Source of the DNA: an uncultured Methanosarcinales archaeon
Lineage (GTDB): Archaea; Nanobdellota; Nanobdellia; Woesearchaeales; GW2011-AR9
NCBI GenBank assembly: GCA_964373955.1
Contig: CAYJXA010000006.1
Coordinates: 1,735 to 65,734 of the forward strand
Direction of reading: 5' to 3'
DNA: 64,000 nucleotides
Shown here: piece after piece, positions 1-64,000 of the stretch
How the letters are laid out: each line of letters starts with the position of its first letter
Position numbering within the stretch: the first letter of the stretch is position 1
Program-made: the position numbers and the translations under genes
The notes under the pieces: generated by a model
What the model saw: the letters and a program-made list of their open reading frames with translations, nothing else
Database searches by the model: none
Told to the model about the DNA's origin: nothing

Positions 1-603
1 AATAATCATAAGATAGGAAGCCTGTACACTGAAAGCCGACCGCTGAAAGCTCTTGCCACTGAAACTTTTATCATTCCTCACGATACCCGCGGCTTGCCCC
101 CAGGGAATTATTGGGCGGAAGCGGTCGTGCAATACGATGAGAAAAGCAAAAAAGTGAATACTTCTTTTAAAATTGGGAATGCTAATGTTACTCTCCTGCA
201 CTATCCCCGCGTTTTGCAGCAGGGCTTTCAGGATTTTATTCTTAATGTGTCCAACAATTGGGGAAATCCTTTGAATGATGTCTATGCAAAAGTAGCTCTT
301 AATGGGCAAGAAATCCTTCAAACTCCAAGTATCCTGCTTAATCCCTGGGAAGAGGGGATGCTCCGGGGAATCGTAAAGATAGATCTTCCTCCGGGGAATT
401 ATACTGGTCTGATTTCACTTTTTTTTGAGAATGAACGAAGCGATTTCCCTGTAACTATGGAAGTTTTAATTCCTGCTTCTCCTTCCCCTCCCCTACCTAA
501 GAGAGATTATCTTTTACTAGGAAGCATACTCCTTTTAGTTATTATTGGGGTTATTGCCCTGCTTTATTTTATGCTTCAACAGAAGAAGAGAGGGGATATC
601 TAA
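1..603 (+). CDS. 5'-partial secreted surface protein; reading frame open from window start, N-glycosylation sequons, C-terminal TM helix plus KKRGD tail
   Basis: Frame 1 is open from nt 1 through the listed ORF (94..603). C-terminal hydrophobic stretch LLLGSILLLVIIGVIALLYF then basic tail. NxT/S motifs present. Confidence 0.5.
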   Translation, partial: NNHKIGSLYTESRPLKALATETFIIPHDTRGLPPGNYWAEAVVQYDEKSKKVNTSFKIGNANVTLLHYPRVLQQGFQDFILNVSNNWGNPLNDVYAKVALNGQEILQTPSILLNPWEEGMLRGIVKIDLPPGNYTGLISLFFENERSDFPVTMEVLIPASPSPPLPKRDYLLLGSILLLVIIGVIALLYFMLQQKKRGDI

Positions 604-604
604 G

Positions 605-1039
605 ATGAATCCTGTTGGAAAGAAATTTTTAGTTTATTTTTTGATCATTTTCATTATAGGCATGGCTTTATTTTCTTATGTCCAATGGAAACAATTACAA
701 TGTTCAACCGTTGACATGGTAAATGCATCAATTACCGTTCGAGCAGGGTCACTCCGCTATGTAGGGCTCAATGCAGACACGGACAGCCTTAAATTCGGCA
801 AAGTTTCTCCCGGAAGCATAGCGAGGAGATCCATACAAGTTCAATATGAGAGAGATGCCCTCGTTACAGTTTTAGTCAATGGCACCTTTGCTTCGTGGTT
901 TAGCATCAATCCAACGGAATTTTACCTTCCTGGAACTCAACGACGAGAAGTTACTTTTGATGTTGCTGTTCCAGATACCGCCACTGATGGAAATTATACT
1001 GCCGGTGTTTACTTCTGTTTTAAAGATTTAAAGAATTAA
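605..1039 (+). CDS. Membrane-anchored secreted protein (N-terminal TM or signal anchor)
   Basis: ATG at 605 is in the same frame as the listed ORF 545..1039. N-terminal hydrophobic helix FLVYFLIIFIIGMALF. No catalytic motifs. Confidence 0.45.
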   Translation: MNPVGKKFLVYFLIIFIIGMALFSYVQWKQLQCSTVDMVNASITVRAGSLRYVGLNADTDSLKFGKVSPGSIARRSIQVQYERDALVTVLVNGTFASWFSINPTEFYLPGTQRREVTFDVAVPDTATDGNYTAGVYFCFKDLKN

Positions 1040-1061
1040 AAGTTACTTTCTTTTTCAGAGA

Positions 1062-1358
1062 TTAGACATCTCCCAACTCCCGCTCAATGGTTCTGACTTT
1101 CTCCATTTTCTTGCTGATCTCAGCTAATTTGTCTTTGGCAAAATTTTTTTTCTTCAGCAAAGTTGATTCTTTTTTCATGGACAATGAAATAAGATTTCGA
1201 AGTTTTATTTCCTGGCTTTTAACAGTATCCAACTGTCGGGAAGACTCTCGTAACTTGCCTTCCAACTCTTTTTTCGAAGAACGCAAGGCAGAAAGTTCAT
1301 TTTCTAAATCCTGCAAAGCTTGCCTAAGTAAATCACGATCTTTTTTAAGATTGTTCAT
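1062..1358 (-). CDS. Small coiled-coil protein
   Basis: 98 aa with heptad-like Leu/Lys/Glu periodicity (LRQALQDLENELSALR...). Confidence 0.4.
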   Translation of the reverse strand: MNNLKKDRDLLRQALQDLENELSALRSSKKELEGKLRESSRQLDTVKSQEIKLRNLISLSMKKESTLLKKKNFAKDKLAEISKKMEKVRTIERELGDV

Positions 1359-1441
1359 GCCTCATCTCCACCTTTATTACCGTTGACCTAATATCTATGC
1401 CTATATAAATGTTTTGGGGGGGAGGTTTTCTAGGGAAAGAT

Positions 1442-2917
1442 TCATCCTTTTCGAGCAATTTCACCCTCCAGGTATGTTTTTGCTTTAAGGTAGGCGTCCT
1501 CTTTAATGTACCCCCTCTGATAACCTTCTTTGAGAAGGGAGAGTTTCCTTTGCAGAGCAGAGGTGTCAATGACCATCGGCTGGGCTTTTGGTTGGCTGGG
1601 GAGGGGAACTTTAGCTTTGGTGATAATTGCCGGGAGATGTCTGGTTCTCCTATGAAGGAGGTAGACGATAACTAAAAGAAGGGTTACTAAGACTAAAATG
1701 ATGGGAATGGAAAATAAAAAGAAGGGTTTCTGCAGGAAGGGAATGGCTAATCCTACGATTGCCGAAGGGGGTGCTTCCACTGAAAATAATTCGGTAGCAG
1801 TGGCAAAAGAATCCCCGGATAGTATTTTTAAAGAAAATAAATACTCGCCTTGCTCTAATTGTAGGGGGATAGCTTTGGAAAAGGAAACTTGTTCTTGAAG
1901 TGAAATGGCTTCTTCTTCCGTATATCGTACAGTCCCTTGGAGATCGGAAACGGAATAGACCACTGTTGCTGACCCGGGAATTAATCCTGAGATGGAGATA
2001 GTCGCCTGAAGTTCTTCTCCGGGAATAAGTGTTTTTTTATTTAGGTCTATGCTTCCATCAAAAAGAACTCTTTCTGATTCTACTTCTAACACCACCGCAA
2101 TTTTCTTGAGGAGGCTTTGTTCTCCAGATGCTCCCCGCAACGTTAGCACTCCGGTATAAATATCTGGCACTGCTTTCTGTCCTGGATTAAAGGTAAGGAT
2201 TATTATTTCTTCTTCACCTGGCGCTATGCTTACTTGTTCAGGTTCGACTTCCACTTCTGTAAGAGGATTATCGATAGTAATAGTTAATTCAACGTTTCCA
2301 TCGTTAATGATACTTATCCTCTTCTCTGCCTTCTGTGATTGTTTTACTGTTACTTTCACCGTCTTATCACTGATGATGAATGAAGGTTTTAGTTGGGGCT
2401 CTTTTTCCTCTTCTTCTGGTAAGGCAGTAACTGCTTTCGCTACTCCGCCTCCCCCACCGCCGCCGCCACCACCTCCCCCGCCTCCGGCGGGTGTTTCTTC
2501 TGCAGGGGCGGCAGATATAGTTAAAGTAAAGGTCTGAACGGAGTTAAGGGTGATGCACTCTGTAACCTGTTCTACGGTAATGGCAATGGAATGTGTTCCC
2601 ACGTCGGCAGAGGTGGGAGTGAAGCTGATATAACCGCTTTGATTGATGGCAAAGAGGGAAGTGTTATCGTAATAATTTATGCTCGTGTTCGCTCCGTAGA
2701 ACGTCGTCTCTACTTGGTATGTGAACAATGATCCAACGGTTGCAGTTTGAGCTGGGATGGAACTTATCGTCGGGGCACGACCAATGCAAATTGACGCGTT
2801 TCCAATAGTGCTTTCAGTTGCTTTCCCCGTAATAGTAGTCATGGTTAGGAAATTTAAGAAATTGATGATAACTAACGTAATAGCTAATAGTAAAATCAAG
2901 CCTCTTTTTAGGTCCAT
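1442..2917 (-). CDS. Secreted protein with signal peptide, a 14-residue poly-Gly linker, C-terminal TM helix and a SHOCT-like tail
   Basis: N-terminal hydrophobic signal sequence. G14 run encoded at about 2449-2500. TM segment LFSIPIILVLVTLLLVIVYLL. C-terminal LKEGYQRGYIKEDAYLKAKTYLEGEI resembles a SHOCT motif. Confidence 0.6.
   Translation of the reverse strand: MDLKRGLILLLAITLVIINFLNFLTMTTITGKATESTIGNASICIGRAPTISSIPAQTATVGSLFTYQVETTFYGANTSINYYDNTSLFAINQSGYISFTPTSADVGTHSIAITVEQVTECITLNSVQTFTLTISAAPAEETPAGGGGGGGGGGGGGGVAKAVTALPEEEEKEPQLKPSFIISDKTVKVTVKQSQKAEKRISIINDGNVELTITIDNPLTEVEVEPEQVSIAPGEEEIIILTFNPGQKAVPDIYTGVLTLRGASGEQSLLKKIAVVLEVESERVLFDGSIDLNKKTLIPGEELQATISISGLIPGSATVVYSVSDLQGTVRYTEEEAISLQEQVSFSKAIPLQLEQGEYLFSLKILSGDSFATATELFSVEAPPSAIVGLAIPFLQKPFFLFSIPIILVLVTLLLVIVYLLHRRTRHLPAIITKAKVPLPSQPKAQPMVIDTSALQRKLSLLKEGYQRGYIKEDAYLKAKTYLEGEIARKG
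2449..2500. repeat. GGN/CCN codon run encoding poly-Gly (antisense frame reads poly-Pro)
   Basis: ccgcctcccccaccgccgccgccaccacctcccccgcctccggc. Low-complexity, slippage-prone. Confidence 0.8.
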
Positions 2918-2974
2918 TTTGCTGGATTAAGAGAATTGCCTATAAATACTTATCTTTTTTAAAGAGGGCAAAAA

Positions 2975-2982
2975 TTTAAATA
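2975..2982 (+). promoter_or_regulatory. TATA-like box (tttaaata) about 25 nt upstream of the ATG at 3007
   Basis: AT-rich box at archaeal spacing. A second box (ctataaatac, 2939-2948) would serve the divergent minus-strand gene starting at 2917. Confidence 0.3.
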
Positions 2983-3006
2983 GCACGTCTGTTTTATCTT
3001 TTTAAA

Positions 3007-5049
3007 ATGAGGTTGATATTCCTAGCATTGTTCATTTCTATCTTAATCTTTACTTTTACGGGCCATGCTGAGGATTGGATTTCTCTCGGAGAACCTTCCC
3101 CTGATCCCCTGCGCGATGTCTATTTTGTCAATGAATACATGGGCTGGGCTGTTGGGGGTTCATTCATTGGATTCCCCCGTTTTCCATCCTCGATGATTTT
3201 GAAAACGAGTGATGGCGGAGTAACGTGGGAAACGCAGGAAGCTCCTACTGACGCTCAGCTACAGGGAGTCATCTTTTATAATTCTACTTTAGGTTGGGCA
3301 GTGGGTGATGGAATTATCCTTAACACCGTCGATGGTGGTCAGAATTGGACTGAACAGCCTATTCCTTCCGGTGCTCTGATCCAGTACAATGATATTGATC
3401 TTTATAATAGTACCACTCTTTTTGCAGTTGGAGAAAATGGTAGAATTCTTAAAACAACCAGTGGAGGTTCTCTTTGGGTTGAACAATCTTCAGGAACGGT
3501 TACTGCTCTGGAAGCCGTTGAGGTTATTACTGAGAGAGTTGTCTATGCTGTTGGTAGCGGCGGTACAGTTCTTAAGACAATTGATGGCGGAGGAGAATGG
3601 GATCAGCAGGAAGAGTTACGGTCTTCATCTGATATCCCTCTAAGTTTGAATGATATTCAATGTTTTGATGCAGATCGCTGTCGAATTGCAGCAAGTAACG
3701 ATTATATTTGTACTACTACCGATAGCGGTTCGGACTGGAATTGTTCCAGGGCAGGGGGAGTTATTGGTTTTAGCACTATGTCTTATATGAATTTTGATAC
3801 TGGTTGGATAACTGGGGGGCCTGGCGGGGATCTTCGATTTACGGAGGATGGTGGAGAAACATGGGATGTTCAAACTGCTGATGAGCCTTTCCCTTTCCAT
3901 CTTCGCTCAATTCAGGTGATGGAAACTGCATGTACGGATGCTGGATACATCGGCTATGTTGTTGGAGATGCTACCTCTGGGCCAGCAGGAGTATTTCGAT
4001 ACGGTGAACTTCCTCCCCTCTCCTGGCCGGAAGCTCCTTCTTGTGAGAATGGCACTTTGAATACGCTCCTGGATGAACATTCCTGCATTACGGGATACGA
4101 ATGCGTTGAAGAGCCTCGTTATCAAGTTATATTTCCCGATCAGAATAGAACTCTTCGAATTCCGGAATCAACGGTTAATTGTACACCCATCATTATCGAT
4201 TGTGGAAGCGGAGAAAGCCCAGATTATGATTACGATGATTATGGCTGTGCAACTGGCTATACTTGTGTGGAGACAGAAGAGAGTTGCCAAGAAAATTTAG
4301 TGGAATGTTTAGGGCCAACTGCATCGGATGCTTCCCGTGAAGAATGCGGGAGATATACATCCACTCAAGATTGTATTACCTGTTACGAGCAATACGATGA
4401 TTGCCTTGAAGAAGAGAATGAAGGACCTCGCTGTAGTGATAGTGACGGGGGGAATAATATCTATGAACAAGGTTTGCTAGACGTTTACACTCCTACGTGG
4501 GGAGCTCAACAAGTGGAGGAGTATTGTGTTGATGAGGACGGTTCCCGACAAAATTCCAGTTCCTTCGTGGAAGAATTAGTCTGCTTGGATGATGACGAGA
4601 CCTATGCATATTCGCATGCGAGAACTTCCTGTCCGGAAGGATACCTCTGTGCAGGCGGCGCTTGTGTTTACACCAGTTTTGTACTTGCTCCTGGTCAGCA
4701 ACTTTCGTTCTCACAGTTCATTGGACAAGTGCCGGGATTAGCGGAGAATGAAGTTGTGGTGGTTGTTCTGGTACGGAATGATGGTTCAAGCTCTATTGCT
4801 TCATTTAAAATTGAACAGAAAAAATTGCTGGATGTATCTGCCAGGGAACGTTCTGATTGGACTTTACGAGCTGAGGTGCGGGAAGAAACTTTACAACGCA
4901 TTGTTACGGCTCAAGATCCTGTCGCAGAAGCTTTAGGGGCTCTTGATAGCAAAGAAATTAAACTTAAAGGACGAACCGCGGGAAAAAAGATGAAGTTAGC
5001 GTTCCTGAAAATTGGATTAAAGTTAGCGGGCGTGTTTCGGTCATCATAA
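3007..5049 (+). CDS. Secreted BNR/Asp-box repeat (beta-propeller-like) protein with Cys-rich C-terminal region
   Basis: Signal peptide. Six S/T-x-D-G-G-x-T/N-W repeats (TSDGGVTWETQ, TVDGGQNWTEQ, TTSGGSLWVEQ, TIDGGGEWDQQ, TTDSGSDWNCS, TEDGGETWDVQ). Repeated C..G..C..GY.CVE motifs. Confidence 0.7.
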   Translation: MRLIFLALFISILIFTFTGHAEDWISLGEPSPDPLRDVYFVNEYMGWAVGGSFIGFPRFPSSMILKTSDGGVTWETQEAPTDAQLQGVIFYNSTLGWAVGDGIILNTVDGGQNWTEQPIPSGALIQYNDIDLYNSTTLFAVGENGRILKTTSGGSLWVEQSSGTVTALEAVEVITERVVYAVGSGGTVLKTIDGGGEWDQQEELRSSSDIPLSLNDIQCFDADRCRIAASNDYICTTTDSGSDWNCSRAGGVIGFSTMSYMNFDTGWITGGPGGDLRFTEDGGETWDVQTADEPFPFHLRSIQVMETACTDAGYIGYVVGDATSGPAGVFRYGELPPLSWPEAPSCENGTLNTLLDEHSCITGYECVEEPRYQVIFPDQNRTLRIPESTVNCTPIIIDCGSGESPDYDYDDYGCATGYTCVETEESCQENLVECLGPTASDASREECGRYTSTQDCITCYEQYDDCLEEENEGPRCSDSDGGNNIYEQGLLDVYTPTWGAQQVEEYCVDEDGSRQNSSSFVEELVCLDDDETYAYSHARTSCPEGYLCAGGACVYTSFVLAPGQQLSFSQFIGQVPGLAENEVVVVVLVRNDGSSSIASFKIEQKKLLDVSARERSDWTLRAEVREETLQRIVTAQDPVAEALGALDSKEIKLKGRTAGKKMKLAFLKIGLKLAGVFRSS

Positions 5050-5373
5050 TTCTATCCTAAATTCTTTCCCGTAATCTTTAAACCCATTTTTGAGATAGAA
5101 TTGATGAACCTTTTCCCGTTCATGCCTGCTGGTGCCAATTAATTTATAACAACCTGCTTTCTTTGCTTCTTCAATTGCTGCTTGCAGCATCCTTGCGCCT
5201 AGCCCTTGATTTCGGAATTCTTCTTCCACAAACAAGTCTTCAATGAGGGCGTAGGGTTGTTTGTGAAGATCGTTTTTGATAAAATATACCCAAATGCGGG
5301 CTATTTCTTTCTGTTCTTGCTGCAAACTAAGCCTTTTCGCGTTAGCGCTTGGTTGTTGAGTTTGGATTTCCAT
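5044..5373 (-). CDS. GNAT family N-acetyltransferase (short)
   Basis: Acetyl-CoA binding motif FRNQGLGARMLQAAIEEAKKAG. Confidence 0.55.
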   Translation of the reverse strand: MEIQTQQPSANAKRLSLQQEQKEIARIWVYFIKNDLHKQPYALIEDLFVEEEFRNQGLGARMLQAAIEEAKKAGCYKLIGTSRHEREKVHQFYLKNGFKDYGKEFRIEL

Positions 5374-5499
5374 TCTGGAGTAGTTTATGGCAGATGCATA
5401 ATATTTAAATATTCTTGTTTTTTCGCTGAAAAGGGGTGTTGAACGATTTTAGAAACGAGAATTACAAAAGAAGGCGGTACTCATCTGTGTTTAGGCTTC

Positions 5500-6096
5500 A
5501 TGCACATTATTGCTGCACTTACCGTGCTTGATGATTCCAGATATGTACGTCCGGAGCTCAAAAAGCCTGTTTCTGAACGGAAAGTTTCTCTTCTTACTCC
5601 TGGGGATTTAGAGCCCAGTCCTTTAGAACGAGAAGTTGCTCCTCTCGTAGATTTAGATATTGTAAATATAGAAGAAGGAGAACTATTGGAAGCGGATTCT
5701 CCTGATACGTCTGGCTCTCCTAGCATTCGGGTTGATTATTCTTTCCATCACGATACATTGCTTGCGGAACAATTGCATACTGGAGTATCTGTAGATTATG
5801 CTGCTTTATGGTACGGTGCAGATACGAAAGAGAAAGGTGCATTTGAATTGAAAGATGAGTATTGGGTTACTTCTGTTCCTACAAATGATACTGAAACTGA
5901 AATGTTAAGTACGGATGAAGCTCAAGCAACTTTTGTGGACATTCAATATTCTACTATTATTGGGGCGGCATCAGACGTAAATTCTACTGATCGGCGGAAG
6001 TTTGATCTTTGGATTAAATTTAACCGCGCTTTTTTTAATTTGTTTGAATCCACGTATGCCGTAACTCGGGAAGTGGATTATAAACCGTTGGCGTGA
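5500..6096 (+). CDS. Hypothetical acidic protein
   Basis: ORF only; no recognisable motif. Confidence 0.3.
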   Translation: MHIIAALTVLDDSRYVRPELKKPVSERKVSLLTPGDLEPSPLEREVAPLVDLDIVNIEEGELLEADSPDTSGSPSIRVDYSFHHDTLLAEQLHTGVSVDYAALWYGADTKEKGAFELKDEYWVTSVPTNDTETEMLSTDEAQATFVDIQYSTIIGAASDVNSTDRRKFDLWIKFNRAFFNLFESTYAVTREVDYKPLA

Positions 6097-6845
6097 GAAT
6101 TCAGCATCTCTTCTTCCATGAAATGCAATTTTCCTGGAATGATGAGGCAGTGCGGCGGCTTTCCAAAGTCTAATTTTTTTATTTTCTCCAGAGGTCCATA
6201 GCAAATAAAACAATGCTTGCTTCCGATTCTCGCGCAACCTACCACCGGAAGATCCTTTCGGATAACTTTCTCTTTCTTTCGTTCTTCAATTCTTTCCAGA
6301 ATGGAAAGGGCTTCAGCAATAGTCATGAATTTATTTTTTTCTGGTTTCAAATCGAGCAAGCAGAGCGTGTGCATTCCTAACAGCAAGTTTTCTCGAATGA
6401 TGTTGTACGGCGCTTCCAGTTGTGGAACATCCTCTAGAAAAGGAATTGAAGTTATTCGGCCAAATTTGTATAATTGCAGCCCGGTAATGCCGACTGCAGT
6501 AATGATGGATGCATTATTCACTACTTCTACTTTAATTTTATTCTCCTGTGCTTCCCGCAGCAATTCGATATGCGTGGTAGCGGAGAAAGGATCGCCAATA
6601 ACGAGAAAGGCAACTTTTTTTGTTTTTGCTTCTCGGATGATTTCAGAAAATTGTTGTTCGGTCTTCTCTCTATCGGCAAGAATTATTTTCTTTCCATAAA
6701 ACTGTTCTAGATCTGCTAAAGAACATTGCAGCAAAGAAGTATAATTCTCCAAATATACTTTGTCTGCTCTTTTGACTAATTCTAATCCCCTTACGGAAAT
6801 ATCTTTTTCATCTCCTAATCCCAAGCCGATAATGTAGAGAGTCAT
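6078..6845 (-). CDS. dph5: Diphthine synthase (diphthamide biosynthesis methyltransferase)
   Basis: N-terminus MTLYIIGLGLGDEKDISVRGLELVKRADKVYLENYTS and overall tetrapyrrole-methylase-like fold; about 255 aa. Confidence 0.85.
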   Translation of the reverse strand: MTLYIIGLGLGDEKDISVRGLELVKRADKVYLENYTSLLQCSLADLEQFYGKKIILADREKTEQQFSEIIREAKTKKVAFLVIGDPFSATTHIELLREAQENKIKVEVVNNASIITAVGITGLQLYKFGRITSIPFLEDVPQLEAPYNIIRENLLLGMHTLCLLDLKPEKNKFMTIAEALSILERIEERKKEKVIRKDLPVVGCARIGSKHCFICYGPLEKIKKLDFGKPPHCLIIPGKLHFMEEEMLNSHANGL

Positions 6846-7090
6846 TTTGGTGGTTCTTTCAAAGTATTTGCACTAGTTTTTATTTTGGTGAGCAATCGTC
6901 TGGCCCAAATTAACTCGCTGGCGAGGATGGTTAATCCCAAGGGAATGACGAGGATTGCCGGACCGGGAAGAATCAGTAATGCTACCCCTATTCCTAAGAT
7001 AGTAAAGCCTATCCCTATAACAATACCGCGCTTGGTTTTTTTAAGTAGAGGGGATGACGGGCTTTGGTTTGGGTTGGTTGGTAATTCCAT
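6842..7090 (-). CDS. PGPGW-type small transmembrane protein
   Basis: LPGPAILVIPLGLTILASELIWARRLL matches the PGPGW family signature. Confidence 0.45.
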   Translation of the reverse strand: MELPTNPNQSPSSPLLKKTKRGIVIGIGFTILGIGVALLILPGPAILVIPLGLTILASELIWARRLLTKIKTSANTLKEPPK

Positions 7091-7147
7091 GGTTGTTTAA
7101 GCTTTCTAGGCTATTTAAGGTTTGCTAAACTTTGATTGTATATCGTT

Positions 7148-7567
7148 TCACCTCAATATACTGCATAGCACTGCCCGCGGTTCTTCCCAAAGCCAGTATT
7201 GTAAAGTGTCGGTAAAGGAGTTCGTTTCTTCCTCAACATCTCCATACAAAATATGACATAATTCATGACGAACAGTTCCTCGGGAATTTCCTTTCTGTTG
7301 ATTCACGTAAACGGTATATTCTCTACCTCTCCTTTCCGTGAAAGCTAGGTATCTGGGAAGCGGCTTTAATTTCGATGCGATTTGGTAATCAGGGGGTACG
7401 TTCATCTTTTCTCGTTCTTCTTCCACTACTTCTTCTAATTGTTGCTGACTTACTATCTTCTCAGTGCAGCGAGCTACGAAAGTTCCAACGCCAAATCCTG
7501 CTCCTACCATTAGTGCTGGTAAACCAATTCCGAGGGCTGCTGCTCGAAGATATTTTTTGCTGATCAT
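7148..7567 (-). CDS. Small membrane-anchored putative zinc metallopeptidase (HExxH)
   Basis: N-terminal TM helix plus HELCH motif (TVRHELCHILYGD). Confidence 0.35.
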   Translation of the reverse strand: MISKKYLRAAALGIGLPALMVGAGFGVGTFVARCTEKIVSQQQLEEVVEEEREKMNVPPDYQIASKLKPLPRYLAFTERRGREYTVYVNQQKGNSRGTVRHELCHILYGDVEEETNSFTDTLQYWLWEEPRAVLCSILR

Positions 7568-9243
7568 TGTAATCTCTTAACCATATACGGTCCTTCCTTT
7601 TCGTACCCTAATTTTTTATAATACTCTCGAACTCCCACGCCGGAGATAACCACCATCTTCTTCTTTCCGTGATCAAGAGCAATTGCCTCTGCTTTTTGCA
7701 TTAATCTTTTTCCCCAGCCTTTATGTTGCACTACTCCTTCCTCTCCAATAGCGGTAGCAGTACCATACACATGTAATTCCCGGATTAAAGCGCTGTCTTT
7801 GGTTATTTCTTCACGCAAATTCTCGAATGGGAAACGCAAACGGCAAAATCCAAGGAGAATATCCTGTTGTGGATCCTCTGCGGCAATAAAAAATTCTTTT
7901 CCTTTAGATGCTTCGTACTCTACGACTTTAATCTGGACATCATTCCAGTTTACTTTTTTTCCCAGCGGCTCACGACAGCGGATGCATCGGCATTTTGGTT
8001 TATACTTCTCATGGATAAATTGCCGGAAATTGGTTAAGCCAACCCCAGCAGACCAATACTTGGTAGGCACATCCCGCTGGATTCGCTGAATGCGGCAGTA
8101 TTCCGGCGTGTATTCTTTAATTGGTATTAATCGTTCGGCAGCTTCATCAGTGCTAATAGGCTCAAATTTGCCTTGCTTCCATTGCGCATATAATGCTGTT
8201 CCCGGCGCAACCATGGTGGGATAAAATTTAATCATATCCGGTCGGTATTCTGAATCATCAAACAGTTGTTTCATTCCAGCGATATCTCTCTCCCCATCAG
8301 TTAGAGGAAGCCCGGGCATGTAATGGAAATTTATTTTAAATCCTAAGTCCCGAAGAATTTGAATTGACTTCTTGGAATCAGCAGCAGTATGTCCCCGATG
8401 CGTATGAGCAAGAACATCATCATAGACGGATTCAATACCCAGTTCTACTCTGGTGCAACCCTGCTTTAGCATTTCGTTTCCATGCTGAAGAAATCCCCAA
8501 TCCGGCTTTGTTTCAATGCACAGAGCAACGCAGCGTACTTTAGCAATTTCATTACGGAGCTGCTCTTCTTCCAGTGTTGTGGTTGTCTTTTGTTTTAATT
8601 GGAATAATTTTTGATGCAATCTTGCCATTCGTTCTGCATCGTGCATCTCTCCAGGAAGTTCAAAGAATTCTTTGAATTCTTCTATCTTTACATTCCCTTC
8701 TCCATCAAAAAATAAATCCGAGAAATCATTTAAAGCTTTGAATGCTCCCCAGATGAATTCTTCCTGGTATTCTTTTGCGGTGGCTGGAAAGGTTCCACCC
8801 ATAATAATGAATTCTATTTTATCAATGGTGTGGCCAAGGAGAAGATATTGCTCCAATCGGTTGAAGGTCATCAAATAAGAATCGTAATTGTTTCTGATTC
8901 CTCTCATCGTAGCAGGTTCATGTCCTGTGTACGATTGAGGCACATCTCCCCAAGGACTGGCGATGCCTCCCGGGCAAAAAACGCATTTGCCGTGAGGACA
9001 TTTGCTCGGAGCAGTCATTAACGCGACTGGAGAAACTCCCGAGATTGTCCGCACTGGTTTGGTAAGGAGTTTCTTTTTGAGTAAGGGGAGATCTTCTTTC
9101 TGTGCATGGAGCAATATTTGAATATTGGAAGGAATAACTTTCTCTTTGTATTTGAGAGAGAGCTCTCGTTTTAAGGTGGAGAATTGCTTCTCGGAAAAAT
9201 TATTTTTTTTGAGTTCAGCGATGAGATCTTGGTAAATGCCCAT
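7564..9243 (-). CDS. elp3: ELP3-like radical SAM plus GNAT tRNA uridine(34) modification enzyme
   Basis: 559 aa. Radical-SAM Cys cluster (CPHGKCVFCPGG), C-terminal GNAT domain, typical archaeal ELP3 architecture. Confidence 0.85.
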   Translation of the reverse strand: MGIYQDLIAELKKNNFSEKQFSTLKRELSLKYKEKVIPSNIQILLHAQKEDLPLLKKKLLTKPVRTISGVSPVALMTAPSKCPHGKCVFCPGGIASPWGDVPQSYTGHEPATMRGIRNNYDSYLMTFNRLEQYLLLGHTIDKIEFIIMGGTFPATAKEYQEEFIWGAFKALNDFSDLFFDGEGNVKIEEFKEFFELPGEMHDAERMARLHQKLFQLKQKTTTTLEEEQLRNEIAKVRCVALCIETKPDWGFLQHGNEMLKQGCTRVELGIESVYDDVLAHTHRGHTAADSKKSIQILRDLGFKINFHYMPGLPLTDGERDIAGMKQLFDDSEYRPDMIKFYPTMVAPGTALYAQWKQGKFEPISTDEAAERLIPIKEYTPEYCRIQRIQRDVPTKYWSAGVGLTNFRQFIHEKYKPKCRCIRCREPLGKKVNWNDVQIKVVEYEASKGKEFFIAAEDPQQDILLGFCRLRFPFENLREEITKDSALIRELHVYGTATAIGEEGVVQHKGWGKRLMQKAEAIALDHGKKKMVVISGVGVREYYKKLGYEKEGPYMVKRLQ

Positions 9244-9343
9244 TATTTTTGATTATGAGTTAGCAGTTCTTTTATTAAAGTTTTCCATAGAAATTACTAC
9301 CTTTAAATGGTTCTTTGCTGAGTATTTCATTTTTGTAGAAATC

Positions 9344-9351
9344 TTTATAAA
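9344..9351 (+). promoter_or_regulatory. TATA-like box (tttataaa) 24-31 nt upstream of the rpl21e ATG (leaderless-type spacing)
   Basis: Sequence and spacing only. Confidence 0.3.
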
Positions 9352-9374
9352 TCACCCTCAAAATAAAGCATATC

Positions 9375-9665
9375 ATGGTACAGCGCATAGGAACACAGCA
9401 GCGGAAAACCAGATACAAGCTTAAAAGGCATTATCGGGAAAAAGGAAAAATACCTCTCAGCCGCTACTTTCAGGAATTTCAACTAGGGGAGAAAGTAAGC
9501 TTAAAGCTTAATTCCATTGTGCAAAAAGGCCGTTTCCATCCTCGTTTTCATGGACTGACGGGAACAGTAACCGGAAAAAAAGGATTCTGCTATGAAGTAA
9601 AAGTGACTGATGGTCAGAAAGAAAAGCGAGTGTTTATTCATCCCATTCATCTCTTAAAGGTGTAA
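9375..9665 (+). CDS. rpl21e: 50S ribosomal protein L21e
   Basis: ...RTRYKLKRHYREKGKIPLSRYFQEF...VQKGRFHPRFHGLTGTVTG matches the L21e consensus. Confidence 0.8.
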   Translation: MVQRIGTQQRKTRYKLKRHYREKGKIPLSRYFQEFQLGEKVSLKLNSIVQKGRFHPRFHGLTGTVTGKKGFCYEVKVTDGQKEKRVFIHPIHLLKV

Positions 9666-9668
9666 GCA

Positions 9669-10016
9669 ATGCCAAACCCACAATTCATTGAGGAGAAATC
9701 TCTCTGCTTAGTCGATGTGAAAGAAACGTTAAGCGATATCGAGAAGCGGGATGGACAGTTAAATTATCTTTCTACGAAAGTAAAAGACTACGTGGATCTT
9801 TTTGTTACTTTATCTCCGAAAAAGAAAGAAGAACTTCAGAAGAAACTAATGGACTTAAATTTAACCAGGCTGCGGGAAGACCATGTCGCTAAGATAATTG
9901 ACTTCCTTCCCACAACCGTGAATGATCTTAAGATAGTTCTTCAAGCCTACCCTTTGAGTATGCCCAAAAAGGATCAGGAAAGCATTGTTCAAGTAATCCA
10001 AGAGGTTGCAAAATAA
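9669..10016 (+). CDS. rpoF: DNA-directed RNA polymerase subunit F (Rpo4/Rpb4-like)
   Basis: 115 aa in the conserved archaeal position directly after rpl21e and before a DUF655 gene; helical Rpb4-like composition. Confidence 0.5.
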   Translation: MPNPQFIEEKSLCLVDVKETLSDIEKRDGQLNYLSTKVKDYVDLFVTLSPKKKEELQKKLMDLNLTRLREDHVAKIIDFLPTTVNDLKIVLQAYPLSMPKKDQESIVQVIQEVAK

Positions 10017-10075
10017 ACCTCTTTTTCATTCTGAAAAAGCGCAATTTTTATTAACTTGAACGGAAACCTTCTCCC

Positions 10076-10648
10076 ATGATGAACCCTATTACTCCAGCGG
10101 CACCCGCAGTCAGAGAGGAGAAAGCTATTGTGTTAGACTATTTAGAACACGGCTATCCCTTTGAAGAAGGAAGCATGAAGACTCCCATAGTGCAAGCGCT
10201 GGGGATTGAACATTTAACTATTCTGGAGCTTATTCCCAAAAAAGGAGTACAATTACAGCCGCATCAGGAAGTGTACATTGGTGAAGGCAAGCGTGAGGAG
10301 ATTCATCATATTAAAGGTAGAATTCCGATGACGAAATTAACCGCCACGGCAAAAAATGAATTAGCATTAGTGGTAGAGCATGTGGTTGACGGGGAAGAAC
10401 AGAAATTTGTTGGTTTCTTTAATAAAGCTCAGCCTTTGACCATGCGGATGCACCAGTTAGAATTATTGCCGGGATTAGGCAAGAAACATATGTGGGAAAT
10501 CCTGGAAGCACGGAAAGCGAAACCGTTTGAGAATTTTGATGACTTGAAGAAAAGAGTGAAATTATTGCCTGATCCGAAAGTCGTAGTGATTAAACGGATT
10601 ATGCTGGAATTGGAAGGCGAGCAGAAGTATAAAGTGTTTGTGGGTTAA
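10076..10648 (+). CDS. DUF655 family protein (HhH-containing, putative RNA-binding)
   Basis: Conserved archaeal neighbour of rpl21e and rpoF. LPGLGKK helix-hairpin-helix motif. Confidence 0.55.
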   Translation: MMNPITPAAPAVREEKAIVLDYLEHGYPFEEGSMKTPIVQALGIEHLTILELIPKKGVQLQPHQEVYIGEGKREEIHHIKGRIPMTKLTATAKNELALVVEHVVDGEEQKFVGFFNKAQPLTMRMHQLELLPGLGKKHMWEILEARKAKPFENFDDLKKRVKLLPDPKVVVIKRIMLELEGEQKYKVFVG

Positions 10649-11082
10649 CGATTCGATTTCCTAAAGTAGATATGATATTCTCCCATAAATTCTCTTTCTT
10701 TAAAGAGTTGAAACAAGACGCTTTGGGTGTCCCAGGTAGAATATCCAATGTACCACGTAGACGGACTTTCTCTGTGCTGTGTAAAATGACCTATCGCTAA
10801 ATCCGTTAAATCTTCTTCAATTGGTCGTATCCCGCAAATTAATTCACTCCCCGGTGTCTCAAGCCTAACTTGTACTTTTATTACCGGCATGGTATAAGTA
10901 CCTCCCTCGATAGGCTCTCTTTCTTTTCTATATATTCCTGCCCCCTCATTTAAATGATACATTGCTGTTTGCAATAATTGCAAAGTGCTCCCTTCCGCTA
11001 CATCGAATAAAGGATTAAAGAAAATTCTGTGGTATGGCTGTGCTAGTTCAAATAAGTGTTGAATGGGTCTTCCAGTAATCAT
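10645..11082 (-). CDS. Hypothetical protein
   Basis: ORF only. Confidence 0.3.
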   Translation of the reverse strand: MITGRPIQHLFELAQPYHRIFFNPLFDVAEGSTLQLLQTAMYHLNEGAGIYRKEREPIEGGTYTMPVIKVQVRLETPGSELICGIRPIEEDLTDLAIGHFTQHRESPSTWYIGYSTWDTQSVLFQLFKEREFMGEYHIYFRKSNR

Positions 11083-11164
11083 GTTGTTGCTTTTAGGCGA
11101 AAGTATTAAAAATTAATGTCCTAATTAGAAAGTTTTATTAATAAAAAGCCTATTTATCTTTAAA

Positions 11165-11803
11165 ATGTCACAAATAGAACACTGCTTTCGACAATTTCTC
11201 AGTAAAAACCCTGAAGTAGAGTTTTGCTACCAGGAGGGCTTAATTAATCGCCGTTCTTTGGCTCGTTATCTTATTAAGCAGAACGTGGGCAAAAATAATC
11301 AATTAGAAGCAATTATTGCTATGCTCAGACGATTTGATTTTAGGAAGATATCTCCGGTAGAAACACATCTTCTTCGTCTTGCAAAGTTAACTCTCAAAGA
11401 TAATATTGTGATTGTAGGCTTTGAGAAAGATAAAGAGCTCCTTCAAAACTTACAGAAAATTGTTGCTCAAACTAATTATGATAAAGGTGAAACTCTAAAG
11501 ATTATTCTCGGTTCCTCTTCGATAACTCTCTTCTTAGATAAAGAGAGCGAGCATAAGCTTCATCAGCTTCCTAAGAAATTTGTAGTTCTTAACAAATTTT
11601 ACCCTATCTCTGAAATTAGTATCCTTTTCCCTGATAGTCGTATTAGCACTGCTAGGGGGGTATTGTCAGCAGTGTCTCGAGAACTAGCTGTCCACAATAT
11701 TCCCGTTAACGAACTCATAACTGCTAGTCGTGAATTGCTTATTTACATTGAGGAGAAATACACCCTTAAAGCCTACGAAATTATTAAAGACCTTCAAAGA
11801 TAA
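11165..11803 (+). CDS. Hypothetical protein, N-terminal helical domain plus C-terminal ACT-like domain; paralog of 46871..47521
   Basis: Shared N-terminal pattern ...SLARYLIKQ...LEAIIAMLRRFDF versus ...ALARKIAKE...IDAIISAIRRYEG; similar length; ACT-like beta-alpha-beta-beta-alpha-beta tail. Confidence 0.35.
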   Translation: MSQIEHCFRQFLSKNPEVEFCYQEGLINRRSLARYLIKQNVGKNNQLEAIIAMLRRFDFRKISPVETHLLRLAKLTLKDNIVIVGFEKDKELLQNLQKIVAQTNYDKGETLKIILGSSSITLFLDKESEHKLHQLPKKFVVLNKFYPISEISILFPDSRISTARGVLSAVSRELAVHNIPVNELITASRELLIYIEEKYTLKAYEIIKDLQR

Positions 11804-11819
11804 TTCTCCTGGATATCTC

Positions 11820-12350
11820 CTAAAGTATTCCCATAATCACATTATTCATGGGTGTTATTCTTGGATTGATTTGTTGTAGTTCTGCTCTATAACCTTGCTC
11901 TCGGAGGAATTGCAGACGAATAGTATCGTGGTAATCTTCTCTTCGAGGGTACGAAAGTATACGTGAATCGGGCGGTTGTCGTAATTGGTATCTTTTTATT
12001 TGATCGTTATAGCAACAGGGCATGACTGCTACTGGAGTTCTGGCCTGGACTGCTTTCTCCAGTACTTTGTCGGTTAAAATACCACAGGCATGGATGGCGA
12101 TAACGGCAAGGGAAATTCCGGAAGGGATCTCATATGCTTCTACACCGGATAAATCAAGTTCTGCATCATGCACTTCTGCAAGCGTTCGTTCTAATCCTCG
12201 AACTTTTCTAACATCAACAAAAGTTATTTCTCTGACGGATCCCCTTTCTTGGAATACTCTCCCTGCATTTCCATTTCCAGCGCAAAATTCAACAAGGTGA
12301 GGAGGGGAAGAGAAGTAAGCACTAAAAAAAGGTGCGAACAGGTTCTCCTT
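11820..12350 (-). CDS. Class I SAM-dependent methyltransferase-like protein; N-terminus uncertain (possible frameshift or pseudogene)
   Basis: Motif I-like LVEFCAGNGNAG lies upstream of the GTG the ORF track uses as start (12171-12173). The frame stays open to 12350 with no ATG/GTG/TTG upstream of motif I. Confidence 0.4.
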   Translation of the reverse strand, partial: KENLFAPFFSAYFSSPPHLVEFCAGNGNAGRVFQERGSVREITFVDVRKVRGLERTLAEVHDAELDLSGVEAYEIPSGISLAVIAIHACGILTDKVLEKAVQARTPVAVMPCCYNDQIKRYQLRQPPDSRILSYPRREDYHDTIRLQFLREQGYRAELQQINPRITPMNNVIMGIL

Positions 12351-12751
12351 CTAGGATTTACATTTACTGCTCATTCTCTCGAAGAATTAGGGTTCATTAT
12401 TTCCCTATTTGCTATTATTGTTTTAACTACCTTTGCCTTGCATAAACTCGTGATGGAATCAAGAATAAAAGTATTGGAACAAGAGGTAAACCAACTCCAG
12501 CAAGAAAAATTGTTATTAGAGTCCTATGCTAAAGAAGCTAGAAATGAATTCAGTCAAATCTTTCACGAATCCATGTCGAAAGGTTTAAATATGTCTCCAT
12601 CGGTCTCTATTGTTAAAAATGAAAGAAGATAAGGAGTTCATACAATTCTTATTGGAGAGTAAAAAGAGGTTTGATCAAGCAATGGATAAGTTTGATTATC
12701 ACAGCCGTGAATTCGATCGCAAAGTAAGTAAAATTCTGGCAAACTTATAAC

Positions 12752-13150
12752 CTACCAATCAAACTGCCATTTCATGTCCTGCTTCTTTTCTTCTACTAAC
12801 TCTTTTAATCCTGCTCTTTTAGCTCTCGACAGCAGTTCTCTGGCAACTTGTTTTATTCTAATCCCATTGATATCAGCATCGTTCTGGAAGAATTCATACC
12901 GTTGAAGGATGTTCTCTAATATCTCTGCTTGGGTTTCTAGATTCACTAACAGGACTTCTTCTTTGGCCACTTCCCGTTCCCGCTCCAGTTCTTCCAGCTT
13001 TTGTAAATCTTTTAATAATGGTTTAACGTCATCTTTAACTTCCTGCAGAAATTCAATCACAGCTTGGATATCTTTGAGCGTATCTACTTTCTTTTCAGCT
13101 TCTTGCTTGCCAAACATCTTTTTCCACCAGCTCTTTTCGTATACTGCCAT
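12752..13150 (-). CDS. Coiled-coil hypothetical protein
   Basis: 132 aa, charged heptad repeats. Confidence 0.35.
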   Translation of the reverse strand: MAVYEKSWWKKMFGKQEAEKKVDTLKDIQAVIEFLQEVKDDVKPLLKDLQKLEELEREREVAKEEVLLVNLETQAEILENILQRYEFFQNDADINGIRIKQVARELLSRAKRAGLKELVEEKKQDMKWQFDW

Positions 13151-13244
13151 GCTTTAAATAAAATGTTTAGAGATTAAAAACCTTTCCCTTTCTTAATTAA
13201 TATCCCCCCTCTCGAGAGGAGATAACAATATAAAGAGGCTTCTC

Positions 13245-13811
13245 TTGTATTACGATATGGCTGATTACCATTTCATAAGCGCGCAAAACCTTCTCCTGGA
13301 TTCTTTCCGCTTGGCCAAGGCGGTTCTCGATTCTGGGTATAAACCTAATTATATAGTAGCGTTGTGGAGAGGAGGATCTTCGATAGGGATAGCGGTGCAG
13401 GAATTTTTGGCGTATAAAGGTGTAGAAACGGATCATATTGCCGTTAGAACTTCAAAATACAAAGGGGTAGATCAAACTGAAGAGCAAGTGCGAGTTCACG
13501 GTCTTGATTACCTCGTTGAGAGAGTCAATGCAGGGGATCGTTTGTTATTTATTGATGATGTATATGATACTGGGTTAAGCATGAAAGCAGTACTAGATAC
13601 ACTCCGAGAAAGAACTAAAGAAAGGATGCCGCGAGAGATTAAAATTGCGACAGTTTACTATAAACCAACTCGGAATAGGAGTGGTCGTGTTCCGGACTTT
13701 TATCTCCATGAAACTAATCAATGGTTATTTTTGCCCCACGAACTGCAAGGCTTAAGTCCGGCGGAAATATTGAAGGGGCTTGGGCCGGAAGTTTATAATC
13801 TATTACAATAA
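13245..13811 (+). CDS. Type I phosphoribosyltransferase (purine PRTase-like)
   Basis: PRPP-binding motif LLFIDDVYDTGLSMKAV preceded by IVALWRGGSSIG. Confidence 0.65.
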   Translation: MYYDMADYHFISAQNLLLDSFRLAKAVLDSGYKPNYIVALWRGGSSIGIAVQEFLAYKGVETDHIAVRTSKYKGVDQTEEQVRVHGLDYLVERVNAGDRLLFIDDVYDTGLSMKAVLDTLRERTKERMPREIKIATVYYKPTRNRSGRVPDFYLHETNQWLFLPHELQGLSPAEILKGLGPEVYNLLQ

Positions 13812-13901
13812 TCTTGCATAAAGATTAAATCAATTAGCAGTAATAAGGGATAATGCACCATCGAAATTCTTAAAAAGCTCTTCCTTCGGCGTATTTTCAC
13901 C

Positions 13902-14189
13902 ATGAATAAAAAAGCAGAAATAGCCATTGCCATCATCGCGGTCATTCTCGCTCTGATCATACTCGTCATTTATCTGGTGAATATTGCCACCCGGGAATGT
14001 AATAATAATAGTGACTGCCCTTCCAATTCCTATTGCGGGACGGACTATGCCTGCCACGAATTTCCAAATCAAGTCATTGTCAAAGAAACAAATTTTATTC
14101 CTGCGGCGATTATTATTGGGATTTCATTGATTATTGCAGCTTATATCTTTAAGAAGGAAAAGATAGAACAGAAAAAAAGCTTAAGTTAA
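13902..14189 (+). CDS. Small membrane protein with Cys-rich ectodomain
   Basis: Two TM helices flanking ECNNNSDCPSNSYCGTDYAC. Confidence 0.4.
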   Translation: MNKKAEIAIAIIAVILALIILVIYLVNIATRECNNNSDCPSNSYCGTDYACHEFPNQVIVKETNFIPAAIIIGISLIIAAYIFKKEKIEQKKSLS

Positions 14190-15038
14190 GGTTTTGATCC
14201 CAAACAGGACTGCCGTGCCGCCCACTTTGACTTTATTTTTCACTTCTACGAGAACTTTACCGGGCTTCTTCAAAATATACCCTTGTTCTACGATAAACCT
14301 ACTGTCTTTTGAGACTTTATACTTTATCGCATACGCTCCCAGTGCTCCTGCAGCAATGCCGGTAATCGGGTCTTCGTCAATCCCCGCGAGAGGATTAAAC
14401 TGCCGTGCGTGGAAATCGGAGCGTTTATCTTTTGTTTCAGTAGTAAAAACGTAAAGTCCAGAAGTGCCGCATTTTTTACACCATCTCTTTATCCCTTCGA
14501 GATTGGGCTTGACTCGGAATAAAACAGCTAAAGATTTAACCGGAACCATGAGCTTTGGTGATCCAATCGACACTACCTGTAGCGGAGAGGGCAGGAGATC
14601 AGGAATAGTTATTCCTAACAAAGAGACAATCTCCTGCTTTTTTATTTCTCGATTCCCGAATTTTGCTTCTGGAAATTCCATCGTTATCATTCCCTCTTTA
14701 CCATATTCTACTGGAAATATTCCTGCTTCTGTCTCTATTGATATTGTTACTGCCTTTGTTTCACCAACTTTTCTTAGCATATATGCTGCTGCAAGAGTAG
14801 CATGGACACAAATAGCAACTTCTTTAGTAGGAGTGAAGAATCTTACTCTAAAATCTGCTTTCTGGGAGGGGCAGATAAATGCTGATTCGGAGAATAGTAA
14901 TGAAGAAGCTATCTCTTGCATTTTTCTTTCCGATAAATTCTCCGCGTTGAGGATAATTCCCGCCGGATTGCCCTCTTTCTTATTCTTGGTAAATGCTTTT
15001 ACTAAATAAACAGTAGTCATACTAGGCCTACCACTCAA
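14181..15038 (-). CDS. PhzF family (phenazine biosynthesis-like) isomerase
   Basis: N-terminus ...VYLVKAFTKNKKEGNPAGIIL... and length 285 aa typical of the PhzF/YHI9 family. Confidence 0.7.
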   Translation of the reverse strand: MSGRPSMTTVYLVKAFTKNKKEGNPAGIILNAENLSERKMQEIASSLLFSESAFICPSQKADFRVRFFTPTKEVAICVHATLAAAYMLRKVGETKAVTISIETEAGIFPVEYGKEGMITMEFPEAKFGNREIKKQEIVSLLGITIPDLLPSPLQVVSIGSPKLMVPVKSLAVLFRVKPNLEGIKRWCKKCGTSGLYVFTTETKDKRSDFHARQFNPLAGIDEDPITGIAAGALGAYAIKYKVSKDSRFIVEQGYILKKPGKVLVEVKNKVKVGGTAVLFGIKTLT

Positions 15039-15358
15039 GATTCTTTTTAAGATTATCTCATTATTGATCTATAGAATATTAATTCGGAAGAAGTCCCATC
15101 TCTTCGCATAACTTTTTTTGATTTTCAGTAAGCTTCTGAAAATTTTTTATTACAAATTCTGCAAATTCCTGATCGATGTCCACACCCATGTGAAAAAGCT
15201 AAATAAAACAAATATATAAAGTTTGTTCATTCTGAAAAAGGAGTAAAAAGAATATTGAAAAGAAATATTCGTTTTTTTATTTTTAACTTTTACTCTTCTC
15301 ATCGTCGTAATATTTTGTTGTTGCTCTTGCAGAATAAAATCTTTTACTAACTGGGAAG

Positions 15359-16552
15359 TTAAAATTCGTTCAACTTTCTTTGTTCTTTTTTATGCTGGAG
15401 TAGTTTGCTTTTTTGCAATAACTGGCCGATATCAACCCCAAATTTATGTTTAATGATGGATGCAGCGTACTGTATCATTAACTCTTGACTTGAAAATTCT
15501 ACTGGTTTATTTTGCAACGCCTTTCTACTTGCTTCCCGGCAAACCCATACACCAAGAGGAATAGTATATTCGGAGGTGATGAAGCGCAGCACTAAAGCGG
15601 AATGTTGCCGCTTACATTCTTTCATCATTTCTAATACCGCAAGCCTATTTGCATAATATCCTCCAGCAGTCTCTTCCGCATATTCCTTTCTTCCATTGTA
15701 CTCTTCATAATCGGTAGAATAAAAATTTCCTTCTTTTGACCAGGAATTGATTTTATAATTAATATACATTTCAAAGAGTTCATAACTCCATACTTCCGGA
15801 AAGAGGAGTACTAGATAATAATTTCCCCATTCTCCTCCAAAGTACGCGTAATATCCCCCTACGGAAAAATCTTTGATCTCCTGGATTAATTTTTTCCCCA
15901 GGGTATCATCAATGGCGGTAATGCTCCACCTGGTGGGAACTAATTTCCTGTCTTTGCCTATTCCCACATTGCCTACGGACATGAGTTTCGTGAGAAAATT
16001 CTCTTCGAATCCTTTTTTGTACAAGGAAATGACTGCTTCTGCTGCTTTAAGGTCAACATCACTCACCACTCGTTCTACCCTGGAATCAACGGTAGGATTA
16101 GCGGTGATCTGTGCTTTCTGCAATTCCGCTTGAGGCCCGAAAGGAATGATTTCCCTTTCCGGTTTTAAAGTCAGTTTAGGTTTGTCTTTAAGATTGACTT
16201 CCAATTCCACTGGTTTTGATGCCATTCCTATCTCCTGGCAAATCTCTCGAAATCGTGATTTTTTGAATATCTCCTTGACGTTCCCACTTGTTTTGGCATT
16301 TACTAATCCATAACGCAGACTGGCAATGTTTCCAACAGGCGTATTCTGCTGGCTCCACGCTTTTGGAGAATCGTAGTGGGAGGTATCTCCCGGAATTTGT
16401 GGGCTAAGAATGCCTATGTTTACGTGCGGATAGCCAAACCGTCCAATGAAAGGGGCAGGCGAACTTCCCTGAAAATTCTGTTTGAAGTCTTGTTTTATGT
16501 TTAAAAGTGGGATCCGTTCAAGATCTTTGTATTTACTTCGCTGAAGATTCAT
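15359..16552 (-). CDS. NreA-like archaeal DNA-repair-associated protein (DUF650/DUF651-like)
   Basis: About 400 aa. Motif FIGRFGYPHVNIGILSP resembles the Nre family. C-terminal QRKLNEF resembles a PIP box. Confidence 0.4.
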   Translation of the reverse strand: MNLQRSKYKDLERIPLLNIKQDFKQNFQGSSPAPFIGRFGYPHVNIGILSPQIPGDTSHYDSPKAWSQQNTPVGNIASLRYGLVNAKTSGNVKEIFKKSRFREICQEIGMASKPVELEVNLKDKPKLTLKPEREIIPFGPQAELQKAQITANPTVDSRVERVVSDVDLKAAEAVISLYKKGFEENFLTKLMSVGNVGIGKDRKLVPTRWSITAIDDTLGKKLIQEIKDFSVGGYYAYFGGEWGNYYLVLLFPEVWSYELFEMYINYKINSWSKEGNFYSTDYEEYNGRKEYAEETAGGYYANRLAVLEMMKECKRQHSALVLRFITSEYTIPLGVWVCREASRKALQNKPVEFSSQELMIQYAASIIKHKFGVDIGQLLQKSKLLQHKKEQRKLNEF

Positions 16553-16654
16553 TCAGAAAAAGCGTGAGACGAACTACTTTTAATATTTATTGTTCCTTCT
16601 CAAAAAGGAAATCACCCACCGCCGGTCCAAGACCGGGTGGAAAATTCCGTGATT

Positions 16655-17344
16655 TTAGGCAGCATCGAGCAAGAAAACTCGTTGTGGATGCAAATCCTGG
16701 ACACGGCAATAAAAGCTATTTCTCTGCGGGTTCACCAATAAATGAGCTGCACCACAAATAGCGGCAATTCGCTGTTCCGGTTCTGCTGCTATTGCTGTCC
16801 GCAGTGCTTTTTCCATTAACACATCCCTTTCTCCTACGTTAATAGAATGTCTTGGAAGGAACCGAACTGCGCTGGGTTCGTCTGCAGTTCCAATGACGCT
16901 CTTAAAGTAACCAAACATTAATCCTGCAACTGCTTGCGAGCGTTGGAATAGTTCTCTCATGCTCTCGGGAGTGTAATTACGGACGCAATTATCAACACTT
17001 CTCTCAACCATCGCTCTGATCTCTGCTTCGATTGCGCTTTCGGTAGAATCATTCATGTACGTTGGTAAAGGTAATCCGACGTTGCGGCAGTATGCCAATG
17101 CTGCTTTTGTTTCATAGTGCTTCAATCGTTGTTCTTCTAAGAATAGAGCAGCTATTTCAGGATGAACTCTTCTGGCAGCCAGAATTTCTTCAGCGAAGCG
17201 TAGATAGGTCTCCTGGGCTTGAACTCTGGAGGTGGATCCTTCTAATAAGATTCTTTGTGGGGATAATTCTTCCAATGTTCGTTCAAGCTGAGCTGCTCCT
17301 CCCGGGAGGGCATGTCTCACTCCAATCAAGATACAATCTGGCAT
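16655..17344 (-). CDS. TraB/PrgY/GumN family protein
   Basis: N-terminus ILIGVRHALPGGAAQLERTLEELSPQRILLE matches the TraB family signature. Confidence 0.55.
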   Translation of the reverse strand: MPDCILIGVRHALPGGAAQLERTLEELSPQRILLEGSTSRVQAQETYLRFAEEILAARRVHPEIAALFLEEQRLKHYETKAALAYCRNVGLPLPTYMNDSTESAIEAEIRAMVERSVDNCVRNYTPESMRELFQRSQAVAGLMFGYFKSVIGTADEPSAVRFLPRHSINVGERDVLMEKALRTAIAAEPEQRIAAICGAAHLLVNPQRNSFYCRVQDLHPQRVFLLDAA

Positions 17345-17405
17345 ACCTTCTCTTAAAGCAGGCCTATTTATAAATATTCTGTTATTAACTACTCTTTAAT
17401 AATAA

Positions 17406-18905
17406 CTACTCCTCAGAATTCTTCTCTTTTTTCTTTCTTCCTTTTTTTGCCTTCTTAGCAGGAACTTCTTCTCCTTCCTGAAGTTTGTCTCCCTCACTTG
17501 GTTTTGATTCTGGTTCTGCTACTTTTTCTTGATGGACGGGAGCGGCTTCTACGGCAGAAATCGTTTGGGCTGCATGTTCCTCTTTTTTCTTAAATCTATT
17601 TTTAACGTCTTCCGTGAGTTTACCGGCTTGTTCAGTTACTTTTGCGGCATGGGACTTTAATTTCACCAGAATCCCCCCTAATGTACCGAGAGCAGCGATA
17701 ATCGCCGTAATCGCTAACAAATTATCTTTTGCCCACATTAGGGGAGTTACTTTTTGTTTACGCGCATTTTGTAAGCTGGTGGTAAGGTCTGCAAGAGAAG
17801 TGCTTGCTACATCCATGGTTACTTTTGCATCTGCCAATTCGTTTTTCAATAATTGCTCTTGTGCATCCTGTAATTGTTTCTGGGTAGTTTTAATCGTGTC
17901 AAAGATTTCTGACACAAAATACCCTTCCGCTTTTTTATCTTGATAGACGTCCTGCTGTTCTTGCAACTGCGCTCTCAGTAAAGTGAGCTGTGCTTGCAAA
18001 TCTTCTTTATTATATTGCACCTGTGCGGTTACCGTAAACGTAATCGGAAAACTTTTGTCTACCGCTTTCAGAACCCCATTCAAGTTTCCATTTTGCAGCA
18101 CATTGATTTTTACCGTTAACGAGTCTTGGTCTCCGGGATTAAGTACAGGAATAGTAGTAGAGGTTAGATGTTGCATTCCCGCACCAACGATCTTCCCGCT
18201 GATATCTCTAACTGGCTCTTCACCGTTATTGGAGACAATAAATGTAATTTCATTATTCCCAGGAGTAATACTGCTGGGGAAGTAGGAAGTGAGGTTGAGT
18301 TTAGAATCGTATTGAGTCACCTGCAGGGAAAGTATTTTTGTTGCCGTTGCGCCGCTGGCATCAGTCACTCGGAGAGTTACATTATATTCTCCTGCGGATT
18401 GGAAGGTGGTGGAAGGATTTTGTTGAGTGTTATCCGGAGTCCCATCACCATTGAAATCCCACAAATAGGTTAAAGGCTCCCTTCCGGTGGCGGCAGCAGT
18501 AAATTGAACTGCCAATGGTGCTTTCCCAGAAGAAGGATTGGCAACAATAGATACAGTTAATGGATTTGGAATTGGACTTTGGTTTCGCACGGTAATAGTT
18601 TTAGTGAGTGTACTTTCCGTGTCGTTGATGGTTATATTCACAGTTACAGTATATGTTCCTTCTTGGGCATACGTATATTGAGGATTTGCATCGGTGCTGT
18701 CAACAGTTCCGTCATCATTGAAATCCCAGGCATAGGAAGCAATGGTTTGATTTTCTGCATCAACACGAAAAGAAATGACTAAAGGTTCATTGCCGGAGTC
18801 AGGGGTAGCAGTAATGGAAAGGTTTTCTTCTGCCAGAACTATTAATGAGAATAAAGTTATTAGTAATACTATAGTAATACTCTTAACAACCCCCCAATTG
18901 CTCAT
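17406..18905 (-). CDS. Secreted PKD-domain surface protein with coiled-coil, TM anchor and Lys-rich tail
   Basis: Signal peptide; two PKD motifs (WDFNDDGTVDS, WDFNGDGTPDN); TM helix LLAITAIIAALGTLGGILV; KKAKKGRKKKEK tail. Confidence 0.7.
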   Translation of the reverse strand: MSNWGVVKSITIVLLITLFSLIVLAEENLSITATPDSGNEPLVISFRVDAENQTIASYAWDFNDDGTVDSTDANPQYTYAQEGTYTVTVNITINDTESTLTKTITVRNQSPIPNPLTVSIVANPSSGKAPLAVQFTAAATGREPLTYLWDFNGDGTPDNTQQNPSTTFQSAGEYNVTLRVTDASGATATKILSLQVTQYDSKLNLTSYFPSSITPGNNEITFIVSNNGEEPVRDISGKIVGAGMQHLTSTTIPVLNPGDQDSLTVKINVLQNGNLNGVLKAVDKSFPITFTVTAQVQYNKEDLQAQLTLLRAQLQEQQDVYQDKKAEGYFVSEIFDTIKTTQKQLQDAQEQLLKNELADAKVTMDVASTSLADLTTSLQNARKQKVTPLMWAKDNLLAITAIIAALGTLGGILVKLKSHAAKVTEQAGKLTEDVKNRFKKKEEHAAQTISAVEAAPVHQEKVAEPESKPSEGDKLQEGEEVPAKKAKKGRKKKEKNSEE

Positions 18906-18977
18906 GATTTTAATTCAAAAAGGGCTCTGCTTTTAAAGATTTCTATAGTGGGGATGAGTCTGTTGCTCTTATTCTTC

Positions 18978-19619
18978 CTATTCCACTTTACAGCTTGCAA
19001 ACCATGCTTGATTCACCAATTCCTTAGCTAAATGATTAATGTCCGCTTTCGTTCCCTCGATCAGGAACGTAATAGTCATCTTCTGCTCGCCTTTGTTAAC
19101 TTCGATTCCCAGCATCTTATGCTTATGCGCAGTAGAGAAGATCCTATCCAATTCACTCGTAGGAATAAGTTTATTGGTAGTGATCACAATTCTCTTCTGG
19201 AATGCGCCAATGGATCTCTTTTCCAGATAACTGTCAATTGCTAGCACTACCCAGGCCATCCCGTAAAGAATTGTTCCTAAAAAATATTCTCCCAATCCAA
19301 TGACTACGCCTACAATTGCAAACAGCCAAATGCTCGCTGCACTGGTAAATCCACTGGTTTTATCAGAGGTTCTGATCAGTGCTCCTGCTCCCAGGAATCC
19401 AATACCGGTGACGATGGAGCCTACCAACACTAACGGATTATCACCCTGAACAGTGACGGAAATGACTGAAAGAGCAGTAGCTCCCAGGGAGACAAAAATA
19501 AATGTTCCAAAACCAATTGGTTTGTGCATTTTCTGGCGGACTAAACCGAAGAACAAGGATGCCAGAACTACGATGCCTAACCGGAAAATGGCGATGTTGA
19601 AATCCATCATTTCTTCCAA
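18978..19619 (-). CDS. MgtC/SapB family membrane protein
   Basis: 213 aa multi-TM protein with MgtC-like N-terminal region (LGIVVLASLFFGLVRQ...GFGTF...). Confidence 0.55.
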   Translation of the reverse strand: MEEMMDFNIAIFRLGIVVLASLFFGLVRQKMHKPIGFGTFIFVSLGATALSVISVTVQGDNPLVLVGSIVTGIGFLGAGALIRTSDKTSGFTSAASIWLFAIVGVVIGLGEYFLGTILYGMAWVVLAIDSYLEKRSIGAFQKRIVITTNKLIPTSELDRIFSTAHKHKMLGIEVNKGEQKMTITFLIEGTKADINHLAKELVNQAWFASCKVE

Positions 19620-19734
19620 GGATAACTTCTATATAAACTTTTATAGATATTCTAGGGCATACCAACTAATGAAACATAAACTTCTCTTAATATAAATCTT
19701 TATATACAAAATATAGGCCCCCTAGGGGTGATTT

Positions 19735-22512
19735 ATGTTGGCAGTAGCAGAACGCATTTCGGATTTGGATGAGCTTCTTCTGGCAAATGTTTCTTCTACG
19801 ACTGCAGTGCGGCGGCATCTTGGAGCATATACTTTCTCTACCTATGTGCGGCGGGAAGACGGTGGCTTAGCTCCCCGGGAAGCGGAGATTGGGTTTTCCT
19901 ATACTCCTCGAGGTCTTCATTTTCTTTTACATGTTGGTGACCAGCGTATTGGTTCAGGGGTTGTAAGTGCTACTGAAGATAGGATGGTGGAATTATTACG
20001 AAGAAGAAATCTTGCGGTGAAACAGTCCGTATCTCCTGATTCCAGTGATAGGGTTTACGTAGAAACAGTTGATAATCTTTCCGTTGTTCGCATTGGATCT
20101 GTTGTAGAAGAAGCACGGCGATTTGATGCCTCCGGACTGGAATATTTTGGTGACGGGGTTTATCTGCCCACTGGATTAATAGAAAAACTAGCAGTCCCAG
20201 AACGAATCCAAGATTCTTTGCCGGGGGACCATACTCCAACCCCTTCTACTCAAGGGTATTATGCCATTAATCCTCGGGATGATCCAGCAATGAAAACTGC
20301 TAAATTCTTTGCTAATCTCACTTTGAGAGAAGAATTCATCGATGGAAGATTTGTGTTAGACGGAAAGCGATATGGATTTCAAGATACATTATCTGTAGGA
20401 GATGCGCAGCGTTTTACCAATCAACATATCCTCACCTTGCAAGAACGAAGGAATAAAATCCAAGATGCCATTCCCGAATTAAAAGTTCACACTCTACGTT
20501 ATCACCCATTTACTGTTCTTTATGCGTTGCACTATCCTGAGGGAAAGCGATTCACTGCTGCAGCGAAGGTAATGAAAGCTCTCTTCTTAGATCAAGCAGG
20601 ATTAGAAGAAATGAAAGGGGGACCATTAAAATTGGAGGGAGAAGGAATTCTCCGTACCAGTGTTATTGAAGCGTACACTTATCTTCATCAACAAGTTTGG
20701 GATTACCTCTCTGCTCATGCCTATGATGTACCTGCCTTGAGCGGGGAAAGAAGAGAAGCAGCAGTAAAGCCCACAAATGCAGCGAGAGTAGATTCTTCTG
20801 CAATATTGCAAGGACAGACGTTTCAATCTCTTGCCATCCTACAACCTGATGGAAGTTATGTTTTGCCTTTGCTTCTCGCGGGAAAGCTGCTTCCCACTTC
20901 ACTAGAAGCGCGTTTGGTTGTTGGTGAGGCTGCTAGGATTATAACTCGAGAAGGAACGGTGGCAGTAGTAGGGAAAAGTACGCTCCCCCCTCCAGATGAA
21001 AAGAATCGGCTTGTAACTTATCGTTGTTCTGCTGATCGATCAACTATTACTATAGAGAGCATTGCTCCGAGCGAGGTAGGATTAGATCGCATTGTTCGTC
21101 TTGCAAGTGTTGCGATTGCAACTTCTCTGCCTGCAGCTGTGGAGAGGACTGTGCCAGCTGCTGCTGCCCTCCCTCCTGCCGAGAGAGTTGAACCTCCTGC
21201 AGCTCCGCGACCAGATGCAAGGGGAGCTATTAGTGCTTCTCAATATGATCCTAGTGCTCCTCCTGCGGATGCTACTATTGGTGTTGCAAAACTAACCCTC
21301 GCTCTCGGTGTTGATAGCGGCACATTTGCACGAGCGCGAGATGGTTTGCTGGGAGCAAAATTAATTTATCGACGCCCTCAGGATCAGGCACTTTGGGCAC
21401 CTGCAGATGCAATTAATGTAATTAGGGAAAGATTGGGCAGGCCGGCAGCTGTAGTTGGATCGATGTCTTCTTCTGCTGAAGCTGCACCGGCGGCTACAGG
21501 TGCAGCACTTTTGGCTCCTCATCGAGTGGATCCTCCTGAAGCACCAGATGAAGAATATGATCCTCGAGTTCATGTTCCATTAGGAACTTTAGTGAATGAG
21601 TTGGTTGTATTCTCTGCGCGCGATAGAGAACAAATTCATCCAGGTATCTTTGCCAAAGCAGCGCGAGAATTCCCGAGAGTACTTCGACAAGAAGATCGAG
21701 GAAGACCATTTCCTTTCATTCGACGTGGCGATGTTAGTGATCTTGTAAGCGTATTTGAAGGAGATGATCGTCTTACACTTGATGCGCTAGCAAAAGCAGG
21801 TATTGCCGCTGTCTATTCATTACCGGTAACGACCAAGGATGAAATGCCTTCAGCTATGACGGTTGATCTCGATCACCTTCTCCAGGATAGGGGAGTAGAT
21901 AATAGAACCATTGCCTTTTACCAAGCACGGCATCATCTGGCCCAATCAGGCGTGAGAGATAAGTTAAGATTAAAAGAGGGGAAATTTTTAGTTGCTTCCA
22001 CTGAACATAGAAGCGAAGTCACTCGAGTTTTGGATGCCTATCTTGCTGAAAGAGGCTTAGGTAATAATGGAAGAGGTGAGGATGAACGTTCTCTTGGTGG
22101 TAGAGCACCACCTCCTCAAAGAGATGATGATGGATCATTCTATCGGGGTTGTGCTGAAGCGTTAGTCGATCAAGGAAAAGTAACCACCGGAACGAGATCG
22201 GGGAATTTTTATGCTCATCTAAGATCTAATTTTGGAGTAGATGCTGTCCCGGAAGGAAGTGCACTTCTAAGTTATGCTCACGAATTAGCAAGAATACGAT
22301 TTGAGGAAGAGCGAAGAACGGAACCTTTAGAAACTGCAGTTGATCGGTTGAAACGGGAATTAGGAATCGGAGATGACGATGCTTTGAGTATTATTGAACG
22401 TACACTACAAGTTAAGGATACCTCCGTTCCAAGAGCTGCTCTTCTACGTCATATCGCGAAGATGAGATTTGTGAGAGATCATCCTTATTTTGCGGATAGG
22501 AGTTCTTCCTAA
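19735..22512 (+). CDS. Large (925 aa) hypothetical protein of atypical Ala/Arg/Gly/Pro-rich composition; likely horizontally acquired
   Basis: Long uninterrupted ORF with strong SD (aggggtgat) and TATA-like boxes upstream. Amino-acid and GC composition clearly differ from flanking genes. No recognisable catalytic motif. Confidence 0.6.
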   Translation: MLAVAERISDLDELLLANVSSTTAVRRHLGAYTFSTYVRREDGGLAPREAEIGFSYTPRGLHFLLHVGDQRIGSGVVSATEDRMVELLRRRNLAVKQSVSPDSSDRVYVETVDNLSVVRIGSVVEEARRFDASGLEYFGDGVYLPTGLIEKLAVPERIQDSLPGDHTPTPSTQGYYAINPRDDPAMKTAKFFANLTLREEFIDGRFVLDGKRYGFQDTLSVGDAQRFTNQHILTLQERRNKIQDAIPELKVHTLRYHPFTVLYALHYPEGKRFTAAAKVMKALFLDQAGLEEMKGGPLKLEGEGILRTSVIEAYTYLHQQVWDYLSAHAYDVPALSGERREAAVKPTNAARVDSSAILQGQTFQSLAILQPDGSYVLPLLLAGKLLPTSLEARLVVGEAARIITREGTVAVVGKSTLPPPDEKNRLVTYRCSADRSTITIESIAPSEVGLDRIVRLASVAIATSLPAAVERTVPAAAALPPAERVEPPAAPRPDARGAISASQYDPSAPPADATIGVAKLTLALGVDSGTFARARDGLLGAKLIYRRPQDQALWAPADAINVIRERLGRPAAVVGSMSSSAEAAPAATGAALLAPHRVDPPEAPDEEYDPRVHVPLGTLVNELVVFSARDREQIHPGIFAKAAREFPRVLRQEDRGRPFPFIRRGDVSDLVSVFEGDDRLTLDALAKAGIAAVYSLPVTTKDEMPSAMTVDLDHLLQDRGVDNRTIAFYQARHHLAQSGVRDKLRLKEGKFLVASTEHRSEVTRVLDAYLAERGLGNNGRGEDERSLGGRAPPPQRDDDGSFYRGCAEALVDQGKVTTGTRSGNFYAHLRSNFGVDAVPEGSALLSYAHELARIRFEEERRTEPLETAVDRLKRELGIGDDDALSIIERTLQVKDTSVPRAALLRHIAKMRFVRDHPYFADRSSS

Positions 22513-22534
22513 ATTCGTGAAAGGGGAAAACTAC

Positions 22535-23248
22535 CTAATTTAATCCTACAATCTCCTCTACTGAAGTTAATCCTGCGGGAGCAGAAGAGATTCCCCGGCG
22601 AAGCACTTCATGAACATAATGTTTACTGCCCGTAAAATCTTGATGTAATATCTCTGCCACTCGTTCTACAGGAAACCCCTGTTTGTATGCCCGAGGGCTG
22701 GACAAGGCATCATACACATCCGCTGCCGCTAGGGCCTGAGAGAGTCCTTCTACCACTAAATCCCGTTGCCGTCGTTCAGGTATATTTGAACGAGGAATAG
22801 TCCGTCGATCTTTTCCGCTGCGGGGATATGATCGAATTCCTTGGTATTCATGATGGCCCACCACAATTTTACTAATAGATTCCGGCAAACGAAGCTGAGG
22901 ATCTTGGTGCGCAGCAGATTCTCGCAGGGTCATGAATCCTAAGCGGACATGGGCTTTGATTGCTCTCCATTCCTCTTCAGAAGGTTTGCCATCCTTCTCC
23001 AGCAAACAGTAGGCTACTCCTCTTTTTCCTACATCATGGAGCATTCCTGCCAATCCTAGCTCATACACTACTCTTTCAGGAAGGCCTAAACTATGTCCAA
23101 TATCAATTGCAAGCAAACCCGTTCGCAAGCAGTGAAGCCGGGAATCAGCATGGTGTTGCTCTAAAGAATCGAGAAAGTACCGCACCGCTGGGCTGGAGGC
23201 TAACTCGTGAAACAGGATCCTACTTTGCGGGTAGAACACGGGAAACAT
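22535..23248 (-). CDS. HD-domain phosphohydrolase
   Basis: H...HD motif (GMLHDVGK) plus downstream His/Asp; 237 aa; Arg/Ala-rich like its neighbour. Confidence 0.6.
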   Translation of the reverse strand: MFPVFYPQSRILFHELASSPAVRYFLDSLEQHHADSRLHCLRTGLLAIDIGHSLGLPERVVYELGLAGMLHDVGKRGVAYCLLEKDGKPSEEEWRAIKAHVRLGFMTLRESAAHQDPQLRLPESISKIVVGHHEYQGIRSYPRSGKDRRTIPRSNIPERRQRDLVVEGLSQALAAADVYDALSSPRAYKQGFPVERVAEILHQDFTGSKHYVHEVLRRGISSAPAGLTSVEEIVGLN

Positions 23249-23294
23249 AAGAAGATAAGAGCATTAATGTTAAAATATGCTCTTCTTAAGAATC

Positions 23295-24218
23295 TTAAGA
23301 ATTTATTTTCTTAATCACATAAAATATCTCATTCTTGAATTCGAGAATAGTGAATGAGTACCCTACTCTTTTGCATAGCCATTCCATCCAATTTCGCCGG
23401 GGAACATTCATCACCTTGCCGCTCATGGTCTTGGTAGGAAAACTCACCACCACAAATCGAGCGGGGATATTCCGGAGTACGCTCTCTGTAACTTTATGCC
23501 CTTTTCCCAGATCCAGGACATCCGTCATTTTAAACAGGAAACAAACATCTGCTTTTTCCGCATGGGTAATGGTAATCCAATGCTTTACATCCAGAACTTC
23601 TGCTTTTCCACTAAAGGAGGGATGCTGCCGATGCCACCACGTAAAAAATTGCTGGAGAAAATCTATTTCATCTTCGCTTATATCAAATGCAGAGTATTTT
23701 AGCTTTTGTACTTTCATAAAGGGAATAGAAAAAGGATTTATCCCGCAGCCCAGGTCGATGATTGTTGCTGGACTGCCGGTGACCTGAAAAATGCGTGAAT
23801 ACAGCTGTTCGTAAAATGGAATTCTTTCTTTAGTTGAAGAATGGGTGGACAGAATTTTCTGTACGAGCTCCCGGTGCTTTGCAGAAGGAGTCTTCCCTAA
23901 CAAAGCTACCAATTCTTTCCTTTCCCGCGCTTCTTCTTCTATCCGGAACAAACCATACACTTTCCGCAAATTGGCGCGGATGTCTTTGATGATAGATTTG
24001 TATTGCGCCGATCTCTTGCTAAATGGTGCGGAAAGGAAGAGCCTAGCCTTGGGATTCTGGTGCAAATACGAAGCCAGATTTTCTGTAACGAATTCTTTGC
24101 TAATCTTCCGTAACTCTTTTTTTTGTGTAATATCAATGATTAAAGAAGGCAGGGTTCCTTCCGGAATAGTCTTTCTTGCGGTCATTTCTATCACTCTTCC
24201 TGTTCGGGAAAAGAACAA
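23295..24218 (-). CDS. ArmA/Rmt (FmrO) family 16S rRNA (guanine1405-N7)-methyltransferase homolog
   Basis: Motif matches to ArmA/RmtB as recalled: HSSTKERIPFYEQLY (HSSTNER...), IIDLGCGINPFSIPF (ILDFGCGFNPLAL), YSAFDISEDEIDFL (YHAYDIDRAEIAFL), VCFLFKMTDVL (VVFLLKMLPVL), VVSFPTKTMSGK (VISFPIKSLSGK). About 60 extra N-terminal residues. Confidence 0.65.
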   Translation of the reverse strand: MFFSRTGRVIEMTARKTIPEGTLPSLIIDITQKKELRKISKEFVTENLASYLHQNPKARLFLSAPFSKRSAQYKSIIKDIRANLRKVYGLFRIEEEARERKELVALLGKTPSAKHRELVQKILSTHSSTKERIPFYEQLYSRIFQVTGSPATIIDLGCGINPFSIPFMKVQKLKYSAFDISEDEIDFLQQFFTWWHRQHPSFSGKAEVLDVKHWITITHAEKADVCFLFKMTDVLDLGKGHKVTESVLRNIPARFVVVSFPTKTMSGKVMNVPRRNWMEWLCKRVGYSFTILEFKNEIFYVIKKINS

Positions 24219-24259
24219 ACTATAAAAAGCTTTTTAAAGCCTTGAAGCTAGCTCGTCTT

Positions 24260-24922
24260 ATGCAAGATAAAGTGGGAATGCTCCGCCGTCGTGGTAAGAG
24301 AATATGGGATTTTTTCTGGCATGAAGATTCTCTCTGGAGTTGGCTTGCTAATATTGTGGTTGCTTTTTTAGTGATACGATATCTTATTTATCCCGTCTTG
24401 GGAATAGTTCTGGGAACGAGCTACCCCATTGTTGCAGTGGTAAGCGAGAGCATGGAGCATGGGTTGTACAATGGCGTTATGTGCGGGAAAAGTCTCCCTG
24501 ATTTTAAAGAGTCTTTTGACAATTACTGGGAAGTATGCGGGGAATGGTATGAACAAAAGGGGATTACTCAAGAGCAATTCAAAGCTTTCCCTTTTAAGAA
24601 TGGGTTTAATAAAGGGGATGTCATTATTCTCTGGAAAGCGAATAAAGCAAATCTTGAAGTAGGGGATATTTTGGTATTTCGAGGGAATCGCCCACAGCCC
24701 ATTATTCACCGAATCGTAGACATCTCCGATAGTGGCAATGAGTATTACATCCAAACAAAGGGAGACCACAATAGTAAAAGTATTGAAGGGGGGATGGGGG
24801 AAACCCACATCATTGAAGAAAGAATCGTAGGAAAAGGAGTGCTGCGACTTCCTTATCTTGGATGGGTAAAAATTTTATTTGTTGATGCAGTGCGGCCGTT
24901 GGGAATTAATATTCAGCGATAG
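24260..24922 (+). CDS. Signal peptidase I (archaeal/eukaryal S26B, Sec11-like)
   Basis: TM helix then catalytic-Ser box VVSESMEH. ATG at 24260 chosen over the track start (24176), which overlaps the convergent methyltransferase gene. Confidence 0.65.
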   Translation: MQDKVGMLRRRGKRIWDFFWHEDSLWSWLANIVVAFLVIRYLIYPVLGIVLGTSYPIVAVVSESMEHGLYNGVMCGKSLPDFKESFDNYWEVCGEWYEQKGITQEQFKAFPFKNGFNKGDVIILWKANKANLEVGDILVFRGNRPQPIIHRIVDISDSGNEYYIQTKGDHNSKSIEGGMGETHIIEERIVGKGVLRLPYLGWVKILFVDAVRPLGINIQR

Positions 24923-24928
24923 AGGACT

Positions 24929-26461
24929 TTAAATGAACCCTATCGGGGGGGCATACCGTCTGCAAAAGTCCCGAATTTCTACATCTAACCTTTTGGTTGC
25001 AGCAACATCAACATGGGATCGTACTTGCGCTACCCCTCTTCTGAAGTCAGCATCAGTAATAGGGAAATTATTTGGGTCTTCCTCCCTACATCTTCGGAGA
25101 GCAGCGCTTAACGGTTCTTCAGGATGCTGATGCGATCCAGCAAGTCGTTTCATGGCTTGTACCGCTGCAACATTGCATACCTCTTCAATTTCCCTGGGGG
25201 TGAAACCATCGGTTTGGTCAACTAATTCGGCAAAGGAAACGTCTGAATGAAGCGGTTTTGAAGCAGTATGGATGGTAAAAACTTCCTGACGAAGGGCTGC
25301 ATTGGGAAGGGGGAGATGCAATAAATATCCTATCCTTCCAAATTGAAGAAATCGTGGATCAAGCCCCATAGGATAATTTGTTGCTCCGCATAAACGTATG
25401 CCATCGCTCCATACTCCTTGTAATTTATTGAGTAAGCTAGAGACGGATGCAGGATGACTATGCCCGTCTAAAGCGACATCTTTCATTACGGTTTCAACAT
25501 CATCGCAGTAGAGTACAATTGGAACCTCCGTTCGGGAACGCAATTCTCGAACACCTTCGAAAATGGAGTGCCCTTCTCCTTTCTTATCTGACGCTAGTTC
25601 TAATAAAGTTGTTGCTTCTATTGGCACAAATAAGCTTCCCAAATCTTCTAACGCTAAAATCTTTGCGAGAGTAGTTTTTCCCAGTCCGGGAACGCTCGCC
25701 ACTAACACCGATTGTTCTCGTACACCGTATTTCCTTGCCACGGAAGGATTGAGTGAAGCTCCAAAAACCGTCCAGCGGATAAATTCTAGTACTTCCTGTA
25801 ATCCGGCTACTTGTCGTTCAGAAGTGGGTTCAACTGAAGAAGGGACAGTAGAACGGTATAAATCGTAGAGGAGCGGCGAGGTCTTTGTGCATTCTTCCCC
25901 CGCAAGGATGCGGGATATTTGAACAGTATGTTCTAAAAAATCAAGATAGGAACATCGGGGCTGATCTCGCATTTCGATAAAGCCCTGTCCTTGATAAAGC
26001 CATCTTTGAGAATGTGAAGGTACTCTTTTTGCTTCCGCCGCGGAAGAAAATAATCGAGAAACCCATAGTCCTGTTGCAAAGCCATCCTGGCGATCGGAAA
26101 AGAGGTATCCTCTAATATCCTTTTTGACTTTGGCGTTTGGCGCGCGATAAGATTCGATAGCTCTTGTTGCTCCGAAAGGGTCTTTTCGATGATAGACTCT
26201 TCCATCAGGATAGAGTTGTGAAAGATAATGTTCTAATGCATGAACTTTTTCTTCCGAAAGGGGGACTTTCCATCCCACCATAACCCTATTTTCAATATCT
26301 GGGTATTTGCCAGTCTCTCGGACCGGAGAGAAGGTGAAATACTCCGGAGAAACACCCCCATATTGCTGCACTTTCCTTCGGGCAAGTTCAAAAATAGTTT
26401 CACGAACTATTCTTCCATCATTACTAAACTCTTGAAGAAGAGGATTATATCGCTGGAGCAT
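24929..26461 (-). CDS. AAA+ ATPase with about 250-aa unique N-terminal domain
   Basis: Walker A GLGKTT, Walker B VLYCDDVE, sensor/Arg-finger region GATNYP; 510 aa. Confidence 0.65.
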   Translation of the reverse strand: MLQRYNPLLQEFSNDGRIVRETIFELARRKVQQYGGVSPEYFTFSPVRETGKYPDIENRVMVGWKVPLSEEKVHALEHYLSQLYPDGRVYHRKDPFGATRAIESYRAPNAKVKKDIRGYLFSDRQDGFATGLWVSRLFSSAAEAKRVPSHSQRWLYQGQGFIEMRDQPRCSYLDFLEHTVQISRILAGEECTKTSPLLYDLYRSTVPSSVEPTSERQVAGLQEVLEFIRWTVFGASLNPSVARKYGVREQSVLVASVPGLGKTTLAKILALEDLGSLFVPIEATTLLELASDKKGEGHSIFEGVRELRSRTEVPIVLYCDDVETVMKDVALDGHSHPASVSSLLNKLQGVWSDGIRLCGATNYPMGLDPRFLQFGRIGYLLHLPLPNAALRQEVFTIHTASKPLHSDVSFAELVDQTDGFTPREIEEVCNVAAVQAMKRLAGSHQHPEEPLSAALRRCREEDPNNFPITDADFRRGVAQVRSHVDVAATKRLDVEIRDFCRRYAPPIGFI

Positions 26462-26581
26462 GATTTTGCTGTGGAGGGGGCTCCTTAATAAGAATTATTC
26501 TCCTCAAGAAGTGATAAGCTAGAACGACAAATTATTTAAAGGGGAAGTCGTTTTCTTTCTGAATGGAAAAGGTGATTTGAA

Positions 26582-26896
26582 ATGTTTTGTCCAAAATGCG
26601 GTTCTTTGCTTCGTCCTAAAGAGAAATCCGGTAAGAAAATCCTCTATTGTAGCTGTGGTTTTACCAAAGCCCCTGGGGGAGAAACAACCACCGAATTAAG
26701 AGAAAAAGCCAACACCGGTAAGAAAATAGAAGTAATTGAAAACGTTGAAACCCATCCCAAGATCAAGATTAATTGTGAAAAGTGCGGAAATAAAGTTGCG
26801 TATTATTGGACTCAACAAACCAGGGGAGCTGATGAACCAGAAACGAGGTTCTTTAAGTGCGCTAAATGTAATTACACCTGGAGAGAATATTCATGA
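26582..26896 (+). CDS. tfs: Transcription factor S (TFIIS-type zinc ribbon)
   Basis: N-terminal CPKCGS...CSCG ribbon. C-terminal CEKCG...QQTRGADEPETRFFKCAKCNYTW with the catalytic acidic hairpin. Confidence 0.8.
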   Translation: MFCPKCGSLLRPKEKSGKKILYCSCGFTKAPGGETTTELREKANTGKKIEVIENVETHPKIKINCEKCGNKVAYYWTQQTRGADEPETRFFKCAKCNYTWREYS

Positions 26897-27411
26897 CCTT
26901 AGCTGGAGAACCAAAGGCAGTCTTTGATTCCCTTTCTAAAACTGACTCTTATAAACAATGGGTAGAACAGCATCCTCAAGGGTTTCTGACTCATTTCTTC
27001 TGCCAACTAGACCAAGAATGTACCCTTAAGAGCCAGTGGGAGGTTGGCTTTTTTGAACCATCCATTGGCAAGATAACCGTCTTTGTTCCTTTGCCTAATG
27101 GCGACTCGGAGATTAAACCGGCAGATGATGTTTTTAAGAAAGATACAACTGAAGTTGAAAAATTAAACTGGAATGAAGTTAAGATGAGCTTTGAAGATGC
27201 TATTAAAATATGGAAAGAAAATCTTCCCCGGCAATTTCCCAATGAGACTATTGGCGACGGCTTTATTATCTTACAGACTTTTCAAGAGCAAACGGTGTGG
27301 AATTTTACCTTTATAACCAAAGCCTTGCGATTTATTAATATGAAAATTCTTGCTGCTGATGGCACCATAGCATCGCATCAGACTATTAATCTGGTGCAGG
27401 GGAAGGAATAA
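26893..27411 (+). CDS. Hypothetical protein
   Basis: ORF whose start overlaps the tfs stop by 4 nt (operon-like). Confidence 0.35.
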   Translation: MTLAGEPKAVFDSLSKTDSYKQWVEQHPQGFLTHFFCQLDQECTLKSQWEVGFFEPSIGKITVFVPLPNGDSEIKPADDVFKKDTTEVEKLNWNEVKMSFEDAIKIWKENLPRQFPNETIGDGFIILQTFQEQTVWNFTFITKALRFINMKILAADGTIASHQTINLVQGKE

Positions 27412-27569
27412 TTCTCTCTTGAGAAAAAAGCAGGCAGAAAGATATAAAAACAACAAGCAGTAGTAAAATTGTTTTTTATTTCTGAAGTGGTATCGCTTTC
27501 AAAACTATAGTTTGCAAGTCAAAAGTATTTATATATCGAATTCGTTTCTCTCCTGCTTGTGATAGATGT

Positions 27570-27602
27570 GATGCAACTCCCGGGATGATTGCATCTTTTT
27601 TT
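27570..27602 (+). terminator. Hairpin (7-bp stem gatgcaa/ttgcatc, 12-nt loop containing cccggg) followed by T7
   Basis: Inverted repeat 27570-27576 / 27589-27595, then tttttttat. It sits about 160 nt beyond the upstream gene, so it may instead mark the 3' end of a small RNA. Confidence 0.35.
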
Positions 27603-27804
27603 ATCTAAAAGAGGTGGTAGATATCTCACAAAAAATATCGTACAAGGCAAAAATACAAAGCCAGAATCTTAATTCTTTTTTTACAGAGAAGATAACAAAA
27701 GAAGAGAAAGAGAAAGAAGAATAATATTAGAAGAGGATTAAGAGTAGTAAAACTTCCTTTTCTTTCATTTTCTCTCTGAGCTATAAGAACTTATATATAC
27801 TTCA

Positions 27805-28416
27805 TTGAAAAACGTACAACCCATGAACAAATTTATTTGCTTGGTGGGGATGTGTGGTTCAGGAAAATCTGTTCTCGCAGATGCCCTGGTTGCAAAAAAT
27901 TATTTATTCTTTCGCTTTGGCCAAATAACTATGGATCTTATTAAAGAGAGAGGTCTAGCGGTAAGCGAAGAAAATGAGCGAGCAATTCGCGAACAAATCA
28001 GGAAGGAGCATGGCATGGGAGCGTATGCCTTTCTCAATAGAGATAAAATAAAGGTACTGCTGCAGCAGGGAAATGTTGTTGGTGATGGCCTCTATAGCTG
28101 GTCAGAATACAAGATATTAAAGCAAGAACTTGGAGCGCAATTGATTGTTATAGCGGTGTACTCGCCTCCTCACCTTCGATACCAGCGTCTTATTCATCGA
28201 AAACAGGATGGGCAGCGATCAGCTCTGCGTAATAGGCCTCTCACTGAAGAGCAAGCCAAGGCAAGAGATTATGCAGAGATTGAGAACATTGAAAAAGGCG
28301 GGCCAATTGCTATGGCCGACTATACTCTCATGAATACAGGAACGATTAGCGATCTGCTACGCCAATTCCAATTGGTAATGGCAGAGATCGAGTCTACCAA
28401 TCTTCTACAGTCATAA
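27805..28416 (+). CDS. P-loop nucleoside/nucleotide kinase-like protein
   Basis: Walker A VGMCGSGKS near the N-terminus; about 200 aa (dNMP/adenylate-kinase-like size). Confidence 0.55.
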   Translation: MKNVQPMNKFICLVGMCGSGKSVLADALVAKNYLFFRFGQITMDLIKERGLAVSEENERAIREQIRKEHGMGAYAFLNRDKIKVLLQQGNVVGDGLYSWSEYKILKQELGAQLIVIAVYSPPHLRYQRLIHRKQDGQRSALRNRPLTEEQAKARDYAEIENIEKGGPIAMADYTLMNTGTISDLLRQFQLVMAEIESTNLLQS

Positions 28417-28512
28417 TTTATTCCTGTCCTTCTATAGTCTCGTGTATAGAAATCTCAGTAGTGTAATTCCATACTCATAATTCTTTTAAAGCAATCTTTA
28501 ATCCCAGCCTAG

Positions 28513-29463
28513 ATGATTATTGGTATAATAAAAGCAGAAGGAGACGCTGAAAGAATCATTGCTCATCACCTTGCCAAGAAAGGATTTCATCCGTATTCTT
28601 TAGAAGAAGAATTGAGAGAGGAAGCACAGCGGCGAAAGGTTAAACCCACTCCCGAGAATCTTGTTCAGCTAGAGAAAAACCTCCGCGAAAGATTTGGGGA
28701 GAGAATCCTTGCGGAAAGGGTAAGGATAAAACTGAGAGAGAATCGAAATTATGTACTAACCTCCTTCTGTAATTCTGATGAAGTTGCTGTTTTCTCATCA
28801 GATCCTTCTTTTGTTCTCATTTCAGTGGTGGGCAATACTCGCACAGAACAAAGGGAATCAAATCTAGCGAAAGAACAGGTACGCCGGCGCTGGCGGTTGG
28901 CGAAAATTGTTCTTAAGAATGATGGGACTGTAGAAGAATTGTGTCGTAAAGTTGACAAACTGATTTTCGAGCTTCATAAGAAACACTATCGCCGCCCGAG
29001 TTGGGATGAATATTTTTTAGGCATTGTCGATGCGGTTGCCAAGCGCGCTACCTGTGATCGGGGTAGAACAGCGGTAATTTTAGTGAAAGACAAACGAATT
29101 CTCGCCACAGGATATGTTGGCTCCCCCATGGGACTCGCTCATTGTGATGAAATAGGGCATCAAATGAAGAAAGTAATTCATGAAGCTGGCAATATCTCTC
29201 AACATTGTGTGAGGACAAACCATGCGGAGATAAATGCTATCTCTTTAGCGGCGCGAAATGGAGTTTCCATTGATGGGGCAACGTTATATTGTAAATTGGA
29301 ACCCTGCTACACGTGTGCGAAAATGATCATCAACGCGGGAATTAAACGGGTAGTCTGCCAGAAACAGTATCATGCTGCGGACGATAGCAGAAAAGTATTC
29401 AAGCAAGCAAAGATTCAATTTGACGTGTTGGAACGGAAAGTGGAGGAATATCCGCTTCAGTGA
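28513..29463 (+). CDS. Fusion: degenerate (P-loop-less) kinase-like N-domain plus dCMP/cytidine deaminase zinc-binding domain
   Basis: C-terminal CDA signature HAEINAI...CKLEPCYTCAKMIINAGIKRV. The N-domain has the same helix/strand layout as the upstream kinase, but GIIKAEGDAE replaces the P-loop. Confidence 0.6.
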   Translation: MIIGIIKAEGDAERIIAHHLAKKGFHPYSLEEELREEAQRRKVKPTPENLVQLEKNLRERFGERILAERVRIKLRENRNYVLTSFCNSDEVAVFSSDPSFVLISVVGNTRTEQRESNLAKEQVRRRWRLAKIVLKNDGTVEELCRKVDKLIFELHKKHYRRPSWDEYFLGIVDAVAKRATCDRGRTAVILVKDKRILATGYVGSPMGLAHCDEIGHQMKKVIHEAGNISQHCVRTNHAEINAISLAARNGVSIDGATLYCKLEPCYTCAKMIINAGIKRVVCQKQYHAADDSRKVFKQAKIQFDVLERKVEEYPLQ

Positions 29464-29516
29464 TTCCCGAGAAATGGGCTCATACCCCGCAGCTTGCTGC
29501 GATTGGGATTTTTTAC

Positions 29517-29753
29517 TTATCCACAAATCTCCAGTAATTTCTGCCTACTTTTAGCTCCTGCTTTTACCTTTACTTTCATCTTGAATTCTTCTTTGAAGAA
29601 TTTGATGAGCTCTCGGTTGGCTTTATCCTTTTCCGGAACAGCATGGAGATATATCCTAAGACCATTTTCTTCTTCAACTGCTCTATTCTGAGAAGCATTC
29701 GGGATAACCTTGACTGCTATCTGATTATTTTTGATGTATTTAGTGGGATTCAT
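29517..29753 (-). CDS. DUF167 (YggU-like) protein
   Basis: IAVKVIPNASQNRAVEEENGLRIYLHAVPEKDKANRELIKFF matches the DUF167 consensus. Confidence 0.55.
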   Translation of the reverse strand: MNPTKYIKNNQIAVKVIPNASQNRAVEEENGLRIYLHAVPEKDKANRELIKFFKEEFKMKVKVKAGAKSRQKLLEICG

Positions 29754-30612
29754 GGCTAGGATGGCTAAGCTTTGTTACCAGATAAGAACGCATCCAGGAG
29801 ATGAACAGGAGAGAAACAATAAGATTCAAGATCGTCGATCCAAGTGGATAGAATTGAAGTTGCTGTTTAAATGGAAGAAGTATTCCTGTTATGATTAGAG
29901 CTACCATTACTATCAATAGAAGCATTCGCCAGATCTTACTCCAGTGGGTTTTCAAAAGGTTGAACCCTTCTCCTATGGAAATCCACACTTTGTACTTCTC
30001 GGTAAAGGCAATATAAACCAGGAAGATGAATATCAGAAGGAGCACTATCAGGATGAAACTGACCACATTGTTGAGAATAAGCAAAATCGAATCAATTACC
30101 GCAGCATATCGGAAATAAAGCGTAGCACTCGACGTTAGCAAAGTCCTGAGAAGGTATGCAGTAATAATTTTCAAAATCATGAACATTAATCCATAAAAGA
30201 GTATCGGGATTAGCATTGTTAAGTGGAGTACATTCCAACGCCAGTACATCTTGCTAGTTAGTTTTCGATGTAATAGCGTATTCCACACCACAGCTTGCTC
30301 CAATGAGAAGAGAAAGAAAAATACTATCGTGAGTATGCTGATGGCACTTATCGAAAAAAGGAGAAAGGATTTCAGCTGGGTGAAGAAAGGCAGCATTTCT
30401 TCCGGGGAACTTGAGGCCAGGAGTTGCTGAACTTCCTCTACCGTCCTGCCTCCCATTACTTCAATGGACTGATTTTGAAGGTATGTTCCAAACGTTGTAA
30501 AGATGAGTAATAGAATGACCACAAAAATGAGGTCTGCGAGAAACGTTTTCCAGAAGATTGGCTTTACTTTAAACGAATTAACAAACGAATGCAAGTGCTG
30601 ATTCATACGCAA
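29740..30612 (-). CDS. Polytopic membrane protein
   Basis: At least 6 hydrophobic helices. Confidence 0.45.
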   Translation of the reverse strand: MRMNQHLHSFVNSFKVKPIFWKTFLADLIFVVILLLIFTTFGTYLQNQSIEVMGGRTVEEVQQLLASSSPEEMLPFFTQLKSFLLFSISAISILTIVFFFLFSLEQAVVWNTLLHRKLTSKMYWRWNVLHLTMLIPILFYGLMFMILKIITAYLLRTLLTSSATLYFRYAAVIDSILLILNNVVSFILIVLLLIFIFLVYIAFTEKYKVWISIGEGFNLLKTHWSKIWRMLLLIVMVALIITGILLPFKQQLQFYPLGSTILNLIVSLLFISWMRSYLVTKLSHPSHESH

Positions 30613-30645
30613 GGGATATATCCGAAGTATAAAAAAGGTTCGGTT

Positions 30646-31143
30646 TTACTCCAGCAACCCCAGTAATCCCACTAATCCCATACCTGCGCCACCAGCTACC
30701 AGGATGTATCCAGCATACGTTCCTGCATTCGCAGAACATTCTTTTTGTCCAGCGGTTCCGGCATCTTGTGCGCAGGTTTCAGAAGTTGCTAAGGCAGCGC
30801 CAAGAACCGTTGCCACTAAACCTCCGCCGAGCAGAGCCCAATCCCCGGCATGACTTTTCTTTTCTTCTGGAATTTCGGGAGCTGGTTGAACATACGCTGG
30901 TGGGGGAGCGGGAGTTTGTGTATCATACGCTAGTTTTGGTCCTTCTTTTTTTCTTGCTTTTCTTTTCTTGGGATCAATGTAATATGCTCGTCCCGGTGCG
31001 GGTTGATCTTGCTGTGGGGGGGTAGTATACGCTGGTGCCGGTTCTTGCTCTTCTTGCTGAGCTTCTGGGGGGGTAGCATACACTGGTTTAGCTGCGCCTA
31101 AGAAACTTGCGATCACCAGCGGATAGATGATTCTTTCTAACAT
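30646..31143 (-). CDS. Pro/Gln-rich secreted protein with C-terminal membrane anchor
   Basis: Signal peptide; PPAYVQPAP-type repeats; C-terminal Gly/Ala-rich TM segment. Confidence 0.45.
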   Translation of the reverse strand: MLERIIYPLVIASFLGAAKPVYATPPEAQQEEQEPAPAYTTPPQQDQPAPGRAYYIDPKKRKARKKEGPKLAYDTQTPAPPPAYVQPAPEIPEEKKSHAGDWALLGGGLVATVLGAALATSETCAQDAGTAGQKECSANAGTYAGYILVAGGAGMGLVGLLGLLE

Positions 31144-31234
31144 AAAGCCAATAAAAGGAGGAATTATTTAAATCTTTCTTAGGCAGTAGTAAAAAATCAT
31201 AACTTTTAAATAAACTGAGCTAATTTAGGTATAA

Positions 31235-31696
31235 ATGGCAAGATTACTGGATAGTTTTTACAACGCTCTTCTGGGAGCAGGACTGCTAGGATTAGTTGCT
31301 TGCAGTACTCCAAGATATGCTCATCGTGATTATGATCAATTCCCCGCTGCGCGGCCAGAAATCGGACTTCATAACATAAAGCAAATTGCAGGTGATATTT
31401 GTGAAGAGTCAGCGGTAACGGAAGATGAATTTCGCTGCACAAAAAATGCCTCCATTCTCAGTAACAGATTTCCAGCAGAATGTCCAAATGGCTACACTCT
31501 TCAAGAAGGTACTTTGGGATACCAATCTTGCCGTCAGGAGATAGTCATTCTTTGGGATCGGGTAAGGAAAGTTATTCCCGGATCAAACCTTGTTGAAGTC
31601 TGCTTGGAGGATAGAACTTGCGTTCGATTGGAAAAGTTTAGAAACCGCCGACAAGCTCGGGAGTTTGCGGAAGCAATACACGCATATCTACAATAA
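31235..31696 (+). CDS. Small secreted lipoprotein-like Cys-containing protein, paralog A (divergent)
   Basis: Lipobox-like LGLVAC; conserved Cys spacing and C-terminal ...RQAREFAEAIHAYLQ shared with paralogs B and C. Confidence 0.5.
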   Translation: MARLLDSFYNALLGAGLLGLVACSTPRYAHRDYDQFPAARPEIGLHNIKQIAGDICEESAVTEDEFRCTKNASILSNRFPAECPNGYTLQEGTLGYQSCRQEIVILWDRVRKVIPGSNLVEVCLEDRTCVRLEKFRNRRQAREFAEAIHAYLQ

Positions 31697-31697
31697 A

Positions 31698-32162
31698 ATG
31701 GGAATTGATAATCTACTCGCGGCTGGGAAGAAAATTGCACTTGGTTTAGCGCTAAAAGTAGCGCTCACTTCGTGTGCAGGCGCACCAGTCTTGGCGCAGA
31801 AAAATTATGGCACTATGCCCGAGAGCCGCAGGAGAGGGGCGTATCAAGACATGGAGAGAATTCTTGCCGACATTTGTTGTTCATTGCCTTCAGACTCTTA
31901 TCCTGATTGTAAATATCTTCAAGTGAATCCGGTTGGATTCAGATGTGAACAGTTAGTTGATGCTCACATAGAAGTAGTTTCAGATTATCGTTGGGATGAG
32001 ATTGAGCAAGTAGAATGTCGAGGAAGAGAAGTTTTGATTCGAGGACAATACAACTCCAGTCCTTTATACACGAAAGGGCCAGTCTGGCAGGATACGACAC
32101 AACAATGCCGTGATTTGGCGGAAGCGATGCAGATAGTGGTAGAAGGAAGAAAAGGGAATTAA
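31698..32162 (+). CDS. Small secreted lipoprotein-like Cys-containing protein, paralog B
   Basis: ATG at 31698 (the track's 31590 start overlaps paralog A). ICCSLPSDSYPDCKYLQVNPVGFRCEQL...VECRGREVLIRGQYN...QQCRDLAEAM aligns closely to paralog C. Ends 3 nt before the convergent giant gene. Confidence 0.55.
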   Translation: MGIDNLLAAGKKIALGLALKVALTSCAGAPVLAQKNYGTMPESRRRGAYQDMERILADICCSLPSDSYPDCKYLQVNPVGFRCEQLVDAHIEVVSDYRWDEIEQVECRGREVLIRGQYNSSPLYTKGPVWQDTTQQCRDLAEAMQIVVEGRKGN

Positions 32163-32165
32163 TTA

Positions 32166-35100
32166 TTACCATCCCGCATTTCTGGTAACCTGTCCGCCTT
32201 GAACAGTACTTGCGGGAGCATTTCTTCCGGCATTGCCAAAGTTGGCTTCTCCAATGGAAGAAACGTCAACAGTGAAGCAGACATCGCCTATAGTGCTGGA
32301 TCCTGAAAATGAATCAGCAGTGGAAGGCGCTTGTTTCCATCCAATACACGCTTCTTGGAATAGGTTTGGTGAATAATGGATAATTGTATCTTTATCTGAT
32401 TGTCCGTTTCGTAATTCTATCGGTCCATTGACGTCTCCATTCCGAATATACATATGTGTTGCACCGGCATCAATTCCATCGTTAGGAGTAGTGTCAATCC
32501 ACACATTAAATGAAACAGCTACGCCATCTTCGTTAATGAAAGGAGTAAACGCTTCATCTCTCGGAGCGGAAACACCCCAGGTGATTTTATAGAAATATCC
32601 TTGTAATGGTGTGTCTTCATCCTGTTCTTGATCTCCATCTTCGTCTTTGTGACAGAAATTATTGTCTACACATACTTGCCCTGGATCACAGATGAATTCT
32701 TCTTCTGCTTCTGGATCTGGATTCCTGGCGCAAAGAATGGGGGAGGTAGTTTCAGACCGTTCCATTTGAATATTAGCAACGGCTTGATATGTTCCGGAAA
32801 CGGTTTTAATCATCGCCATTCCTTCCGGTTCTATGTCATAGTGGGCTTCGCAAATGGCAGAAGGGAACCAATTGCTTCCTAACATCGGAGCAAAGGTTTT
32901 ATCAGCATCGAATTGGAAAAGGTCTCGGTCTGTTCTGGGCAGTCCGAAGAGTCTGGTAAGTGCAGGATAGGATTTTATTTCTTTGGTTATGCCGTAAATT
33001 GCTTCGATGGAGGTTTGAGCGATAGCGAGCGAGCCTTGAGTTGCTACTCTGGTTTCTTCTAATGCCGGGGCACGTTCTCGAGCTGAGTCTTGAGCTTCCC
33101 GTCTTCTCTCCCCTAATTCCCGTTCTGCATCAGCTTCCGCTCTATGTGCTGCATCCAGTGCTGCGTCGGCAGCATCTACTTCCACTCGAGCAGCCCTTCT
33201 TGCGTCCTCGGTTGTTGCTGATGCTAACACTTCTCCTGCTTCTCCTACTCTCTTAACCTGTTCTGCGACAACTGCTGATGCTTGAACAGCCCTTTGTTCT
33301 GCTGCTTGTACCTGATTGTCATACGTATAAACCCATTGCTCACCTTGTTGTTTGTACGTTGTAATCCTTCCGTCTGAACTATGGGAAATGAAACCACCAG
33401 TATATTCTCCTTTCTCATTCCGTTGCGCAAGAATAGAGGTTCCATCGGGCTGGGTGATTCCTTCAAAACGCCCTGTAGCCGGGTTAAACATCTCGATACG
33501 TTCCAGACCACCTAACTCTGCTTCGGTTCGTCGGGGAAATTCAACTCCGGCCACCCGAGTTATTCGTGCTGTTCCTCCCTGGACTTCCACTGCTCCTACG
33601 CTTACGCCAATTCCTGCACTGCCGATACTCTCATAATCGTAATTCAATAAGAATAAAGCATTTTCATTTGCATCGTATAAAGTTCCGCCGCTGGGTCTGA
33701 AGCAGCCGTTTGAGTCGGTACAGCTACTTTCTCCTTTGGCATAATAATCACCATCGAGAACTTGTTTCTCACTCGTTTGCGTGTTGAAGATTGTTTGCGT
33801 TTCTTCCTTGAAATTAGTAATAGTTCGACTATTGCCTTGGACTGCGATTACTCCCAATTGGTTTTTGGCGTCAGCACCCTCATAATATTTCACTACTTTT
33901 CCTGATGCGAGGTCGTTGAGAGCATCCTTGTTATCTTTCCCAACGTAAAATGGATTTCCACTGAGGGTAATTGTTCCTTCTTCTTGTTGTTTAAGGGATT
34001 GGAAGGCAACCTGTTGGCCGTTTCTAATGACGTATGTTCCGGATTTGTCTTGATCTGGTTGATCTTTATCTTTTAATTGGATGATGGTAGACTTTACGGG
34101 ATCTCTGCCAACGGTAACCGTTGTTGCCACCTTTATCGTGCCTCCTGTTTTGAGAACATAATTAACGGGATCTGATTTATCCCAATCTATTTGGCTTTCA
34201 CCGTAAGTTTTATAGAGTTCTTCTCCTAATGCCCGTTGTGCTATCTCTCTGATGGAAACTACTCTCGCACCTTCCGTAGTGGGACTGGTTGTTAAGTAAG
34301 GAGCCACGCTTCCTTCCACATAAAAATAATATCCTTTTTCTGTTTCGTAAGTTCCATCAGCTTTTCTGATAACGTGGGGAGCAGATGAAAGTGATGTCGA
34401 ACTAGAAGTACCTGTTCTATCTCCAGATATGGTTAAAGTAGTTATGCTCTGCGCAAGAATAGCTTGTCGTAAAGCTTCTCCTTCTGCTCCAATGTTTTGT
34501 CCGTATCTTACCTTGTTAAGTCCATCATCGTCTGAATACCCTATTGGCATACCGGAGGAATCAATATATATTACACGGCTGTGGTCGGAATCATAGTAGC
34601 TTACGGCGTATTGGATCCCATCGATCTCTCCGCTCTCCTCAATTAGGATGTAACGACGAGATTCTCCACTGCCCGGGAGTTGAAATGAAATCTCTGGAAT
34701 AGGAGTATCAAATGTCCCTGAATCGGAAGCAGGTGAGGAGTCGTCTATTTGCTGGAATATTTGCAGTGCTGTTGTACCTGTATATTGTTGTTCAGAGAAA
34801 TCATCATTCTTAAACAAAAGCTTAAGATTTCCATTCTCTTCAGTAATTGAGAACTCTAAAGTTCTCGTACTTAACCCTGATGGATCGAAATCAACCCTTT
34901 CTCCGTTCGGGAAGACGAGGTTAGTCCCTTCTATCCTAATATTCATCTGTTGCATTAATGCCTGAGCTCGGGGTGTTATTTGAGGGATTATATGTTCAGG
35001 CGGGTTACTAACAGAAGAGGGATTAAAACTATCTCTTGCTCCTCCCTTGAAATAATCATGAAGTACAAAGCTCTGTTGATCGGCACTGGAAGAAGTGTAA

Positions 35101-35231
35101 CACCCTGTTCTACTTCTGCAAATCCAACGGGAGTTCATGCTATCATATTCCCATCCATTCACCGGCACTGCACTCACCATCATAGCACTTGCTAGTAAAA
35201 ACAATACCAATAAAGTCACCATCTTTTTCAT
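32166..35231 (-). CDS. Giant secreted protein 1 (1021 aa): signal peptide, YD-like repeats, Ala/Arg/Glu-rich helical linker, Cys-containing C-terminal domain
   Basis: Signal peptide MKKMVTLLVLFLLASAMMVSA. YD-like segment (...GEYTGGFISHSSDGRITTYKQQGEQWVYTYDNQ...). Long charged helical stretch (AARVEVDAADAALDAAHRAEADAERELGERRREAQ). C-terminal roughly 250 aa with conserved Cys. Confidence 0.65.
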   Translation of the reverse strand: MKKMVTLLVLFLLASAMMVSAVPVNGWEYDSMNSRWICRSRTGCYTSSSADQQSFVLHDYFKGGARDSFNPSSVSNPPEHIIPQITPRAQALMQQMNIRIEGTNLVFPNGERVDFDPSGLSTRTLEFSITEENGNLKLLFKNDDFSEQQYTGTTALQIFQQIDDSSPASDSGTFDTPIPEISFQLPGSGESRRYILIEESGEIDGIQYAVSYYDSDHSRVIYIDSSGMPIGYSDDDGLNKVRYGQNIGAEGEALRQAILAQSITTLTISGDRTGTSSSTSLSSAPHVIRKADGTYETEKGYYFYVEGSVAPYLTTSPTTEGARVVSIREIAQRALGEELYKTYGESQIDWDKSDPVNYVLKTGGTIKVATTVTVGRDPVKSTIIQLKDKDQPDQDKSGTYVIRNGQQVAFQSLKQQEEGTITLSGNPFYVGKDNKDALNDLASGKVVKYYEGADAKNQLGVIAVQGNSRTITNFKEETQTIFNTQTSEKQVLDGDYYAKGESSCTDSNGCFRPSGGTLYDANENALFLLNYDYESIGSAGIGVSVGAVEVQGGTARITRVAGVEFPRRTEAELGGLERIEMFNPATGRFEGITQPDGTSILAQRNEKGEYTGGFISHSSDGRITTYKQQGEQWVYTYDNQVQAAEQRAVQASAVVAEQVKRVGEAGEVLASATTEDARRAARVEVDAADAALDAAHRAEADAERELGERRREAQDSARERAPALEETRVATQGSLAIAQTSIEAIYGITKEIKSYPALTRLFGLPRTDRDLFQFDADKTFAPMLGSNWFPSAICEAHYDIEPEGMAMIKTVSGTYQAVANIQMERSETTSPILCARNPDPEAEEEFICDPGQVCVDNNFCHKDEDGDQEQDEDTPLQGYFYKITWGVSAPRDEAFTPFINEDGVAVSFNVWIDTTPNDGIDAGATHMYIRNGDVNGPIELRNGQSDKDTIIHYSPNLFQEACIGWKQAPSTADSFSGSSTIGDVCFTVDVSSIGEANFGNAGRNAPASTVQGGQVTRNAGW
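35173..35219. repeat. Direct repeat copy 1 (47 bp, 45/47 identical to 35911..35957)
   Basis: ctcaccatcatagcacttgctagtaaaaacaataccaataaagtcac. On the minus strand it encodes VTLLVLFLLASAMMVS of the giant protein 1 signal peptide. Confidence 0.9.
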
Positions 35232-35581
35232 GATCTCTTTTCCAGCAACGTTTTAATCTTCTCTATTCTCTTTTTTAATGGAGGAAGATCTTTTTTCACA
35301 ATATCCCACACCACATCCAAATCAAGGTTGAAGTAAGCGTGGATCATCCTATCACGAGTTCCAGCAATCTTTTTCCACTCTATTTCAGGATGAGACTCCT
35401 TTAAATCGGAAGAAATATTCTTTACAGCTTCCCCGATAATTTCAATCCGTCGTATAGTTGCATCTTTGGCATCTTTTGCTTCCTCAAATTCTTTTCGAGA
35501 TAATTTTTTTATCGACTCTTCGATATCGTTAATGGCATCAAGGATATGCAGTAAATAAGGAAGATTTCGGTGGACAGTCAT
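35228..35581 (-). CDS. hepT: HepT-like (DUF86) RNase toxin
   Basis: ...IGEAVKNIS...HPEIEWKKIAGTRDRMIHAYFNLDLDVVW matches the HepT/DUF86 signature (Rx4HxY). 4-nt overlap with the downstream giant gene start. Confidence 0.7.
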   Translation of the reverse strand: MTVHRNLPYLLHILDAINDIEESIKKLSRKEFEEAKDAKDATIRRIEIIGEAVKNISSDLKESHPEIEWKKIAGTRDRMIHAYFNLDLDVVWDIVKKDLPPLKKRIEKIKTLLEKRS

Positions 35582-35868
35582 AAAATCCTCACCTCATCCT
35601 TTAGAATATATTCTTTTAGATAAGGGCTTACTCCCCGATAACTAACCAAATCTACTCTTTTACCTAATTTTTTTTCCAATTCCAGTTGAAGACCAAAGAA
35701 TTCAAATCCCATGCCTTTGCGTGGTTCGATGATAATATCAACATCGCTGGTGCTCCTATGCCTACCTCTAGCGTAACTGCCAAATATGCCGGCTCTCTTA
35801 ATATGATGCTTTCGAAGCACTTCTACCACGTTTTTCTTAATTAACTCAAAATCCGGTCTTTTTTTCAT
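35578..35868 (-). CDS. mnt: MNT-type nucleotidyltransferase antitoxin
   Basis: GIFGSYARGRHRSTSDVDIII nucleotidyltransferase motif; 4-nt overlap with hepT. Confidence 0.7.
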   Translation of the reverse strand: MKKRPDFELIKKNVVEVLRKHHIKRAGIFGSYARGRHRSTSDVDIIIEPRKGMGFEFFGLQLELEKKLGKRVDLVSYRGVSPYLKEYILKDEVRIL

Positions 35869-35910
35869 ATCAGCCTCACTTCCCCATGGTAGCTCTCTCT
35901 TGCTTTAATG

Positions 35911-35957
35911 CTCACCATCATAGCACTTGCTAGTAAAAACAATACTAATAAGGTCAC
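35911..35957. repeat. Direct repeat copy 2 (47 bp)
   Basis: ctcaccatcatagcacttgctagtaaaaacaatactaataaggtcac. Lies inside a 70-aa TTG-initiated remnant ORF (35865..36077) whose stop overlaps the mnt start. Confidence 0.9.
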
Positions 35958-36141
35958 TGTCTTCGCGGGAAAATCCGGGAGATTTTCAGCGCACCCAAAA
36001 TAACCTCTTTTTATGTATTCCACAGTAAAATGTAATTCCTCTTGCTTTATATTCTTTACTATGAGATAAGAGACCAATTATATTCACTCCCAAGTAAAAA
36101 CGAGGGAAACTTTTAAAAATAACCACCCCCTGAACAAGTGC

Positions 36142-36549
36142 ATGGCGTTAACGGACATACTTAGGTCAGCGGTTCTAGGTGTTTTTCTTTCTTGTGCTGG
36201 ACCTACTTTAGCTACGAGACCATATACCTCTGCTGCTAACCCTCAGGAAAGTGCGTATCTTAACATGAGAGATATTCTTATTGATCTCTGCTGCCAATCG
36301 TTAACTGATTCTTACCCAAAGTGTAAACATTTTGAAATTGATCAACGCGGATTTAGCTGTGAGCAGCTCTTGTTTGGGCAGGGCATGAATCCTACGGCTT
36401 TTACGTGGGGTGAAATTCAGGATGTCCAATGCCGGGGAAACCGCTTAAATATTAGCGGGGAATACAATAACGACTTCATTGCTGCTAAAACTGATCGTCA
36501 ATGTCAGGATTTAGCGGGAGCGATGAGAAAGTACTTGCGATTGGAATAA
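36142..36549 (+). CDS. Small secreted lipoprotein-like Cys-containing protein, paralog C
   Basis: Lipobox-like VFLSCAG. DLCCQSLTDSYPKCKHFEIDQRGFSCEQL...VQCRGNRLNISGEYN...RQCQDLAGAM. Ends 2 nt before the convergent giant gene 2. Confidence 0.55.
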   Translation: MALTDILRSAVLGVFLSCAGPTLATRPYTSAANPQESAYLNMRDILIDLCCQSLTDSYPKCKHFEIDQRGFSCEQLLFGQGMNPTAFTWGEIQDVQCRGNRLNISGEYNNDFIAAKTDRQCQDLAGAMRKYLRLE

Positions 36550-36550
36550 C

Positions 36551-39500
36551 TTAGAGTACGCTCTCGCAATAACTTAATCCGCCTTGTTCTAAATCATCAG
36601 CGATAGTAATTATAAATGACACGGTTCCTTCAATCCAGTCTATGACATCCCAGAGGAAGTATAATAGGTTACATGCTGAAGAGAGAGTTCCTGAAACAGC
36701 ACAACTAATTCCACATCCTAAAATAGTGGCCGTGTGCGCTAAAGCGAGAGGATCTTTTAAAGCATTACGCAATAGATTAATTATTCCATCGTAGAACTGT
36801 GAAAAAGGCAGGATGTACCACAATTCGCCAATAAAATACTTGCACGTAAGCAGTCCTTCCAACTCACTGCAGCTCTCCACTGTGGCAAGATTTGCTTTGA
36901 CTTCATTCTCCAAACAATAAATTTTTCGACACTTGATTTGTCGATATTTGTCTAAATTATGAACTAACCCCGGTACACAGAGTGCGGCTATCGAGAGATA
37001 CAAATTATCATACACGCTCCGTGCCGGCTTCCATGCTTGCTGATCCTTCCCTAAGGGGGAAGTGGGACTTTTTAATATTTCAATGTTCATGAGTTGATTA
37101 TATTTTTCAGGAATCGCCCCCACCCAGGTGTCATACCACCCCAGGCCAGTATCCGCTTTACAAGATAGAATACTGAGTGGTACTGAAAGGGCTGTTGCAG
37201 CAGTGTCAGCAGTATCAACAGCTCCATTCATTCCCAGGCAAGTTGCAATCATGGAGCCGGAGGCGGGGGTTTCCCGGAGAATATTATCTGTTCCTGATTC
37301 TAGTGCATTTACAATTTTGGCTGCTCCAATAATAACAGTAGCAATCCCGGCAATATACCTCAACCACTTAATAATTTTCTCGAGCGTTCCAATGACTCCC
37401 CAGAATCCAGTGCTGGCGGCTTCTCGTTCGTTTTTAATTATCTCTTCCAAATTAGCATCAGGAGCGCCCAAAGTTGAAAAGCCAAAGGGAACACTCACCG
37501 TTACTTCCTGCAGTTCCGCTCTAGCAAGAGCATTTCCGTCAACGGCAGAAAAGATTTGGAAGGTACACATATAACCCACTTCTCGAGTGGTAAATTCTTC
37601 TCCGCCAGTTTCTGCCAAATTAAACAGAGCTACCCCGTCAAAGGGCTCAAACTCCAGCACAATCTTTGGTCGGGGAGAAGTGTCTCCTTGCGGACTTACA
37701 CCCGCGTACAGAAGTGCCCTGCTTACAACGGGAGTGGGCAATACAGTAGGAGTTGCGTTTTGATCTAATCTCCCTCCGGGAGGAGCAGCTGTTTGTTGTT
37801 GCGTCGGAACACATTCCCTCAATTCAATGTTTACTGCTTCTGCCGTTGTTCCTGATTTTTCCAAGCGGATTTCAAAAGGCATTCGCGTATAAGTAAGAGG
37901 AGCGATATCTAAATCAATGAAGTTACTGAGTCCTCCCAGCGGAACAACTCGGCTTACTTCCCAATAATCTGGATTTTCTTCAAGGCTCAATCCTAAGAGA
38001 TCAAAAGTCAGGGTGCCTTTACTATTTTGCACTGCACTCCACTCTACGTTCTTTGCGTCCGTAGGCCAAGAGTTTGCATCATTTCCAGCAGTATCTTGAA
38101 TTCTGATATCCACCCTTACTCCTCGCTCGGGGCCACTTTTGATCGGGTCCGTTATTATTTCGCAGTCCCATGCTCCGCCTTCCGCTCTTTCACAACTCTG
38201 TTCACTAAAAACTTGCCAGCCCGTTGTGGGTGAAATATCCCGGGTAAATTCATTCTCCGGAAATAAGGTTTCAGCATCCATGATGAGATCATTTGCGTTC
38301 ACTAGAATGGTGAGTCCACTACTTTCTAACGCTTTGAATTTGATTTTGAGCCGGTCATTGCTTTGGAAGTAATCTTTATCTCCAACATCGGAAACTCCAT
38401 ACGCTTCCATGGTTTCTACTTTTGGTCCAGTGGTATCTACCGCCAGTTCCAATTCTGGCTTCTCGGCCTCATTTCCAACATTATCTTCGAATTTTGAAAG
38501 CCCTATTCTGGCTACGCCGTCAGAACTAAATGTTTTGCTGGTATCCCAATAGCAACTGAAAATGGAAAGAGTTTGATTGCAAAAGGTAGGCGCTTCGGAA
38601 GAGCTCCTTCCCAGTGCATCCAGATTTGCCCTGATGCCATTTGCAGTTATTCCTGCTCCTTGCTCATCTACTGCTAACAATATCCGTTGATTGCCACTCT
38701 TTACGTAACTTTTCCCTTCAAACATCCGTTCGGTGCCAAAGAACTGTATTCGGGGAAGGGAAGTATCGCGAGTAAAACTTTCTACCAAATTCCGCTCGGC
38801 AATATTTCCAAATTCATCTTCGGCTATTATTTGCACTGAGATAGAATTCTCTCGGGGATTTACTTCCACATTGCGCCATGCACAATGCCACACTCCCACT
38901 TCGTCGGGATCTTCATCACAATCTGCTTCCTCTCCATTCAATGATGCTAATCCAGAATATCCTTTTACTACCGGAATACTTGATTCAACAATATCAAGAG
39001 TAATATCTGTTCTGGTAACAAAATTTCCCACGAATTGTCCAAAGGCAGTAAAATTAAGATTATCTTGAATTGCCGGCGCCACAAAATCAATGGGAAAACT
39101 TTGAATGGCAGATGTTCCGCTATGCCCTAGCCAATCCTGAGCTCGTATTTTTATTCGTTGTACTTGCTGCCCGGATAAACTTGCCTGGAGAATTCCCGAA
39201 AATTGCCCATCATTGAGATAATTATATTCTCGCCTTCCGGGAGCATCGATACTTATGGTTTGGAGGACGTTTCCAGTATCAGGATCAACCATCTCGATTG
39301 TCTTTATGCCCACCGAAGGGGCTCCCGACGCAATGCTATCATCAACGGTAAAATCAAGTTGGATTTTTCCTTCGCTATTCTGGCGAACATCGTGAATCTG
39401 TATTCCCGGAGCAGAACCATCCGATCTGATCACTTCTCCGTTAGAAACGGAATCAGGAACGCTTAGAGCATTGAGAAAATTATAAATGACTTGGAAGGCA

Positions 39501-39844
39501 TATTCCGCTTCGCTGATTCCATCGGTTAAGGGACTAATATATTCACAGGTTGCTCCCAGGGCAGTTTCCGTGCAGGAAGTGAAGTCAGCTTCGTTTGCTC
39601 CGATCTTAATTTTAACATCATTGGGATTGATGGCTCTATCCGGAACCCCGCTAATGGTTGCTTCAACTGTCCAAGTATCACCTTGAGCGTCGAGATATCC
39701 TCGAATTCCTGCTTCTCCTGAATTTTTGGTTATTTGAACGGAAGCAGCAAGCGCATCCGCGGAATAAACGGGAATACTAATGACTAAGGCAATGATGAAA
39801 AGTCCAACAATACTCCATCCTCTTTGAGGGTTCATCTCATCCAT
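36551..39844 (-). CDS. Giant secreted protein 2 (1097 aa) with signal peptide and about 300-aa hydrophobic Cys-rich C-terminal region
   Basis: N-terminal signal sequence GLFIIALVISIPVYSADA. Long beta-rich ectodomain. C-terminal region with several hydrophobic segments and many Cys. Start overlaps the upstream gene's end by 8 nt. Confidence 0.65.
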   Translation of the reverse strand: MDEMNPQRGWSIVGLFIIALVISIPVYSADALAASVQITKNSGEAGIRGYLDAQGDTWTVEATISGVPDRAINPNDVKIKIGANEADFTSCTETALGATCEYISPLTDGISEAEYAFQVIYNFLNALSVPDSVSNGEVIRSDGSAPGIQIHDVRQNSEGKIQLDFTVDDSIASGAPSVGIKTIEMVDPDTGNVLQTISIDAPGRREYNYLNDGQFSGILQASLSGQQVQRIKIRAQDWLGHSGTSAIQSFPIDFVAPAIQDNLNFTAFGQFVGNFVTRTDITLDIVESSIPVVKGYSGLASLNGEEADCDEDPDEVGVWHCAWRNVEVNPRENSISVQIIAEDEFGNIAERNLVESFTRDTSLPRIQFFGTERMFEGKSYVKSGNQRILLAVDEQGAGITANGIRANLDALGRSSSEAPTFCNQTLSIFSCYWDTSKTFSSDGVARIGLSKFEDNVGNEAEKPELELAVDTTGPKVETMEAYGVSDVGDKDYFQSNDRLKIKFKALESSGLTILVNANDLIMDAETLFPENEFTRDISPTTGWQVFSEQSCERAEGGAWDCEIITDPIKSGPERGVRVDIRIQDTAGNDANSWPTDAKNVEWSAVQNSKGTLTFDLLGLSLEENPDYWEVSRVVPLGGLSNFIDLDIAPLTYTRMPFEIRLEKSGTTAEAVNIELRECVPTQQQTAAPPGGRLDQNATPTVLPTPVVSRALLYAGVSPQGDTSPRPKIVLEFEPFDGVALFNLAETGGEEFTTREVGYMCTFQIFSAVDGNALARAELQEVTVSVPFGFSTLGAPDANLEEIIKNEREAASTGFWGVIGTLEKIIKWLRYIAGIATVIIGAAKIVNALESGTDNILRETPASGSMIATCLGMNGAVDTADTAATALSVPLSILSCKADTGLGWYDTWVGAIPEKYNQLMNIEILKSPTSPLGKDQQAWKPARSVYDNLYLSIAALCVPGLVHNLDKYRQIKCRKIYCLENEVKANLATVESCSELEGLLTCKYFIGELWYILPFSQFYDGIINLLRNALKDPLALAHTATILGCGISCAVSGTLSSACNLLYFLWDVIDWIEGTVSFIITIADDLEQGGLSYCESVL

Positions 39845-42185
39845 ACCTCGGTTCTAAATTTGCTCGTAATTGCTGGGAAAAGTTTCCTAGCTGCCCAATA
39901 ACTTGCAGATCTTCAAGCACTCTTAGATGTTCTTCTTCCGGAACTCCGTGAAGGTTAACACTGGGAATATAAAAAGTGATCTGATCAGTAGTATAAAGTT
40001 GTTCGGGCGTAATCCTAAGATACATTTGTTCTGTATCCCATTGTATTTGGCCCGTTAACATTTTTTCGAGCACAGTTCTATCAAACGTAAAGCAGCAGCC
40101 ACTTGCGTCAAAACAGGCAACTGATTCCATGAATCCCCCCGTACAACGCTCTTCTTCCGGGATGACTACTTCTTGTTCGCTGGTTAATAAGCCCTGCACT
40201 TTGTATATCCCGGGGACGAGTTCTACTTCCGTTGGTGAATTTCCTTGCACGGCAATGCTGGCGGTAAATTCATCGCTAAACACTCCGGGTGTGAGATCAG
40301 CAACCCTTTCTAAGATAAGTGTGCCTGTTTCACTCTCTTCGAGCGCAACCGGAGTGTTCGTGTACACCCAAGAATGAACAGAGCTTAGCATCTGTGGTTG
40401 ATACGAATAGAGTGGCTGTTGATTCGCTGAGAATAATCCTTGCGTGTAACATCTGCCGTTAATGCATTTTTCAATGTTTTTCTTTTTGATGGTTACATTA
40501 ATGAGTTTGAGTGGGTGCAATTCTATGGCTCGTTCCGCTGGGTTTAATCCCGCGACTGCATATCCCATAATGCCGGGCTGTTTCTTGAAAGTATAGGTGT
40601 CGATAGGATAAAAACTGGTGAGATAATCTTCTTTCATGAAACTTCCCACTCCGCCGTACACCGCAGGATATTTACTTTCTAATTCTCCGCGAACATTGGT
40701 TGCGCCAATGATACAGTCAGCACTTTCCGGAATGGAAAAGCCAACTTGCACTGCTTCCAGTGGGTTTAAATTGGAGCTATCCACTACAACTGTTCTAATC
40801 GGTTCCGTATTCCATTTCCGTTCATCACAGGCCATGCTGGTTCCTACCGCTGCAATCGGCGGGGGTAATACTTGTCCCGATTCAATGGGCTGATTATTTC
40901 GAATGTTCGCTTCCAGCGCAAACACAAAAGTGTAGCCTTCCCCCCCAAATGCTGCTGGATCCCTGAGCGTGATGAGAACGGGATAACTGATGTCGTATGT
41001 CGTGTAATAGTGATTGGTATTAAATTGCAGACGGCTGAAACTGGCGCCGTAACTGCTTGGCTCAATTCTTCCTCCCTTATCGTTGAGGTCAAAATACGGT
41101 TCCCACCCAAAATAATCAAAATTTACTTCCACATCATTCCCCTTCTCTAGCGGAATAATCATATTATCATAATTTTTCTGGTATAAATCGCGGAGATCTA
41201 CCACCGCCTCTTCGCTGGGCTGGTAATCATACCGATAGAAATTTGCCGCTCCCAGATACCGAAGCAGGGGCACATGGGACGTGAGTATGCCTTTCACTTT
41301 CTCTTGCACATCCGCTTCCGTCCAATATGCAGTGGGAATAAGGTCAAAGGTCACTGCTTCCGTCGGAGGAAGTTTTGCTGGATCAACCGCTGAGTACGTT
41401 GAAACCAAATCCAATGCCTGCCGTTCCAAGAAGCTATAATTTACTTCCGTTTGTGTAATTTCGTCTGCGATTTCATAGTAATGCTTGAATCGGAGCGGGA
41501 TTTTGACATAGAATTGTTCAAAAGTATGGGTAGCTTCTCCTTTGGCTGCGTCTACTTCCATTGTTAACAGGAAGTTGACACTGTTTTCTCCCACTTTTGC
41601 TTCTGTTTCAGGAAGGGAATTAATAGCAACAGTAAAGCCTTGTTCCGTGAAGGTGTTATAATTTCCCAAGCATGCAGATAAGCGTTCATTGACATACCTT
41701 CCGAGTTGCGCTTCCATGCTTAATTCAGGGTCGTCAGCATAGTGTAATTTTGGTTGCAAGGAACTAAAAGTGATTTCAGAGGCGGTATTGGGGGCAAGAT
41801 TATAATGCCAATAGGGCACTCTTGCCGGCTCTAAATTTATTCCCGGTGAGTCTGTCGGGTTGCTTTCGGAATATTCTCCCAGCAACTCTGGATGGATATA
41901 GCCTCCTTGCTGGCCAAGGACAAGCAATCCCCTTTTTCCAATCTGCGAGAGGCAATTCTCCGTATAAACATTGAGAGGAATAAAAGTTTGTGGCACTTCC
42001 GCAAGGATGGGCTCGCCTTCTGCGCTGAGTTTGCTTTTGGTAGATATTTGCGTGAAGTAAAGAATTCCCGCGAACGTAAATACCAATACAATACCTACTA
42101 TTATGAAAATAGTTACTTGCCCACGCTTAGAAGGATAAATAAGATTAGGACTACTTCTATTTCCACTCCCTCTTTTACACACCAT
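39837..42185 (-). CDS. Large membrane-anchored extracellular protein 3 (782 aa), co-operonic with giant protein 2
   Basis: N-terminal TM anchor VTIFIIVGIVLVFTFAGILYF; 8-nt overlap with the downstream gene start. Confidence 0.6.
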   Translation of the reverse strand: MVCKRGSGNRSSPNLIYPSKRGQVTIFIIVGIVLVFTFAGILYFTQISTKSKLSAEGEPILAEVPQTFIPLNVYTENCLSQIGKRGLLVLGQQGGYIHPELLGEYSESNPTDSPGINLEPARVPYWHYNLAPNTASEITFSSLQPKLHYADDPELSMEAQLGRYVNERLSACLGNYNTFTEQGFTVAINSLPETEAKVGENSVNFLLTMEVDAAKGEATHTFEQFYVKIPLRFKHYYEIADEITQTEVNYSFLERQALDLVSTYSAVDPAKLPPTEAVTFDLIPTAYWTEADVQEKVKGILTSHVPLLRYLGAANFYRYDYQPSEEAVVDLRDLYQKNYDNMIIPLEKGNDVEVNFDYFGWEPYFDLNDKGGRIEPSSYGASFSRLQFNTNHYYTTYDISYPVLITLRDPAAFGGEGYTFVFALEANIRNNQPIESGQVLPPPIAAVGTSMACDERKWNTEPIRTVVVDSSNLNPLEAVQVGFSIPESADCIIGATNVRGELESKYPAVYGGVGSFMKEDYLTSFYPIDTYTFKKQPGIMGYAVAGLNPAERAIELHPLKLINVTIKKKNIEKCINGRCYTQGLFSANQQPLYSYQPQMLSSVHSWVYTNTPVALEESETGTLILERVADLTPGVFSDEFTASIAVQGNSPTEVELVPGIYKVQGLLTSEQEVVIPEEERCTGGFMESVACFDASGCCFTFDRTVLEKMLTGQIQWDTEQMYLRITPEQLYTTDQITFYIPSVNLHGVPEEEHLRVLEDLQVIGQLGNFSQQLRANLEPRYG

Positions 42186-42258
42186 AGTTATAGCCTATAG
42201 GAAAGAATGAAGGTATATAAAGGTTTGGATTAATTGAAGCGGAAATTACTCTGGGATT

Positions 42259-45045
42259 TTAGAAGATCCTAGAACCGTCTTTAACTCCATGGCAAATGAC
42301 CTCTTCCACTTTGCTTGCTAACTTTTTTCCTTCAAAAAAGACTCGTCCGCCACGAACGAATAATTCTAATTTTTTAAATTCTTCAAAGGTGACTTCTTTG
42401 TGACTGTTCTCCACTCCTTCGAAATGGACTTCTTCCCCGATCTTCGTTTTCTTCACTTCCAATGGAGCGACATTTTCGCGATCATCTCCCACCATAATCA
42501 TCGCTTCGGAAAGTTCCCCTCTTATTTTTGCAGGTTTCATGTTGGCACAGAAAACCACTTGTCTATTGAGCAAAAGGTCTTTAGGAATGGACTTCTTCAG
42601 TCCTGCCACTACTTGTTTTTTTCCCAGTTCCGGGCCTAAATCTACCTGCAGGAGGTATAAGCTGTCCGCATTAGGATGATCTTTCACTGCCAGGATCTTG
42701 CCTACCACTAAATACAGTGGAAATAATCGTATCTGCATCGTTGGAAGAAGTTTATACTCTCCACCATTATATTTGGTGATCAATTCGCACGCTCTCTGAA
42801 CTGCTTGTTCCATCTCTCTTTCGCTAATCTTAGTATTCCCAAAGGCAACCAAGACTAAGTTTGTCGAGTCGATAGTTGTTATAGTCTGTTTGCATTGCTT
42901 TGAAAATCTTCCGATAATCTTTTTCTTATCTGAATACACTATTTCTCCTTCTTTTAGCTTTTCGGTGGTTCCATCGAGTGATAAGAAGGACTCTCCCTCC
43001 CTGCAGAAGCGAACCTCTATATCCTCATCTAATTTAGAAAGGTCGTGGGTGGCCATGGCTATATTGCTCTCAACAGAGACGGCATTATAAAGATCAACAA
43101 CAGTATTTATTTGTGGTAATTTCCCTTTCTCACGAATTAGTTTGATGAGGTTTATAACAGCATTGGGATTTTTTCTAGAATCGACTCCAGTTTTACGATC
43201 TATGTTGGCATACTCCTCTAAAATCTCATGTCGTTCGTAGTTAGCAATATTCTTCCGGACTTCATCTTTTATTCTTTCTATTCCCTCATGTTTTTTCTTA
43301 ATGTGTACGCCACTTAGTTGAGCTACTCGTACTTTAACTCCCATCTCTTCAATGACAGGATCTACGGAATACCTGACGACTCTTACTTCTTCCGTAGTGT
43401 GGGGGGGAGTTCCCACCTCAATTTTTTCTACTAGTTTTGCAGTCGGTTTGACCTTTCCTTTCCAGTTAAAAGATAAACCATCCCAATCCCACTGTTCCTT
43501 CCCCACTGCTGCTTGAATCTTTGCAGAAAAAGCAGGAAGAATAGGGGAGACCATAATTCCCAAATCTCTTGCTACGTTTACACACCACCCCACCGCTGCT
43601 TTGTTTACAGCGTTCTGGGGATCTTTCCAGACTTCTGATTTCTGAAAATAAGCATTGCCCAAATCTGCAATTTTTAAAATATTTTTTACTGCCCCTTTAA
43701 AGTCTTCTAGGAAATAATTCTTTCTAATTTCTTCGATGAGAGATTTAATTTGTACAGTTATCTCTTGGTTTTCTGCAATAGTAGTGATGGAAGCATAATT
43801 CTTCTCCGCAAACGTCAGCACCCTATAACAGAAGTTCCCAACATTTCCCATTAAGACGTTGTTATTCAGAGCAATGAAGTCATTAAAATTTAAATCCACA
43901 TCAATCACTCTTCGATCCAAATGGCTCGCGTAAAAGAATCGCAATGATTCTGCGGGATATAACTTCAAAAAATCTTTTGCAGTGAAGAAGGTTCCCCTGC
44001 TTTTGCTCATCTTCTGCCCGTCAACGGTAATGAATCCATGCACCGTGAGCGCTGGCAAAGGAATATTCATGGCCATGAGCATTGCTGGCCAAAATAAGAA
44101 ATGGAAATAAGAAATGTCCTTGCCAATGAAGTGGTGTACTTTGCCTTTAATCCAGTACTCTTCCCATTTTACTTTCTTCCGATCACAATAATTTTTCGTT
44201 GAAGAAATGTAGCCGATGGGTGCATCCATCCACACATAAAAATACTTAACTTCCCCGGTTTCATCTTTGCTGCCGGGAATTTCAAAGCCAAAATAAGGAG
44301 CATCCCGGGAAATACACCAGTCTTCCAATCCTTTCGTTATCCATTCTTTCAGCCAATTGCGCACTTCCGGCTGTAAATGCGCAGTAGGAGAAGTTATCCA
44401 TTGTTCTAATCTCTTAGAAAAAGCACTTAATTTGAAAAAGTAATGCTCGCTTTCCTTCTGGATTGGTGTTCTCCCACAGAGAGCACATTTTGGATTGATG
44501 AGATCGTTCCCCTTCAAGACGCTGCTGCAGCTCTCGCAAACGTCTCCATATTGATCCAGGGTGGTGCAGTAAGGGCAGGTTCCTTTAACATAACGGTCTG
44601 GCAAGGAACGGGCGCAGTGCTCGCAGTAAATTACATTAATTTTTTTTGTGGAAATGTACCCTTGTTTTTTAAGCTCGGTAAAAAAATGTTCCGCCAGTTC
44701 TTTGTTCTCAGGTGAATGGGTTTTGTAATAATTATCAAATTGAATTAGAAAAGAAGCAAAATCCTGCTGATGATCTTTCCAAAACTCATTGGCGAACTTT
44801 TCCGGATCCTTTTTTGCTTTGGCAGCATTTACTTCGATGGGAGTGCCATGCATATCGGAAGCGCAAATGTAAAGTGCATCTTTTCCTTGCAATTTGAGGA
44901 AGCGAGTGTAGATATCTGCCTGGATGTATTCTAAAAGATGGCCGATATGGATAGGACCATTAGCGTAAGGGAGAGCAGCAGTAACTATAATTTTTTCATC
45001 CTTTTTTGTACTGTTTTTTTTGCCGGTTGCCGCTGCTTTCTTCAT
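42259..45045 (-). CDS. metG: Methionyl-tRNA synthetase with extended C-terminus (B3/4-like plus EMAP/Trbp111-like tRNA-binding domains)
   Basis: HIGH-type motif PYANGPIHIGH, KMSKS, Zn knuckle CEHC...CPYC. C-terminal ...VAVKDHPNADSLYLLQVDLG... OK-fold tRNA-binding motif. An extra roughly 200-aa module between them. 928 aa in total. Confidence 0.8.
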   Translation of the reverse strand: MKKAAATGKKNSTKKDEKIIVTAALPYANGPIHIGHLLEYIQADIYTRFLKLQGKDALYICASDMHGTPIEVNAAKAKKDPEKFANEFWKDHQQDFASFLIQFDNYYKTHSPENKELAEHFFTELKKQGYISTKKINVIYCEHCARSLPDRYVKGTCPYCTTLDQYGDVCESCSSVLKGNDLINPKCALCGRTPIQKESEHYFFKLSAFSKRLEQWITSPTAHLQPEVRNWLKEWITKGLEDWCISRDAPYFGFEIPGSKDETGEVKYFYVWMDAPIGYISSTKNYCDRKKVKWEEYWIKGKVHHFIGKDISYFHFLFWPAMLMAMNIPLPALTVHGFITVDGQKMSKSRGTFFTAKDFLKLYPAESLRFFYASHLDRRVIDVDLNFNDFIALNNNVLMGNVGNFCYRVLTFAEKNYASITTIAENQEITVQIKSLIEEIRKNYFLEDFKGAVKNILKIADLGNAYFQKSEVWKDPQNAVNKAAVGWCVNVARDLGIMVSPILPAFSAKIQAAVGKEQWDWDGLSFNWKGKVKPTAKLVEKIEVGTPPHTTEEVRVVRYSVDPVIEEMGVKVRVAQLSGVHIKKKHEGIERIKDEVRKNIANYERHEILEEYANIDRKTGVDSRKNPNAVINLIKLIREKGKLPQINTVVDLYNAVSVESNIAMATHDLSKLDEDIEVRFCREGESFLSLDGTTEKLKEGEIVYSDKKKIIGRFSKQCKQTITTIDSTNLVLVAFGNTKISEREMEQAVQRACELITKYNGGEYKLLPTMQIRLFPLYLVVGKILAVKDHPNADSLYLLQVDLGPELGKKQVVAGLKKSIPKDLLLNRQVVFCANMKPAKIRGELSEAMIMVGDDRENVAPLEVKKTKIGEEVHFEGVENSHKEVTFEEFKKLELFVRGGRVFFEGKKLASKVEEVICHGVKDGSRIF

Positions 45046-45082
45046 AGTCGGAAAGAACGGAGAGAATTATATAAAGATTTCT

Positions 45083-46273
45083 CTAAGATCTAACGTCTAC
45101 TTTATTCCACGGCAGATCGTGATTATGGAACAAATCAGAATAATGAACCTGTTGTTGGTAAAGTCTGGCATCGCGTAAATGAAAACGTTGAATCGCTTCT
45201 TCAAATCCAAGAGGGATATGGTCTTGCACCCATCGTTCTAATTCCCGTTGTGGAAGTGTCGCCGTTCCGAGCGTAGATACCTCCAATAATTTTACGTCTT
45301 TCTGTCCCATGGTACAATCCAGTTTAACCCGAGCGTACTCTGCTAGTCCATTTGCAACAATTTGTACTGCAATGTAGCGAGCTAGATATGTGCCTGTTCC
45401 GGAAGGTTTGCTAGAGTCTTCTCCATAGGGGGAATCTTCCATTACCCCGTGCGAACCAAAGAAATGCCGCTGTGGCTTAGCTTCCCTGCTCCCTCTGTCT
45501 ACTTTCCACCCGCCTTCGTTTGCCCAGGGGCCTTTTGGGTTTACTTGTATAGTCGGAGAGCCAATGGCGAATGAATACTTTTCACTTAGCATCGCTGTAT
45601 AATTACGAACCAGCCTTTCAACATCTGATCTAAACCTCTCAAAAGAAATTCCCGGATCATGATTCAAACTAGCAGTAACATTATACACTCCTTTGAATTG
45701 TGCTCCCTCGTAGATTGCATCAGTGGTTATCTTCCCATCTTGACGTAATCCTGCTAGTTCTCTTATCCCTGCTCTTTCTGCAAGTTCTCTTGGCACCTGT
45801 CCTCTGGATGCAAAAATAGTGTCAAAAAGATTCCGTAATTCAACGGCAATGAAACGATCATGAGGAAGGAAGTGGGGAGCATCTCTGAAGGCAACCGCTA
45901 TGGGACGACCATCATCACCAATATTTCCGTTAAGAGCCAAATCAGATTCTTGCGCATTCAATTCTTCATAATTAAAGAGAAGATCACTTGCGGTTAGAGT
46001 AGTCCCATGTATTCTGTTGTAATGCTCTACTGTTAGATCAGTTAATTCGGCCGTTAAGCTAGGGGTGAGGAGTGAGCCACTCATTTCTCCTGAAATATTT
46101 ACTCGTAATCTCTCTGTTCTTCTGGAGTATCCTCCTTCTACACGTACATCAAATCTGGCTCTCGGATCTCTGGCAAGTAAATGTGCTCCGATTAAATGTG
46201 CTATGTTCGCATCTAACTCATCAGGTTTTCCCCTGCGCCCTGCCTCAAATGAATGGACTAATCGTTCAATCAT
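45083..46273 (-). CDS. Divergent bacterial-type S-adenosylmethionine synthetase (MetK-like)
   Basis: C-terminal GEDSSKPSGTGTYLARYIAVQIVANGLA aligns to MetK GKDP(S/T)[23 protein letters not shown]. N-terminal LARDPRARFDVRVEGG aligns to the MetK LEQDPKARVACE region. The GHPDK motif is degenerate (RRGKPDE). Confidence 0.5.
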   Translation of the reverse strand: MIERLVHSFEAGRRGKPDELDANIAHLIGAHLLARDPRARFDVRVEGGYSRRTERLRVNISGEMSGSLLTPSLTAELTDLTVEHYNRIHGTTLTASDLLFNYEELNAQESDLALNGNIGDDGRPIAVAFRDAPHFLPHDRFIAVELRNLFDTIFASRGQVPRELAERAGIRELAGLRQDGKITTDAIYEGAQFKGVYNVTASLNHDPGISFERFRSDVERLVRNYTAMLSEKYSFAIGSPTIQVNPKGPWANEGGWKVDRGSREAKPQRHFFGSHGVMEDSPYGEDSSKPSGTGTYLARYIAVQIVANGLAEYARVKLDCTMGQKDVKLLEVSTLGTATLPQRELERWVQDHIPLGFEEAIQRFHLRDARLYQQQVHYSDLFHNHDLPWNKVDVRS

Positions 46274-46400
46274 GGTGCGTTTGCAAACGATAAATTATTT
46301 ATAAATCATCCTGATAGAAATATTCTCAATGGAATATTAACTGAATTGATTAAGATAATTAAAAAATAAAAATAGATTTTAATATCCTCTCTCAAAATGC

Positions 46401-46772
46401 CTAATCTTTTTTTCTCGTAATCATTCTTCCCAACACTCCTGCCAATTCTGCAGCACCAATCATTAGCTCTGGAGCATATCGAGCAATGGTTGGCGCAACT
46501 ATGCCTGCCGTCAACAATCCAAGTAGGGTTCCTTGGCCATGCAATAACCATTCTCCCCATGTTGGAGCTTTAGTTACGTAGTGTTCATAAAAATGGTGCA
46601 TACCCATGTACCCTGCCACCGTGCCAGCAAGTACTGTTGCATACGCTAATGGATCATAAAGGCTACTTCTAGCATAGGTCCGTACTTGTGTGTCTGCGTA
46701 GCCTTGTCTATACGTTTGTCTTGCTATTTCTCCTAAATCCTGCACTGAGTTTCGAAGGTCTATTAAAACCAT
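46401..46772 (-). CDS. Small membrane protein
   Basis: 123 aa, three hydrophobic helices. Confidence 0.35.
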   Translation of the reverse strand: MVLIDLRNSVQDLGEIARQTYRQGYADTQVRTYARSSLYDPLAYATVLAGTVAGYMGMHHFYEHYVTKAPTWGEWLLHGQGTLLGLLTAGIVAPTIARYAPELMIGAAELAGVLGRMITRKKD

Positions 46773-46870
46773 TTTTGATCACCTTAATGTAGGCTAATGG
46801 GCCCTCAACTACTTAAAAATATTGACAAATTATAATAACATTTATAAATAAAGACAAATTATGGATAAAA

Positions 46871-47521
46871 ATGACTAATATCAATAAATTAACGTGGGAC
46901 TACATTGATCACCATATCGAAATTAAGAAGCTTCTGATCGAGGAGTTGGTGAACGCTAGTGCTCTCGCACGAAAAATAGCCAAAGAACAGCATTTGGAAC
47001 ACAACATTGATGCTATTATTAGCGCTATCCGCCGTTATGAGGGTAAGAAAGAAATTAAAAAGGAATTTTATACTTTATATGAACTGGTACGGAGAGCAAA
47101 GATTTCCACAAAAACAAAATTAGTTTCTTTACTCATTCGTCGAACTGATGACACTGAAAAGAAAGTTGCTTCTATGTACTCTAAGATCTCATTTCGGAGA
47201 GATGTTACTCTAAGAACATTTGAGATTACAAATCATATTAAAATAGTAGTGGATGCAGAATATTTAAATTCAATTAAATCTTTATTTCTTCCTAAAGAAA
47301 TTGAACATCTTGAAAAAGATTTAGGGGAATTGGCAATCAATTATGCTGATGACATCACTAAAATCCCCGGCCTTTTTGTATTGCTTTGCAATGAGTTAGC
47401 TCTCCATGATATAAGTATTATTGACTCTATGATTTGCCATTGGGAACACCTTCTCATCTTTAAAGAAGAAGATTTAGAAAAAGCCTTTCAAGTTATCTTT
47501 CAGTTGACGAAGATGAAATAG
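46871..47521 (+). CDS. Hypothetical ACT-like domain protein, paralog of 11165..11803
   Basis: See 11165..11803. Confidence 0.35.
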   Translation: MTNINKLTWDYIDHHIEIKKLLIEELVNASALARKIAKEQHLEHNIDAIISAIRRYEGKKEIKKEFYTLYELVRRAKISTKTKLVSLLIRRTDDTEKKVASMYSKISFRRDVTLRTFEITNHIKIVVDAEYLNSIKSLFLPKEIEHLEKDLGELAINYADDITKIPGLFVLLCNELALHDISIIDSMICHWEHLLIFKEEDLEKAFQVIFQLTKMK

Positions 47522-47526
47522 AAAGA

Positions 47527-47958
47527 TTACCTCTCTTCATCATCAAAATCTTCTTCTTCCTCTGATATCTTTCCTTTCTTACCCTTCAATTTTTTCAACT
47601 TTTTCGTCAGCGCAATCTTAGCATTGCAATGCTGACAGGTAACAAGATACGATGGAACGCCTTGAAAACTCTTGCGCTTGTATTCTCCAGTGGATTCCCC
47701 TTCCTTCCCACATTCAGGACAGGTGTATTGCGCTTCTAATTTCAGGCTAGCTTCATGCTGTTCTTTCTGTTCTGTATACCCGCAGCTGGGACAGACATAC
47801 TCTTTAGCTCTGATCTTAACCGATCCTTTCTCCACGGGCTTGCCCATTTTGGCTTTCTTGCATTTCGGGCAGAGCTTGCGGTAAACCCACGCTATAATAT
47901 CTCCCCGATTCGTAAAGTACAAACATTCTTCCATTGATTCCGGCATTCGTAATCCCAT
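47527..47958 (-). CDS. Multi-CxxC zinc-ribbon protein with acidic C-terminal tail
   Basis: Four CxxC pairs (CPKCKK, CPSCG, CPECG, CQHCN); EEEEDFDDEER tail. Confidence 0.45.
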   Translation of the reverse strand: MGLRMPESMEECLYFTNRGDIIAWVYRKLCPKCKKAKMGKPVEKGSVKIRAKEYVCPSCGYTEQKEQHEASLKLEAQYTCPECGKEGESTGEYKRKSFQGVPSYLVTCQHCNAKIALTKKLKKLKGKKGKISEEEEDFDDEER

Positions 47959-48419
47959 TTTAATGTACCTCTTTTTGGAACAGCACTTCTTTAATCACCT
48001 GGATTGGAATAGCTTCTAATAAGAACCCTCCTTGAGGGTCGCAGAAGGTATAGCGAATATTGGACCAATCGGTTAGTTCAACCCCGCATAGTTCTAGCCC
48101 GCAGGATCTTGAAAAAGTAGGCGTAATCAATTCCATTTTCAATCAAACACGTCTTTTATTTTTAATTCTTTTGGTCAAAGTGAATTCCTAATCCCCGCTA
48201 TCGTATACCCTCCCAATCCATCATTGAAAGCATACACTATTTCTATTTGCGGATAGTTCTCATCGCATAATGCAATTTTGGTTAGAAAGACATCCTTCTT
48301 CCAGCAAAAAGCTTCTACTAGAGGGATATCTCGAAGGAGTTGTTCTAGATACACTCTTCCGGCTTCCGGTCCGGTTACTATTCTATTATCTAATATTCCA
48401 TCATCCGATGGAGGAATCA

Positions 48420-49238
48420 TCATTGTTGTTCCCTCTTTAATTCGATTGAAATTGCCGGTTTATTGATTCGGATATAGCGGGGGCATTCGGTGTAGTGATG
48501 TTTATTTTTGGTACAGTAGCCTATAATCTCTTGTTTTTTTTCTGTAGTATTATACTCCACTACCACTACAAAACCGGTATCTTTTGGATAGAGAATGTTA
48601 AAACCATCAAGGTCTTTCATGATTTTATCTCTCAGCGTCTGTAAATAAGCAATCCGTTGGGGAAGTTGGAGTAATTGTCGATGTATTGTATGCAGAGAGT
48701 TTTCATCATTGAAAATCTCTACTTTGGTTTTCACTTTTTCCCACATCAATTCACTCTTAGCCGAAATAAATCCCCCTACTTTCGCTTCCACCAACTTCCA
48801 TTCGCCAAAACTTCCTACCATGATATCTGCATACGTGCCATTGCAGAGCGGTGTGCCAATACCTCCCGAAACGTCCATAATAACTAGGCAATTATTTTTT
48901 GTACAGAGCTCATATATTTCTACCATCGGCTGTTCGGCAAAATATCCTCCCGGATTCTGATATAGAAAAGCTGCGCATTTTGTGGTTTTGAGTTTATCTT
49001 TCAGATCAGTAAGATTGATTTTTGCGTCGTCGCATTTAATCTCTTGTATTTTTAATCCCAATTGCACTGGAGCTTTCTTATAATGAATCCAGCCCCCTTC
49101 TTCAGGGATCAGAATGGTACTCCCCTCTGGAAAAATAGAGAGAGCAGAAGTAATAGCATTATTCCCGCGGGAAACTATTTCATTATGCTGATGTCCGGTT
49201 AACTGTTGCAACCTGCCTTTAATCTTTTCCTTTATCAT
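48420..49238 (-). CDS. Hypothetical protein, possibly PLP-dependent transferase-like
   Basis: Weak resemblance only (DVSGG...SFGEWK). Low confidence. Confidence 0.25.
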   Translation of the reverse strand: MIKEKIKGRLQQLTGHQHNEIVSRGNNAITSALSIFPEGSTILIPEEGGWIHYKKAPVQLGLKIQEIKCDDAKINLTDLKDKLKTTKCAAFLYQNPGGYFAEQPMVEIYELCTKNNCLVIMDVSGGIGTPLCNGTYADIMVGSFGEWKLVEAKVGGFISAKSELMWEKVKTKVEIFNDENSLHTIHRQLLQLPQRIAYLQTLRDKIMKDLDGFNILYPKDTGFVVVVEYNTTEKKQEIIGYCTKNKHHYTECPRYIRINKPAISIELKREQQ

Positions 49239-49263
49239 CTCACCCTAAAACAGAAGTCTCTTT

Positions 49264-50406
49264 TTATGCTTTGCGTGCTGGTTTTTTCTGAGTTAGGGAA
49301 ACCGGAGTGCCATATTTCAATCCGAGGGTAAGAAAGTATAGAATTCGTGCTTTGGCAACGATGCCTATTATTTTTCCTTTCTCTTCGACTGGAAAAAAAT
49401 CAAGCTGCTGTTCCGAAAAGCGCGTAAAGGCAGTATAGGCATTATCACTTTTCTTAAGGGAGGGAATTCTAGATAGTGGGATGGCAAGTTGCTCGAGGGT
49501 GGCAATATCCCTCATCTTTTCTGACATTCCTTCCAGTTGTCGTATGTCGAGTATTCCTGTAAAATGGTTATTCTTAACAATGAACGTAGAAAGATCCGAG
49601 ATAGAATGTTTCTCGAGGAAATCATTGAACCTCATTGCTGGATTAAGAGTGGGAAATTTCTTGGTAAGCACGGAACTGAGAGGTATTGGTTTAAGAACTT
49701 CTCTCACTAACACCTGTTCGTAACTCATCCCGGCAATGAAGTAGAGGAATACTCCTAATAATATAGGCCATACTCCTTCTCCTAAGCCGCTTAGTAAACT
49801 GAGGAGTCCCATGAAAATTAAGACGCCGGCGAAAAATTTTCCCCCCCGTGCGGCAATCCTCGTGGCTTTGGTGAGGTCTTTATAATAGGCATGAAGTATA
49901 GCCCGGAAAGCTCTTCCTCCGTCCAGTGGGAACCCGGGGACAAGGTTAAAAAAAGCCACCACCAGATTTAGTTGATACAAATAGAAGGTGATGGCCGTCA
50001 AGATTATGTTTCCATTGAATAGATGTATGGCATAGAATATTCCTGCTAACAGGAGGGAAAATAAAGGCCCGGCAATAGCCATTAGAAATTCTGAGCTTGG
50101 TTTTAAGTCTTCATCGCTGATACTGGCAACCCCGCCGAAGAAGAATAGAGTTATACTTTCTACTTTAATTCTTTTTGCTTTGGCCACCAGTGAATGGCTT
50201 AATTCATGCAGTACTACTGAAACAAAAAGCAAGAACGCTGCCACTATCCCCATCAGCCAATAAATAGTGGTGCTTAGTTCAGGAGTTATTTTTGGAAAAA
50301 AGGAAGTAGCTAGATTCCAGGTGATGAATAGGAAAATAAACCACCAGGAAAAATGGAGCTTAAGGTCTATTCCAAAAATACGGATGATTTTATTTCCTCT
50401 TTGCAT
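49264..50406 (-). CDS. Site-2 protease (M50 family) with CBS domain pair
   Basis: HExxH in a TM helix (VVLHELSHSLVAK); multiple TM segments; C-terminal CBS pair. Confidence 0.7.
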   Translation of the reverse strand: MQRGNKIIRIFGIDLKLHFSWWFIFLFITWNLATSFFPKITPELSTTIYWLMGIVAAFLLFVSVVLHELSHSLVAKAKRIKVESITLFFFGGVASISDEDLKPSSEFLMAIAGPLFSLLLAGIFYAIHLFNGNIILTAITFYLYQLNLVVAFFNLVPGFPLDGGRAFRAILHAYYKDLTKATRIAARGGKFFAGVLIFMGLLSLLSGLGEGVWPILLGVFLYFIAGMSYEQVLVREVLKPIPLSSVLTKKFPTLNPAMRFNDFLEKHSISDLSTFIVKNNHFTGILDIRQLEGMSEKMRDIATLEQLAIPLSRIPSLKKSDNAYTAFTRFSEQQLDFFPVEEKGKIIGIVAKARILYFLTLGLKYGTPVSLTQKKPARKA

Positions 50407-50466
50407 GGCAAGATAAAGGTGGGACTGCTATTTAAAGATTTGGATTAAAGAAAAAATAAAGAAAAA

Positions 50467-52197
50467 TTAGGAGCAAACCGTGTACTCTGCTCCTGAAGTA
50501 AGCGTGCGCGTTTCACAACTATTAGTGCAATTTTCGACTGAGAGGAGGTCTAATCTACGTAAAACTCCCTGTCCGCTAGTATACGGGTAGTTCTCTCCAC
50601 AGACGTAAACCCCACGAAAAGTGTTCGTGCTATTTGTGAAGCACATTGTTGAGTTAAAAACAAGTGTGGAGTTGAATCCCCCAAGTGCTCCACTACCATC
50701 ATCCGTAATGATCCCACCATACCATCCATATCCAGTGCTCCACACTGAGCCGTATGAGATGTTGCCACTTAGGAAAGCAGTCCCTCCGGGGAGGGGCTGA
50801 TAGTTTATGTTATTGCGATAATAGCAATAAGGGGCGGTTAAATTAACTGTGCTTCCGGAGGGGGTTGAGGTTAAGCAACTTCCACCAGAACATGTTCTAC
50901 TGCAGTGATCTACCGATACTCCTTGAACAGAGCAATTGCCATATTGATATTGCCATTCCCTCCAAGCTCCATTGCAGCTAGCTATCGTTGAAGTAAATCC
51001 CGGGCTGCAACTAGCTGGTTGACAGGCACCATCAGAACAACTTGTGCCTGCTGGGCAATCTACTAATTCCCCTTGGGCAGTACTTGCATCGCTACAATAG
51101 AATTCAACCACTTGCCCTAATCGGCAATGATCACCTACCTGAGCTTGTCCTACGATTGATACTCTACCGATAGTACTATAATCTCTTCCCTCATCAGAGT
51201 CAACACAGGTTCCCGTAGGTAGATATTCATCTCCACCAGAGCCAGTCACTTGTACTTTATAATATCCATCGACAAATTGACAAGTAGAGAAACTGCTATC
51301 CCGACACTGAGCATCTGTATAAACAACTTGTCCTGGGCAGCCTTGATATACTTCAGATAATGATTGGGCGGAAGGGCAAATATATATCCCGTTACCGGTA
51401 ATGTTAGGGAAGTAGAGGTAATGCCTCCTACCGGCGGTATTTCCAACCACTATTTTTGTACCTCGTATTTGAATCACAAGAGAACTCGGCTCTGTAATAG
51501 TTTCTACACCCACAATGGGAGCACCATTCACCTGGACTATATTTTCTGTAGAAGTCCTTTGAACCTCGACACGAGGATTAGGTGACCCTTCCACGGTTAC
51601 TGAAGGCAGGGGGATTGTGCACACGCCTGATTGGCAAGTTTCCCCAGTAGCACATCGTACATCCGCAGGACAGCTGGAGCAGTTTTCTCCAGGGTCAATG
51701 ACTCTGTTTCCGCAGGTGCGAACACATCGTCCTAATTGACACGATTGACCTTCTCGACAAGTTACATCTGCAGGGCAATTTGAACAAGTTTCAGTGCGAT
51801 CTATTCGTCCATTACCACAACTGGAAGCAGGAGCAAGGCATACTCCATTACTACAACGTTCAGTCCCTTCACATTGAATTCGACATCGCCGTAAAGCCGT
51901 TGAACTAGCGCAACTCCAATTCACTGCTAAAGTGCTGCGGCTGCAAAGATCAGCGTAGGTGTAGGTTTGAACAATACCTGTTTTCCCTCCGAACGCTACT
52001 ACTATGCTTCCATTAGGCAGTTCAGTGCAAGAAGATACTCTGGCGTCACTACACCCTACTTGAATGGCTTGTCCAGCGATAGCGCTCTCGCCAAATAATT
52101 CTTTTTCTCCTGGACTCACTGTTTCTGCCCGGGGAGCACAAGCGATAATAAGTAAACATAGAAATAATATTAAACTAGCTAATATATATCTATTCAT
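50467..52197 (-). CDS. Secreted Cys-rich tandem-repeat protein (576 aa)
   Basis: Signal peptide. Repeated C..CP.DV.C..G..CQ.G.C modules (CSNCPADVTCREGQSCQLGRC / CSSCPADVRCATGETCQSGVC). Confidence 0.6.
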   Translation of the reverse strand: MNRYILASLILFLCLLIIACAPRAETVSPGEKELFGESAIAGQAIQVGCSDARVSSCTELPNGSIVVAFGGKTGIVQTYTYADLCSRSTLAVNWSCASSTALRRCRIQCEGTERCSNGVCLAPASSCGNGRIDRTETCSNCPADVTCREGQSCQLGRCVRTCGNRVIDPGENCSSCPADVRCATGETCQSGVCTIPLPSVTVEGSPNPRVEVQRTSTENIVQVNGAPIVGVETITEPSSLVIQIRGTKIVVGNTAGRRHYLYFPNITGNGIYICPSAQSLSEVYQGCPGQVVYTDAQCRDSSFSTCQFVDGYYKVQVTGSGGDEYLPTGTCVDSDEGRDYSTIGRVSIVGQAQVGDHCRLGQVVEFYCSDASTAQGELVDCPAGTSCSDGACQPASCSPGFTSTIASCNGAWREWQYQYGNCSVQGVSVDHCSRTCSGGSCLTSTPSGSTVNLTAPYCYYRNNINYQPLPGGTAFLSGNISYGSVWSTGYGWYGGIITDDGSGALGGFNSTLVFNSTMCFTNSTNTFRGVYVCGENYPYTSGQGVLRRLDLLSVENCTNSCETRTLTSGAEYTVCS

Positions 52198-52264
52198 AGT
52201 TACACCTCTTTATTGCTATTTTGTGAAAGGGAAAGCAGTTAATATAGTTTTCTATTATCCGGGA

Positions 52265-53014
52265 CTACTCCAATTCAAATTCAACTTCTCTGATTCCTCC
52301 CTCAAATGATTGAAACAGGATGGAGTTAATGGTGATCGTAACACCGGAAGAATAAGTAAAACTGTCTCCTTCTCCTAGCCAATCGCCGCGTTGCCCATTT
52401 AAGGTAATCCTAGCTTGGCCTTGCTCCATCGTGTAAATGCTTACGGAATATTCAGTGCCTCCCACTTCTACTGTGACTGTCTCCCCAGCACTCACGGTAT
52501 TAAAATTCTGTTGTGGAGGCGGGTTTGAGGAAGAGCTTGCGGTTTCATTTTGAGTTTCTGTCCTAGTACTGGATGCATTTTTACATTGTGCGTTTTCACA
52601 GCCATAATCACATTTAGTTTCTGAAATCCAAGAGCAATCTTCTAGCTGATATCCTTTGACATAATTTCCGTGGCATTTAAAGCCCACGGTGCAGCTTGGA
52701 GGCGAACGGCATGTTCCATTGGTGCAACCAAATCTACAATCCTGCCGCTGGCCAAAACTGCAATTCTCATATCGATACATTTTCTGGGTAGAACTCAGAC
52801 AAACCCACGCAGCAGGGCATAATCCTGTAGGTGTATTGATGGTGTTCTGTTCTTCTAATTCCGCGGAATCTGCGGTTTCATTTGGCGGCATGCTTGCAGA
52901 ATCTAGGGGTACGTCATCTGTTGCCTGCTCTTGTTCGTTAACGGTTTCAGAAGTGCAACTAAGCACGAGTAGAAATAAGATCATTAGTAAAATACTAGGA
53001 GCTTTCATATCCAT
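52265..53014 (-). CDS. Secreted Cys-rich protein (about 250 aa)
   Basis: Start reassigned to MDMKAPSILLMILFLLVLSC (signal peptide). Repeated C...C.FGC.NG.C and C.YGCENAQC modules. Confidence 0.5.
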   Translation of the reverse strand: MDMKAPSILLMILFLLVLSCTSETVNEQEQATDDVPLDSASMPPNETADSAELEEQNTINTPTGLCPAAWVCLSSTQKMYRYENCSFGQRQDCRFGCTNGTCRSPPSCTVGFKCHGNYVKGYQLEDCSWISETKCDYGCENAQCKNASSTRTETQNETASSSSNPPPQQNFNTVSAGETVTVEVGGTEYSVSIYTMEQGQARITLNGQRGDWLGEGDSFTYSSGVTITINSILFQSFEGGIREVEFELE

Positions 53015-53104
53015 CCTCTTTAGGGGAAGTAAGTCTAAATCATTTAAATATGTTCCTTTTTTTCTGACAGAAACCTTATAAAATAATAGGCATATGAGGG
53101 AGAA

Positions 53105-53431
53105 ATGTTCTGCAAAACCTGTGGAAGTCTTCTTGTACTCGAAAAGAATTCTTATGGCAAATGGATGAAATGCCCCCTGGGACATGCTCAGCCGGAATTA
53201 AATCAAGAAGAAAATGTTCTCACTACTGAAAATAAAGAGCAAGCCAAGCGCATTGAGGTAATGGACGGAGAGAATATCTTGGCAGTGCATAATCATAAAT
53301 GCAAACGGTGTGGATATGATAGAGCAGAACTCATTGAGATTAGTTGTTCTTATTCTGATGAAGATAATATGTATCGCATGAAGTGCGGCAGATGCGGATT
53401 GGTGGAACAATTGGAAGGGAAGGTGAAGTAA
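53105..53431 (+). CDS. TFS/RpoM-like zinc-ribbon paralog
   Basis: Same N-terminus as TFS (MFCKTCGSLL versus MFCPKCGSLL). C-terminal ribbon CKRCG...SYSDEDN...CGRCG is shorter and lacks the QxTR(S/G)ADE hairpin. Confidence 0.5.
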   Translation: MFCKTCGSLLVLEKNSYGKWMKCPLGHAQPELNQEENVLTTENKEQAKRIEVMDGENILAVHNHKCKRCGYDRAELIEISCSYSDEDNMYRMKCGRCGLVEQLEGKVK

Positions 53432-54121
53432 TCATTTTCTGTTCCAGTTGATTTTTTTGAGGTAGGCACCAGTATTTTTAAGTTGTTGCTGGATTAGTCT
53501 CTCTAATTGCCGCTTTTTCTCTATTGAAGAGGTTCGATACAACTGTTTAATATTGGAAAATACCTTTTGGTAGCGCTCCAATGAAATGGTTATCACTTTA
53601 TCTTTAATAATCAGATACCTTGCGGGGAGCCGCCGTATCGTCAACCATAATAATGCAATTACAAATAATATAGTTAAGGGAAGATCGAGATATTCCGGAA
53701 CCAGTTTGGTCGACTTTTCCAAGAAAAGGGGAATGGGTAGAAGAACACTATAGAAAAGAGCTACGAGGATGAACCAGTAGAATGAATGTAACAGATCGAC
53801 ATACCCCGATAGATTAAAGCGTGCTGAGGAATAATCCCACACTTTTACTTGAATCACCCTTTCCATAAATACGCCCCCGAGATATTCAACAATGATCATT
53901 CCTATAGATCCGATAATAAGGAGGGGGATGAGTCCTAGGAAGGAAACTGTTTTGTACAAGAGTATGAGCACTAAAGCGCCAATTCCATAGATTGGACAGA
54001 AAGGCATACCGAAATAACCCGTATTTCTCCAGCGGTGAGAGCTGATTCCGTTGTAGAGAAGGTCAAGTATTCCTCCTATCATTGAGAAGAGGAGGAACTC
54101 TATTAAGTATATTGTGATCAT
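53432..54121 (-). CDS. Polytopic membrane protein
   Basis: 229 aa, at least 5 TM helices. Confidence 0.4.
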   Translation of the reverse strand: MITIYLIEFLLFSMIGGILDLLYNGISSHRWRNTGYFGMPFCPIYGIGALVLILLYKTVSFLGLIPLLIIGSIGMIIVEYLGGVFMERVIQVKVWDYSSARFNLSGYVDLLHSFYWFILVALFYSVLLPIPLFLEKSTKLVPEYLDLPLTILFVIALLWLTIRRLPARYLIIKDKVITISLERYQKVFSNIKQLYRTSSIEKKRQLERLIQQQLKNTGAYLKKINWNRK

Positions 54122-54154
54122 AAACCTTAAAGAGAATAAGATGCTATTTATAGT

Positions 54155-55642
54155 TTACCCTTTCACATTCCCAATTGGTTTTAAGGCAACAACTCGCCTG
54201 GTAATGTTTGCTGCCTCCAAACTATCAACAACTACTTCAATATCTTTATACGCCTTCCCGGCTTCTTCTGCCAACCCAGCCATGGTTACGCCATGCACGT
54301 AGATACCGCGTTTTTCCATGTCCTTCTGCAGCTGATCTCCCCGCCAGAGATGTTTTGCCTTTGCTCTACTCATAGTTCTCCCCGCTCCATGTGCGGTAGA
54401 AGCAAATACCTCATCGGCTTCATTCGTTCCTACCAATAAATAAGATCCTGTTTCCATGGAGCCACCTAAAATCACCGGCTGACCTACTTGTGCATAATCA
54501 ACTGGGAGGGATGATGCGTGTTTTGGCCCAAAGGCCCTGGTTGATCCCTTCCGGTGGACGAGTAGCGTTTTCTCTTTTCCATTAACTTTATATTTTTCCA
54601 ACTTGGCAATATTGTGAGCAACATCGTACACTAATTTCATGCCCAGTTCTTCTGCGCTTTTGCCAAATACATGACTAAAGACTTTTCGAATCTGGTGCGT
54701 AATGACTTGCCTGTTGGCAAAAGCCATGTTTGCGGCGCAGGCCATTGCTTGATAATAATCCTGTCCTTCTTTGGAATTGAAAGGAGCGCAGGCTAATTCT
54801 TTGTCCAGAATCTCAATCCCATACTTTGGCATGACCTCTAAAAATATTTTCAGATAATCCGTTCCAACTTGATGCCCCATACCCCGACTGCCGCAATGGA
54901 CCATAATAACAATTTGCCCTGGCCCCGTAATACCCATGGCTTTGGCTGCTTCTTTGTCAAAGATGTTTCCTTCCCGCACTTCCTGAATCTCTAAGTAATG
55001 ATTTCCGCTTCCTAATGTGCCTAGCTGATCGAAACCGCGCTGCACTGCTTTGTCAGAAACTTTGTCAGGATTAGCTTGCGCGATCTTTCCCTGATCTTCA
55101 ATGTGTTCTATATCTGATTCCCAGGCATAGCCGTTCTTTAGACACCATTGCGCGCCATCACGCATAACCTCTTTGAATTGCTCTTTGGTGAGTTTGACGA
55201 AGCCTTTGCAGCCGACACCGGCAGGAACGGCTTTGTAGAGTTCATCAACTAGCTTATGGATGTGGGGTTTGACGTCTTTCGTGGTAAGGTTGGTGACGAT
55301 CAGGCGCATACCGCAATTAATATCAAAACCAATTCCACCGGGGGAGATAACTCCTCCATTTTCTACATCGAAAGCTGCTACTCCACCGATCGGGAATCCA
55401 TACCCCCAGTGCCCATCTGGCATGCAGTAAGCATATTTTTGGATTCCCGGCAAGCATGCTACGTTTGAAACCTGATTGAAGACGCCCGCGTCCATAGAAT
55501 CGATAAGTTCTTTATTCGCAATAATCCGCGCGGGAACGAGCATTCCTTTCTTATATGACGTAGGCAATTCCCACACTACCTCGCTGATCTGCTTTAATTC
55601 CGCAGGCGGACCCATTGGCTGGTTGGCTTGTTCTTCTTCCAT
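54155..55642 (-). CDS. rtcB: RNA-splicing ligase RtcB
   Basis: Motifs GIGFDINCGMR, HCGSRGMGHQVGTDY, HGAGR, and a Cys/His metal-ligand pattern typical of RtcB; 495 aa. Confidence 0.85.
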   Translation of the reverse strand: MEEEQANQPMGPPAELKQISEVVWELPTSYKKGMLVPARIIANKELIDSMDAGVFNQVSNVACLPGIQKYAYCMPDGHWGYGFPIGGVAAFDVENGGVISPGGIGFDINCGMRLIVTNLTTKDVKPHIHKLVDELYKAVPAGVGCKGFVKLTKEQFKEVMRDGAQWCLKNGYAWESDIEHIEDQGKIAQANPDKVSDKAVQRGFDQLGTLGSGNHYLEIQEVREGNIFDKEAAKAMGITGPGQIVIMVHCGSRGMGHQVGTDYLKIFLEVMPKYGIEILDKELACAPFNSKEGQDYYQAMACAANMAFANRQVITHQIRKVFSHVFGKSAEELGMKLVYDVAHNIAKLEKYKVNGKEKTLLVHRKGSTRAFGPKHASSLPVDYAQVGQPVILGGSMETGSYLLVGTNEADEVFASTAHGAGRTMSRAKAKHLWRGDQLQKDMEKRGIYVHGVTMAGLAEEAGKAYKDIEVVVDSLEAANITRRVVALKPIGNVKG

Positions 55643-55721
55643 GTATCTATTTCCCTAATAGAATGCTTATAAATCTTTTGCCGTCTCTTTCACAATCCTT
55701 ATAAAACTCTTTCTTGCCCTG

Positions 55722-56324
55722 ATGACTATGTTGAGCAAGCTGGAACTGAAACGGCAGTTGATGCACATTCTCGTAGGGATGATTACGGTCACACTAATCT
55801 ATTATAATCTCTTTAGTTCCTTTGCCATTTTCTTGCTCATCGTTATTGGCATACTCCTGAGCTTTTTATCTAAGCGGGTGTCTATCCCAGTTATATCCCA
55901 TTTCCTTGATCACTTCGAACGGGAAGAGCAAAAAAAGAATTTTCCCGGTAAGGGCACGATCTTTTTTTTCATTGGAGTGTTATTATCCTTGCAACTTTTT
56001 GAGCGTAATATTGCGTATGCTGCCATTATGGTGTTGACGTTTGGGGATTCGGTGAGTCATATGTTTGGCGCGCAGTTTGGAAAAATCAAAAATATTTTCA
56101 ATGGCAAAAGCAAGAAATTATTAGAAGGAACGCTCGCTGGAACTTTAGCAGGATTCTTTGGCGCGCTCTTTTTCGTTCCCGTTCCAGAAGCATTCCTTGG
56201 CAGTCTGGGGGCAATGATTGCGGAAGTGATTAAAATTGATTTTAACGATACTACTTTAGATGATAATTTAGTTGTTCCTTTAGTAGCAGGAACAGTGATG
56301 TTGTTGGTGGGGAAATTTATATGA
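55722..56324 (+). CDS. CTP-dependent polyprenol/dolichol kinase-like (CTP_transf_1 family) membrane protein, possibly CDP-archaeol synthase-related
   Basis: Multi-TM. C-terminal GDSVSHMFGAQFGKIKN...KSKKLLEGTLAGTLAGF resembles the dolichol kinase / CdsA family signature. Confidence 0.4.
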   Translation: MTMLSKLELKRQLMHILVGMITVTLIYYNLFSSFAIFLLIVIGILLSFLSKRVSIPVISHFLDHFEREEQKKNFPGKGTIFFFIGVLLSLQLFERNIAYAAIMVLTFGDSVSHMFGAQFGKIKNIFNGKSKKLLEGTLAGTLAGFFGALFFVPVPEAFLGSLGAMIAEVIKIDFNDTTLDDNLVVPLVAGTVMLLVGKFI

Positions 56325-56423
56325 TTATTCTACAATAATTTGTAATCTGTTTCTATCCAATGGCTCTAAAATCACTTCTTTCCCTTTTTCAAGAGAAAGG
56401 AATTCTGCTAAGGACTGGGGAAT

Positions 56424-56666
56424 TCACACGTCCAAAGCATTTCCTACTTCCGCCACCTTGCTTCTCGCTCTCAATTCCCACAACCCTCTTTTTTTGACCT
56501 CAACTTCTATTTTATCTGATGCTGCAGATTCAAATAAAGTTTCTCCGCAATGAATGCATACCAGAGCATCAAAATTGCCTACTGTTTCACCTAAGAAAAC
56601 ATAAGGAATTCTTTTTCTCGCATATCCTCCCATATTGCAGTTGGTGCATCTCATTTTATTTTCCAT
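56424..56666 (-). CDS. YgiT-type (MqsA N-domain-like) zinc-ribbon protein
   Basis: CTNCNMGGYARKRIPYVFLG...GNFDALVCIHCGETLFES follows the MqsA zinc-ribbon pattern. No HTH domain. Confidence 0.45.
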   Translation of the reverse strand: MENKMRCTNCNMGGYARKRIPYVFLGETVGNFDALVCIHCGETLFESAASDKIEVEVKKRGLWELRARSKVAEVGNALDV

Positions 56667-56775
56667 TATTTTGGTTTCATTTAAACATTTTGTTTATTTT
56701 AAGGCAAGAACGTCAACTTCTTATATGCCTGCGACCAGAACACAATCTTGCGGATGTTCTTAAAACGAGTGATAA

Positions 56776-57174
56776 TCATATTGATTGTATTCTCACATAT
56801 CTATTACGCAGAGGGGCGTAATCAGAGTCCTCAGAAAGTAAAAAATCACAGCCCGTTAACTTGGCAGTAGATGCAACTAAAGAATCTATCAAGGGGAGAT
56901 TATAACTATGCGAAATTCGTGCTGCTTCTTGTGCAATTGCTTTATCAAGTAAGATAAGTTCAACTTTTTCTGAGGCTTCCACTCCCTCAAAGAAGGTATC
57001 AATAAGCTCTTTAGAAATCCCTTTCTGCATCAATTTTTTATGGGTTTCTGCAAAAGTGATGATGGGTATAATAATCCTGGTCTTTCCCCTTTTTGTTTCT
57101 TCAATGATAGAAATAGCTTTAGGATTTTTTGAAAAAGCTTGTAATATAAACCAGGTATCTGCACAATATTTCAT
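56776..57174 (-). CDS. vapC: PIN-domain toxin VapC
   Basis: 132 aa; conserved acidic residues (D6, E, D...SED) typical of the PIN fold; overlaps the upstream antitoxin gene by 4 nt. Confidence 0.65.
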   Translation of the reverse strand: MKYCADTWFILQAFSKNPKAISIIEETKRGKTRIIIPIITFAETHKKLMQKGISKELIDTFFEGVEASEKVELILLDKAIAQEAARISHSYNLPLIDSLVASTAKLTGCDFLLSEDSDYAPLRNRYVRIQSI

Positions 57175-57437
57175 GATCGTTCACGCCGTCTTTCAGCTTT
57201 AATCTCCTGCCAGGCTTTATCAGCATCAAAGGAAGGAGCTTTCATGATCGCTTCTAACATAACATCCTCGGGTTGTTTCAGTTTTTGTTTTCGCAAGAGA
57301 ATATCTCCCCCCGGCAAATGGGTCATGATAAAGAAATCATCTTCACGTAAACCATCTTCATCTCGAATCGGTTTTGGGATAGTAATCTGGCCTCGCTTCG
57401 CCATCTGTACTCTCTCTACCATAAGGATATGTTTCAT
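57171..57437 (-). CDS. vapB: AbrB/SpoVT-type antitoxin VapB
   Basis: MAKRGQITIPKPIRDEDGLREDD swapped-hairpin motif; 88 aa. Confidence 0.6.
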   Translation of the reverse strand: MKHILMVERVQMAKRGQITIPKPIRDEDGLREDDFFIMTHLPGGDILLRKQKLKQPEDVMLEAIMKAPSFDADKAWQEIKAERRRERS

Positions 57438-57571
57438 AGGAGGCGCTAATAAAGCTGAATTTATAAACTTTTCTGAAAAAGGCTATATTTTTGATAAAAA
57501 TAATTTTTCTGATTTTTAAGACAATAGGTACTATCGCAATCCTTTTAAACCCTGCCATTCTCCTTCCCAGT

Positions 57572-57979
57572 ATGCCTAAAGCAAGTAAAAGAGCGGTGAA
57601 AAAGAAATCTAAGAATAACGATGATGAAAAGCTAGAAGTCTATCCTGATGAAGAACAAGGCATTCTCAAAGAAGAAACTGCTGATGAAAAGAAAGCAAAG
57701 ATGAAAGTAGGCGAAGAAGATGAAGATATTTATTCTGAGGAAGGCCGTGAGGAAGAAGTGGAAGAAGATGAAATCCAGCCCTGGGAAGAGGGTTTTATGA
57801 AAGGAGCTTCCGGGCCAGGTCAATTAGGAAAAGATGCTTTAACGGGCAAACCCTTAATGGATGTTGAAGAAGTTGTAGAAATGGAAATTGAAGGAAAATC
57901 TTACCGCTTCGCCAATGAAAAAAATGCTCTCAAATTTCGAGAAAAGGTAGCGAAAGAGAAGAAGAAAGGGAAGAAATAA
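57572..57979 (+). CDS. Acidic Lys/Glu-rich hypothetical protein
   Basis: ATG at 57572 preferred; the track's 57491 start is TTG and lies within a TATA-like box (ctatatttttgataaaaataat). Confidence 0.35.
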   Translation: MPKASKRAVKKKSKNNDDEKLEVYPDEEQGILKEETADEKKAKMKVGEEDEDIYSEEGREEEVEEDEIQPWEEGFMKGASGPGQLGKDALTGKPLMDVEEVVEMEIEGKSYRFANEKNALKFREKVAKEKKKGKK

Positions 57980-57994
57980 AAGTATAGCTCTAAA

Positions 57995-58453
57995 CTACTT
58001 CTGAACATTAAGGGTTAGCAGTTCTTTGCACTGATCTCTTAAACAATCAGGATATAATTCTAAAGTGGGAGTTCCATTTCTGAGAACCTCTGCACATCGT
58101 ATCTTAATTCTTTGCGGGCATTCTTTTGTTGCATCTTCCATGCTTGCTCCATAGATAATTCCTTTCATTCGAGCCCAAACCGCAGCGGAAGAACACATGG
58201 GACACGGTTCATAAGTGGTATACATGAAACAATTCTCTAAGAATCTTGTTCCTAATTTCTTAGCTGCAATTCTGATGGCATTAATCTCTGCATGGCAAGT
58301 AGGATCTTGGTCACGCTGAAGGGTTGTAAAAGCTTCCGCAATGATGCTATCCTCTTTGACAATAATCGCTGCAACCGCATGTCCTCCTTCTTTATACTTC
58401 TCTCGAGCTACATTGATCGCTCTCTCCATTATCTTGGTATTAGGATGGATCAT
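57995..58453 (-). CDS. Cytidine/deoxycytidylate deaminase-fold protein (TadA- or guanine-deaminase-like)
   Basis: HAEINAI...YTTYEPCPMCSSAAVWARMKGIIYG zinc-binding signature; 152 aa. Confidence 0.7.
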   Translation of the reverse strand: MIHPNTKIMERAINVAREKYKEGGHAVAAIIVKEDSIIAEAFTTLQRDQDPTCHAEINAIRIAAKKLGTRFLENCFMYTTYEPCPMCSSAAVWARMKGIIYGASMEDATKECPQRIKIRCAEVLRNGTPTLELYPDCLRDQCKELLTLNVQK

Positions 58454-58542
58454 ACAAATAGGAATTGCTCTAATAATGAATGATAGTTAATACTTACAGT
58501 TAAATCTCTCACTAAATCTTTTCAACGTTGAACGTATCCGAA

Positions 58543-59706
58543 CTAGCCATATCTCTGTGTAGCCACGTGAACTTTCTTCCGAAACAAGCCGCTTAATTCA
58601 TTCTTTGCATTTTCAAAGGCTTTGCGCAAGGCCGTTTCCACATCCCAATCATCTTCCGTGCTCGTAACTATCTTGCCGGGATATTCAATGCGGAGATTGA
58701 CAGAATATTTATGCTGCCGGCCATCTTTTTCGTATTCTTTAAAGTGCAAGATTAACTTAAAGTCGTTGTGAACCTGCCGCTGCAATTTGAATGCTTCATT
58801 GGACGAAATCTTCTGGATATTAAATTTCTCATGCGGTTCTAGGTCTATCTGATTCAATCCTATAAACTGGATATTGAAGTTCTTGGGTATTTTAAGACTG
58901 CCAATGAGCCGTAAAATATTTTTAATGGTGAGCAGTCCATCTAGCTTTTCTTTTTCCATCACCAGCAAATCCGAGACATTACTTCGAACCATTAATTCCA
59001 CGGCAGCTTTTAAGTCTGTTCCTTTCGTCGTAGTTAATACATTATCATTGGTGCTAAAAGAACTGACAGGAAGATCAGCCAGTTCAGGCATATTTGGTTC
59101 AGCGCCTTTCCCTGTTGCTTGTTTGTTGAATTTCATGGAATAATCCCTTCGGGGGGACCAGTTGAGATATTTTCGCCAGACGTCTTTATAGCTGATCACT
59201 CCATACACTTTTCCGCTCTCATAGACGGGGACATTATCTACTCTTTCATCGTGCATTACTTGCACTGCCGCTACTAACTGGTCATCTTTTTTAACTCCCC
59301 TTGGCTTTTGCATTTTTACATCAGAAACTTTCAACTTTTTTACTTCCGGCAAGCCCAAAGCTAATTTCACGAGATCAAGGGCCCGCACTACCCCCACAAT
59401 TTTCTTTTCTTTTTCGACGGGAAGAAAGTCAACATTGCTTTGAAACATGAGATAAGCGGTAGAGATAGCATCCTCATTCTCATTGAGCATGGCCGTTCCT
59501 TGGATATGGCCCTTTAACTTTGCTTCCGAAGCATCCATCCTGGATCGCAATAAATGCTTTTTTTCGATGAGGCCAAGGTACTTATTATTTCTGAACACTA
59601 ATGCCGTTCTCTTTTCAAACTGTTTTAATTGGGCAATAAGCTCTGAGAACGTCGAATCTTCTTTAAGAACAACAAAATCTTCCGTGATTATTGGCTTGAT
59701 TTCCAT
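58543..59706 (-). CDS. CBS-domain protein fused to a C-terminal HPF/RaiA-like (ribosome hibernation factor-like) domain
   Basis: N-terminal CBS pairs. C-terminal roughly 100 aa (NIQFIGLNQIDLEP...YSVNLRIEYPGKIVTSTEDDWDVETALRKAFENAKNELS) fits the beta-alpha-beta-beta-beta-alpha YfiA/HPF pattern. Confidence 0.45.
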   Translation of the reverse strand: MEIKPIITEDFVVLKEDSTFSELIAQLKQFEKRTALVFRNNKYLGLIEKKHLLRSRMDASEAKLKGHIQGTAMLNENEDAISTAYLMFQSNVDFLPVEKEKKIVGVVRALDLVKLALGLPEVKKLKVSDVKMQKPRGVKKDDQLVAAVQVMHDERVDNVPVYESGKVYGVISYKDVWRKYLNWSPRRDYSMKFNKQATGKGAEPNMPELADLPVSSFSTNDNVLTTTKGTDLKAAVELMVRSNVSDLLVMEKEKLDGLLTIKNILRLIGSLKIPKNFNIQFIGLNQIDLEPHEKFNIQKISSNEAFKLQRQVHNDFKLILHFKEYEKDGRQHKYSVNLRIEYPGKIVTSTEDDWDVETALRKAFENAKNELSGLFRKKVHVATQRYG

Positions 59707-59855
59707 ACCCTCTGAAACCTCCTTTTTTTGAATGAGATGGGCAAGTAGGGGAGATATTTAAACTCTTCTGTTTTGGAGAGGTTGTGCGAAACTCTACTTT
59801 GAAATGCTAATCCACCAAACAAATGTTTAAATATTAATCTGTTCTAGAATGCAGC

Positions 59856-60914
59856 ATGCCTAAAGAAAAAAAGCGAAGCACCAAGACGGGCCTTCCTCCC
59901 GGAACAATTGTGCATATCGGCGTGCGTAAGACTGCTAATCCTACCATTACTATTCTTGATTATAACAGTGAAGAGGTTGAAGAGAAACAAGCTCTCTATG
60001 TCGAAGAATGTTTCCCTTTTAAAGATAAAGATTCCATCACTTGGATTAATGTAGATGGGCTTCATCAGACGGAGATCATTAAGAAGATGGGGGACCATTT
60101 TGGGATGCATCCTTTGCTTCAGGAAGATATTGGCAATACTCATCAGCGGCCAAAAGTAGACTATTTTGATCAGTATATCGTTATTATTGTTAAAATGTTG
60201 CTGTTTGATGAAAAAACAAAGAGAGTTTCCAGTGAACAGGTGAGCATTGTTCTGGGAAAAAATTTTGTGATCTCGTTTCAGGAGGGAATCGGCGGAGATG
60301 TATTTGATCCCGTTCGGGAAAGAATTCGAAAGGGAAGGTTTGCCAAGAGGGGGGCAGATTATTTGATGTACTCCCTTCTTGACGCCATCGTTGATCATTA
60401 TTTTGTCATCCTTGAAAAACTGGGAGAGCAGATTGAATATTTGGAAGAAGAGGTGGTAAAGTCTCCCACTCTTAAAACTTTACAAGAGATGTACGATTTG
60501 AAGACGGAGATGATTTTTCTTCGTAAATCGGTCTGGCCCATGCGGGAAGTGCTAGCTAGTTTACAACGGGTAGAGTCGCATCTCGTTGATAAATCCATTC
60601 ATTTCTATTTACGGGACGTTCATGACCATAGCATTCAAGTAATTGATACGATGGAAACGTATAGAGATATGTTGTCGGGGATGTTGGAGATTTATTTATC
60701 AAGCATGAGCAATCGATTGAATGAAGTTATGAAAGTATTGACCATCATTGGTACAATCTTTATTCCCTTGACCTTCGTTACCAGCTTGTATGGGATGAAT
60801 TTTCGTTTTATGCCGGAATTGGAATGGAGATACGGGTATTTTGTAACTTTAGGAATAATGATAGTGGTGACGGGGTTCATGCTCTATTATTTCAAGAGGA
60901 AGAGATGGTTGTAG
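59856..60914 (+). CDS. corA: CorA family magnesium transporter
   Basis: GMN motif YGMNFRFMPEL followed by two C-terminal TM helices; 352 aa. Confidence 0.8.
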   Translation: MPKEKKRSTKTGLPPGTIVHIGVRKTANPTITILDYNSEEVEEKQALYVEECFPFKDKDSITWINVDGLHQTEIIKKMGDHFGMHPLLQEDIGNTHQRPKVDYFDQYIVIIVKMLLFDEKTKRVSSEQVSIVLGKNFVISFQEGIGGDVFDPVRERIRKGRFAKRGADYLMYSLLDAIVDHYFVILEKLGEQIEYLEEEVVKSPTLKTLQEMYDLKTEMIFLRKSVWPMREVLASLQRVESHLVDKSIHFYLRDVHDHSIQVIDTMETYRDMLSGMLEIYLSSMSNRLNEVMKVLTIIGTIFIPLTFVTSLYGMNFRFMPELEWRYGYFVTLGIMIVVTGFMLYYFKRKRWL

Positions 60915-60916
60915 AA

Positions 60917-63034
60917 TTATCTCTTTTTCCCATAAAACTGTTCATACATCAAGGTCATCGTAATTAAGTCCATTTGATTATGATGAATAACTTTGGGAAT
61001 TAACGTATCATCCCGTCCATATACGAAATCACGGTAAATCTGCGGGATTTTACTCCCGGGAACGTCATCGTGCCTTCTGAATCCCAACTGTGTTCCTTCA
61101 TACGTTTGCAGAGTTGCTCGAGGGAAATGGTGTCGACGAGCAAATTCACGAAACGCTGGATACAAATCAATTGATTCTAGTTGCAAGTCGTAAGGGATTA
61201 GGTTGGCAATAAAACGTTCTCGGAGAAATCCTTCATCAAAAGCTCCACCGTTAAAGGAAACTAACTTCCGATGTTTTTGTGCCCGCTCCTTAAATCGAAG
61301 CAAGGCTTCTTTTTCTTCCGTTGGATCACGAACGAGATACAAATCTGTAACCATATTCCGTCCTCGCTTGTAAGCCATGCCTAATACAAAAATAGGAAAT
61401 CCTTGGTTTCTAAATCCGGCTGTTTCTAAATCAAAAAAAAGGCAGTCTCGATGAGAAATATTTACGTTATCCCCATATACTTCTCTGTGCCTTGAGAAAG
61501 GTTCTACGTACACAGAATCATACTCTCTTCGGGGAGAAACCCGTGTGCCGGTAGCCAAAGCATTGGCGTTCTCTTTTAACAAATGTGCCAGCCATTCTCG
61601 AGCAAATCCCTGGCTTCTTCTCCCCAGCAGATGTGAACGTTTAGAAACGAGTTCATGCATGTGGAGAAGAACGTCTACGCTCGTCAGAGGGACCGCTGCT
61701 GTCCTCCAGAAATCAGGTTCTTTGTCCATCAACAAGCGTAAAGCCCGCTCATAGAAAGCAGTGAATTGTTCGCCATCCATCACCTTCCAATTATCTCCCT
61801 CCAAAATTTCCCGGCTTCGCGAAAGATCGCCATTCGAGCAGTTGAGAAGAGCAATTTTTCTTTTGATGGTGGTTCCGTCCTCCCATCGCTGCGCAGAAGC
61901 GTATTTCTCTCTCATGTCTCGGATTAATCTCTCGGAAGTATATCGAAATCCTTTGACTTCTACTAACGTCTCCAAACCTCCTGCAACCACCCTGCCATCA
62001 GCCTCTAGCTTGCTACTGCCATTTTCTATGCGGAGTTCTGGACGACTATCGGGAGCTACCACCCTGGTGAGGGGCGGGGTCAAATAATCCCTAAATTCAC
62101 GTCCCATTACTTTTAGTGTAGGATCATAGCGTTGGGCGATATGCAAGAGAAATAACAATTCCCTCTCGAAGATTAAAGAAATTGTTTTTTGAGCGCTAGT
62201 TGTAGAGATAATCTCGGTAGGGGTTAGATCAGGAATTTGAGCATACTCACATACTTTTTGAGGGAATTTTCCGGTTCCCCTCTTTCGGGGGTTTCCTCTT
62301 TTTCCTTTCCCTTTCCTCAGGTGGAGTTCTCCCGGAGAGGGCCGGTACTCGATAGCCGCTGCAACTCCTGGATCTAACTGGCGGAGTCCATCTTCCATCA
62401 AATCTTCTCCTGCAAAGAACCATTCTCTGCATTTTCTTCCTATCTCATCAGAGGATAATGGTGACTTCATACGTAAAGCATCGTATAAAGATGTTCCTTT
62501 GTATCGCGTAGCTAACCCCGGATACAAACGATCAATAATCTGTTTAAAAAAATCGCTGGAATATCCCGAACGTCGTACATCTGTTGCTACGCCATATGCC
62601 TGAATACCTCTACGACCAGATTCCCGTAATCGCTTGGCAACGTAAACCGGTTCTTGGAGTTCTCCCCTGTACGCTTTTTCTGCGAGAGTTTCGGGTATAA
62701 ATCCTCGTATACATTCTACTGCATCTTCTAACGACATCTTAACTTTCGTTTTAAAACCCATGGCTTCAAGTGCCACAGAAGGATTATTAGTTGGTTTGGG
62801 ATGATCCTGGTTTAGGAGGATTACATATCCATGAGTACTAAGCTGATGGAATAAGAGATGATCTTCCCTCTTAATGTCGGCTTTATTAACTGTATCCGTA
62901 TCTTTCAATCCTTTCTTTCGTAGGAAAGAGCTAACTGCTGCTTTAACAACATCGAAGGGTGGAGCACGGCACTTTTCTCCTCTAATTGTTACTTTTACAT
63001 CTTGTTCGCTGCGTTTAAATTTCTGATATGCCAT
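60917..63034 (-). CDS. Large (705 aa) Arg-rich protein with C-terminal RNase H-like 3'-5' exonuclease (DEDD/YprB-type) domain
   Basis: Exo motifs FFDLETAGF and VSFNGGAFDEGFL in the C-terminal third. No P-loop. Higher GC than the window average. Confidence 0.55.
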   Translation of the reverse strand: MAYQKFKRSEQDVKVTIRGEKCRAPPFDVVKAAVSSFLRKKGLKDTDTVNKADIKREDHLLFHQLSTHGYVILLNQDHPKPTNNPSVALEAMGFKTKVKMSLEDAVECIRGFIPETLAEKAYRGELQEPVYVAKRLRESGRRGIQAYGVATDVRRSGYSSDFFKQIIDRLYPGLATRYKGTSLYDALRMKSPLSSDEIGRKCREWFFAGEDLMEDGLRQLDPGVAAAIEYRPSPGELHLRKGKGKRGNPRKRGTGKFPQKVCEYAQIPDLTPTEIISTTSAQKTISLIFERELLFLLHIAQRYDPTLKVMGREFRDYLTPPLTRVVAPDSRPELRIENGSSKLEADGRVVAGGLETLVEVKGFRYTSERLIRDMREKYASAQRWEDGTTIKRKIALLNCSNGDLSRSREILEGDNWKVMDGEQFTAFYERALRLLMDKEPDFWRTAAVPLTSVDVLLHMHELVSKRSHLLGRRSQGFAREWLAHLLKENANALATGTRVSPRREYDSVYVEPFSRHREVYGDNVNISHRDCLFFDLETAGFRNQGFPIFVLGMAYKRGRNMVTDLYLVRDPTEEKEALLRFKERAQKHRKLVSFNGGAFDEGFLRERFIANLIPYDLQLESIDLYPAFREFARRHHFPRATLQTYEGTQLGFRRHDDVPGSKIPQIYRDFVYGRDDTLIPKVIHHNQMDLITMTLMYEQFYGKKR

Positions 63035-63037
63035 TGG

Positions 63038-64000
63038 TTACCCCAACATTTCCTCCAATTGTTGTGAAAGTGTTTCTTGCTGAGCAATCTCTCCCGAACG
63101 TATGGCATCCTCCAGCTGTGCCATCACTTGCCGTTGGGTAGCTTGCTTCATTTCCGCTCGTAGTGATTGGGCACATTGATCCAAGTCAAAATCAGGAAAA
63201 CGAAAAAAAACACGATAGAGCGCTGGCGGAAATTGTCTAATCTTTCCTGCTCTCACTTGATCCCTGAAATATCCAAAAGCATTTTCTACCGCTGCTTTGT
63301 CAAAGAAACCTTTCTGTCGTCTAGATAAAAATCTCAACGGCAATTGTAAAGGTCCCGGCTGTCCGTACTCTTTAGCGATCAAGGCATAAATATCCCGTAA
63401 TGAATCCGGAATCACAGGGTTTTCTGGGGGTATCATTGCAAAGTATTGTCGTGCATACTCTGGCGTAACTGTTAAAAGGTGGGCAATAAACAATGCCGGA
63501 ATATCTACTGCAGACCCATTCTGAACCGTTCCATTTCTTTCATGGCGAAGGTGGTCATACCGTTCCGAAAATCGTTCTTCCGCAACACGCGGATCTAGCT
63601 CGAGACGTTCTACCGCTCGTTGCATCCACGCTATTCGTCTCGCGAGGGAAGGTTCTAATTCGAAATGATCTACAATTTCATCTAATATTCGTACTCTCGC
63701 GTCCACTCCAGAGGGCATCTCCTGTTGAGCGAGATGAAAATCAACAATATCCATCTTCGACAAAGCACGAAAAGCTGCTGCAGGATCTGCTTCTGCTCGA
63801 ATGAAATCGTCAAGATCTTTATGCTTTGGAGGAATGGCAGCAATTCGGGGATCTAATCCCGCTCCATACGCTACCTTCACTGCTTTTTTTGCCCCTTCCC
63901 GTCCGGCAGTGTCATTATCCATCACAATAGTGATTCGATCTGTAAATCGCCGCAATAAACGCACTTGATCTGCAGTTAAGGCCGTTCCGGCGGCTGCTAC
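63038..64000 (-). CDS. DnaG-type TOPRIM domain protein (primase-like); 5' end lies beyond the window
   Basis: IVMDNDTAGREGAKKAV...IPPKHKDLDDFI TOPRIM signature. The reading frame is still open at nt 64000 (...VAAAGTALTADQVRLLRRF). Confidence 0.6.
   Translation of the reverse strand, partial: VAAAGTALTADQVRLLRRFTDRITIVMDNDTAGREGAKKAVKVAYGAGLDPRIAAIPPKHKDLDDFIRAEADPAAAFRALSKMDIVDFHLAQQEMPSGVDARVRILDEIVDHFELEPSLARRIAWMQRAVERLELDPRVAEERFSERYDHLRHERNGTVQNGSAVDIPALFIAHLLTVTPEYARQYFAMIPPENPVIPDSLRDIYALIAKEYGQPGPLQLPLRFLSRRQKGFFDKAAVENAFGYFRDQVRAGKIRQFPPALYRVFFRFPDFDLDQCAQSLRAEMKQATQRQVMAQLEDAIRSGEIAQQETLSQQLEEMLG

Follow-up and report, generated by a model that had tools for sequence, protein, structure and literature searches.

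An archaeal branch of the Arm/FmrO 16S rRNA methyltransferase family conserved across Woesearchaeota and Nanoarchaeota

The stretch of DNA analysed here (the window, 64,000 nucleotides) had been assigned an archaeal context in the initial annotation, and this was confirmed by TFS_arch, the archaeal signal peptidase model, NreA, Elp3 and RtcB, all of which were found in the window. The ORF listing places a minus-strand open reading frame at 23295-24218. It encodes a methyltransferase of the FmrO/Arm family, and the gene and its surroundings comprise the following features.

23295-24185, minus strand: coding sequence of the FmrO/Arm-family methyltransferase, intact, 296 aa (ORF listing, identical 296-aa protein P0001, Pfam FmrO, PDB matches, dN/dS)
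23295-23297, minus strand: stop codon of the methyltransferase
24185-24183, minus strand: preferred ATG start of the methyltransferase
24186-24218, minus strand: 11 additional codons from an upstream TTG (judged from the database twin, the homologue N-termini and the position relative to the TATA-like box)
24186-24259: divergent intergenic region of 74 bp with two A/T boxes, read from the sequence
24221-24228, plus strand: A/T box TATAAAAA, 32 nt ahead of the signal peptidase ATG
24238-24231, minus strand: A/T box TTTAAAAA, 46 nt ahead of the methyltransferase ATG
24260-24922, plus strand: archaeal-type signal peptidase I (NCBIfam TIGR02228 sigpep_I_arch, 69.3 bits against a cut-off of 51.85)
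24929-26461, minus strand: AAA+ ATPase between signal peptidase and transcription factor S (Pfam AAA, AAA_lid_3)
26582-26896, plus strand: transcription factor S, TFS (TFS_arch, 88.2 bits against a cut-off of 64.75)
26893-27411, plus strand: conserved 172-aa protein, part of the conserved backbone
19735-23248: downstream variable flank, made up of a 925-aa orphan ORF and an HD-domain protein
19735-22512, plus strand: the 925-aa orphan ORF, present in 0 of 80 related loci
22535-23248, minus strand: the HD-domain protein, present in 1 of 80 loci; the closest relative keeps the HD gene at 87% identity

The methyltransferase most likely starts at the ATG at 24185 (296 aa) rather than at the TTG at 24218, because the database protein P0001, which is 100% identical to it, is 296 aa long and the homologues begin at the same aligned position as this ATG. 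When the intergenic region is read against the archaeal TATA promoter consensus, TTTAAAAA and TATAAAAA appear as putative promoter elements. With TTTAAAAA at 24238-24231, the TTG at 24218 would precede the transcript start expected from this consensus, and 24186-24218 is probably non-coding, serving as 5' leader or promoter-proximal DNA.

Membership in the ArmA/Rmt, FmrO family, as proposed in the initial annotation, was fully supported by profile, sequence and structure comparisons. The protein matches Pfam FmrO (PF07091) over profile positions 31-254 of 255 with 95.9 bits (E 3.3e-27), well above the gathering score of 27 bits. The strong PDB sequence matches are m7G1405 enzymes only, namely RmtC (1e-20), RmtF (1e-14), Sgm (3e-14), ArmA (4e-12) and RmtB (2e-10), and the next match after RmtB lies at E 0.34. 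In the Foldseek search of the PDB with the AlphaFold model (pLDDT 91), the top 15 matches were all Sgm, RmtC, RmtB, RmtF or ArmA structures (E 3e-16 to 6e-11; next 8e-8), and the alignments to Sgm and RmtC spanned the whole length (293-298 columns). The global superposition on the family structures was poor, with TM 0.55-0.66 and rmsd 9-12 A. Profile-profile alignment (hhalign) of a diverse profile, A2, matched residues 8-293 to RmtC 4-280 with a probability of 99.84; a close-family profile, A1, aligned residues 63-260 only, and A2 was needed for the alignment of the N1 subdomain. Four of the five family motifs that had been read from the sequence are exact, HSSTKER (115), DLGCGINPF (144), FLFKM (216) and SFPTKTMSGK (248), whereas the fifth differs slightly: FDISEDEIDFL is present at 167 but requires three wildcard positions where two had been quoted. 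On the NCBIfam side, the protein scores 144.4 bits with NF000466 (Rmt family 16S rRNA (guanine(1405)-N(7))-methyltransferase), under the cut-off of 250, and 40-80 bits with the subfamily models RmtB-H, whose cut-offs are 500-550. NF000466 is an equivalog model for naming acquired resistance genes, and a label of this kind (acquired Rmt) should not be given to the gene.

The methyltransferase consists of a helical N-terminal domain and a C-terminal catalytic domain, with the following parts.

23778-24185, minus strand: N-terminal helical domain, residues 1-136, equivalent to N1 and N2 (AlphaFold model, hhalign to RmtC, family conservation)
24116-24111, minus strand: codons of E24/L25, which replace RmtC K20/Y21
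23966-23964, minus strand: codon of R74, which replaces RmtC H54
residues 115-121, minus strand: HSSTKER motif, in the N-terminal domain
23298-23777, minus strand: class I (Rossmann) SAM-dependent methyltransferase domain, residues 137-296 (aligned residue by residue with RmtC, RmtF and Sgm; strands and helices alternate in the model)
C-terminal key residues: D144/G146/G148, motif I; D168, motif II; D199, motif III; SFPTK-TMSGK-x-M loop, 248-259
23531-23529, minus strand: codon of K219, the equivalent of RmtC K204

The N-terminal domain, presumed to be the 30S docking module, is modelled by AlphaFold as six helices (residues 11-19, 30-43, 45-52, 60-94, 101-112 and 116-136), with a block-mean pLDDT of 85-98 past the first ten residues. 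Residues 60-94 form one continuous predicted helix where RmtC breaks between N1 and N2, and the arrangement of this domain in the model may differ from that in Sgm and RmtC (rmsd 9-12 A). The initial annotation had credited the protein with about 60 extra N-terminal residues. The profile-profile alignment to RmtC revealed no such extension: these residues are the family's own N1 subdomain, which aligns with RmtC 4-41 and is interrupted by a 16-residue insertion, and the surplus length relative to RmtC amounts to 4 N-terminal residues plus this insertion at 46-61 within N1. Residues I19, K22, E24, L25, K67, R70 and R74 of the domain are conserved in the family.

The residues of SAM binding and of the flipped guanosine were located through RmtC and Sgm, for which the residue roles have been described (RmtC, PMC10288597; Sgm, PMC2896518). 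RmtC S107, R111, D134, D160 and K204 are equivalent to S117, R121 (an arginine of the Sgm R108 type), D144, D168 and K219; Sgm R108/D131/D156/D182 correspond to R121/D144/D168/D199, and the equivalent of Sgm K199 is also present. S117, R121, D144, G146/G148, D168 and D199 are kept in 46-47 of 47 close homologues and K219 in all 47. Among 141 cluster representatives S117, R121, D144, D/E168 and K219 are conserved in 139-141, with individual counts of 141 for R121, 140 for D144, 141 for D/E168 and 140 for K219. RmtC K204 touches N7 of G1405, and the RmtC variant Y60F is active (PMC10288597); the Y60 position is occupied here by F80, is Phe or Tyr in 141/141 cluster representatives, and is likewise Phe in Sgm and RmtF. 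In the C-terminal loop, RmtC K236, S239 and R241 correspond to K252, S255 and K257, followed by the loop methionine M259. Across the family S255, K257 (Lys in place of Arg) and M259 show little or no variation, with an uncertain loop register with respect to RmtC M245; K252 is not strictly conserved. The position of RmtC R211 is L226 here and is Arg in just 26 of the 47 close homologues.

The most marked divergence concerns the contacts to helix 45. RmtC K20, Y21 and H54 are near-universal N1 residues that contact h45 at G1515/G1516 (PMC10288597). According to the hhalign mapping they are replaced by E24, L25 and R74, each in 47/47 close homologues, while the N1 residues K47 and R50 of RmtC are retained as K67 and R70. 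Because of this replacement, docking on helix 45 has probably been re-wired. Positions 24 and 74 combine across the 141 archaeal representatives as acidic with Arg in 93, acidic with His in 6, basic with His in 13 and basic with Arg in none. The bacterial K-Y/F-H signature is still seen in some archaeal members whose genomic surroundings are equally archaeal, and the switch between K-Y-H and E-L-R thus falls within one orthologous group. No rise in similarity toward the bacterial enzymes was seen in the archaeal K-Y-H class; identity to RmtC, RmtF and Sgm is 22-32% in every class. 16S positions 1405, 1408, 1515 and 1516 were also sought, and no rRNA was found in the window (Rfam) or in the window plus 86 loci, 1.18 Mb in all (motif scans). 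The distant K-F-H member P0206 was judged archaeal from its gene context.

A chromosomal archaeal homolog had been regarded as unusual in the initial annotation, and this view was not supported. Full-length relatives with 42-57% identity occur in at least 106 GTDB species-representative genomes, and the homologue search returned 349 matches in 90% clusters as well as 217 clusters at 50% identity with E<=1e-30. Nearly all carriers are labelled Woesearchaeota or Nanoarchaeota, with Nanoarchaeia also among the labels of the relatives, and the best 80 of the at least 106 relatives are all full-length or contig-truncated copies. According to the record titles, the MAGs of the relatives originate from groundwater, sediment and marine biofilm. 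The methyltransferase is under purifying selection (dN/dS ~0.07 against the closest relative), has the composition of the host core, and diverges in step with its neighbours: against three of them Mantel r was 0.60, 0.56 and 0.71, the range also seen between pairs of core genes (the neighbours compared with each other gave 0.51-0.61). The 141 archaeal representatives lie at much the same distance from RmtC, RmtF and Sgm. Distant archaeal members adjoin ribosomal and translation genes (L1/L10; L21e/Rpb4; S10/RpoB/RpoH; aEF-1alpha/aEF-2). In two family clusters the protein is fused with a second methyltransferase domain, which is a generic class I methyltransferase without an informative relative.

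The gene order is equally stable. The signal peptidase divergently adjoins the methyltransferase in 71 of 75 related loci with enough upstream DNA, and among the 47 related loci whose upstream DNA exceeds 5 kb, 43 carry both TFS and the 172-aa protein there. The AAA+ ATPase, found in 0/80 related loci, missing in the closest relative (L088) and Arg-rich with K/(K+R) 0.32, is a genome-specific insertion outside the methyltransferase unit; the 925-aa ORF and the HD protein of the downstream flank are both Arg/Ala-rich. The description of the gene as lying next to compositionally foreign genes was therefore right about the odd neighbours but not about the methyltransferase itself, which is of host-core composition and part of the conserved backbone, so that the odd neighbours are the insertions. 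These neighbours were also considered as a mobile or defence island and rejected as such, since PADLOC gave only weak Cas3-HD and IetA-like matches for the HD and AAA proteins and none for the 925-aa ORF. Searches of Pfam, NCBIfam, PADLOC and phage sequences gave no match for the 925-aa ORF, and there were no meaningful flanking repeats. The methyltransferase is an old, inherited core gene of Woesearchaeota/Nanoarchaeota and not a recently acquired resistance gene.

We consider it fairly probable that the protein is a native, vertically inherited 16S rRNA methyltransferase of the archaeal branch of the Arm/FmrO family, of the Woesearchaeota type (GTDB Nanoarchaeota), acting constitutively on the ribosomes of its own cell. 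Its substrate nucleotide, chemistry and biological role we infer from the characterised relatives, and the most likely function is constitutive m7G formation at the G1405 equivalent of its own 16S rRNA. G1405 falls in the 1392-1406 stretch of 16S/18S rRNA, a primer site that is universally conserved. If the protein works as RmtC and Sgm do, its basic, helical N-terminal domain would dock on the 30S interface surface formed by h44, h24, h27 and h45, with the helix-45 docking probably re-wired. The SG(K/R)xM loop, together with nearby residues, would distort helix 44 at its top and turn outward the G that corresponds to E. coli 1405 and is universally conserved. The flipped base would be positioned by K219 and by F80, an aromatic residue, and the Rossmann domain would move the methyl group from SAM to N7. 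The resulting m7G would most likely be laid down constitutively on the cell's own ribosomes. Insensitivity of these ribosomes to 4,6-disubstituted deoxystreptamine aminoglycosides would follow, either incidentally or as an advantage. Several observations count against this proposal: the low NF000466 score, the replaced RmtC K20/Y21/H54, the variable R211 position, the less than strict conservation of K252, the unbroken helix predicted at residues 60-94 and the poor superposition.

The initial annotation had offered horizontal transfer, self-protection and a housekeeping role as explanations, of which the housekeeping role fits best. Recent transfer is contradicted by the signal peptidase-TFS backbone, the co-divergence with neighbours, the dN/dS of ~0.07 and the host-core composition, and producer self-protection is contradicted as well. 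It is very improbable that a bacterial-type resistance gene was recently acquired here as part of a foreign island, or that the gene protects an aminoglycoside producer from its own product. The flanking 925-aa ORF, HD and AAA proteins do differ in amino-acid composition and are mostly missing in relatives, which speaks for such an island, but the methyltransferase has host-core composition, sits in the conserved backbone and diverges along with its neighbours; the near equidistance of the 141 archaeal representatives from RmtC, RmtF and Sgm (22-32% identity) points the same way, no repeats bracket the gene, and no aminoglycoside biosynthesis genes were found among the annotated ORFs of ~12.7-36.5 kb, several of which have no family match.

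Two further explanations deserve more weight. The chemistry may be the same m7G1405 methylation and yet the gene may be kept as intrinsic protection from the aminoglycosides of neighbouring bacteria, not for ribosome tuning. Every characterised family member gives aminoglycoside resistance (PMC10288597, PMC2896518). The relatives come from groundwater, sediment and marine-biofilm MAGs, habitats where actinomycetes occur. Aminoglycosides act on some archaeal ribosomes, as neomycin selection in methanococci illustrates. We nevertheless regard intrinsic protection as unlikely, as near-universal retention, fixed synteny and co-divergence across the whole order fit a housekeeping gene better than niche-dependent resistance, and the ribosomal and translation gene neighbourhoods of distant members also speak against it; by analogy with a 2026 preprint on similarly reduced fermentative CPR bacteria, poor aminoglycoside uptake would make a resistance role unlikely. 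Alternatively, the archaeal branch may have switched its target, using the same fold on another rRNA nucleotide or another RNA. The change of RmtC K20/Y21/H54 to E/L/R and the non-conserved R211, the different predicted N1/N2 architecture, the Rmt equivalog score under the cut-off and the fused second methyltransferase domain in two clusters would agree with such a switch, and the function of the archaeal member NEQ545 was left open by Husain et al. (PMC2896518). A target switch is the more doubtful of the two, considering that the SAM and flipped-G residues S117, R121, D144, D168, D199, K219 and aromatic 80, together with the h44-distorting SG(K/R)xM loop, are conserved throughout, that R70 and K67 are retained, and that some archaeal members in archaeal contexts keep the K-Y/F-H signature.

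In its plain form, the protein is an ordinary member of a known archaeal branch; the family has been on record in Nanoarchaeota since 2010, and current views are not overturned. A broader proposal, which we advance only tentatively, is that an ancient housekeeping Arm/FmrO branch (at least 217 clusters at 50% identity) performs constitutive m7G1405 methylation throughout the phylum, with the clinical resistance enzymes as relatives of a normal archaeal enzyme of ribosome maturation and the change from K-Y-H to E-L-R as re-wired docking. If the predicted function is correct, a whole archaeal lineage would normally bear the modification by which bacterial pathogens become pan-resistant to drugs of the gentamicin class, and the resistance family would gain a housekeeping relative and a possible evolutionary reservoir. 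We know of no report of m7G in archaeal 16S rRNA, so that this would be the first m7G in the known archaeal 16S rRNA modification set. Resistome surveys would be warned that FmrO matches on DPANN contigs are native genes and not mobile resistance, and the paired replacement of the helix-45 contacts would provide a natural experiment on 30S recognition by G1405 methyltransferases.

Among the known systems, RmtC of Proteus mirabilis (PDB 6PQB, 8GHU) and the acquired Rmt/ArmA enzymes belong to the same Pfam family and have the same layout of helical N1/N2 followed by a Rossmann domain. The likeness to RmtC extends to the SAM-binding residues, K204, the aromatic Y60, K236, S239, R241 (Lys here), the loop Met, K47 and R50. 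The archaeal protein differs in its identity of only 26-27%, its score under the NCBIfam Rmt equivalog cut-off, the replacement of K20/Y21/H54 by E24/L25/R74 and of R211 by L226, the 16-residue N1 insertion and the continuous helix predicted over the N1/N2 junction. Moreover, Rmt/ArmA genes are plasmid- or transposon-borne in Gram-negative pathogens, whereas the archaeal gene is chromosomal, vertically inherited and lineage-wide. Sgm/FmrO/GrmA of aminoglycoside-producing actinomycetes (PDB 3LCU) gave the best Foldseek match (E 2.8e-16) and share the Phe at the RmtC Y60 position (Sgm F64) and the equivalents of R108/D156/D182/K199, but identity is 27%, the archaeal gene has no biosynthetic cluster nearby and its host is a reduced-genome archaeon. 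NpmA/KamB (m1A1408), RsmG, Bud23 and TrmB are likewise class I SAM methyltransferases acting on rRNA or tRNA, and NpmA also targets the top of h44; they belong to a different family with different active-site residues (PMC2896518, Table 3), and no sequence match to any of them was obtained in the Pfam, NCBIfam and PDB searches. The nearest precedent is NEQ545 of Nanoarchaeum equitans, an archaeal Arm-family member. According to Husain et al. in 2010 its C-terminal motifs are conserved, its N-terminal domain has diverged strongly, and whether it has the same function is unclear (PMC2896518); it was later listed as a Nanoarchaeota signature, a 16S rRNA methyltransferase homologue (Podar et al., 2013; PMC3655853). 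Likened by description only, NEQ545 and the present protein share a Nanoarchaeota/DPANN host, the retained C-terminal motifs and the diverged N-terminal domain, although NEQ545 was reported to be without one N-terminal helix (PMC2896518) while the N1 of the present protein is longer than that of RmtC. The archaeal family is now far larger than was known in 2010-2013.

The ORF listing places an open reading frame on the minus strand at 23295-24218, the interval given in the initial annotation, and its translation carries the claimed signature blocks of the ArmA/RmtB family. HSSTKER (residue 115), DLGCGINPF (144), FLFKM (216) and SFPTKTMSGK (248) match as quoted, and the fifth reads FDISEDEIDFL (167), exceeding the pattern proposed for it by one residue. 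Translation most likely begins with the ATG at 24185, which yields a methyltransferase of 296 aa (the form numbered here), because an identical database protein (P0001, 100% identity) has a length of 296 aa, 46 homologues align at their N-termini with the MTARK... of this form, and two A/T boxes are placed as follows in the 74 bp that separate the gene from its divergently transcribed neighbour:

24221-24228, plus strand, A/T box TATAAAAA
24238-24231, minus strand, A/T box TTTAAAAA

When the usual archaeal TATA-to-start spacing is applied to both boxes, the upstream TTG (24218) most likely lies before the transcript start.

The proposed homology to ArmA/Rmt-type enzymes was confirmed at the levels of sequence and fold. 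The Pfam FmrO model (PF07091), the HMM suggested for checking it, scored 95.9 bits (gathering score 27), and the only sequence matches among solved structures were m7G1405 methyltransferases (RmtC, 1e-20; RmtF, 1e-14; Sgm, 3e-14; ArmA, 4e-12; RmtB, 2e-10). An AlphaFold model based on an alignment of 47 sequences (mean pLDDT 91, pTM 0.81) was compared with the PDB by Foldseek, and the best 15 matches were all Sgm, RmtC, RmtB, RmtF or ArmA (E 3e-16 to 6e-11), the next following at E 8e-8. The NCBIfam equivalog model for Rmt, by which NCBI names acquired Rmt resistance genes, gave 144 bits, under its cut-off of 250. Therefore, the methyltransferase is a member of the Arm/FmrO family by evolution, but not an acquired resistance gene.

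The supposed extension of about 60 N-terminal residues dissolved on alignment. With a profile built only from close homologues, the alignment to RmtC (sequence identical to PDB 8GHU chain A, residues 1-281) covered no more than residues 63-260, whereas a more diverse archaeal profile (A2) aligned residues 8-293 with RmtC 4-280 at a probability of 99.84; the extra length amounts to 4 residues at the extreme N-terminus and a 16-residue insertion (46-61) between N1 helices two and three. The N-terminal region is conserved family-wide, with I19, K22, E24 and L25 invariant in the homologue alignment, and is predicted to be helical, with block-mean pLDDT of 85-98 past the first ten residues. It corresponds to the N1 subdomain, through which RmtC docks on the 30S subunit (PMC10288597).

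Residue roles were taken from the RmtC-30S cryo-EM study (PMC10288597) and the study of Sgm (PMC2896518), and correspond as follows:

SAM binding: RmtC S107, here S117
SAM binding: Sgm R108-type Arg, here R121
SAM binding, motif I: Asp, here D144
SAM binding, motif II: RmtC D160, here D168
SAM binding, motif III: Sgm D182, here D199
Contact to N7 of G1405: RmtC K204, here K219
Aromatic stacking between SAM and G1405: RmtC Y60, here F80
Other active-site and loop residues: RmtC K236, S239 and R241, here K252, S255 and K257
Loop Met: here M259, in uncertain register with RmtC

Among 141 representatives (50% identity clusters), S117 is kept in 139, R121 in 141, D144 in 140, D/E168 in 141 and K219 in 140, and position 80 is aromatic in all 141. 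F80 is of no concern, because the Y60F variant of RmtC is active and Phe likewise occupies this site in Sgm and RmtF (PMC10288597; PMC2896518). The RmtC N1 contacts K47 and R50 are retained as K67 and R70, and RmtC R211 is replaced by L226 at a family-variable site (R in 26 of 47 close homologues). RmtC K20, Y21 and H54, which touch the h45 nucleotides G1515/G1516 (PMC10288597), are in contrast replaced by E24, L25 and R74, each present in 47/47 close homologues. Positions 24 and 74 are coupled among the 141 representatives (acidic with Arg, 93; acidic with His, 6; basic with His, 13; basic with Arg, 0; Fisher p 8e-13, without correction for shared ancestry). Since members with a bacterial-like K-Y/F-H signature also occur in archaeal genomic contexts, the switch from K-Y-H to E-L-R arose inside the archaeal branch and is no simple archaea-versus-bacteria adaptation.

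A chromosomal homologue in an archaeon had been considered unusual, but the family proved widespread. A search of 5.8 billion clustered proteins returned 349 matches, the best 120 of which, apart from the identical P0001, share 49-77% identity over more than 85% of the length; organism names, where the sources give one, are Woesearchaeota, Nanoarchaeota or Nanoarchaeia. When the representatives of 50% identity clusters were searched exhaustively, 1498 clusters matched at E<=1e-3, of which 1010 reached E<=1e-10 and 217 reached E<=1e-30. One genome was scanned for each GTDB species, and 106 species carried a relative; among the best 80 the labels read Woesearchaeota, Nanoarchaeota, Nanoarchaeia or 'archaeon', probable mislabels aside. 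About 30 MAGs with close relatives (L001, L007 and L011 among them) are titled 'uncultured Methanosarcinales archaeon', and one contig (L062) 'Parcubacteria group bacterium'; the record of a close relative, P0025, is titled 'Candidatus Taylorbacteria'. The oddly labelled contigs are as similar as those labelled Woesearchaeota, and most have the same archaeal gene order (L062 demonstrably), with the signal peptidase-methyltransferase arrangement present where their flanking DNA was examined. These labels are probably placeholders or binning errors.

The gene order is conserved on the upstream side and variable downstream. An archaeal signal peptidase gene divergently adjoins the methyltransferase gene in 71/75 related loci with enough DNA, and in 43/47 the transcription factor S (TFS) gene comes next, followed by a conserved gene whose product has no Pfam or NCBIfam match:

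26893-27411, plus strand, gene of the 172-aa protein, starting 4 nt ahead of the TFS stop codon

In Mantel tests (p 0.001), the pairwise distances of the methyltransferase follow those of the signal peptidase (r 0.60), TFS (0.56) and the 172-aa protein (0.71), as strongly as these three core genes correlate among themselves (0.51-0.61). Compared with the closest relative (75% identity, GCA_053530855.1), dN/dS is ~0.07, with synonymous sites near saturation, and is 0.03-0.07 for neighbour genes. All archaeal representatives share 22-32% identity with RmtC, RmtF and Sgm, and no similarity gradient towards these three was found among them. Synteny, co-divergence, dN/dS and the lack of a gradient indicate that the gene has long been inherited vertically in this lineage, and argue against the recent transfer that had been hinted at.

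The methyltransferase gene also has host-core composition (GC 0.419, K/(K+R) 0.62), like the signal peptidase and TFS genes. The initial annotation was right that its neighbours contrast in composition, but these are the additions, not the methyltransferase gene. Three are Arg/Ala/Gly/Pro-rich, with K/(K+R) of 0.24-0.32:

19735-22512, plus strand, 925-aa ORF
22535-23248, minus strand, HD-domain protein with weak Cas3-HD similarity
24929-26461, minus strand, AAA+ ATPase (Pfam AAA and AAA_lid_3)

The 925-aa ORF, without Pfam, NCBIfam, PADLOC or phage match, occurs in 0/80 related loci; the closest relative has a HAD hydrolase gene in its place. The ATPase gene, likewise in 0/80 and absent from the closest relative, interrupts the otherwise contiguous signal peptidase-TFS pair; its product shows weak similarity to the IetA/IteA anti-phage ATPase (E ~1e-7). 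The HD gene is found in 1/80, and the closest relative keeps a copy (87% identity, dN/dS 0.04). Similar genes, with K/(K+R) <= 0.33, high GC1 and low GC3, are scattered among Lys-rich core genes; together with these three neighbours they may form a second compositional class, possibly acquired and later partly ameliorated at synonymous sites. They are listed here with further genes:

3007-5049, Arg/Ala/Gly/Pro-rich
16655-17344, Arg/Ala/Gly/Pro-rich
31235-31696, Arg/Ala/Gly/Pro-rich
32166-35231, minus strand, 1021-aa ORF, with relatives in 6/80 related loci
36551-39844, minus strand, 1097-aa ORF
39837-42185, minus strand, 782-aa ORF
42259-45045, minus strand, methionyl-tRNA synthetase with extra B3_4 and tRNA-binding domains
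45083-46273, minus strand, Arg/Ala/Gly/Pro-rich protein with S-adenosylmethionine synthetase C-terminal domain, adjoining the preceding gene
46401-46772, Arg/Ala/Gly/Pro-rich
50467-52197, Arg/Ala/Gly/Pro-rich
63038-63964, Arg/Ala/Gly/Pro-rich

The 1021-, 1097- and 782-aa ORFs have no Pfam match at E<=1e-5.

The most likely activity of the methyltransferase would be constitutive methylation of the cell's own small subunit, at N7 of the helix 44 G equivalent to E. coli position 1405. This prediction from sequence is proposed because the catalytic and G1405-positioning residues are conserved, the docking domain is basic, the gene is retained lineage-wide in otherwise reduced genomes, and distant archaeal members (L081, L083, L085 and L086) lie beside genes of translation and transcription, namely L1/L10, L21e/Rpb4, S10/RpoB/RpoH and aEF-1alpha/aEF-2. 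In two of these four loci a gene of a VTT-domain membrane protein follows the family member. Two clusters of distant family members (P0190, 482 aa; P0224, 489 aa) are fusion proteins, in which the FmrO domain is joined by another class I methyltransferase domain (Methyltransf_11/25) with generic relatives only.

Methylation of the G1405 equivalent would make the ribosomes insensitive to 4,6-disubstituted deoxystreptamine aminoglycosides, but that this is the selected benefit seems unlikely. A change of target in this branch is somewhat less probable still; the replaced h45 contacts (E24, L25, R74), the non-conserved R211 position and a predicted continuous helix across the N1/N2 junction speak for it, and the conserved G1405-positioning residues favor the G1405 equivalent. 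Recent transfer or self-protection of a producer, also suggested in the initial annotation, is very improbable, being contradicted by the inheritance and composition of the gene; no aminoglycoside biosynthesis genes occur among the annotated ORFs of ~12.7-36.5 kb, several of which lack a family match.

It was reported that NEQ545 of Nanoarchaeum equitans is 'the first archaeal ortholog' of the Arm family, with perfectly conserved C-terminal motifs, a strongly diverged N-terminal domain and a function left unclear by the authors (Husain et al., 2010; PMC2896518), and a 16S rRNA methyltransferase homologue was included among the 15 genes forming the Nanoarchaeota genomic signature (Podar et al., 2013; PMC3655853). 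Full-text searching found no literature on the Arm/FmrO family in Woesearchaeota or DPANN. Compared with these reports, the size of the archaeal branch, its fixed gene order, its co-divergence with neighbouring genes, and the coupled switch from K-Y-H to E-L-R are new; these points are refinements and define no new kind of system.

Follow-up and report, generated by a model that had tools for sequence, protein, structure and literature searches.

Small putative lipoproteins of Woesearchaeota are encoded in a conserved cluster with large envelope proteins

The window analyzed here, a 64-kb stretch of archaeal DNA, carries three small genes, A, B and C, on the strand opposite to the genes of three large proteins, G1, G2 and G3 (Table 1). 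Archaeal marker genes present in the window are Nre, DUF655, ELP3 and RtcB. The small open reading frames have the positions given in a preliminary description of this DNA, and the lipobox-like sequences named there are indeed found: LVAC with Cys23 in A, LTSC with Cys26 in B and FLSC with Cys18 in C. Each of the three proteins has seven cysteines in total. Support for the start codon of B comes from the homologs P0003 and P0004, whose sequences start there too. Because the ATG of B lies 1 nt past the stop codon of A, the two genes probably form one operon. Upstream of A and C (about 28 and 27 nt before the respective ATG) we read elements which, from general promoter knowledge, we take to be archaeal TATA-like boxes. 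The position of the element in front of A suggests a leaderless or short-leader transcript.

Table 1. Genes and promoter-like elements of the cluster in the window
Feature	Position	Strand	Remarks
290-like protein	29740..30612	-	six predicted transmembrane segments; downstream of the 165-like gene
165-like membrane protein	30646..31143	-	divergent from A; ORF
TATA-like box AACTTTTAAATAAA	31201..31214	+	upstream of A; read from sequence
Small putative lipoprotein A	31235..31696	+	153 aa, A-type subfamily; ORF
Small putative lipoprotein B	31698..32162	+	154 aa, B/C-type; ORF
G1	32166..35231	-	1021-aa secreted protein; ORF
HepT-like RNase toxin gene	35228..35581	-	Pfam PF01934, E = 2.3e-29
MNT-type nucleotidyltransferase antitoxin gene	35578..35868	-	Pfam PF18765 and PF01909
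TATA-like box AAACTTTTAAAAATAA	36107..36122	+	upstream of C; read from sequence
Small putative lipoprotein C	36142..36549	+	135 aa, B/C-type; ORF
G2	36551..39844	-	1097 aa; ORF
G3	39837..42185	-	782 aa; N-terminus KRGQVTIFIIVG...

The large proteins were described as secreted, and G1 and G2 both start with a hydrophobic signal-like segment. In G1 no further hydrophobic segment follows. Its N-terminal part is variable and leads over a charged Ala/Glu/Arg-rich stretch to a conserved C-terminal domain (residues ~734-1021) with the motif YxYKITWGVSAPxD and a conserved cysteine; this domain is predicted to be a generic beta-sandwich. G2 has paired cysteines along its ectodomain and a strongly conserved, Cys-rich and hydrophobic C-terminal part of about 300 aa with one predicted transmembrane segment (830-848). 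It has no match in Pfam or PDB, and G1 and G2 are not paralogs of each other. G3 and G2 share 8 nt where G2 begins. The N-terminus of G3 looks like either a class III (pilin-type) signal peptide or a membrane anchor. This N-terminal motif is kept in two related loci (L020 and L021), and G3 is 89% identical in L002 and 46% identical in L018. Overlaps of 4 nt join the HepT gene to the start of G1 and the MNT gene to HepT. The stop codons of B and G1 are separated by 3 nt, as reported before, those of C and G2 by 1 nt. Such tight tail-to-tail spacing of 1-3 nt is the norm in the window and not special: the 15 convergent pairs have a median gap of 3 nt, and in 11 of them, overlapping pairs included, the distance does not exceed 22 nt.

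A, B and C belong to one family, although the three are not equally close. B and C are clearly paralogous, with 40% identity along 123 aa (E = 1e-28), whereas A is joined at the profile level only. Pairwise BLAST aligns A with only the N-terminal 66 aa of C (E = 4e-4) and gives no match between A and B. The A-type and B/C-type profiles align over 134 columns with a probability of 99.6% (hhalign, E = 2.4e-24), a search with the B/C profile also retrieves A-type proteins, and A matches the family HMM with E = 1.7e-36. The CRG...QC pattern formerly ascribed to all three proteins is confined to B and C; A has VIPGS...RQA there and carries the C-terminal motif RQAxEFAEAIxxYL. Orthologs of A have 61% identity in L003 and 34% in L001. 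C stems from a lineage-specific duplication of B.

With the B/C profile we retrieved 8 proteins from 5.8 billion by a word-indexed search and 47 clusters, all of 112-179 aa, from 1.84 billion representatives by full HMMER; the members of the family measure about 110-180 aa. All homologs are derived from metagenomes. The titled contigs among them are designated Woesearchaeota or Nanoarchaeota and are mostly Woesearchaeota MAGs. Woesearchaeota are tiny, probably symbiotic archaea. The family has no match in Pfam, NCBIfam, PHROGs, PADLOC or PDB, and its cysteine pattern, which might have been that of an unrelated known family, matched none in profile and HMM searches. The family is undescribed and so far almost exclusive to Woesearchaeota (DPANN archaea).

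The lipobox cysteine is conserved in all 55 aligned sequences and is, besides Met1, the sole invariant column. It is preceded by S, A or G in 49 of them, and the strict lipobox [LVI][ASTVI][GAS]C is satisfied by just 18. An odd number of cysteines (7 or 5), found in 41 of the 55 sequences, would fit one lipidated cysteine and additional disulfides. Judged from these sequence features, A, B and C are probably lipid-anchored on the invariant cysteine. Lipobox lipoproteins and the AliA/AliB lipidation pathway have been studied in Haloferax volcanii (PMC12462473, PMC2945643), and lipoproteins together with the lipidation enzyme AliA are reported in DPANN genomes (PMC12462473). With the haloarchaeal lipoproteins the family shares a hydrophobic N-terminal signal followed by a small residue and the invariant cysteine, and an extracytoplasmic location. 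It differs in being Sec-type instead of Tat-type, in a mature domain unrelated to any described lipoprotein and in the conservation of the sequence after the cysteine (YA(K/R)RDYDxYP across the family), which is unusual.

An AlphaFold2 model of C, built on an alignment of 8 sequences, has a pLDDT of 76 and a pTM of 0.66 and shows six strands between one helix at the N-terminus and another at the C-terminus. The top Foldseek matches in PDB are nearly all PH or FERM-F3 domains, with E-values of 9e-3 or worse and TM scores of 0.3-0.5. The model thus weakly predicts a PH-like fold for the family, a beta-sandwich closed by a C-terminal helix. This topology would be common to the family, the eukaryotic PH, PTB and FERM-F3 domains and bacterial bPH domains such as PF10756. 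However, there is no significant sequence match to PH-like domains, the structural E-values are about 1e-2, and the family is predicted to be extracellular, disulfide-bonded and lipid-anchored with an extra N-terminal helix. Sub-threshold Pfam matches to bPH_6 and FERM_C occur in two single members.

We compared the gene order at 26 loci, some of which are duplicates of the same sequence. If small and large genes belong together, as the preliminary description proposed, they should also be adjacent in other genomes, and this is largely but not always the case. The association reaches well past close relatives: of the 11 distinct A/B-bearing loci with enough sequence, 10 have a convergent gene with the C-terminal domain of G1 downstream of the small genes (at gaps of 2-37 nt in five of these), while the identity of the small proteins falls to about 25-35%. 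A convergent G2 follows all four C-type genes seen, which are four distinct sequences. The outer flanks vary, with MetRS and dCMP deaminase in some loci and a ribosomal protein operon in others; the linkage hence persists while the surroundings change. On the other hand, in locus L008 five small lipoprotein genes stand in tandem and neither G1 nor G2 is present for about 8.5 kb around them, and in four further loci G1 is joined straight to the 290-like gene with neither a small gene nor a 165-like gene nearby. As the C-terminal tails of G1 look alike in loci with and without small genes, G1 has no obvious need for an adjacent small partner. The small-gene-free genomes could encode such a partner elsewhere.

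The two pairings in the window had been taken for two independent loci. This view is not tenable, since G1 and G2 are not paralogs and lie side by side in relatives such as L001, L018 and L020, and since C duplicates B. A more distant relative has adjacent G2 and G1 genes and a single B/C-type gene; in the clade of the window C and the HepT/MNT pair sit between them. There is one conserved envelope cluster, G3-G2-G1...165-like/290-like. Within it the most constant and tightest neighbor of the small genes is not a large gene but the 165-like gene, which adjoins the A-type gene divergently in all small-gene loci with upstream sequence except L017 (jackhmmer). The 165-like protein has a signal-like N-terminus, a Pro-rich spacer and a C-terminal transmembrane pair flanking two cysteines. 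The 290-like protein has no match in Pfam or NCBIfam.

From these data we infer the lipidation, the fold, the physical interaction and the biological role of the small proteins. A receptor, docking or chaperone relation between small and large proteins, as suggested in part before, appears plausible. As the best explanation we tentatively suggest that the small proteins could serve the large envelope proteins as lipid-tethered partners in docking or assembly. Against docking speaks that G2, with a hydrophobic domain at its own C-terminus, could do without an anchor.

Alternatively, the small lipoproteins might be envelope components which share a neighborhood or a regulon with the large proteins without binding them, the G1/290 junction being a tolerated insertion site in a cell-surface island. 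The cluster repeatedly takes unrelated insertions (HepT/MNT, other nucleotidyltransferase pairs, DUF2283 and genes for proteins of 115, 410, 242 and 316 aa). Junctions without small genes and the array of L008 without G1 or G2 also agree with this explanation, as do the unmatched numbers of small and large genes, for example one small and three large genes in L018. Yet the module keeps its exact junction and orientation despite the low identity of the small proteins and the different outer flanks, and the duplicate C has settled by a second large gene, a position kept in four distinct sequences. We consider this explanation rather unlikely.

The true partner of the small lipoproteins could also be the 165-like protein, perhaps together with the 290-like protein, and the proximity to the large genes would then be secondary. 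This is suggested by the constant divergent arrangement just described and by the absence of the 165-like gene from all four loci lacking small genes. The intergenic region that the two genes share is short, as would fit a common divergent promoter, and the 165-like protein has a Pro-rich segment outside the cytoplasm, which in most relatives carries a conserved PCPPYLPxC motif, as well as a Cys-containing loop. However, the C-type genes are neighbors of G2 and lie apart from the 165-like gene, and an additional link to G1 or G2 would still be compatible with such a partnership. We regard this explanation as unlikely.

That the pairing serves antisense regulation, with mutual control by convergent transcripts whose 3′ ends overlap, is in our view very unlikely. 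The 3′ ends probably do overlap because separate terminators would not fit into gaps of 1-3 nt, but this spacing is ordinary in the window, where several of the 15 pairs even overlap, and gives the convergent ends no special standing. Moreover, the neighborhood persists in other genomes in which up to 37 nt or one to four genes lie between the small gene and G1.

An immunity-like relation had also been considered. A toxin/immunity or effector/immunity system, with the large proteins as polymorphic secreted toxins from which the small lipoproteins protect the producer, is highly improbable. As in the CDI and Rhs modules, the gene of a large secreted protein has a small gene directly at its 3′ end, and here this arrangement occurs twice. 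But the C-terminus of G1 is conserved and its N-terminus variable, which is the opposite of polymorphic toxins, and its C-terminal model is that of a generic beta-sandwich. Further, the small genes are convergent and not downstream on the same strand, Pfam, NCBIfam and PADLOC reveal no toxin, Rhs, CDI or defence domain, and adjacency is dispensable, as G1 is also found with no small gene beside it. Equally improbable is that a virus or mobile element carries the region, the large proteins having a structural or adhesive role and the small lipoproteins acting as exclusion factors: toxin-antitoxin genes do lie inside the cluster and its proteins lack known homologs in Pfam and NCBIfam, but there is no match in PHROGs, no relative in 2.9 million IMG/VR contigs, no significant match to predicted viral protein structures (BFVD) and no integrase or tRNA gene nearby, and several lineages have housekeeping neighbors (MetRS, SAM synthetase, dCMP deaminase, ribosomal proteins).

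Large surface proteins proposed to mediate host contact are also found in other DPANN archaea, for example the SPEARE proteins of Nanohaloarchaeum. Like these, G1, G2 and G3 are large secreted or membrane proteins, lineage-specific and encoded in conserved clusters, and in both cases the carriers are small-celled, probably host-dependent archaea. We found no sequence relation between the two groups; G1, G2 and G3 have about 800-1100 aa in contrast to several thousand, and Pfam and NCBIfam detect no protease, lectin or other recognizable domain in them.

For the docking and assembly function that we tentatively prefer, the following picture suggests itself. A, B and C would be exported by the Sec pathway, cleaved at the lipobox and lipidated on the invariant cysteine, and would then reside on the outer face of the membrane. 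The mature protein would consist of the tether motif after the cysteine and a compact, disulfide-stabilised domain, possibly a PH-like beta-sandwich. Together with the divergent 165-like gene the small genes form a module at the G1/290-like junction of the cluster. The partner of A and B would be G1, whose signal peptide is not accompanied by a membrane anchor, and C would have specialised for G2. The resulting complex would be part of a cell-surface apparatus, possibly for host contact, in these small-celled archaea.

The three small open reading frames A, B and C are present in the window where a preliminary description had placed them. B and C converge with G1 and G2, two of the three large genes (G1, G2, G3) that code for secreted or membrane proteins on the minus strand (see table). 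Two genes for membrane proteins, named 165-like and 290-like after their size in amino acids, are divergent from A. About 27-28 nt upstream of the ATG codons of A and C we find the sequences AACTTTTAAA(A)ATAA, which in the light of what is generally known of archaeal promoters read as TATA-like boxes. This suggests that the transcripts of A and C are leaderless or carry a short leader. The window is archaeal; among its genes are those for Nre, a DUF655 protein, an ELP3-like radical SAM protein and RtcB.

Features of the window discussed in the text (nucleotide positions in the window)
Feature	Position	Strand	Product and remarks
Protein with PKD domains	17406-18905	-	499 aa; further candidate surface protein
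Open reading frame without Pfam match	19735-22512	+	925 aa; further candidate surface protein
165-like	30646-31143	-	165 aa; divergent from A; two C-terminal transmembrane segments
290-like			290 aa; divergent from A; six predicted transmembrane segments
A	31235-31696	+	153 aa
Conserved motif after the lipobox Cys of A	31304-31360		
B	31698-32162	+	154 aa; start ATG 1 nt past the stop codon of A
G1	32166-35231	-	1021 aa; convergent, stop codon 3 nt from the end of B
HepT/MNT	35228-35868	-	toxin-antitoxin pair
C	36142-36549	+	135 aa
G2	36551-39844	-	1097 aa; stop codon 1 nt from the end of C
G2, last ~300 aa	36551-37450	-	best conserved part of G2
G3	39837-42185	-	782 aa; upstream of G2, 8-nt overlap with G2
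MetRS	42259-45045	-	928 aa
Lipobox-like open reading frame	50467-52197	-	576 aa
Lipobox-like open reading frame	52265-53185	-	306 aa

The small proteins had been described as three paralogs. B and C are clear paralogs with 40% identity over 123 aa (BLAST, E = 1e-28). A has no BLAST-recognisable similarity to B and matches C with its N-terminal 66 residues alone (E = 4e-4). A HMMER profile made from eight proteins of the B/C type was run against 1.84 billion representative proteins and retrieved 47 clusters, each of 112-179 aa. Among them is a second subfamily with the C-terminus RQAxDFAEAMxxYL, like A, and in a profile-profile comparison the A-type and B/C-type alignments match with 99.6% probability (E = 2.4e-24, 134 columns). 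Thus A is a true but distant member of the family, and the paralogy holds for A at the profile level only. Likewise the CRG...QC pattern noticed before is real, although in an alignment of 55 family members it is specific to the B/C type.

The contigs that bear homologs of the small proteins are mostly titled Candidatus Woesearchaeota or Nanoarchaeota. Two cluster contigs lie in other bins, one in the bacterium Candidatus Nomurabacteria (L009, MFTJ01000053.1) and one in Methanosarcinales (L010, CAYSCV010000026.1). The genes of L009 are identical to those of the metagenome contigs L013 and L014, both with the Woesearchaeota-type cluster, and L009 and L010 are probably mis-binned. In Pfam no family member has a significant match, NCBIfam gave nothing for A, B and C, and the family profile returned only noise from the PDB sequences. 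For all eight cluster proteins, searches of Pfam, NCBIfam, PHROGs and PADLOC hit nothing except the toxin-antitoxin pair. PDB sequence searches with G1, G2, G3, the profile of the G2 C-terminus and the small-family profile gave nothing, or chance matches to HRas with E ≥ 0.1. In our literature searches neither the small family nor the cluster is described. The small exported proteins thus form an undescribed family found almost only in Woesearchaeota. The family is new in sequence and familiar in kind, that is, small surface lipoproteins of an envelope gene cluster.

Besides Met1, the lipobox cysteine is the sole invariant column of the 55-sequence alignment. It is found in all 55 members, between residues 10 and 44, at the end of a signal with a hydrophobic core, as expected for the +1 cysteine of a lipoprotein. 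Of the 55 members, 49 have S, A or G just before this cysteine, and Leu dominates at -3 and -2. The strict consensus [LVI][ASTVI][GAS]C is matched by 18 of 55 members, among them A (LVAC) and B (LTSC) but not C (FLSC). Many of the others read LL[SAG]C or FLSC, which are acceptable under looser lipobox rules. In 41 of 55 members the number of cysteines is odd (7 or 5), as expected from one lipidated cysteine plus two or three disulfides. Lipoproteins are predicted to be prevalent in DPANN archaea, and the lipidation enzyme AliA is found there, with gaps (PMC12462473); a functional lipobox is therefore plausible in the small family. We infer that the small proteins are lipid-anchored and disulfide-bonded. 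Two further open reading frames of the window without Pfam match have lipobox-like N-termini (LLIIAC and LLVLSC), an indication that this organism has many lipoproteins.

Directly after the lipobox cysteine follows a well conserved motif, YA(K/R)RDYDxYPxxxxEIAlyN. Lipoprotein tethers are not usually conserved in this way, which hints at a recognition element; the motif may serve in sorting or binding. It lies mostly within the unfolded part of the AlphaFold2 model of C. This model, made from an alignment of eight sequences (pLDDT 76, pTM 0.66), consists of six strands between an N-terminal and a C-terminal helix. Its best Foldseek matches in the PDB are nearly all PH or FERM-F3 domains, at weak scores (E = 9e-3 or worse, TM 0.3-0.5). 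As a yardstick for a PH-like fold we took some seven antiparallel strands in a beta-sandwich, a C-terminal alpha-helix that closes it, and a significant structural similarity to domains of the PH, PTB or FERM-F3 type. A, B and C do not match the bPH families of Pfam; none of the 55 members reaches the gathering threshold, and one resembles bPH_6 below it (E = 0.018). From the model, the small proteins might adopt a PH-like fold.

G1 and G2 are conserved at their C-termini. G1 has a signal-like N-terminus and is without a further hydrophobic segment. Its N-terminal part varies in length and sequence among loci and is followed by a charged stretch rich in Ala, Glu and Arg; the conserved part is its C-terminal domain of about 290 aa (30-87% identity), with six invariant cysteines and the motif YxYKI(T/S)WGV(T/S)APxD. 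Since the full-length query with its low-complexity stretch gave only itself, homologs were searched with a profile of this domain. Only ten proteins were found, and all those with a named source are hypothetical proteins of Woesearchaeota or Nanoarchaeota. The domain is modelled as a beta-sandwich (pLDDT 68.5) with weak and generic structural matches (PsaA, integrin, ApaG, Wzt). It ends in a conserved tail, ...S.GG(Q/E)V.R...W. Strand addition is the usual way in which PH, PTB and FERM-F3 domains bind peptides or tails, and it is tempting to speculate that this tail is a candidate ligand of the small proteins.

The ectodomain of G2 carries paired cysteines along its length. Its last ~300 aa are 28-86% identical among loci and contain 27 invariant columns, including seven cysteines, and the motif RQIKCRKIYC. 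This part is rich in cysteine, hydrophobic and has one clear transmembrane segment; its profile has no match in Pfam or PDB. Possibly this part is a domain embedded in the membrane or active on it. The N-terminus of G3 reads KRGQVTIFIIVG... and includes KRGQVTIFIIVGIVLVF, which is kept in the orthologs of L020 (3124-5061) and L021 (5064-6401); the proteins have 445-782 aa and share the motif KRGQ(V/I)T(I/V)FI(I/L)(I/V)G. A short charged N-terminus, then [KR]G followed by Q, then a hydrophobic helix mark archaeal class III (type IV pilin-like) signal peptides, which the G3 N-terminus, in our view, resembles. Pfam gives no pilin match for G3, and the window contains no genes for the pilus ATPase or platform. 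In the 165-like proteins (the window protein and orthologs in L010-L013 and L018) a Pro-rich spacer precedes two C-terminal transmembrane segments, which have Cys between them. A conserved PCPPYLPxC in the spacer is shared by most relatives but not by the window protein, and in L010, L012 and L013 the ortholog itself starts with a lipobox-like sequence, LSVGMSGC.

We gathered 26 loci (named L001 and so on) by exact-protein look-ups and by pattern scans of genome and metagenome collections. To label their open reading frames we used HMMs of the small family, of the G1 and G2 C-terminal domains and of the 165-like protein; the remaining window proteins served as BLAST references. In L001, a more distant relative whose G1 C-terminal domain and G2 are 56% and 51% identical to those of the window, an A-type gene and one B/C-type gene are followed by a convergent G1 and directly by G2. 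In L018 the genes G1, G2 and G3 are consecutive, and in L020 G3, G2, G1, the 290-like gene and a PF1765-like gene lie on one strand and adjoin MetRS. G1 and G2 are thus neighbours in the relatives, and the window has the same cluster with C and the HepT/MNT pair placed between G2 and G1; in L023, too, a C-type gene separates G2 from the start of G1, but there the toxin-antitoxin pair is missing. What had appeared to be two independent loci is therefore a single conserved envelope cluster, G3-G2-G1...290. A (and B) and the 165-like gene, which diverges from them, form a module at the junction between G1 and the 290-like gene, and in the clade of the window a duplicate, C, sits beside G2. The B/C-type protein of L001 resembles B (39%) and C (37%) to much the same degree, which dates the duplication at or after the split from L001.

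The pairing of small and large genes is real and goes beyond chance. A convergent gene with the G1 C-terminal domain is found in 10 of the 11 distinct A/B loci with enough downstream sequence. It directly adjoins the small genes in five of them (3 nt in the window, 2 in L001, 9 in L003, 37 in L012, 7 in L017) and is separated by one to four inserted genes in the other five (L011, L013, L015, L016, L018). All four C-type genes face the C-terminus of G2, at 1 nt in the window, L002 and L024 and 32 nt in L023. Some lineages have MetRS and dCMP deaminase in the outer flanks, others a ribosomal protein operon; small genes and G1 are therefore linked by more than residual synteny. The pairing is not obligatory, however. 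Of the 11 A/B loci, L008 alone is without a G1-domain gene within ~8.5 kb, and it has no G2 gene over that distance either. In L019-L022 the 290-like gene follows G1 on the same strand (2-nt gap in L019, toxin-antitoxin genes between them in L022), and neither a small-family open reading frame, even by six-frame HMM search, nor a 165-like gene is present. In G1 identity these four loci stand at 57, 47, 37 and 33%, and the loci with small genes at 56 down to 30%. These interleaved values point to secondary loss, relocation or repeated gain over a deep split. The C-terminal tails of G1 do not differ between loci with and without adjoining small genes. L008 (Woesearchaeota contig JACPND010000020.1) also shows five tandem small lipobox-like genes at 8956-10978, two of this family, with an unrelated secreted protein of 1441 aa on the other side of the array.

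Two side observations deserve mention. HepT (PF01934, E = 2.3e-29) and MNT (PF18765/PF01909, E = 3e-13 and 5e-11; both Pfam) are adjacent genes for a HEPN-type RNase and a minimal nucleotidyltransferase, the hallmark of a type VII toxin-antitoxin pair. MNT overlaps HepT, and HepT overlaps G1, by 4 nt each, and MNT-HepT-G1 thus reads as one translationally coupled unit. Nucleotidyltransferase/HEPN-type pairs also occur in the cluster of L001, L013, L018, L022, L024, L025 and L026, placed at the G2/G1, G1/290-like or small gene/G1 junction or upstream of G2. This recurrence may be chance, since such modules are common, or it may mean that they land preferentially in the cluster. The second concerns MetRS. 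Its anticodon-binding region and its C-terminal tRNA-binding domain are separated by a B3/4 domain (PF03483, residues 626-760, E = 1e-20), which elsewhere is known from the PheRS beta subunit. The alignments with the orthologs of L002 and L020, the latter ~68% identical in its N-terminal part, fall into two pieces on either side of this ~220-aa segment, which hence looks like a recent insertion.

We suggest that the small lipoproteins could act as membrane-tethered partners for docking or assembly of the large proteins. This role would apply above all to G1, which has no membrane anchor. A serious alternative is that the small genes share their location with the large ones without any binding between the products. 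The many insertions tolerated by the cluster speak for it; the persistence of the linkage between differing outer flanks has to be set against it. A second serious alternative is that the real partner of the small lipoproteins is the 165-like protein. The 165-like gene is the tightest partner of the small genes: wherever there is upstream sequence, L017 excepted, it directly adjoins the A-type gene in divergent orientation. It is absent together with the small genes from L019-L022. Three other explanations are poorly supported. For a toxin/immunity pair G1 is conserved at the wrong end, as its C-terminus is constant and its N-terminal part variable; the small genes lie on the opposite strand and not immediately downstream on the same strand, and Pfam, NCBIfam and PADLOC reveal no toxin or defence family in the cluster beyond HepT/MNT. 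Antisense control had been considered for the tail-to-tail ends, but the window has a coding density of 91% and its 15 convergent gene pairs have a median gap of 3 nt, several of them overlapping; gaps of 1-3 nt are hence the norm and no evidence for a special antisense relationship. Viral cargo is disfavoured by the lack of any cluster protein in PHROGs, of small-family relatives in IMG/VR (two scans) and of significant fold matches in the viral structure library BFVD.

Docking by the small lipoproteins may be extended to a wider picture, which we regard as rather improbable: the PH-like lipoproteins would be dedicated membrane receptors for the conserved C-terminal domains of anchorless or loosely anchored large adhesins, would form with the 165-like, 290-like and pilin-like G3 proteins a new Woesearchaeota-specific surface machine for attachment to or exchange with host cells, and the duplication of B to C would yield new receptor/ligand specificities.

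In summary, we define a lineage-restricted family of probable lipoproteins and an envelope cluster of three large secreted or membrane proteins and two membrane proteins. None of the small family, G1-G3, the 165-like and the 290-like protein matches a curated family or a solved structure. As it stands, the outcome is a useful annotation and a testable hypothesis, with nothing mechanistically unexpected. Woesearchaeota are abundant, uncultivated archaea with small genomes that are thought to depend on other cells. Should docking of the large proteins by the small lipoproteins prove true, the cluster would be a concrete candidate for the host-contact apparatus of Woesearchaeota and a clear DPANN case for the recently opened field of archaeal lipoprotein biogenesis.

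Follow-up and report, generated by a model that had tools for sequence, protein, structure and literature searches.

A MntA/HepT-type toxin-antitoxin cassette between direct repeats at the 5′ coding end of a secreted-protein gene in a DPANN-like archaeon

Integrative elements and prophages are bounded by attL and attR direct repeats of tens of bases, usually at tRNA genes, and the target gene is kept intact by a copy of the gene end that the element supplies (discussed in PMC2853133). IS1634 of Mycoplasma, to which PMC2853133 refers (its ref. 83), is a transposon that makes variable target duplications, from tens to hundreds of bases.

Restriction-modification (RM) systems without other mobility genes are flanked by variable long target duplications of 30 to about 420 bp (PMC2853133; PMC3874152). 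[quoted passage not shown] Gene fusion at the junction and amplification of RM systems through their flanking repeats have been reported as well (PMC2853133). Toxin-antitoxin (TA) pairs of the MNT-HEPN kind are known for their high mobility, and closely related strains differ by recent gains or losses of them (Makarova et al. 2009, PMC2701414). Tn3-family transposons and plasmids can carry TA pairs (PMC7157771), and HepT/MNT pairs, too, travel on classical mobile elements. In type VII MntA/HepT systems the toxic HepT is neutralised through AMPylation by MntA; the signature motifs are GSX10DXD (MntA) and RX4HXY (HepT) (Yao et al. 2020, PMC7641770). The papers on MntA/HepT report nothing on flanking target duplications or on insertion into the 5′ end of a gene (PMC7641770; PMC2701414), and no paper on long target duplications around TA pairs was found in the searchable literature library.

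The repeat pair and the cassette

The window, that is, the whole 64-kb stretch of DNA that was analysed, carries the following features at the locus, all on the minus strand.

36046..36053, minus strand: candidate archaeal TATA box AATATAAA, from a pattern scan (inference only)
35865..36077, minus strand: remnant leader ORF, predicted, of 70 aa (TTG at 36077) or 52 aa (GTG at 36023)
35911..35963, minus strand: R1, upstream copy of the duplicated segment, with 49/53 identity to 35173-35225
35226..35910, minus strand: inserted cassette of 685 nt (42-nt leader, mnt, hepT and 2 nt past the hepT stop), delimited by sharp homology ends
35578..35868, minus strand: mnt, MntA-type antitoxin, minimal nucleotidyltransferase of 96 aa (PF18765, 3e-13; PF01909, 5e-11)
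35228..35581, minus strand: hepT, HepT/DUF86 HEPN RNase toxin of 117 aa (PF01934, E 2.3e-29, 102 bits, full-length)
35272..35279, minus strand: possible TATA-like element ATTAAAAA within hepT, at its 3′ end (7/8 match to TTTAAAAA)
35173..35225, minus strand: R2, downstream copy, giant-gene codons 3-20, signal-peptide h-region (49/53 match; family N-termini)
32166..35231, minus strand: giant secreted-protein gene of 1021 aa, from the ORF list, whose ATG overlaps the hepT stop (ATGA)

A first-pass annotation had described two 47-bp direct repeats, identical at 45 of 47 positions and both coding for residues 5-20 of the 1021-aa protein, with exactly the mnt-hepT pair between them, and each of these statements was reproduced. 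The segments 35173-35219 and 35911-35957 are separated by 691 nt, share 45/47 positions and encode on the minus strand VTLLVLFLLASAMMVS, which corresponds to residues 5-20 of ORF 32166..35231. Ungapped extension lengthens the repeat to 53 nt (35173-35225 and 35911-35963), with 49/53 identity and 685 nt between the copies, around an exact core of 35 nt (35173-35207 = 35911-35945). The core is the longest direct repeat at 200-5000 nt spacing in the 64-kb window, where the runner-up has 16 nt; it occurs exactly twice in the window and had no match in 100 dinucleotide shuffles of it. Outside the window, a codon-degenerate pattern for VTLLVLFLLASAMMV had no match in the JGI metagenomes. A third, decayed copy at 36085-36101 was considered and rejected as not significant.

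The homology between the two flanks ends abruptly at both cassette borders. Directly after R1 there is cassette sequence, and the sequence of the mature protein is absent there. The present start of the giant gene, ATGAAA, lies outside the repeat, so that the duplicated segment does not include the start of the gene. All 4 mismatches between R1 and R2 fall within the first 18 of the 53 nt (~1% by chance) and 2 of the 4 are synonymous, a clustering more in keeping with a pair of alleles that had diverged than with a fresh duplication decaying evenly. No Pfam family matched the giant protein. Its 217 homologues, collected by exhaustive HMMER search, share a common C-terminal region of ~300 aa, with a best identity of 53%, and present N-termini of the form MKKxVxxLVLFLLxSS...AQ. 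Since these homologues begin with the same kind of signal peptide, MKKxVxxLVLFLL, R2 is predicted to be the functional copy; R1 is, as far as can be read from its sequence, a non-functional remnant of the signal-peptide coding region.

Between the repeat copies, mnt and hepT are the only ORFs with a family match. They are arranged in the order mnt to hepT with a 4-nt overlap, and both motifs are intact (GS-YARGRHRSTS-DVD in MNT; RDRMIHAY in HepT). Judged by Pfam matches and motifs, the pair is a bona fide MntA/HepT-type module, as the first reading had named it. Compared with MntA/HepT type VII (PMC7641770; PMC2701414), it has the same PF01909 and PF01934 pair, with the antitoxin first, the 4-nt overlap, the same motifs and sizes of 96 and 117 aa; the activity of the pair in the window is a prediction. 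The 96-aa MNT is a bare nucleotidyltransferase, in which no DNA-binding domain was found by Pfam. HepT has 754 homologues, the best with 81% identity, and the few named top matches belong to Woesearchaeota or Nanoarchaeota. The closest HepT relatives, L082 (81%), L083-85 (76%) and L086-89 (71%), are all encoded 0-4 nt upstream of genes with secreted- or membrane-protein-like starts. The host of the secreted-protein gene is a DPANN-like archaeon; its archaeal nature is shown by matches to Elp3, NreA and CDC48/PAN-type proteins.

No recombinase, integrase or transposase family match was found by Pfam in the 685-nt insert; the repeat search found no inverted repeat pairing the cassette ends; and, with regard to an integron gene cassette and its attC site, no imperfect palindrome was seen at the cassette 3′ end, 2 nt past the hepT stop. 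The four neighbouring ORFs tested had no Pfam match, and the window had no tRNA or other Rfam match. The G+C content of the cassette (37.7%) is at the 9th percentile of same-size stretches and its GC3 is equal to that of the giant gene; composition is thus no marker of foreign origin, and the proposal of a foreign composition was rejected.

Three ATGA overlaps link the remnant ORF, mnt, hepT and the 1021-aa gene, of 4 nt each for mnt/hepT and hepT/giant gene, in full agreement with the chain of stop/start overlaps noted before. The leader ORF runs through R1 into the cassette and stops in the ATGA over the mnt start. GGAG is found 9 nt before its TTG, and its alternative GTG at 36023 is in frame, ~27 nt downstream of the TATA-like box. 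This box (36046..36053) is probably the original promoter of the giant gene, and it would now drive the remnant ORF as well as mnt and hepT, and the giant gene perhaps too. The internal TATA-like element lies ~44 nt upstream of the giant-gene ATG and could drive the giant gene alone; if it is active, the gene would not depend on read-through. The pattern scan found no TATA-like 8-mer in the 42-nt cassette leader (35910 to 35869), and a bacterial promoter/terminator scan was uninformative for an archaeon. The description of the module as "stress-responsive" in the first-pass annotation found no support, given an MNT without DNA-binding domain and the lack of a TATA-like element before mnt inside the cassette. 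It is more likely that the module borrows the promoter of the host gene than that it controls the giant gene.

Comparison with described mobile systems and with other toxin-antitoxin loci

Furuta et al. (2010) selected flanking direct repeats of >30 bp around an insert of <20 kb with a complete module, without mobility genes and without a tRNA/att-type target; their screen also called for a repeat that is not dispersed over the genome and for a related genome with an empty target and one repeat copy. In the window, the repeat has 53 nt with a 35-nt exact core and two copies in the 64 kb; the insert has 685 nt and includes mnt and hepT; and there are neither mobility genes nor a tRNA/att-type target. 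As in RM insertions, a small addiction module without integrase, transposase or terminal inverted repeats is bracketed by a locus-specific target repeat (30 to about 420 bp for RM systems, 53 nt here), and the repeats often overlap the ends of neighbouring genes. On the other hand, the cargo is an RNase/AMP-transferase TA pair and not a DNA-cutting RM system, with no breakage activity known for it; the host is an archaeon, whereas no archaeal case passed the screen of Furuta et al.; and what was targeted is a gene's 5′ coding end, presumably with promoter capture and a new start codon. In addition, empty sites are available for RM insertions, while the footprint in the window is known from the filled locus alone.

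Integrative elements have an integrase and one fixed att sequence, whereas here there is no recombinase and the repeat differs per locus. A site-specific integrative element was therefore rejected, since the insert has no recombinase and the repeats of different loci are unrelated. IS1634-type transposons have a transposase and defined ends, and the cassette has neither; a classical IS or transposon was rejected on the lack of a transposase match and of terminal inverted repeats, together with a duplication length that varies from 24 to 222 nt across loci. Unlike the TA pairs of Tn3-family transposons and plasmids, the pair in the window has no mobile-element gene within or adjoining the cassette.

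The same footprint was found around other TA pairs. An exact, locus-specific flank repeat of at least 20 nt accompanies 12/64 MNT-HepT pairs from other genomes and 15/2240 shifted control intervals of the same size (odds ratio 34, Fisher p 9e-13). These repeats extend to 24-222 nt at 88-100% identity, and the insert size is 642-761 nt in 10 of 13 inserts. They are ends of intact neighbouring genes, different at each locus; the Pfam-confirmed sources include the 3′ ends of adenine deaminase, glutathione peroxidase and AlaRS genes. At L020 the repeat consists of the first 15 codons of a SpoU methylase gene (Pfam-confirmed), and the geometry is the same as in the window. In at least three of the eight control-positive loci (L017, L032 and L062), the repeats bracket other TA pairs, namely HEPN+NTase, RelE+HTH, HicA, DUF4160+DUF2442 and DUF4258+DUF2283, and at L050 a further repeat brackets a MazF/PemK gene. 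The footprint is thus general, and further TA families present at these loci have it too.

The L048-type locus was found with the footprint on at least 24 ENA and JGI contigs. Plasmid pAQ7 of PCC 7002, a finished genome, has a 92-nt flanking repeat around its cassette, and no empty relative of it was found. Picosynechococcus PCC 7117 and 7003 present the same cassette in the same place with the downstream copy absent, which indicates that a flanking copy can arise after primary insertion. In an AR13-like archaeal lineage the duplicated segment ranges from 57 to 349 nt and a unit of small gene plus TA is tandemly repeated, a pattern that would fit unequal crossing-over as well as insertion. Some 1,400 plasmids of enterobacteria also carry a HepT/MNT pair; inspection of two regions with the MNT/DUF86 pair showed recombinase and IS genes as neighbours and no flanking repeats.

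Origin of the arrangement

We propose, at a probability of about 0.6, that the locus results from the transposase-free acquisition of a selfish two-gene addiction module, with the 5′ coding end of the secreted-protein gene as the site of an insertion with long target duplication. The first-pass annotation had already suggested an insertion or recombination with duplication of the target, and this suggestion is backed by the many MNT-HepT pairs with the same footprint and by the RM precedent. Illegitimate recombination would have linked linear DNA with little beyond the TA operon to the target at two staggered breaks, which may have lain on two copies of the chromosome or at a replication fork that had broken; the stretch between the breaks would thereby be left on both sides of the insert. 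The upstream copy would have stayed with the old promoter and the old start and become a dead-end leader ORF terminating at the start codon of mnt, while the downstream copy would have kept the signal peptide intact. The new start of the giant gene, ATGAAA, which overlaps the hepT stop, would have been supplied by the terminal bases of the acquired DNA. Transcription starting at the host promoter near 36050 may then cover the leader ORF, mnt and hepT and, to some extent at least, the giant gene, with the reading frames handed on via ATGA overlaps. We hypothesize that selection against losing an addiction module keeps such long duplications in place, as the module would be excised by recombination between the copies.

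A comparison with related genomes had been recommended to find an empty, single-copy site, and no close relative of the locus and no such site were found in the searched collections. No relative of the giant protein exceeds 53% identity, and this best homologue is too distant for a comparison of the junctions. The word-indexed search with the giant protein recovered only the giant protein itself; exact look-ups of HepT and of the giant protein for further contigs gave no match; and look-ups of MNT and of a neighbouring 135-aa protein gave only one 1.4-kb Logan contig, identical to the window. The Logan contig ERR3478686_6315614 is 100% identical to window positions 36647..35238, covers the upstream copy and the cassette and ends 13 nt short of the downstream copy; it may derive from the same reads as the source contig. 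Viral contigs gave only two distant matches. Empty sites of the comparison loci were not found in the searched collections either: for the L048-type locus, each of five look-ups centred on its 96-aa gene showed the cassette. Only the second cassette, TA2, differs in this respect: L094 has it and L095 does not. The direction of the event is inferred, neither the window nor the comparison loci having offered an empty site; so are the route and the co-transcription.

A possible, though less likely, variant is the import of the cassette together with an allelic gene start, through homology-assisted illegitimate recombination or a Campbell-type single crossover. The cassette would already have abutted an orthologous gene (hepT-ATGAAA-AAGATGGTG...) in a related strain; the right junction would come from homologous recombination inside the signal-peptide segment or further downstream, and the left junction from illegitimate joining just after the copy of the recipient, so that R1 would be the recipient allele and R2 the donor allele. 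The present start MKKMVTLLVLFLL, contiguous with hepT, matches the family consensus as this variant expects; however, a great many genes of these AT-rich genomes begin with ATGAAA (MKK), which makes the match weak evidence. The variant is also favoured by the position of the closest HepT relatives (L082, L083-85 and L086-89) 0-4 nt before secreted- or membrane-like gene starts, by the mismatches at the 5′ side of the repeat, two of them synonymous, and by the mosaic haplotypes L094 and L095, which are identical up to the cassette border and 89% identical past it. Yet it requires a donor lineage that is absent from every searched collection, and it amounts to a sub-route to the insertion footprint, not to an event of another type.

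A local tandem duplication or unequal crossing-over of the cassette plus gene start, followed by loss of one cassette copy, is improbable. The AR13-like lineage does have tandem units of the 96-aa gene plus TA, with partly deleted copies; the downstream copy of PCC 7002 is missing from the sister strains; and RM amplification through flanking repeats is known (PMC2853133). For the window, however, two events would be needed, with a deletion end exactly at the cassette border, and the best local alignment between the 178 nt upstream of R1 and the cassette reached only p about 0.04-0.19 in shuffles. The repeats at other loci, which are ends of unrelated housekeeping genes around a single cassette, would also be left unexplained.

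It is very improbable that the upstream ORF is a working gene, such as a small membrane peptide or a translated leader acting as third component or regulator of the module, whose common 50 nt would result from selection or gene conversion and not be an insertion scar. Its 70 open codons, the GGAG 9 nt before the TTG and the ATGA end on the mnt start would agree with such a role, as would the AR13-like lineage, where a 96-aa membrane-protein gene always precedes the TA pair and is duplicated with it. Against this, the 35-nt exact DNA identity to the neighbour gene points to duplication rather than to a family of its own, no Pfam family matched the ORF, and the closest cassettes, L082 and L083, are without any such ORF. 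An assembly artefact, in which the metagenome assembler misjoined paths at a short repeat, is hardly credible: the source is indeed a metagenome-assembled contig and the Logan contig stops 13 nt short of the second copy, but the copies are not alike in their 5′ parts and are bordered by four flanks, each distinct and unique, so that only one path uses each flank once, the left junction was reproduced by another assembler, and, for other loci, a finished genome and many independent assemblies show the same architecture.

Significance for toxin-antitoxin mobility

The insertion with long target duplication proposed here bears on the mobility route of chromosomal TA pairs, which are exceptionally mobile (PMC2701414) yet mostly without mobility genes. 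The window offers a clear-cut case, from an archaeon, of a footprint that had until now been linked with RM systems, and the comparison set suggests that this footprint is common, in about one in five MNT-HepT pairs and in several other TA families. If RNase-type TA pairs have this footprint as well, the DNA breakage by the inserted RM system that Furuta et al. suggested cannot explain it fully. The question moves to host repair and to selection against excision, both of which are testable. In practice, short "orphan" ORFs annotated beside TA pairs may be duplicated gene ends.

Tentatively, and with more doubt than confidence, long target duplications may be regarded as a general scar of host-driven, transposase-free uptake of short foreign DNA in bacteria and archaea, visible almost solely around RM and TA systems, with TA cassettes spreading as bare operons. 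If this is true, the scars would be visible almost solely around addiction modules because excision between the copies is selected against there, and TA cassettes would rely on the promoter, at times on the start codon as well, of the gene in which they landed. An insertion of this type can rewire the gene that it hits: in the window, the start of the 1021-aa secreted protein overlaps the stop codon of a toxin gene, and the leader ORF would be the former start. In DPANN archaea, TA cassettes would, on this tentative reading, have been repeatedly wired before large, fast-evolving surface-protein genes.

Anatomy of the duplicated gene start

The two 47-nt repeats reported in the first-pass annotation, identical at 45/47 positions, were reproduced, and the alignment extends to 53 nt. 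On the minus strand, 35963..35911 and 35225..35173 are identical at 49/53 positions, ungapped, with an exact core of 35 nt. This core occurs twice in the window against 0 occurrences in 100 shuffles, and the repeat is by far the longest direct repeat at 200–5000 nt spacing in the 64 kb (runner-up, 16 nt). All four mismatches lie within the first 18 nt of the repeat, and two are synonymous. Both copies encode VTLLVLFLLASAMMVS, which in the reading frame of the downstream copy corresponds, as had been claimed, to residues 5–20 of the 1021-aa protein.

Features of the locus:
32166-35231 (-): giant gene, 1021-aa secreted protein
35173-35225 (-): R2, downstream repeat copy
35228-35581 (-): hepT, 117-aa ORF within the cassette, PF01934 HepT-like, E 2e-29
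35578-35868 (-): mnt, 96-aa ORF within the cassette, PF18765/PF01909
35911-35963 (-): R1, upstream repeat copy
35865-36077 (-): 70-aa ORF containing R1
36142-36549 (+): small Cys-rich gene

R1 and R2 are separated by 685 nt, and the Pfam matches confirm the mnt-hepT pair between them. The nucleotidyltransferase (MNT) carries GS-X10-DVD and HepT carries RDRMIHAY, corresponding to GSX10DXD and RX4HXY, the defining signatures of AMPylating MntA/HepT pairs (PMC7641770). No recombinase genes were found in the cassette, nor inverted repeats pairing its ends. The three ATGA overlaps previously noted are present and chain the 70-aa ORF, mnt, hepT and the giant gene, for which a single operon with translational coupling is plausible. 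The Logan assembly of run ERR3478686, possibly built from the same reads, confirms the left junction, with 100% identity over 36647..35238, and stops 13 nt short of the second repeat copy.

A Pfam search of the giant protein returned no domain. Its family comprises 217 proteins with a common C-terminal region of ~300 aa and with N-terminal signal peptides that follow the type MKKxVxxLVLFLLxSS..AQ; for this reason R2 is regarded as the working signal peptide and R1 as the remnant. Elp3, NreA and CDC48/PAN-type matches indicate an archaeal host, and the few named organisms among the best HepT relatives are Woesearchaeota or Nanoarchaeota.

The cassette lies in the divergent region between the giant gene and the small Cys-rich gene 36142..36549 (+). 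The motif CC..L.DSYP.CK....(N/D)..GF.CEQL is common to the small Cys-rich proteins at 31235-31696 (+), 31590-32162 (+) and 36142-36549 (+). Two of these genes converge on a giant secreted-protein gene (32166-35231 (-) and 36551-39844 (-)), ending 1–3 nt from its stop, and the tail-to-tail module of giant and small gene thus recurs in the window; none of these presented a Pfam match. Elsewhere, the 928-aa methionyl-tRNA synthetase (42259-45045 (-)) contains a B3/4 domain (PF03483), whose usual home is PheRS beta, between the anticodon-binding region and the C-terminal tRNA-binding domain.

A pattern scan found no TATA-like element in the 42 nt preceding mnt. A candidate TATA box, AATATAAA, is located at 36053-36046, ~27 nt upstream of an in-frame GTG at 36023, a spacing that fits a leaderless archaeal mRNA. 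The TATA-like ATTAAAAA within hepT (35279-35272) could provide a separate promoter for the giant gene. The suggestion that the giant gene is under stress-responsive toxin-antitoxin (TA) control found no support. On the opposite strand, the near-palindromic TTTTTAAAAG at 36110-36119 precedes the small gene's ATG (36142, +) by 26 nt, which fits a leaderless transcript; if it serves that gene, the divergent region would hold two back-to-back promoters.

Flanking repeats around mnt-hepT pairs

A genome scan with HepT yielded 80 loci, spread over highly diverse bacteria and archaea, with 64 usable mnt-hepT pairs. In 12/64 pairs, the two 300-nt flanks, upstream and downstream, had an exact direct repeat of 20 nt or more in common, compared with 15/2240 control intervals of the same size, obtained by shifts along these loci (odds ratio 34; Fisher p 9e-13, indicative only since the intervals overlap). 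The repeats of an Archaeoglobaceae contig (L034) were left out of these statistics; they form a CRISPR array at ~7960-9970, with 23–28-nt matches at ~64-nt spacing, 3 kb from the MNT-HepT pair.

With mismatches allowed, the repeats of the comparison loci measure 24–222 nt at 88–100% identity, and the insert has 642–761 nt in 10/13 of them. At its upstream border the cassette starts 1–100 nt ahead of mnt; at the other border it mostly extends no further than ~30 nt from the hepT stop, a distance that reaches ~50 nt in two loci. The repeats are unrelated from locus to locus, each being the end of an intact neighbouring gene; Pfam-confirmed sources are the 3′ ends of adenine deaminase, glutathione peroxidase and alanyl-tRNA synthetase. 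In a Patescibacteria locus (L020) the repeat is taken from a SpoU methylase gene, of which it comprises the start codon and first 15 codons, and the geometry is that seen in the window. Inspection by eye of the comparison loci revealed no common end motif or junction microhomology.

Among the eight control-positive loci, at least three (L017, L032, L062) have other TA pairs bracketed by repeats: HEPN+NTase, RelE+HTH, HicA, DUF4160+DUF2442 and DUF4258+DUF2283. In L050 a further repeat brackets a MazF/PemK gene.

Other two-gene TA-like cassettes between locus-specific direct repeats of 20–266 nt:
L017: 5801-6706
L032: 1686-2421, 3707-4664, 7700-9042
L050: 1724-2540
L062: 6271-7038

The nearest HepT relatives are those of L082 (81%), L083-85 (76%) and L086-89 (71%), and all these cassettes lie 0–4 nt upstream of genes with secreted- or membrane-protein-like starts. 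In L086 the first 14 nt (ATGAAATCAAAGAA) are identical in mnt (2484-2497) and in the gene after hepT (3143-3156), spaced by exactly one cassette length, and MNT begins with the first codons of the host gene (MKSK), suggesting a short target duplication that takes in the start codon.

Dozens of contigs sample an AR13-like Nanoarchaeia lineage whose cassette has a 96-aa membrane-protein gene on one side and a 1454–2138-aa Big_13/Laminin_G surface-protein gene on the other. After hepT, haplotype L090 carries a copy of 57 nt from the 3′ end of the 96-aa gene, and L095 the whole of that gene again (349 nt at 92%); the two haplotypes are 100% identical over 2278 nt, starting with the final 55 nt of the gene. 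Haplotype L094, which has an extra second cassette (~74% identical), matches L095 at 100% for 3292 nt and then at 89%. The break (3292/3293) coincides exactly with the stop codon of the gene preceding the cassette, which indicates replacement of giant surface-protein alleles with break points at TA borders. These haplotypes therefore show that different assemblies reproduce the footprint, that the length duplicated differs inside a single lineage, and that recombination breaks at cassette borders. This lineage also has tandem repeats of ~100 nt in 2 to 5 copies, the number varying among contigs, in the stretch that separates the second cassette from the giant surface-protein gene:
L094: 4020-4264
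L099: 1244-1686

In the finished genome of Picosynechococcus PCC 7002, plasmid pAQ7 (L110), mnt-hepT is flanked by copies of ~92 nt from the 3′ end of a VWA gene. The downstream copy (1838-1926) starts 22 nt inside hepT and provides its last codons; unique sequence and an IS4 element come after it. As a caution, sister strains PCC 7117 and 7003 have the cassette in this position but lack the downstream copy.

Origin of the arrangement

Insertion with target duplication, as first proposed for this locus, is the best explanation, supported by the flank statistics and by analogy with restriction-modification (RM) systems rather than by an empty site, that is, a single repeat copy without the cassette. 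The core has two copies in the window, and a codon-degenerate pattern of the repeat peptide gave zero matches in JGI metagenomes; no empty site was obtained in relatives, JGI metagenomes or contigs with the neighbouring gene. The nearest giant-protein homologue has 53% identity, and the neighbouring gene was found on no further contigs.

We propose that illegitimate recombination linked a DNA piece little larger than the TA operon to staggered break points at the 5′ end of the giant gene, which would have duplicated ~50 nt of it. The old promoter of the giant gene, for which the TATA box at 36053-36046 is the candidate, would now transcribe the leader ORF through R1, and next mnt and hepT; the giant gene would have kept its signal peptide via R2, starting at an ATG from the last bases of the insert. 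Long duplications would normally be expected to disappear through recombination between copies, and those around RM and TA modules may persist because loss of an addiction module is harmful.

The cassette may instead have been imported together with an allelic gene start, as suggested by the confinement of the mismatches to one end of the repeat, by two of them being synonymous and by the MKK start of the giant gene being contiguous with hepT, although ATGAAA starts are so common in these genomes that the latter carries little weight. Tandem duplication followed by deletion is possible and has parallels in the AR13-like and PCC 7002 cases, but it requires two precise events, and the upstream flank of R1 has no convincing similarity to the cassette. 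It is conceivable that the upstream ORF encodes a functional peptide, but the 35-nt DNA identity favours a scar. Mis-assembly is unlikely, since all four flanks of the two copies are distinct and the copies themselves diverge in their 5′ parts.

Precedent and meaning

Insertion with long target duplication was identified by Nobusato et al. (2000) and extended by Furuta, Abe and Kobayashi (2010) to RM systems of types I–IV in several bacterial phyla, with long, variable duplications of 30 to ~420 bp and without other mobile elements; no archaeal case survived their screen (PMC2853133). A 2013 review ascribed this mode to RM systems only (PMC3874152). Recent insertions of MNT-HEPN that distinguish close strains were noted by Makarova et al. 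(2009), who made no mention of repeats (PMC2701414), and our literature search found no report of long target duplications around toxin-antitoxin pairs. The footprint in the window is the same as that of RM systems, but the cargo is a TA pair, the host an archaeon and the target a coding 5′ end. This instance would extend insertion with long target duplication in these three respects, and it suggests a testable general rule for the spread of TA cassettes.
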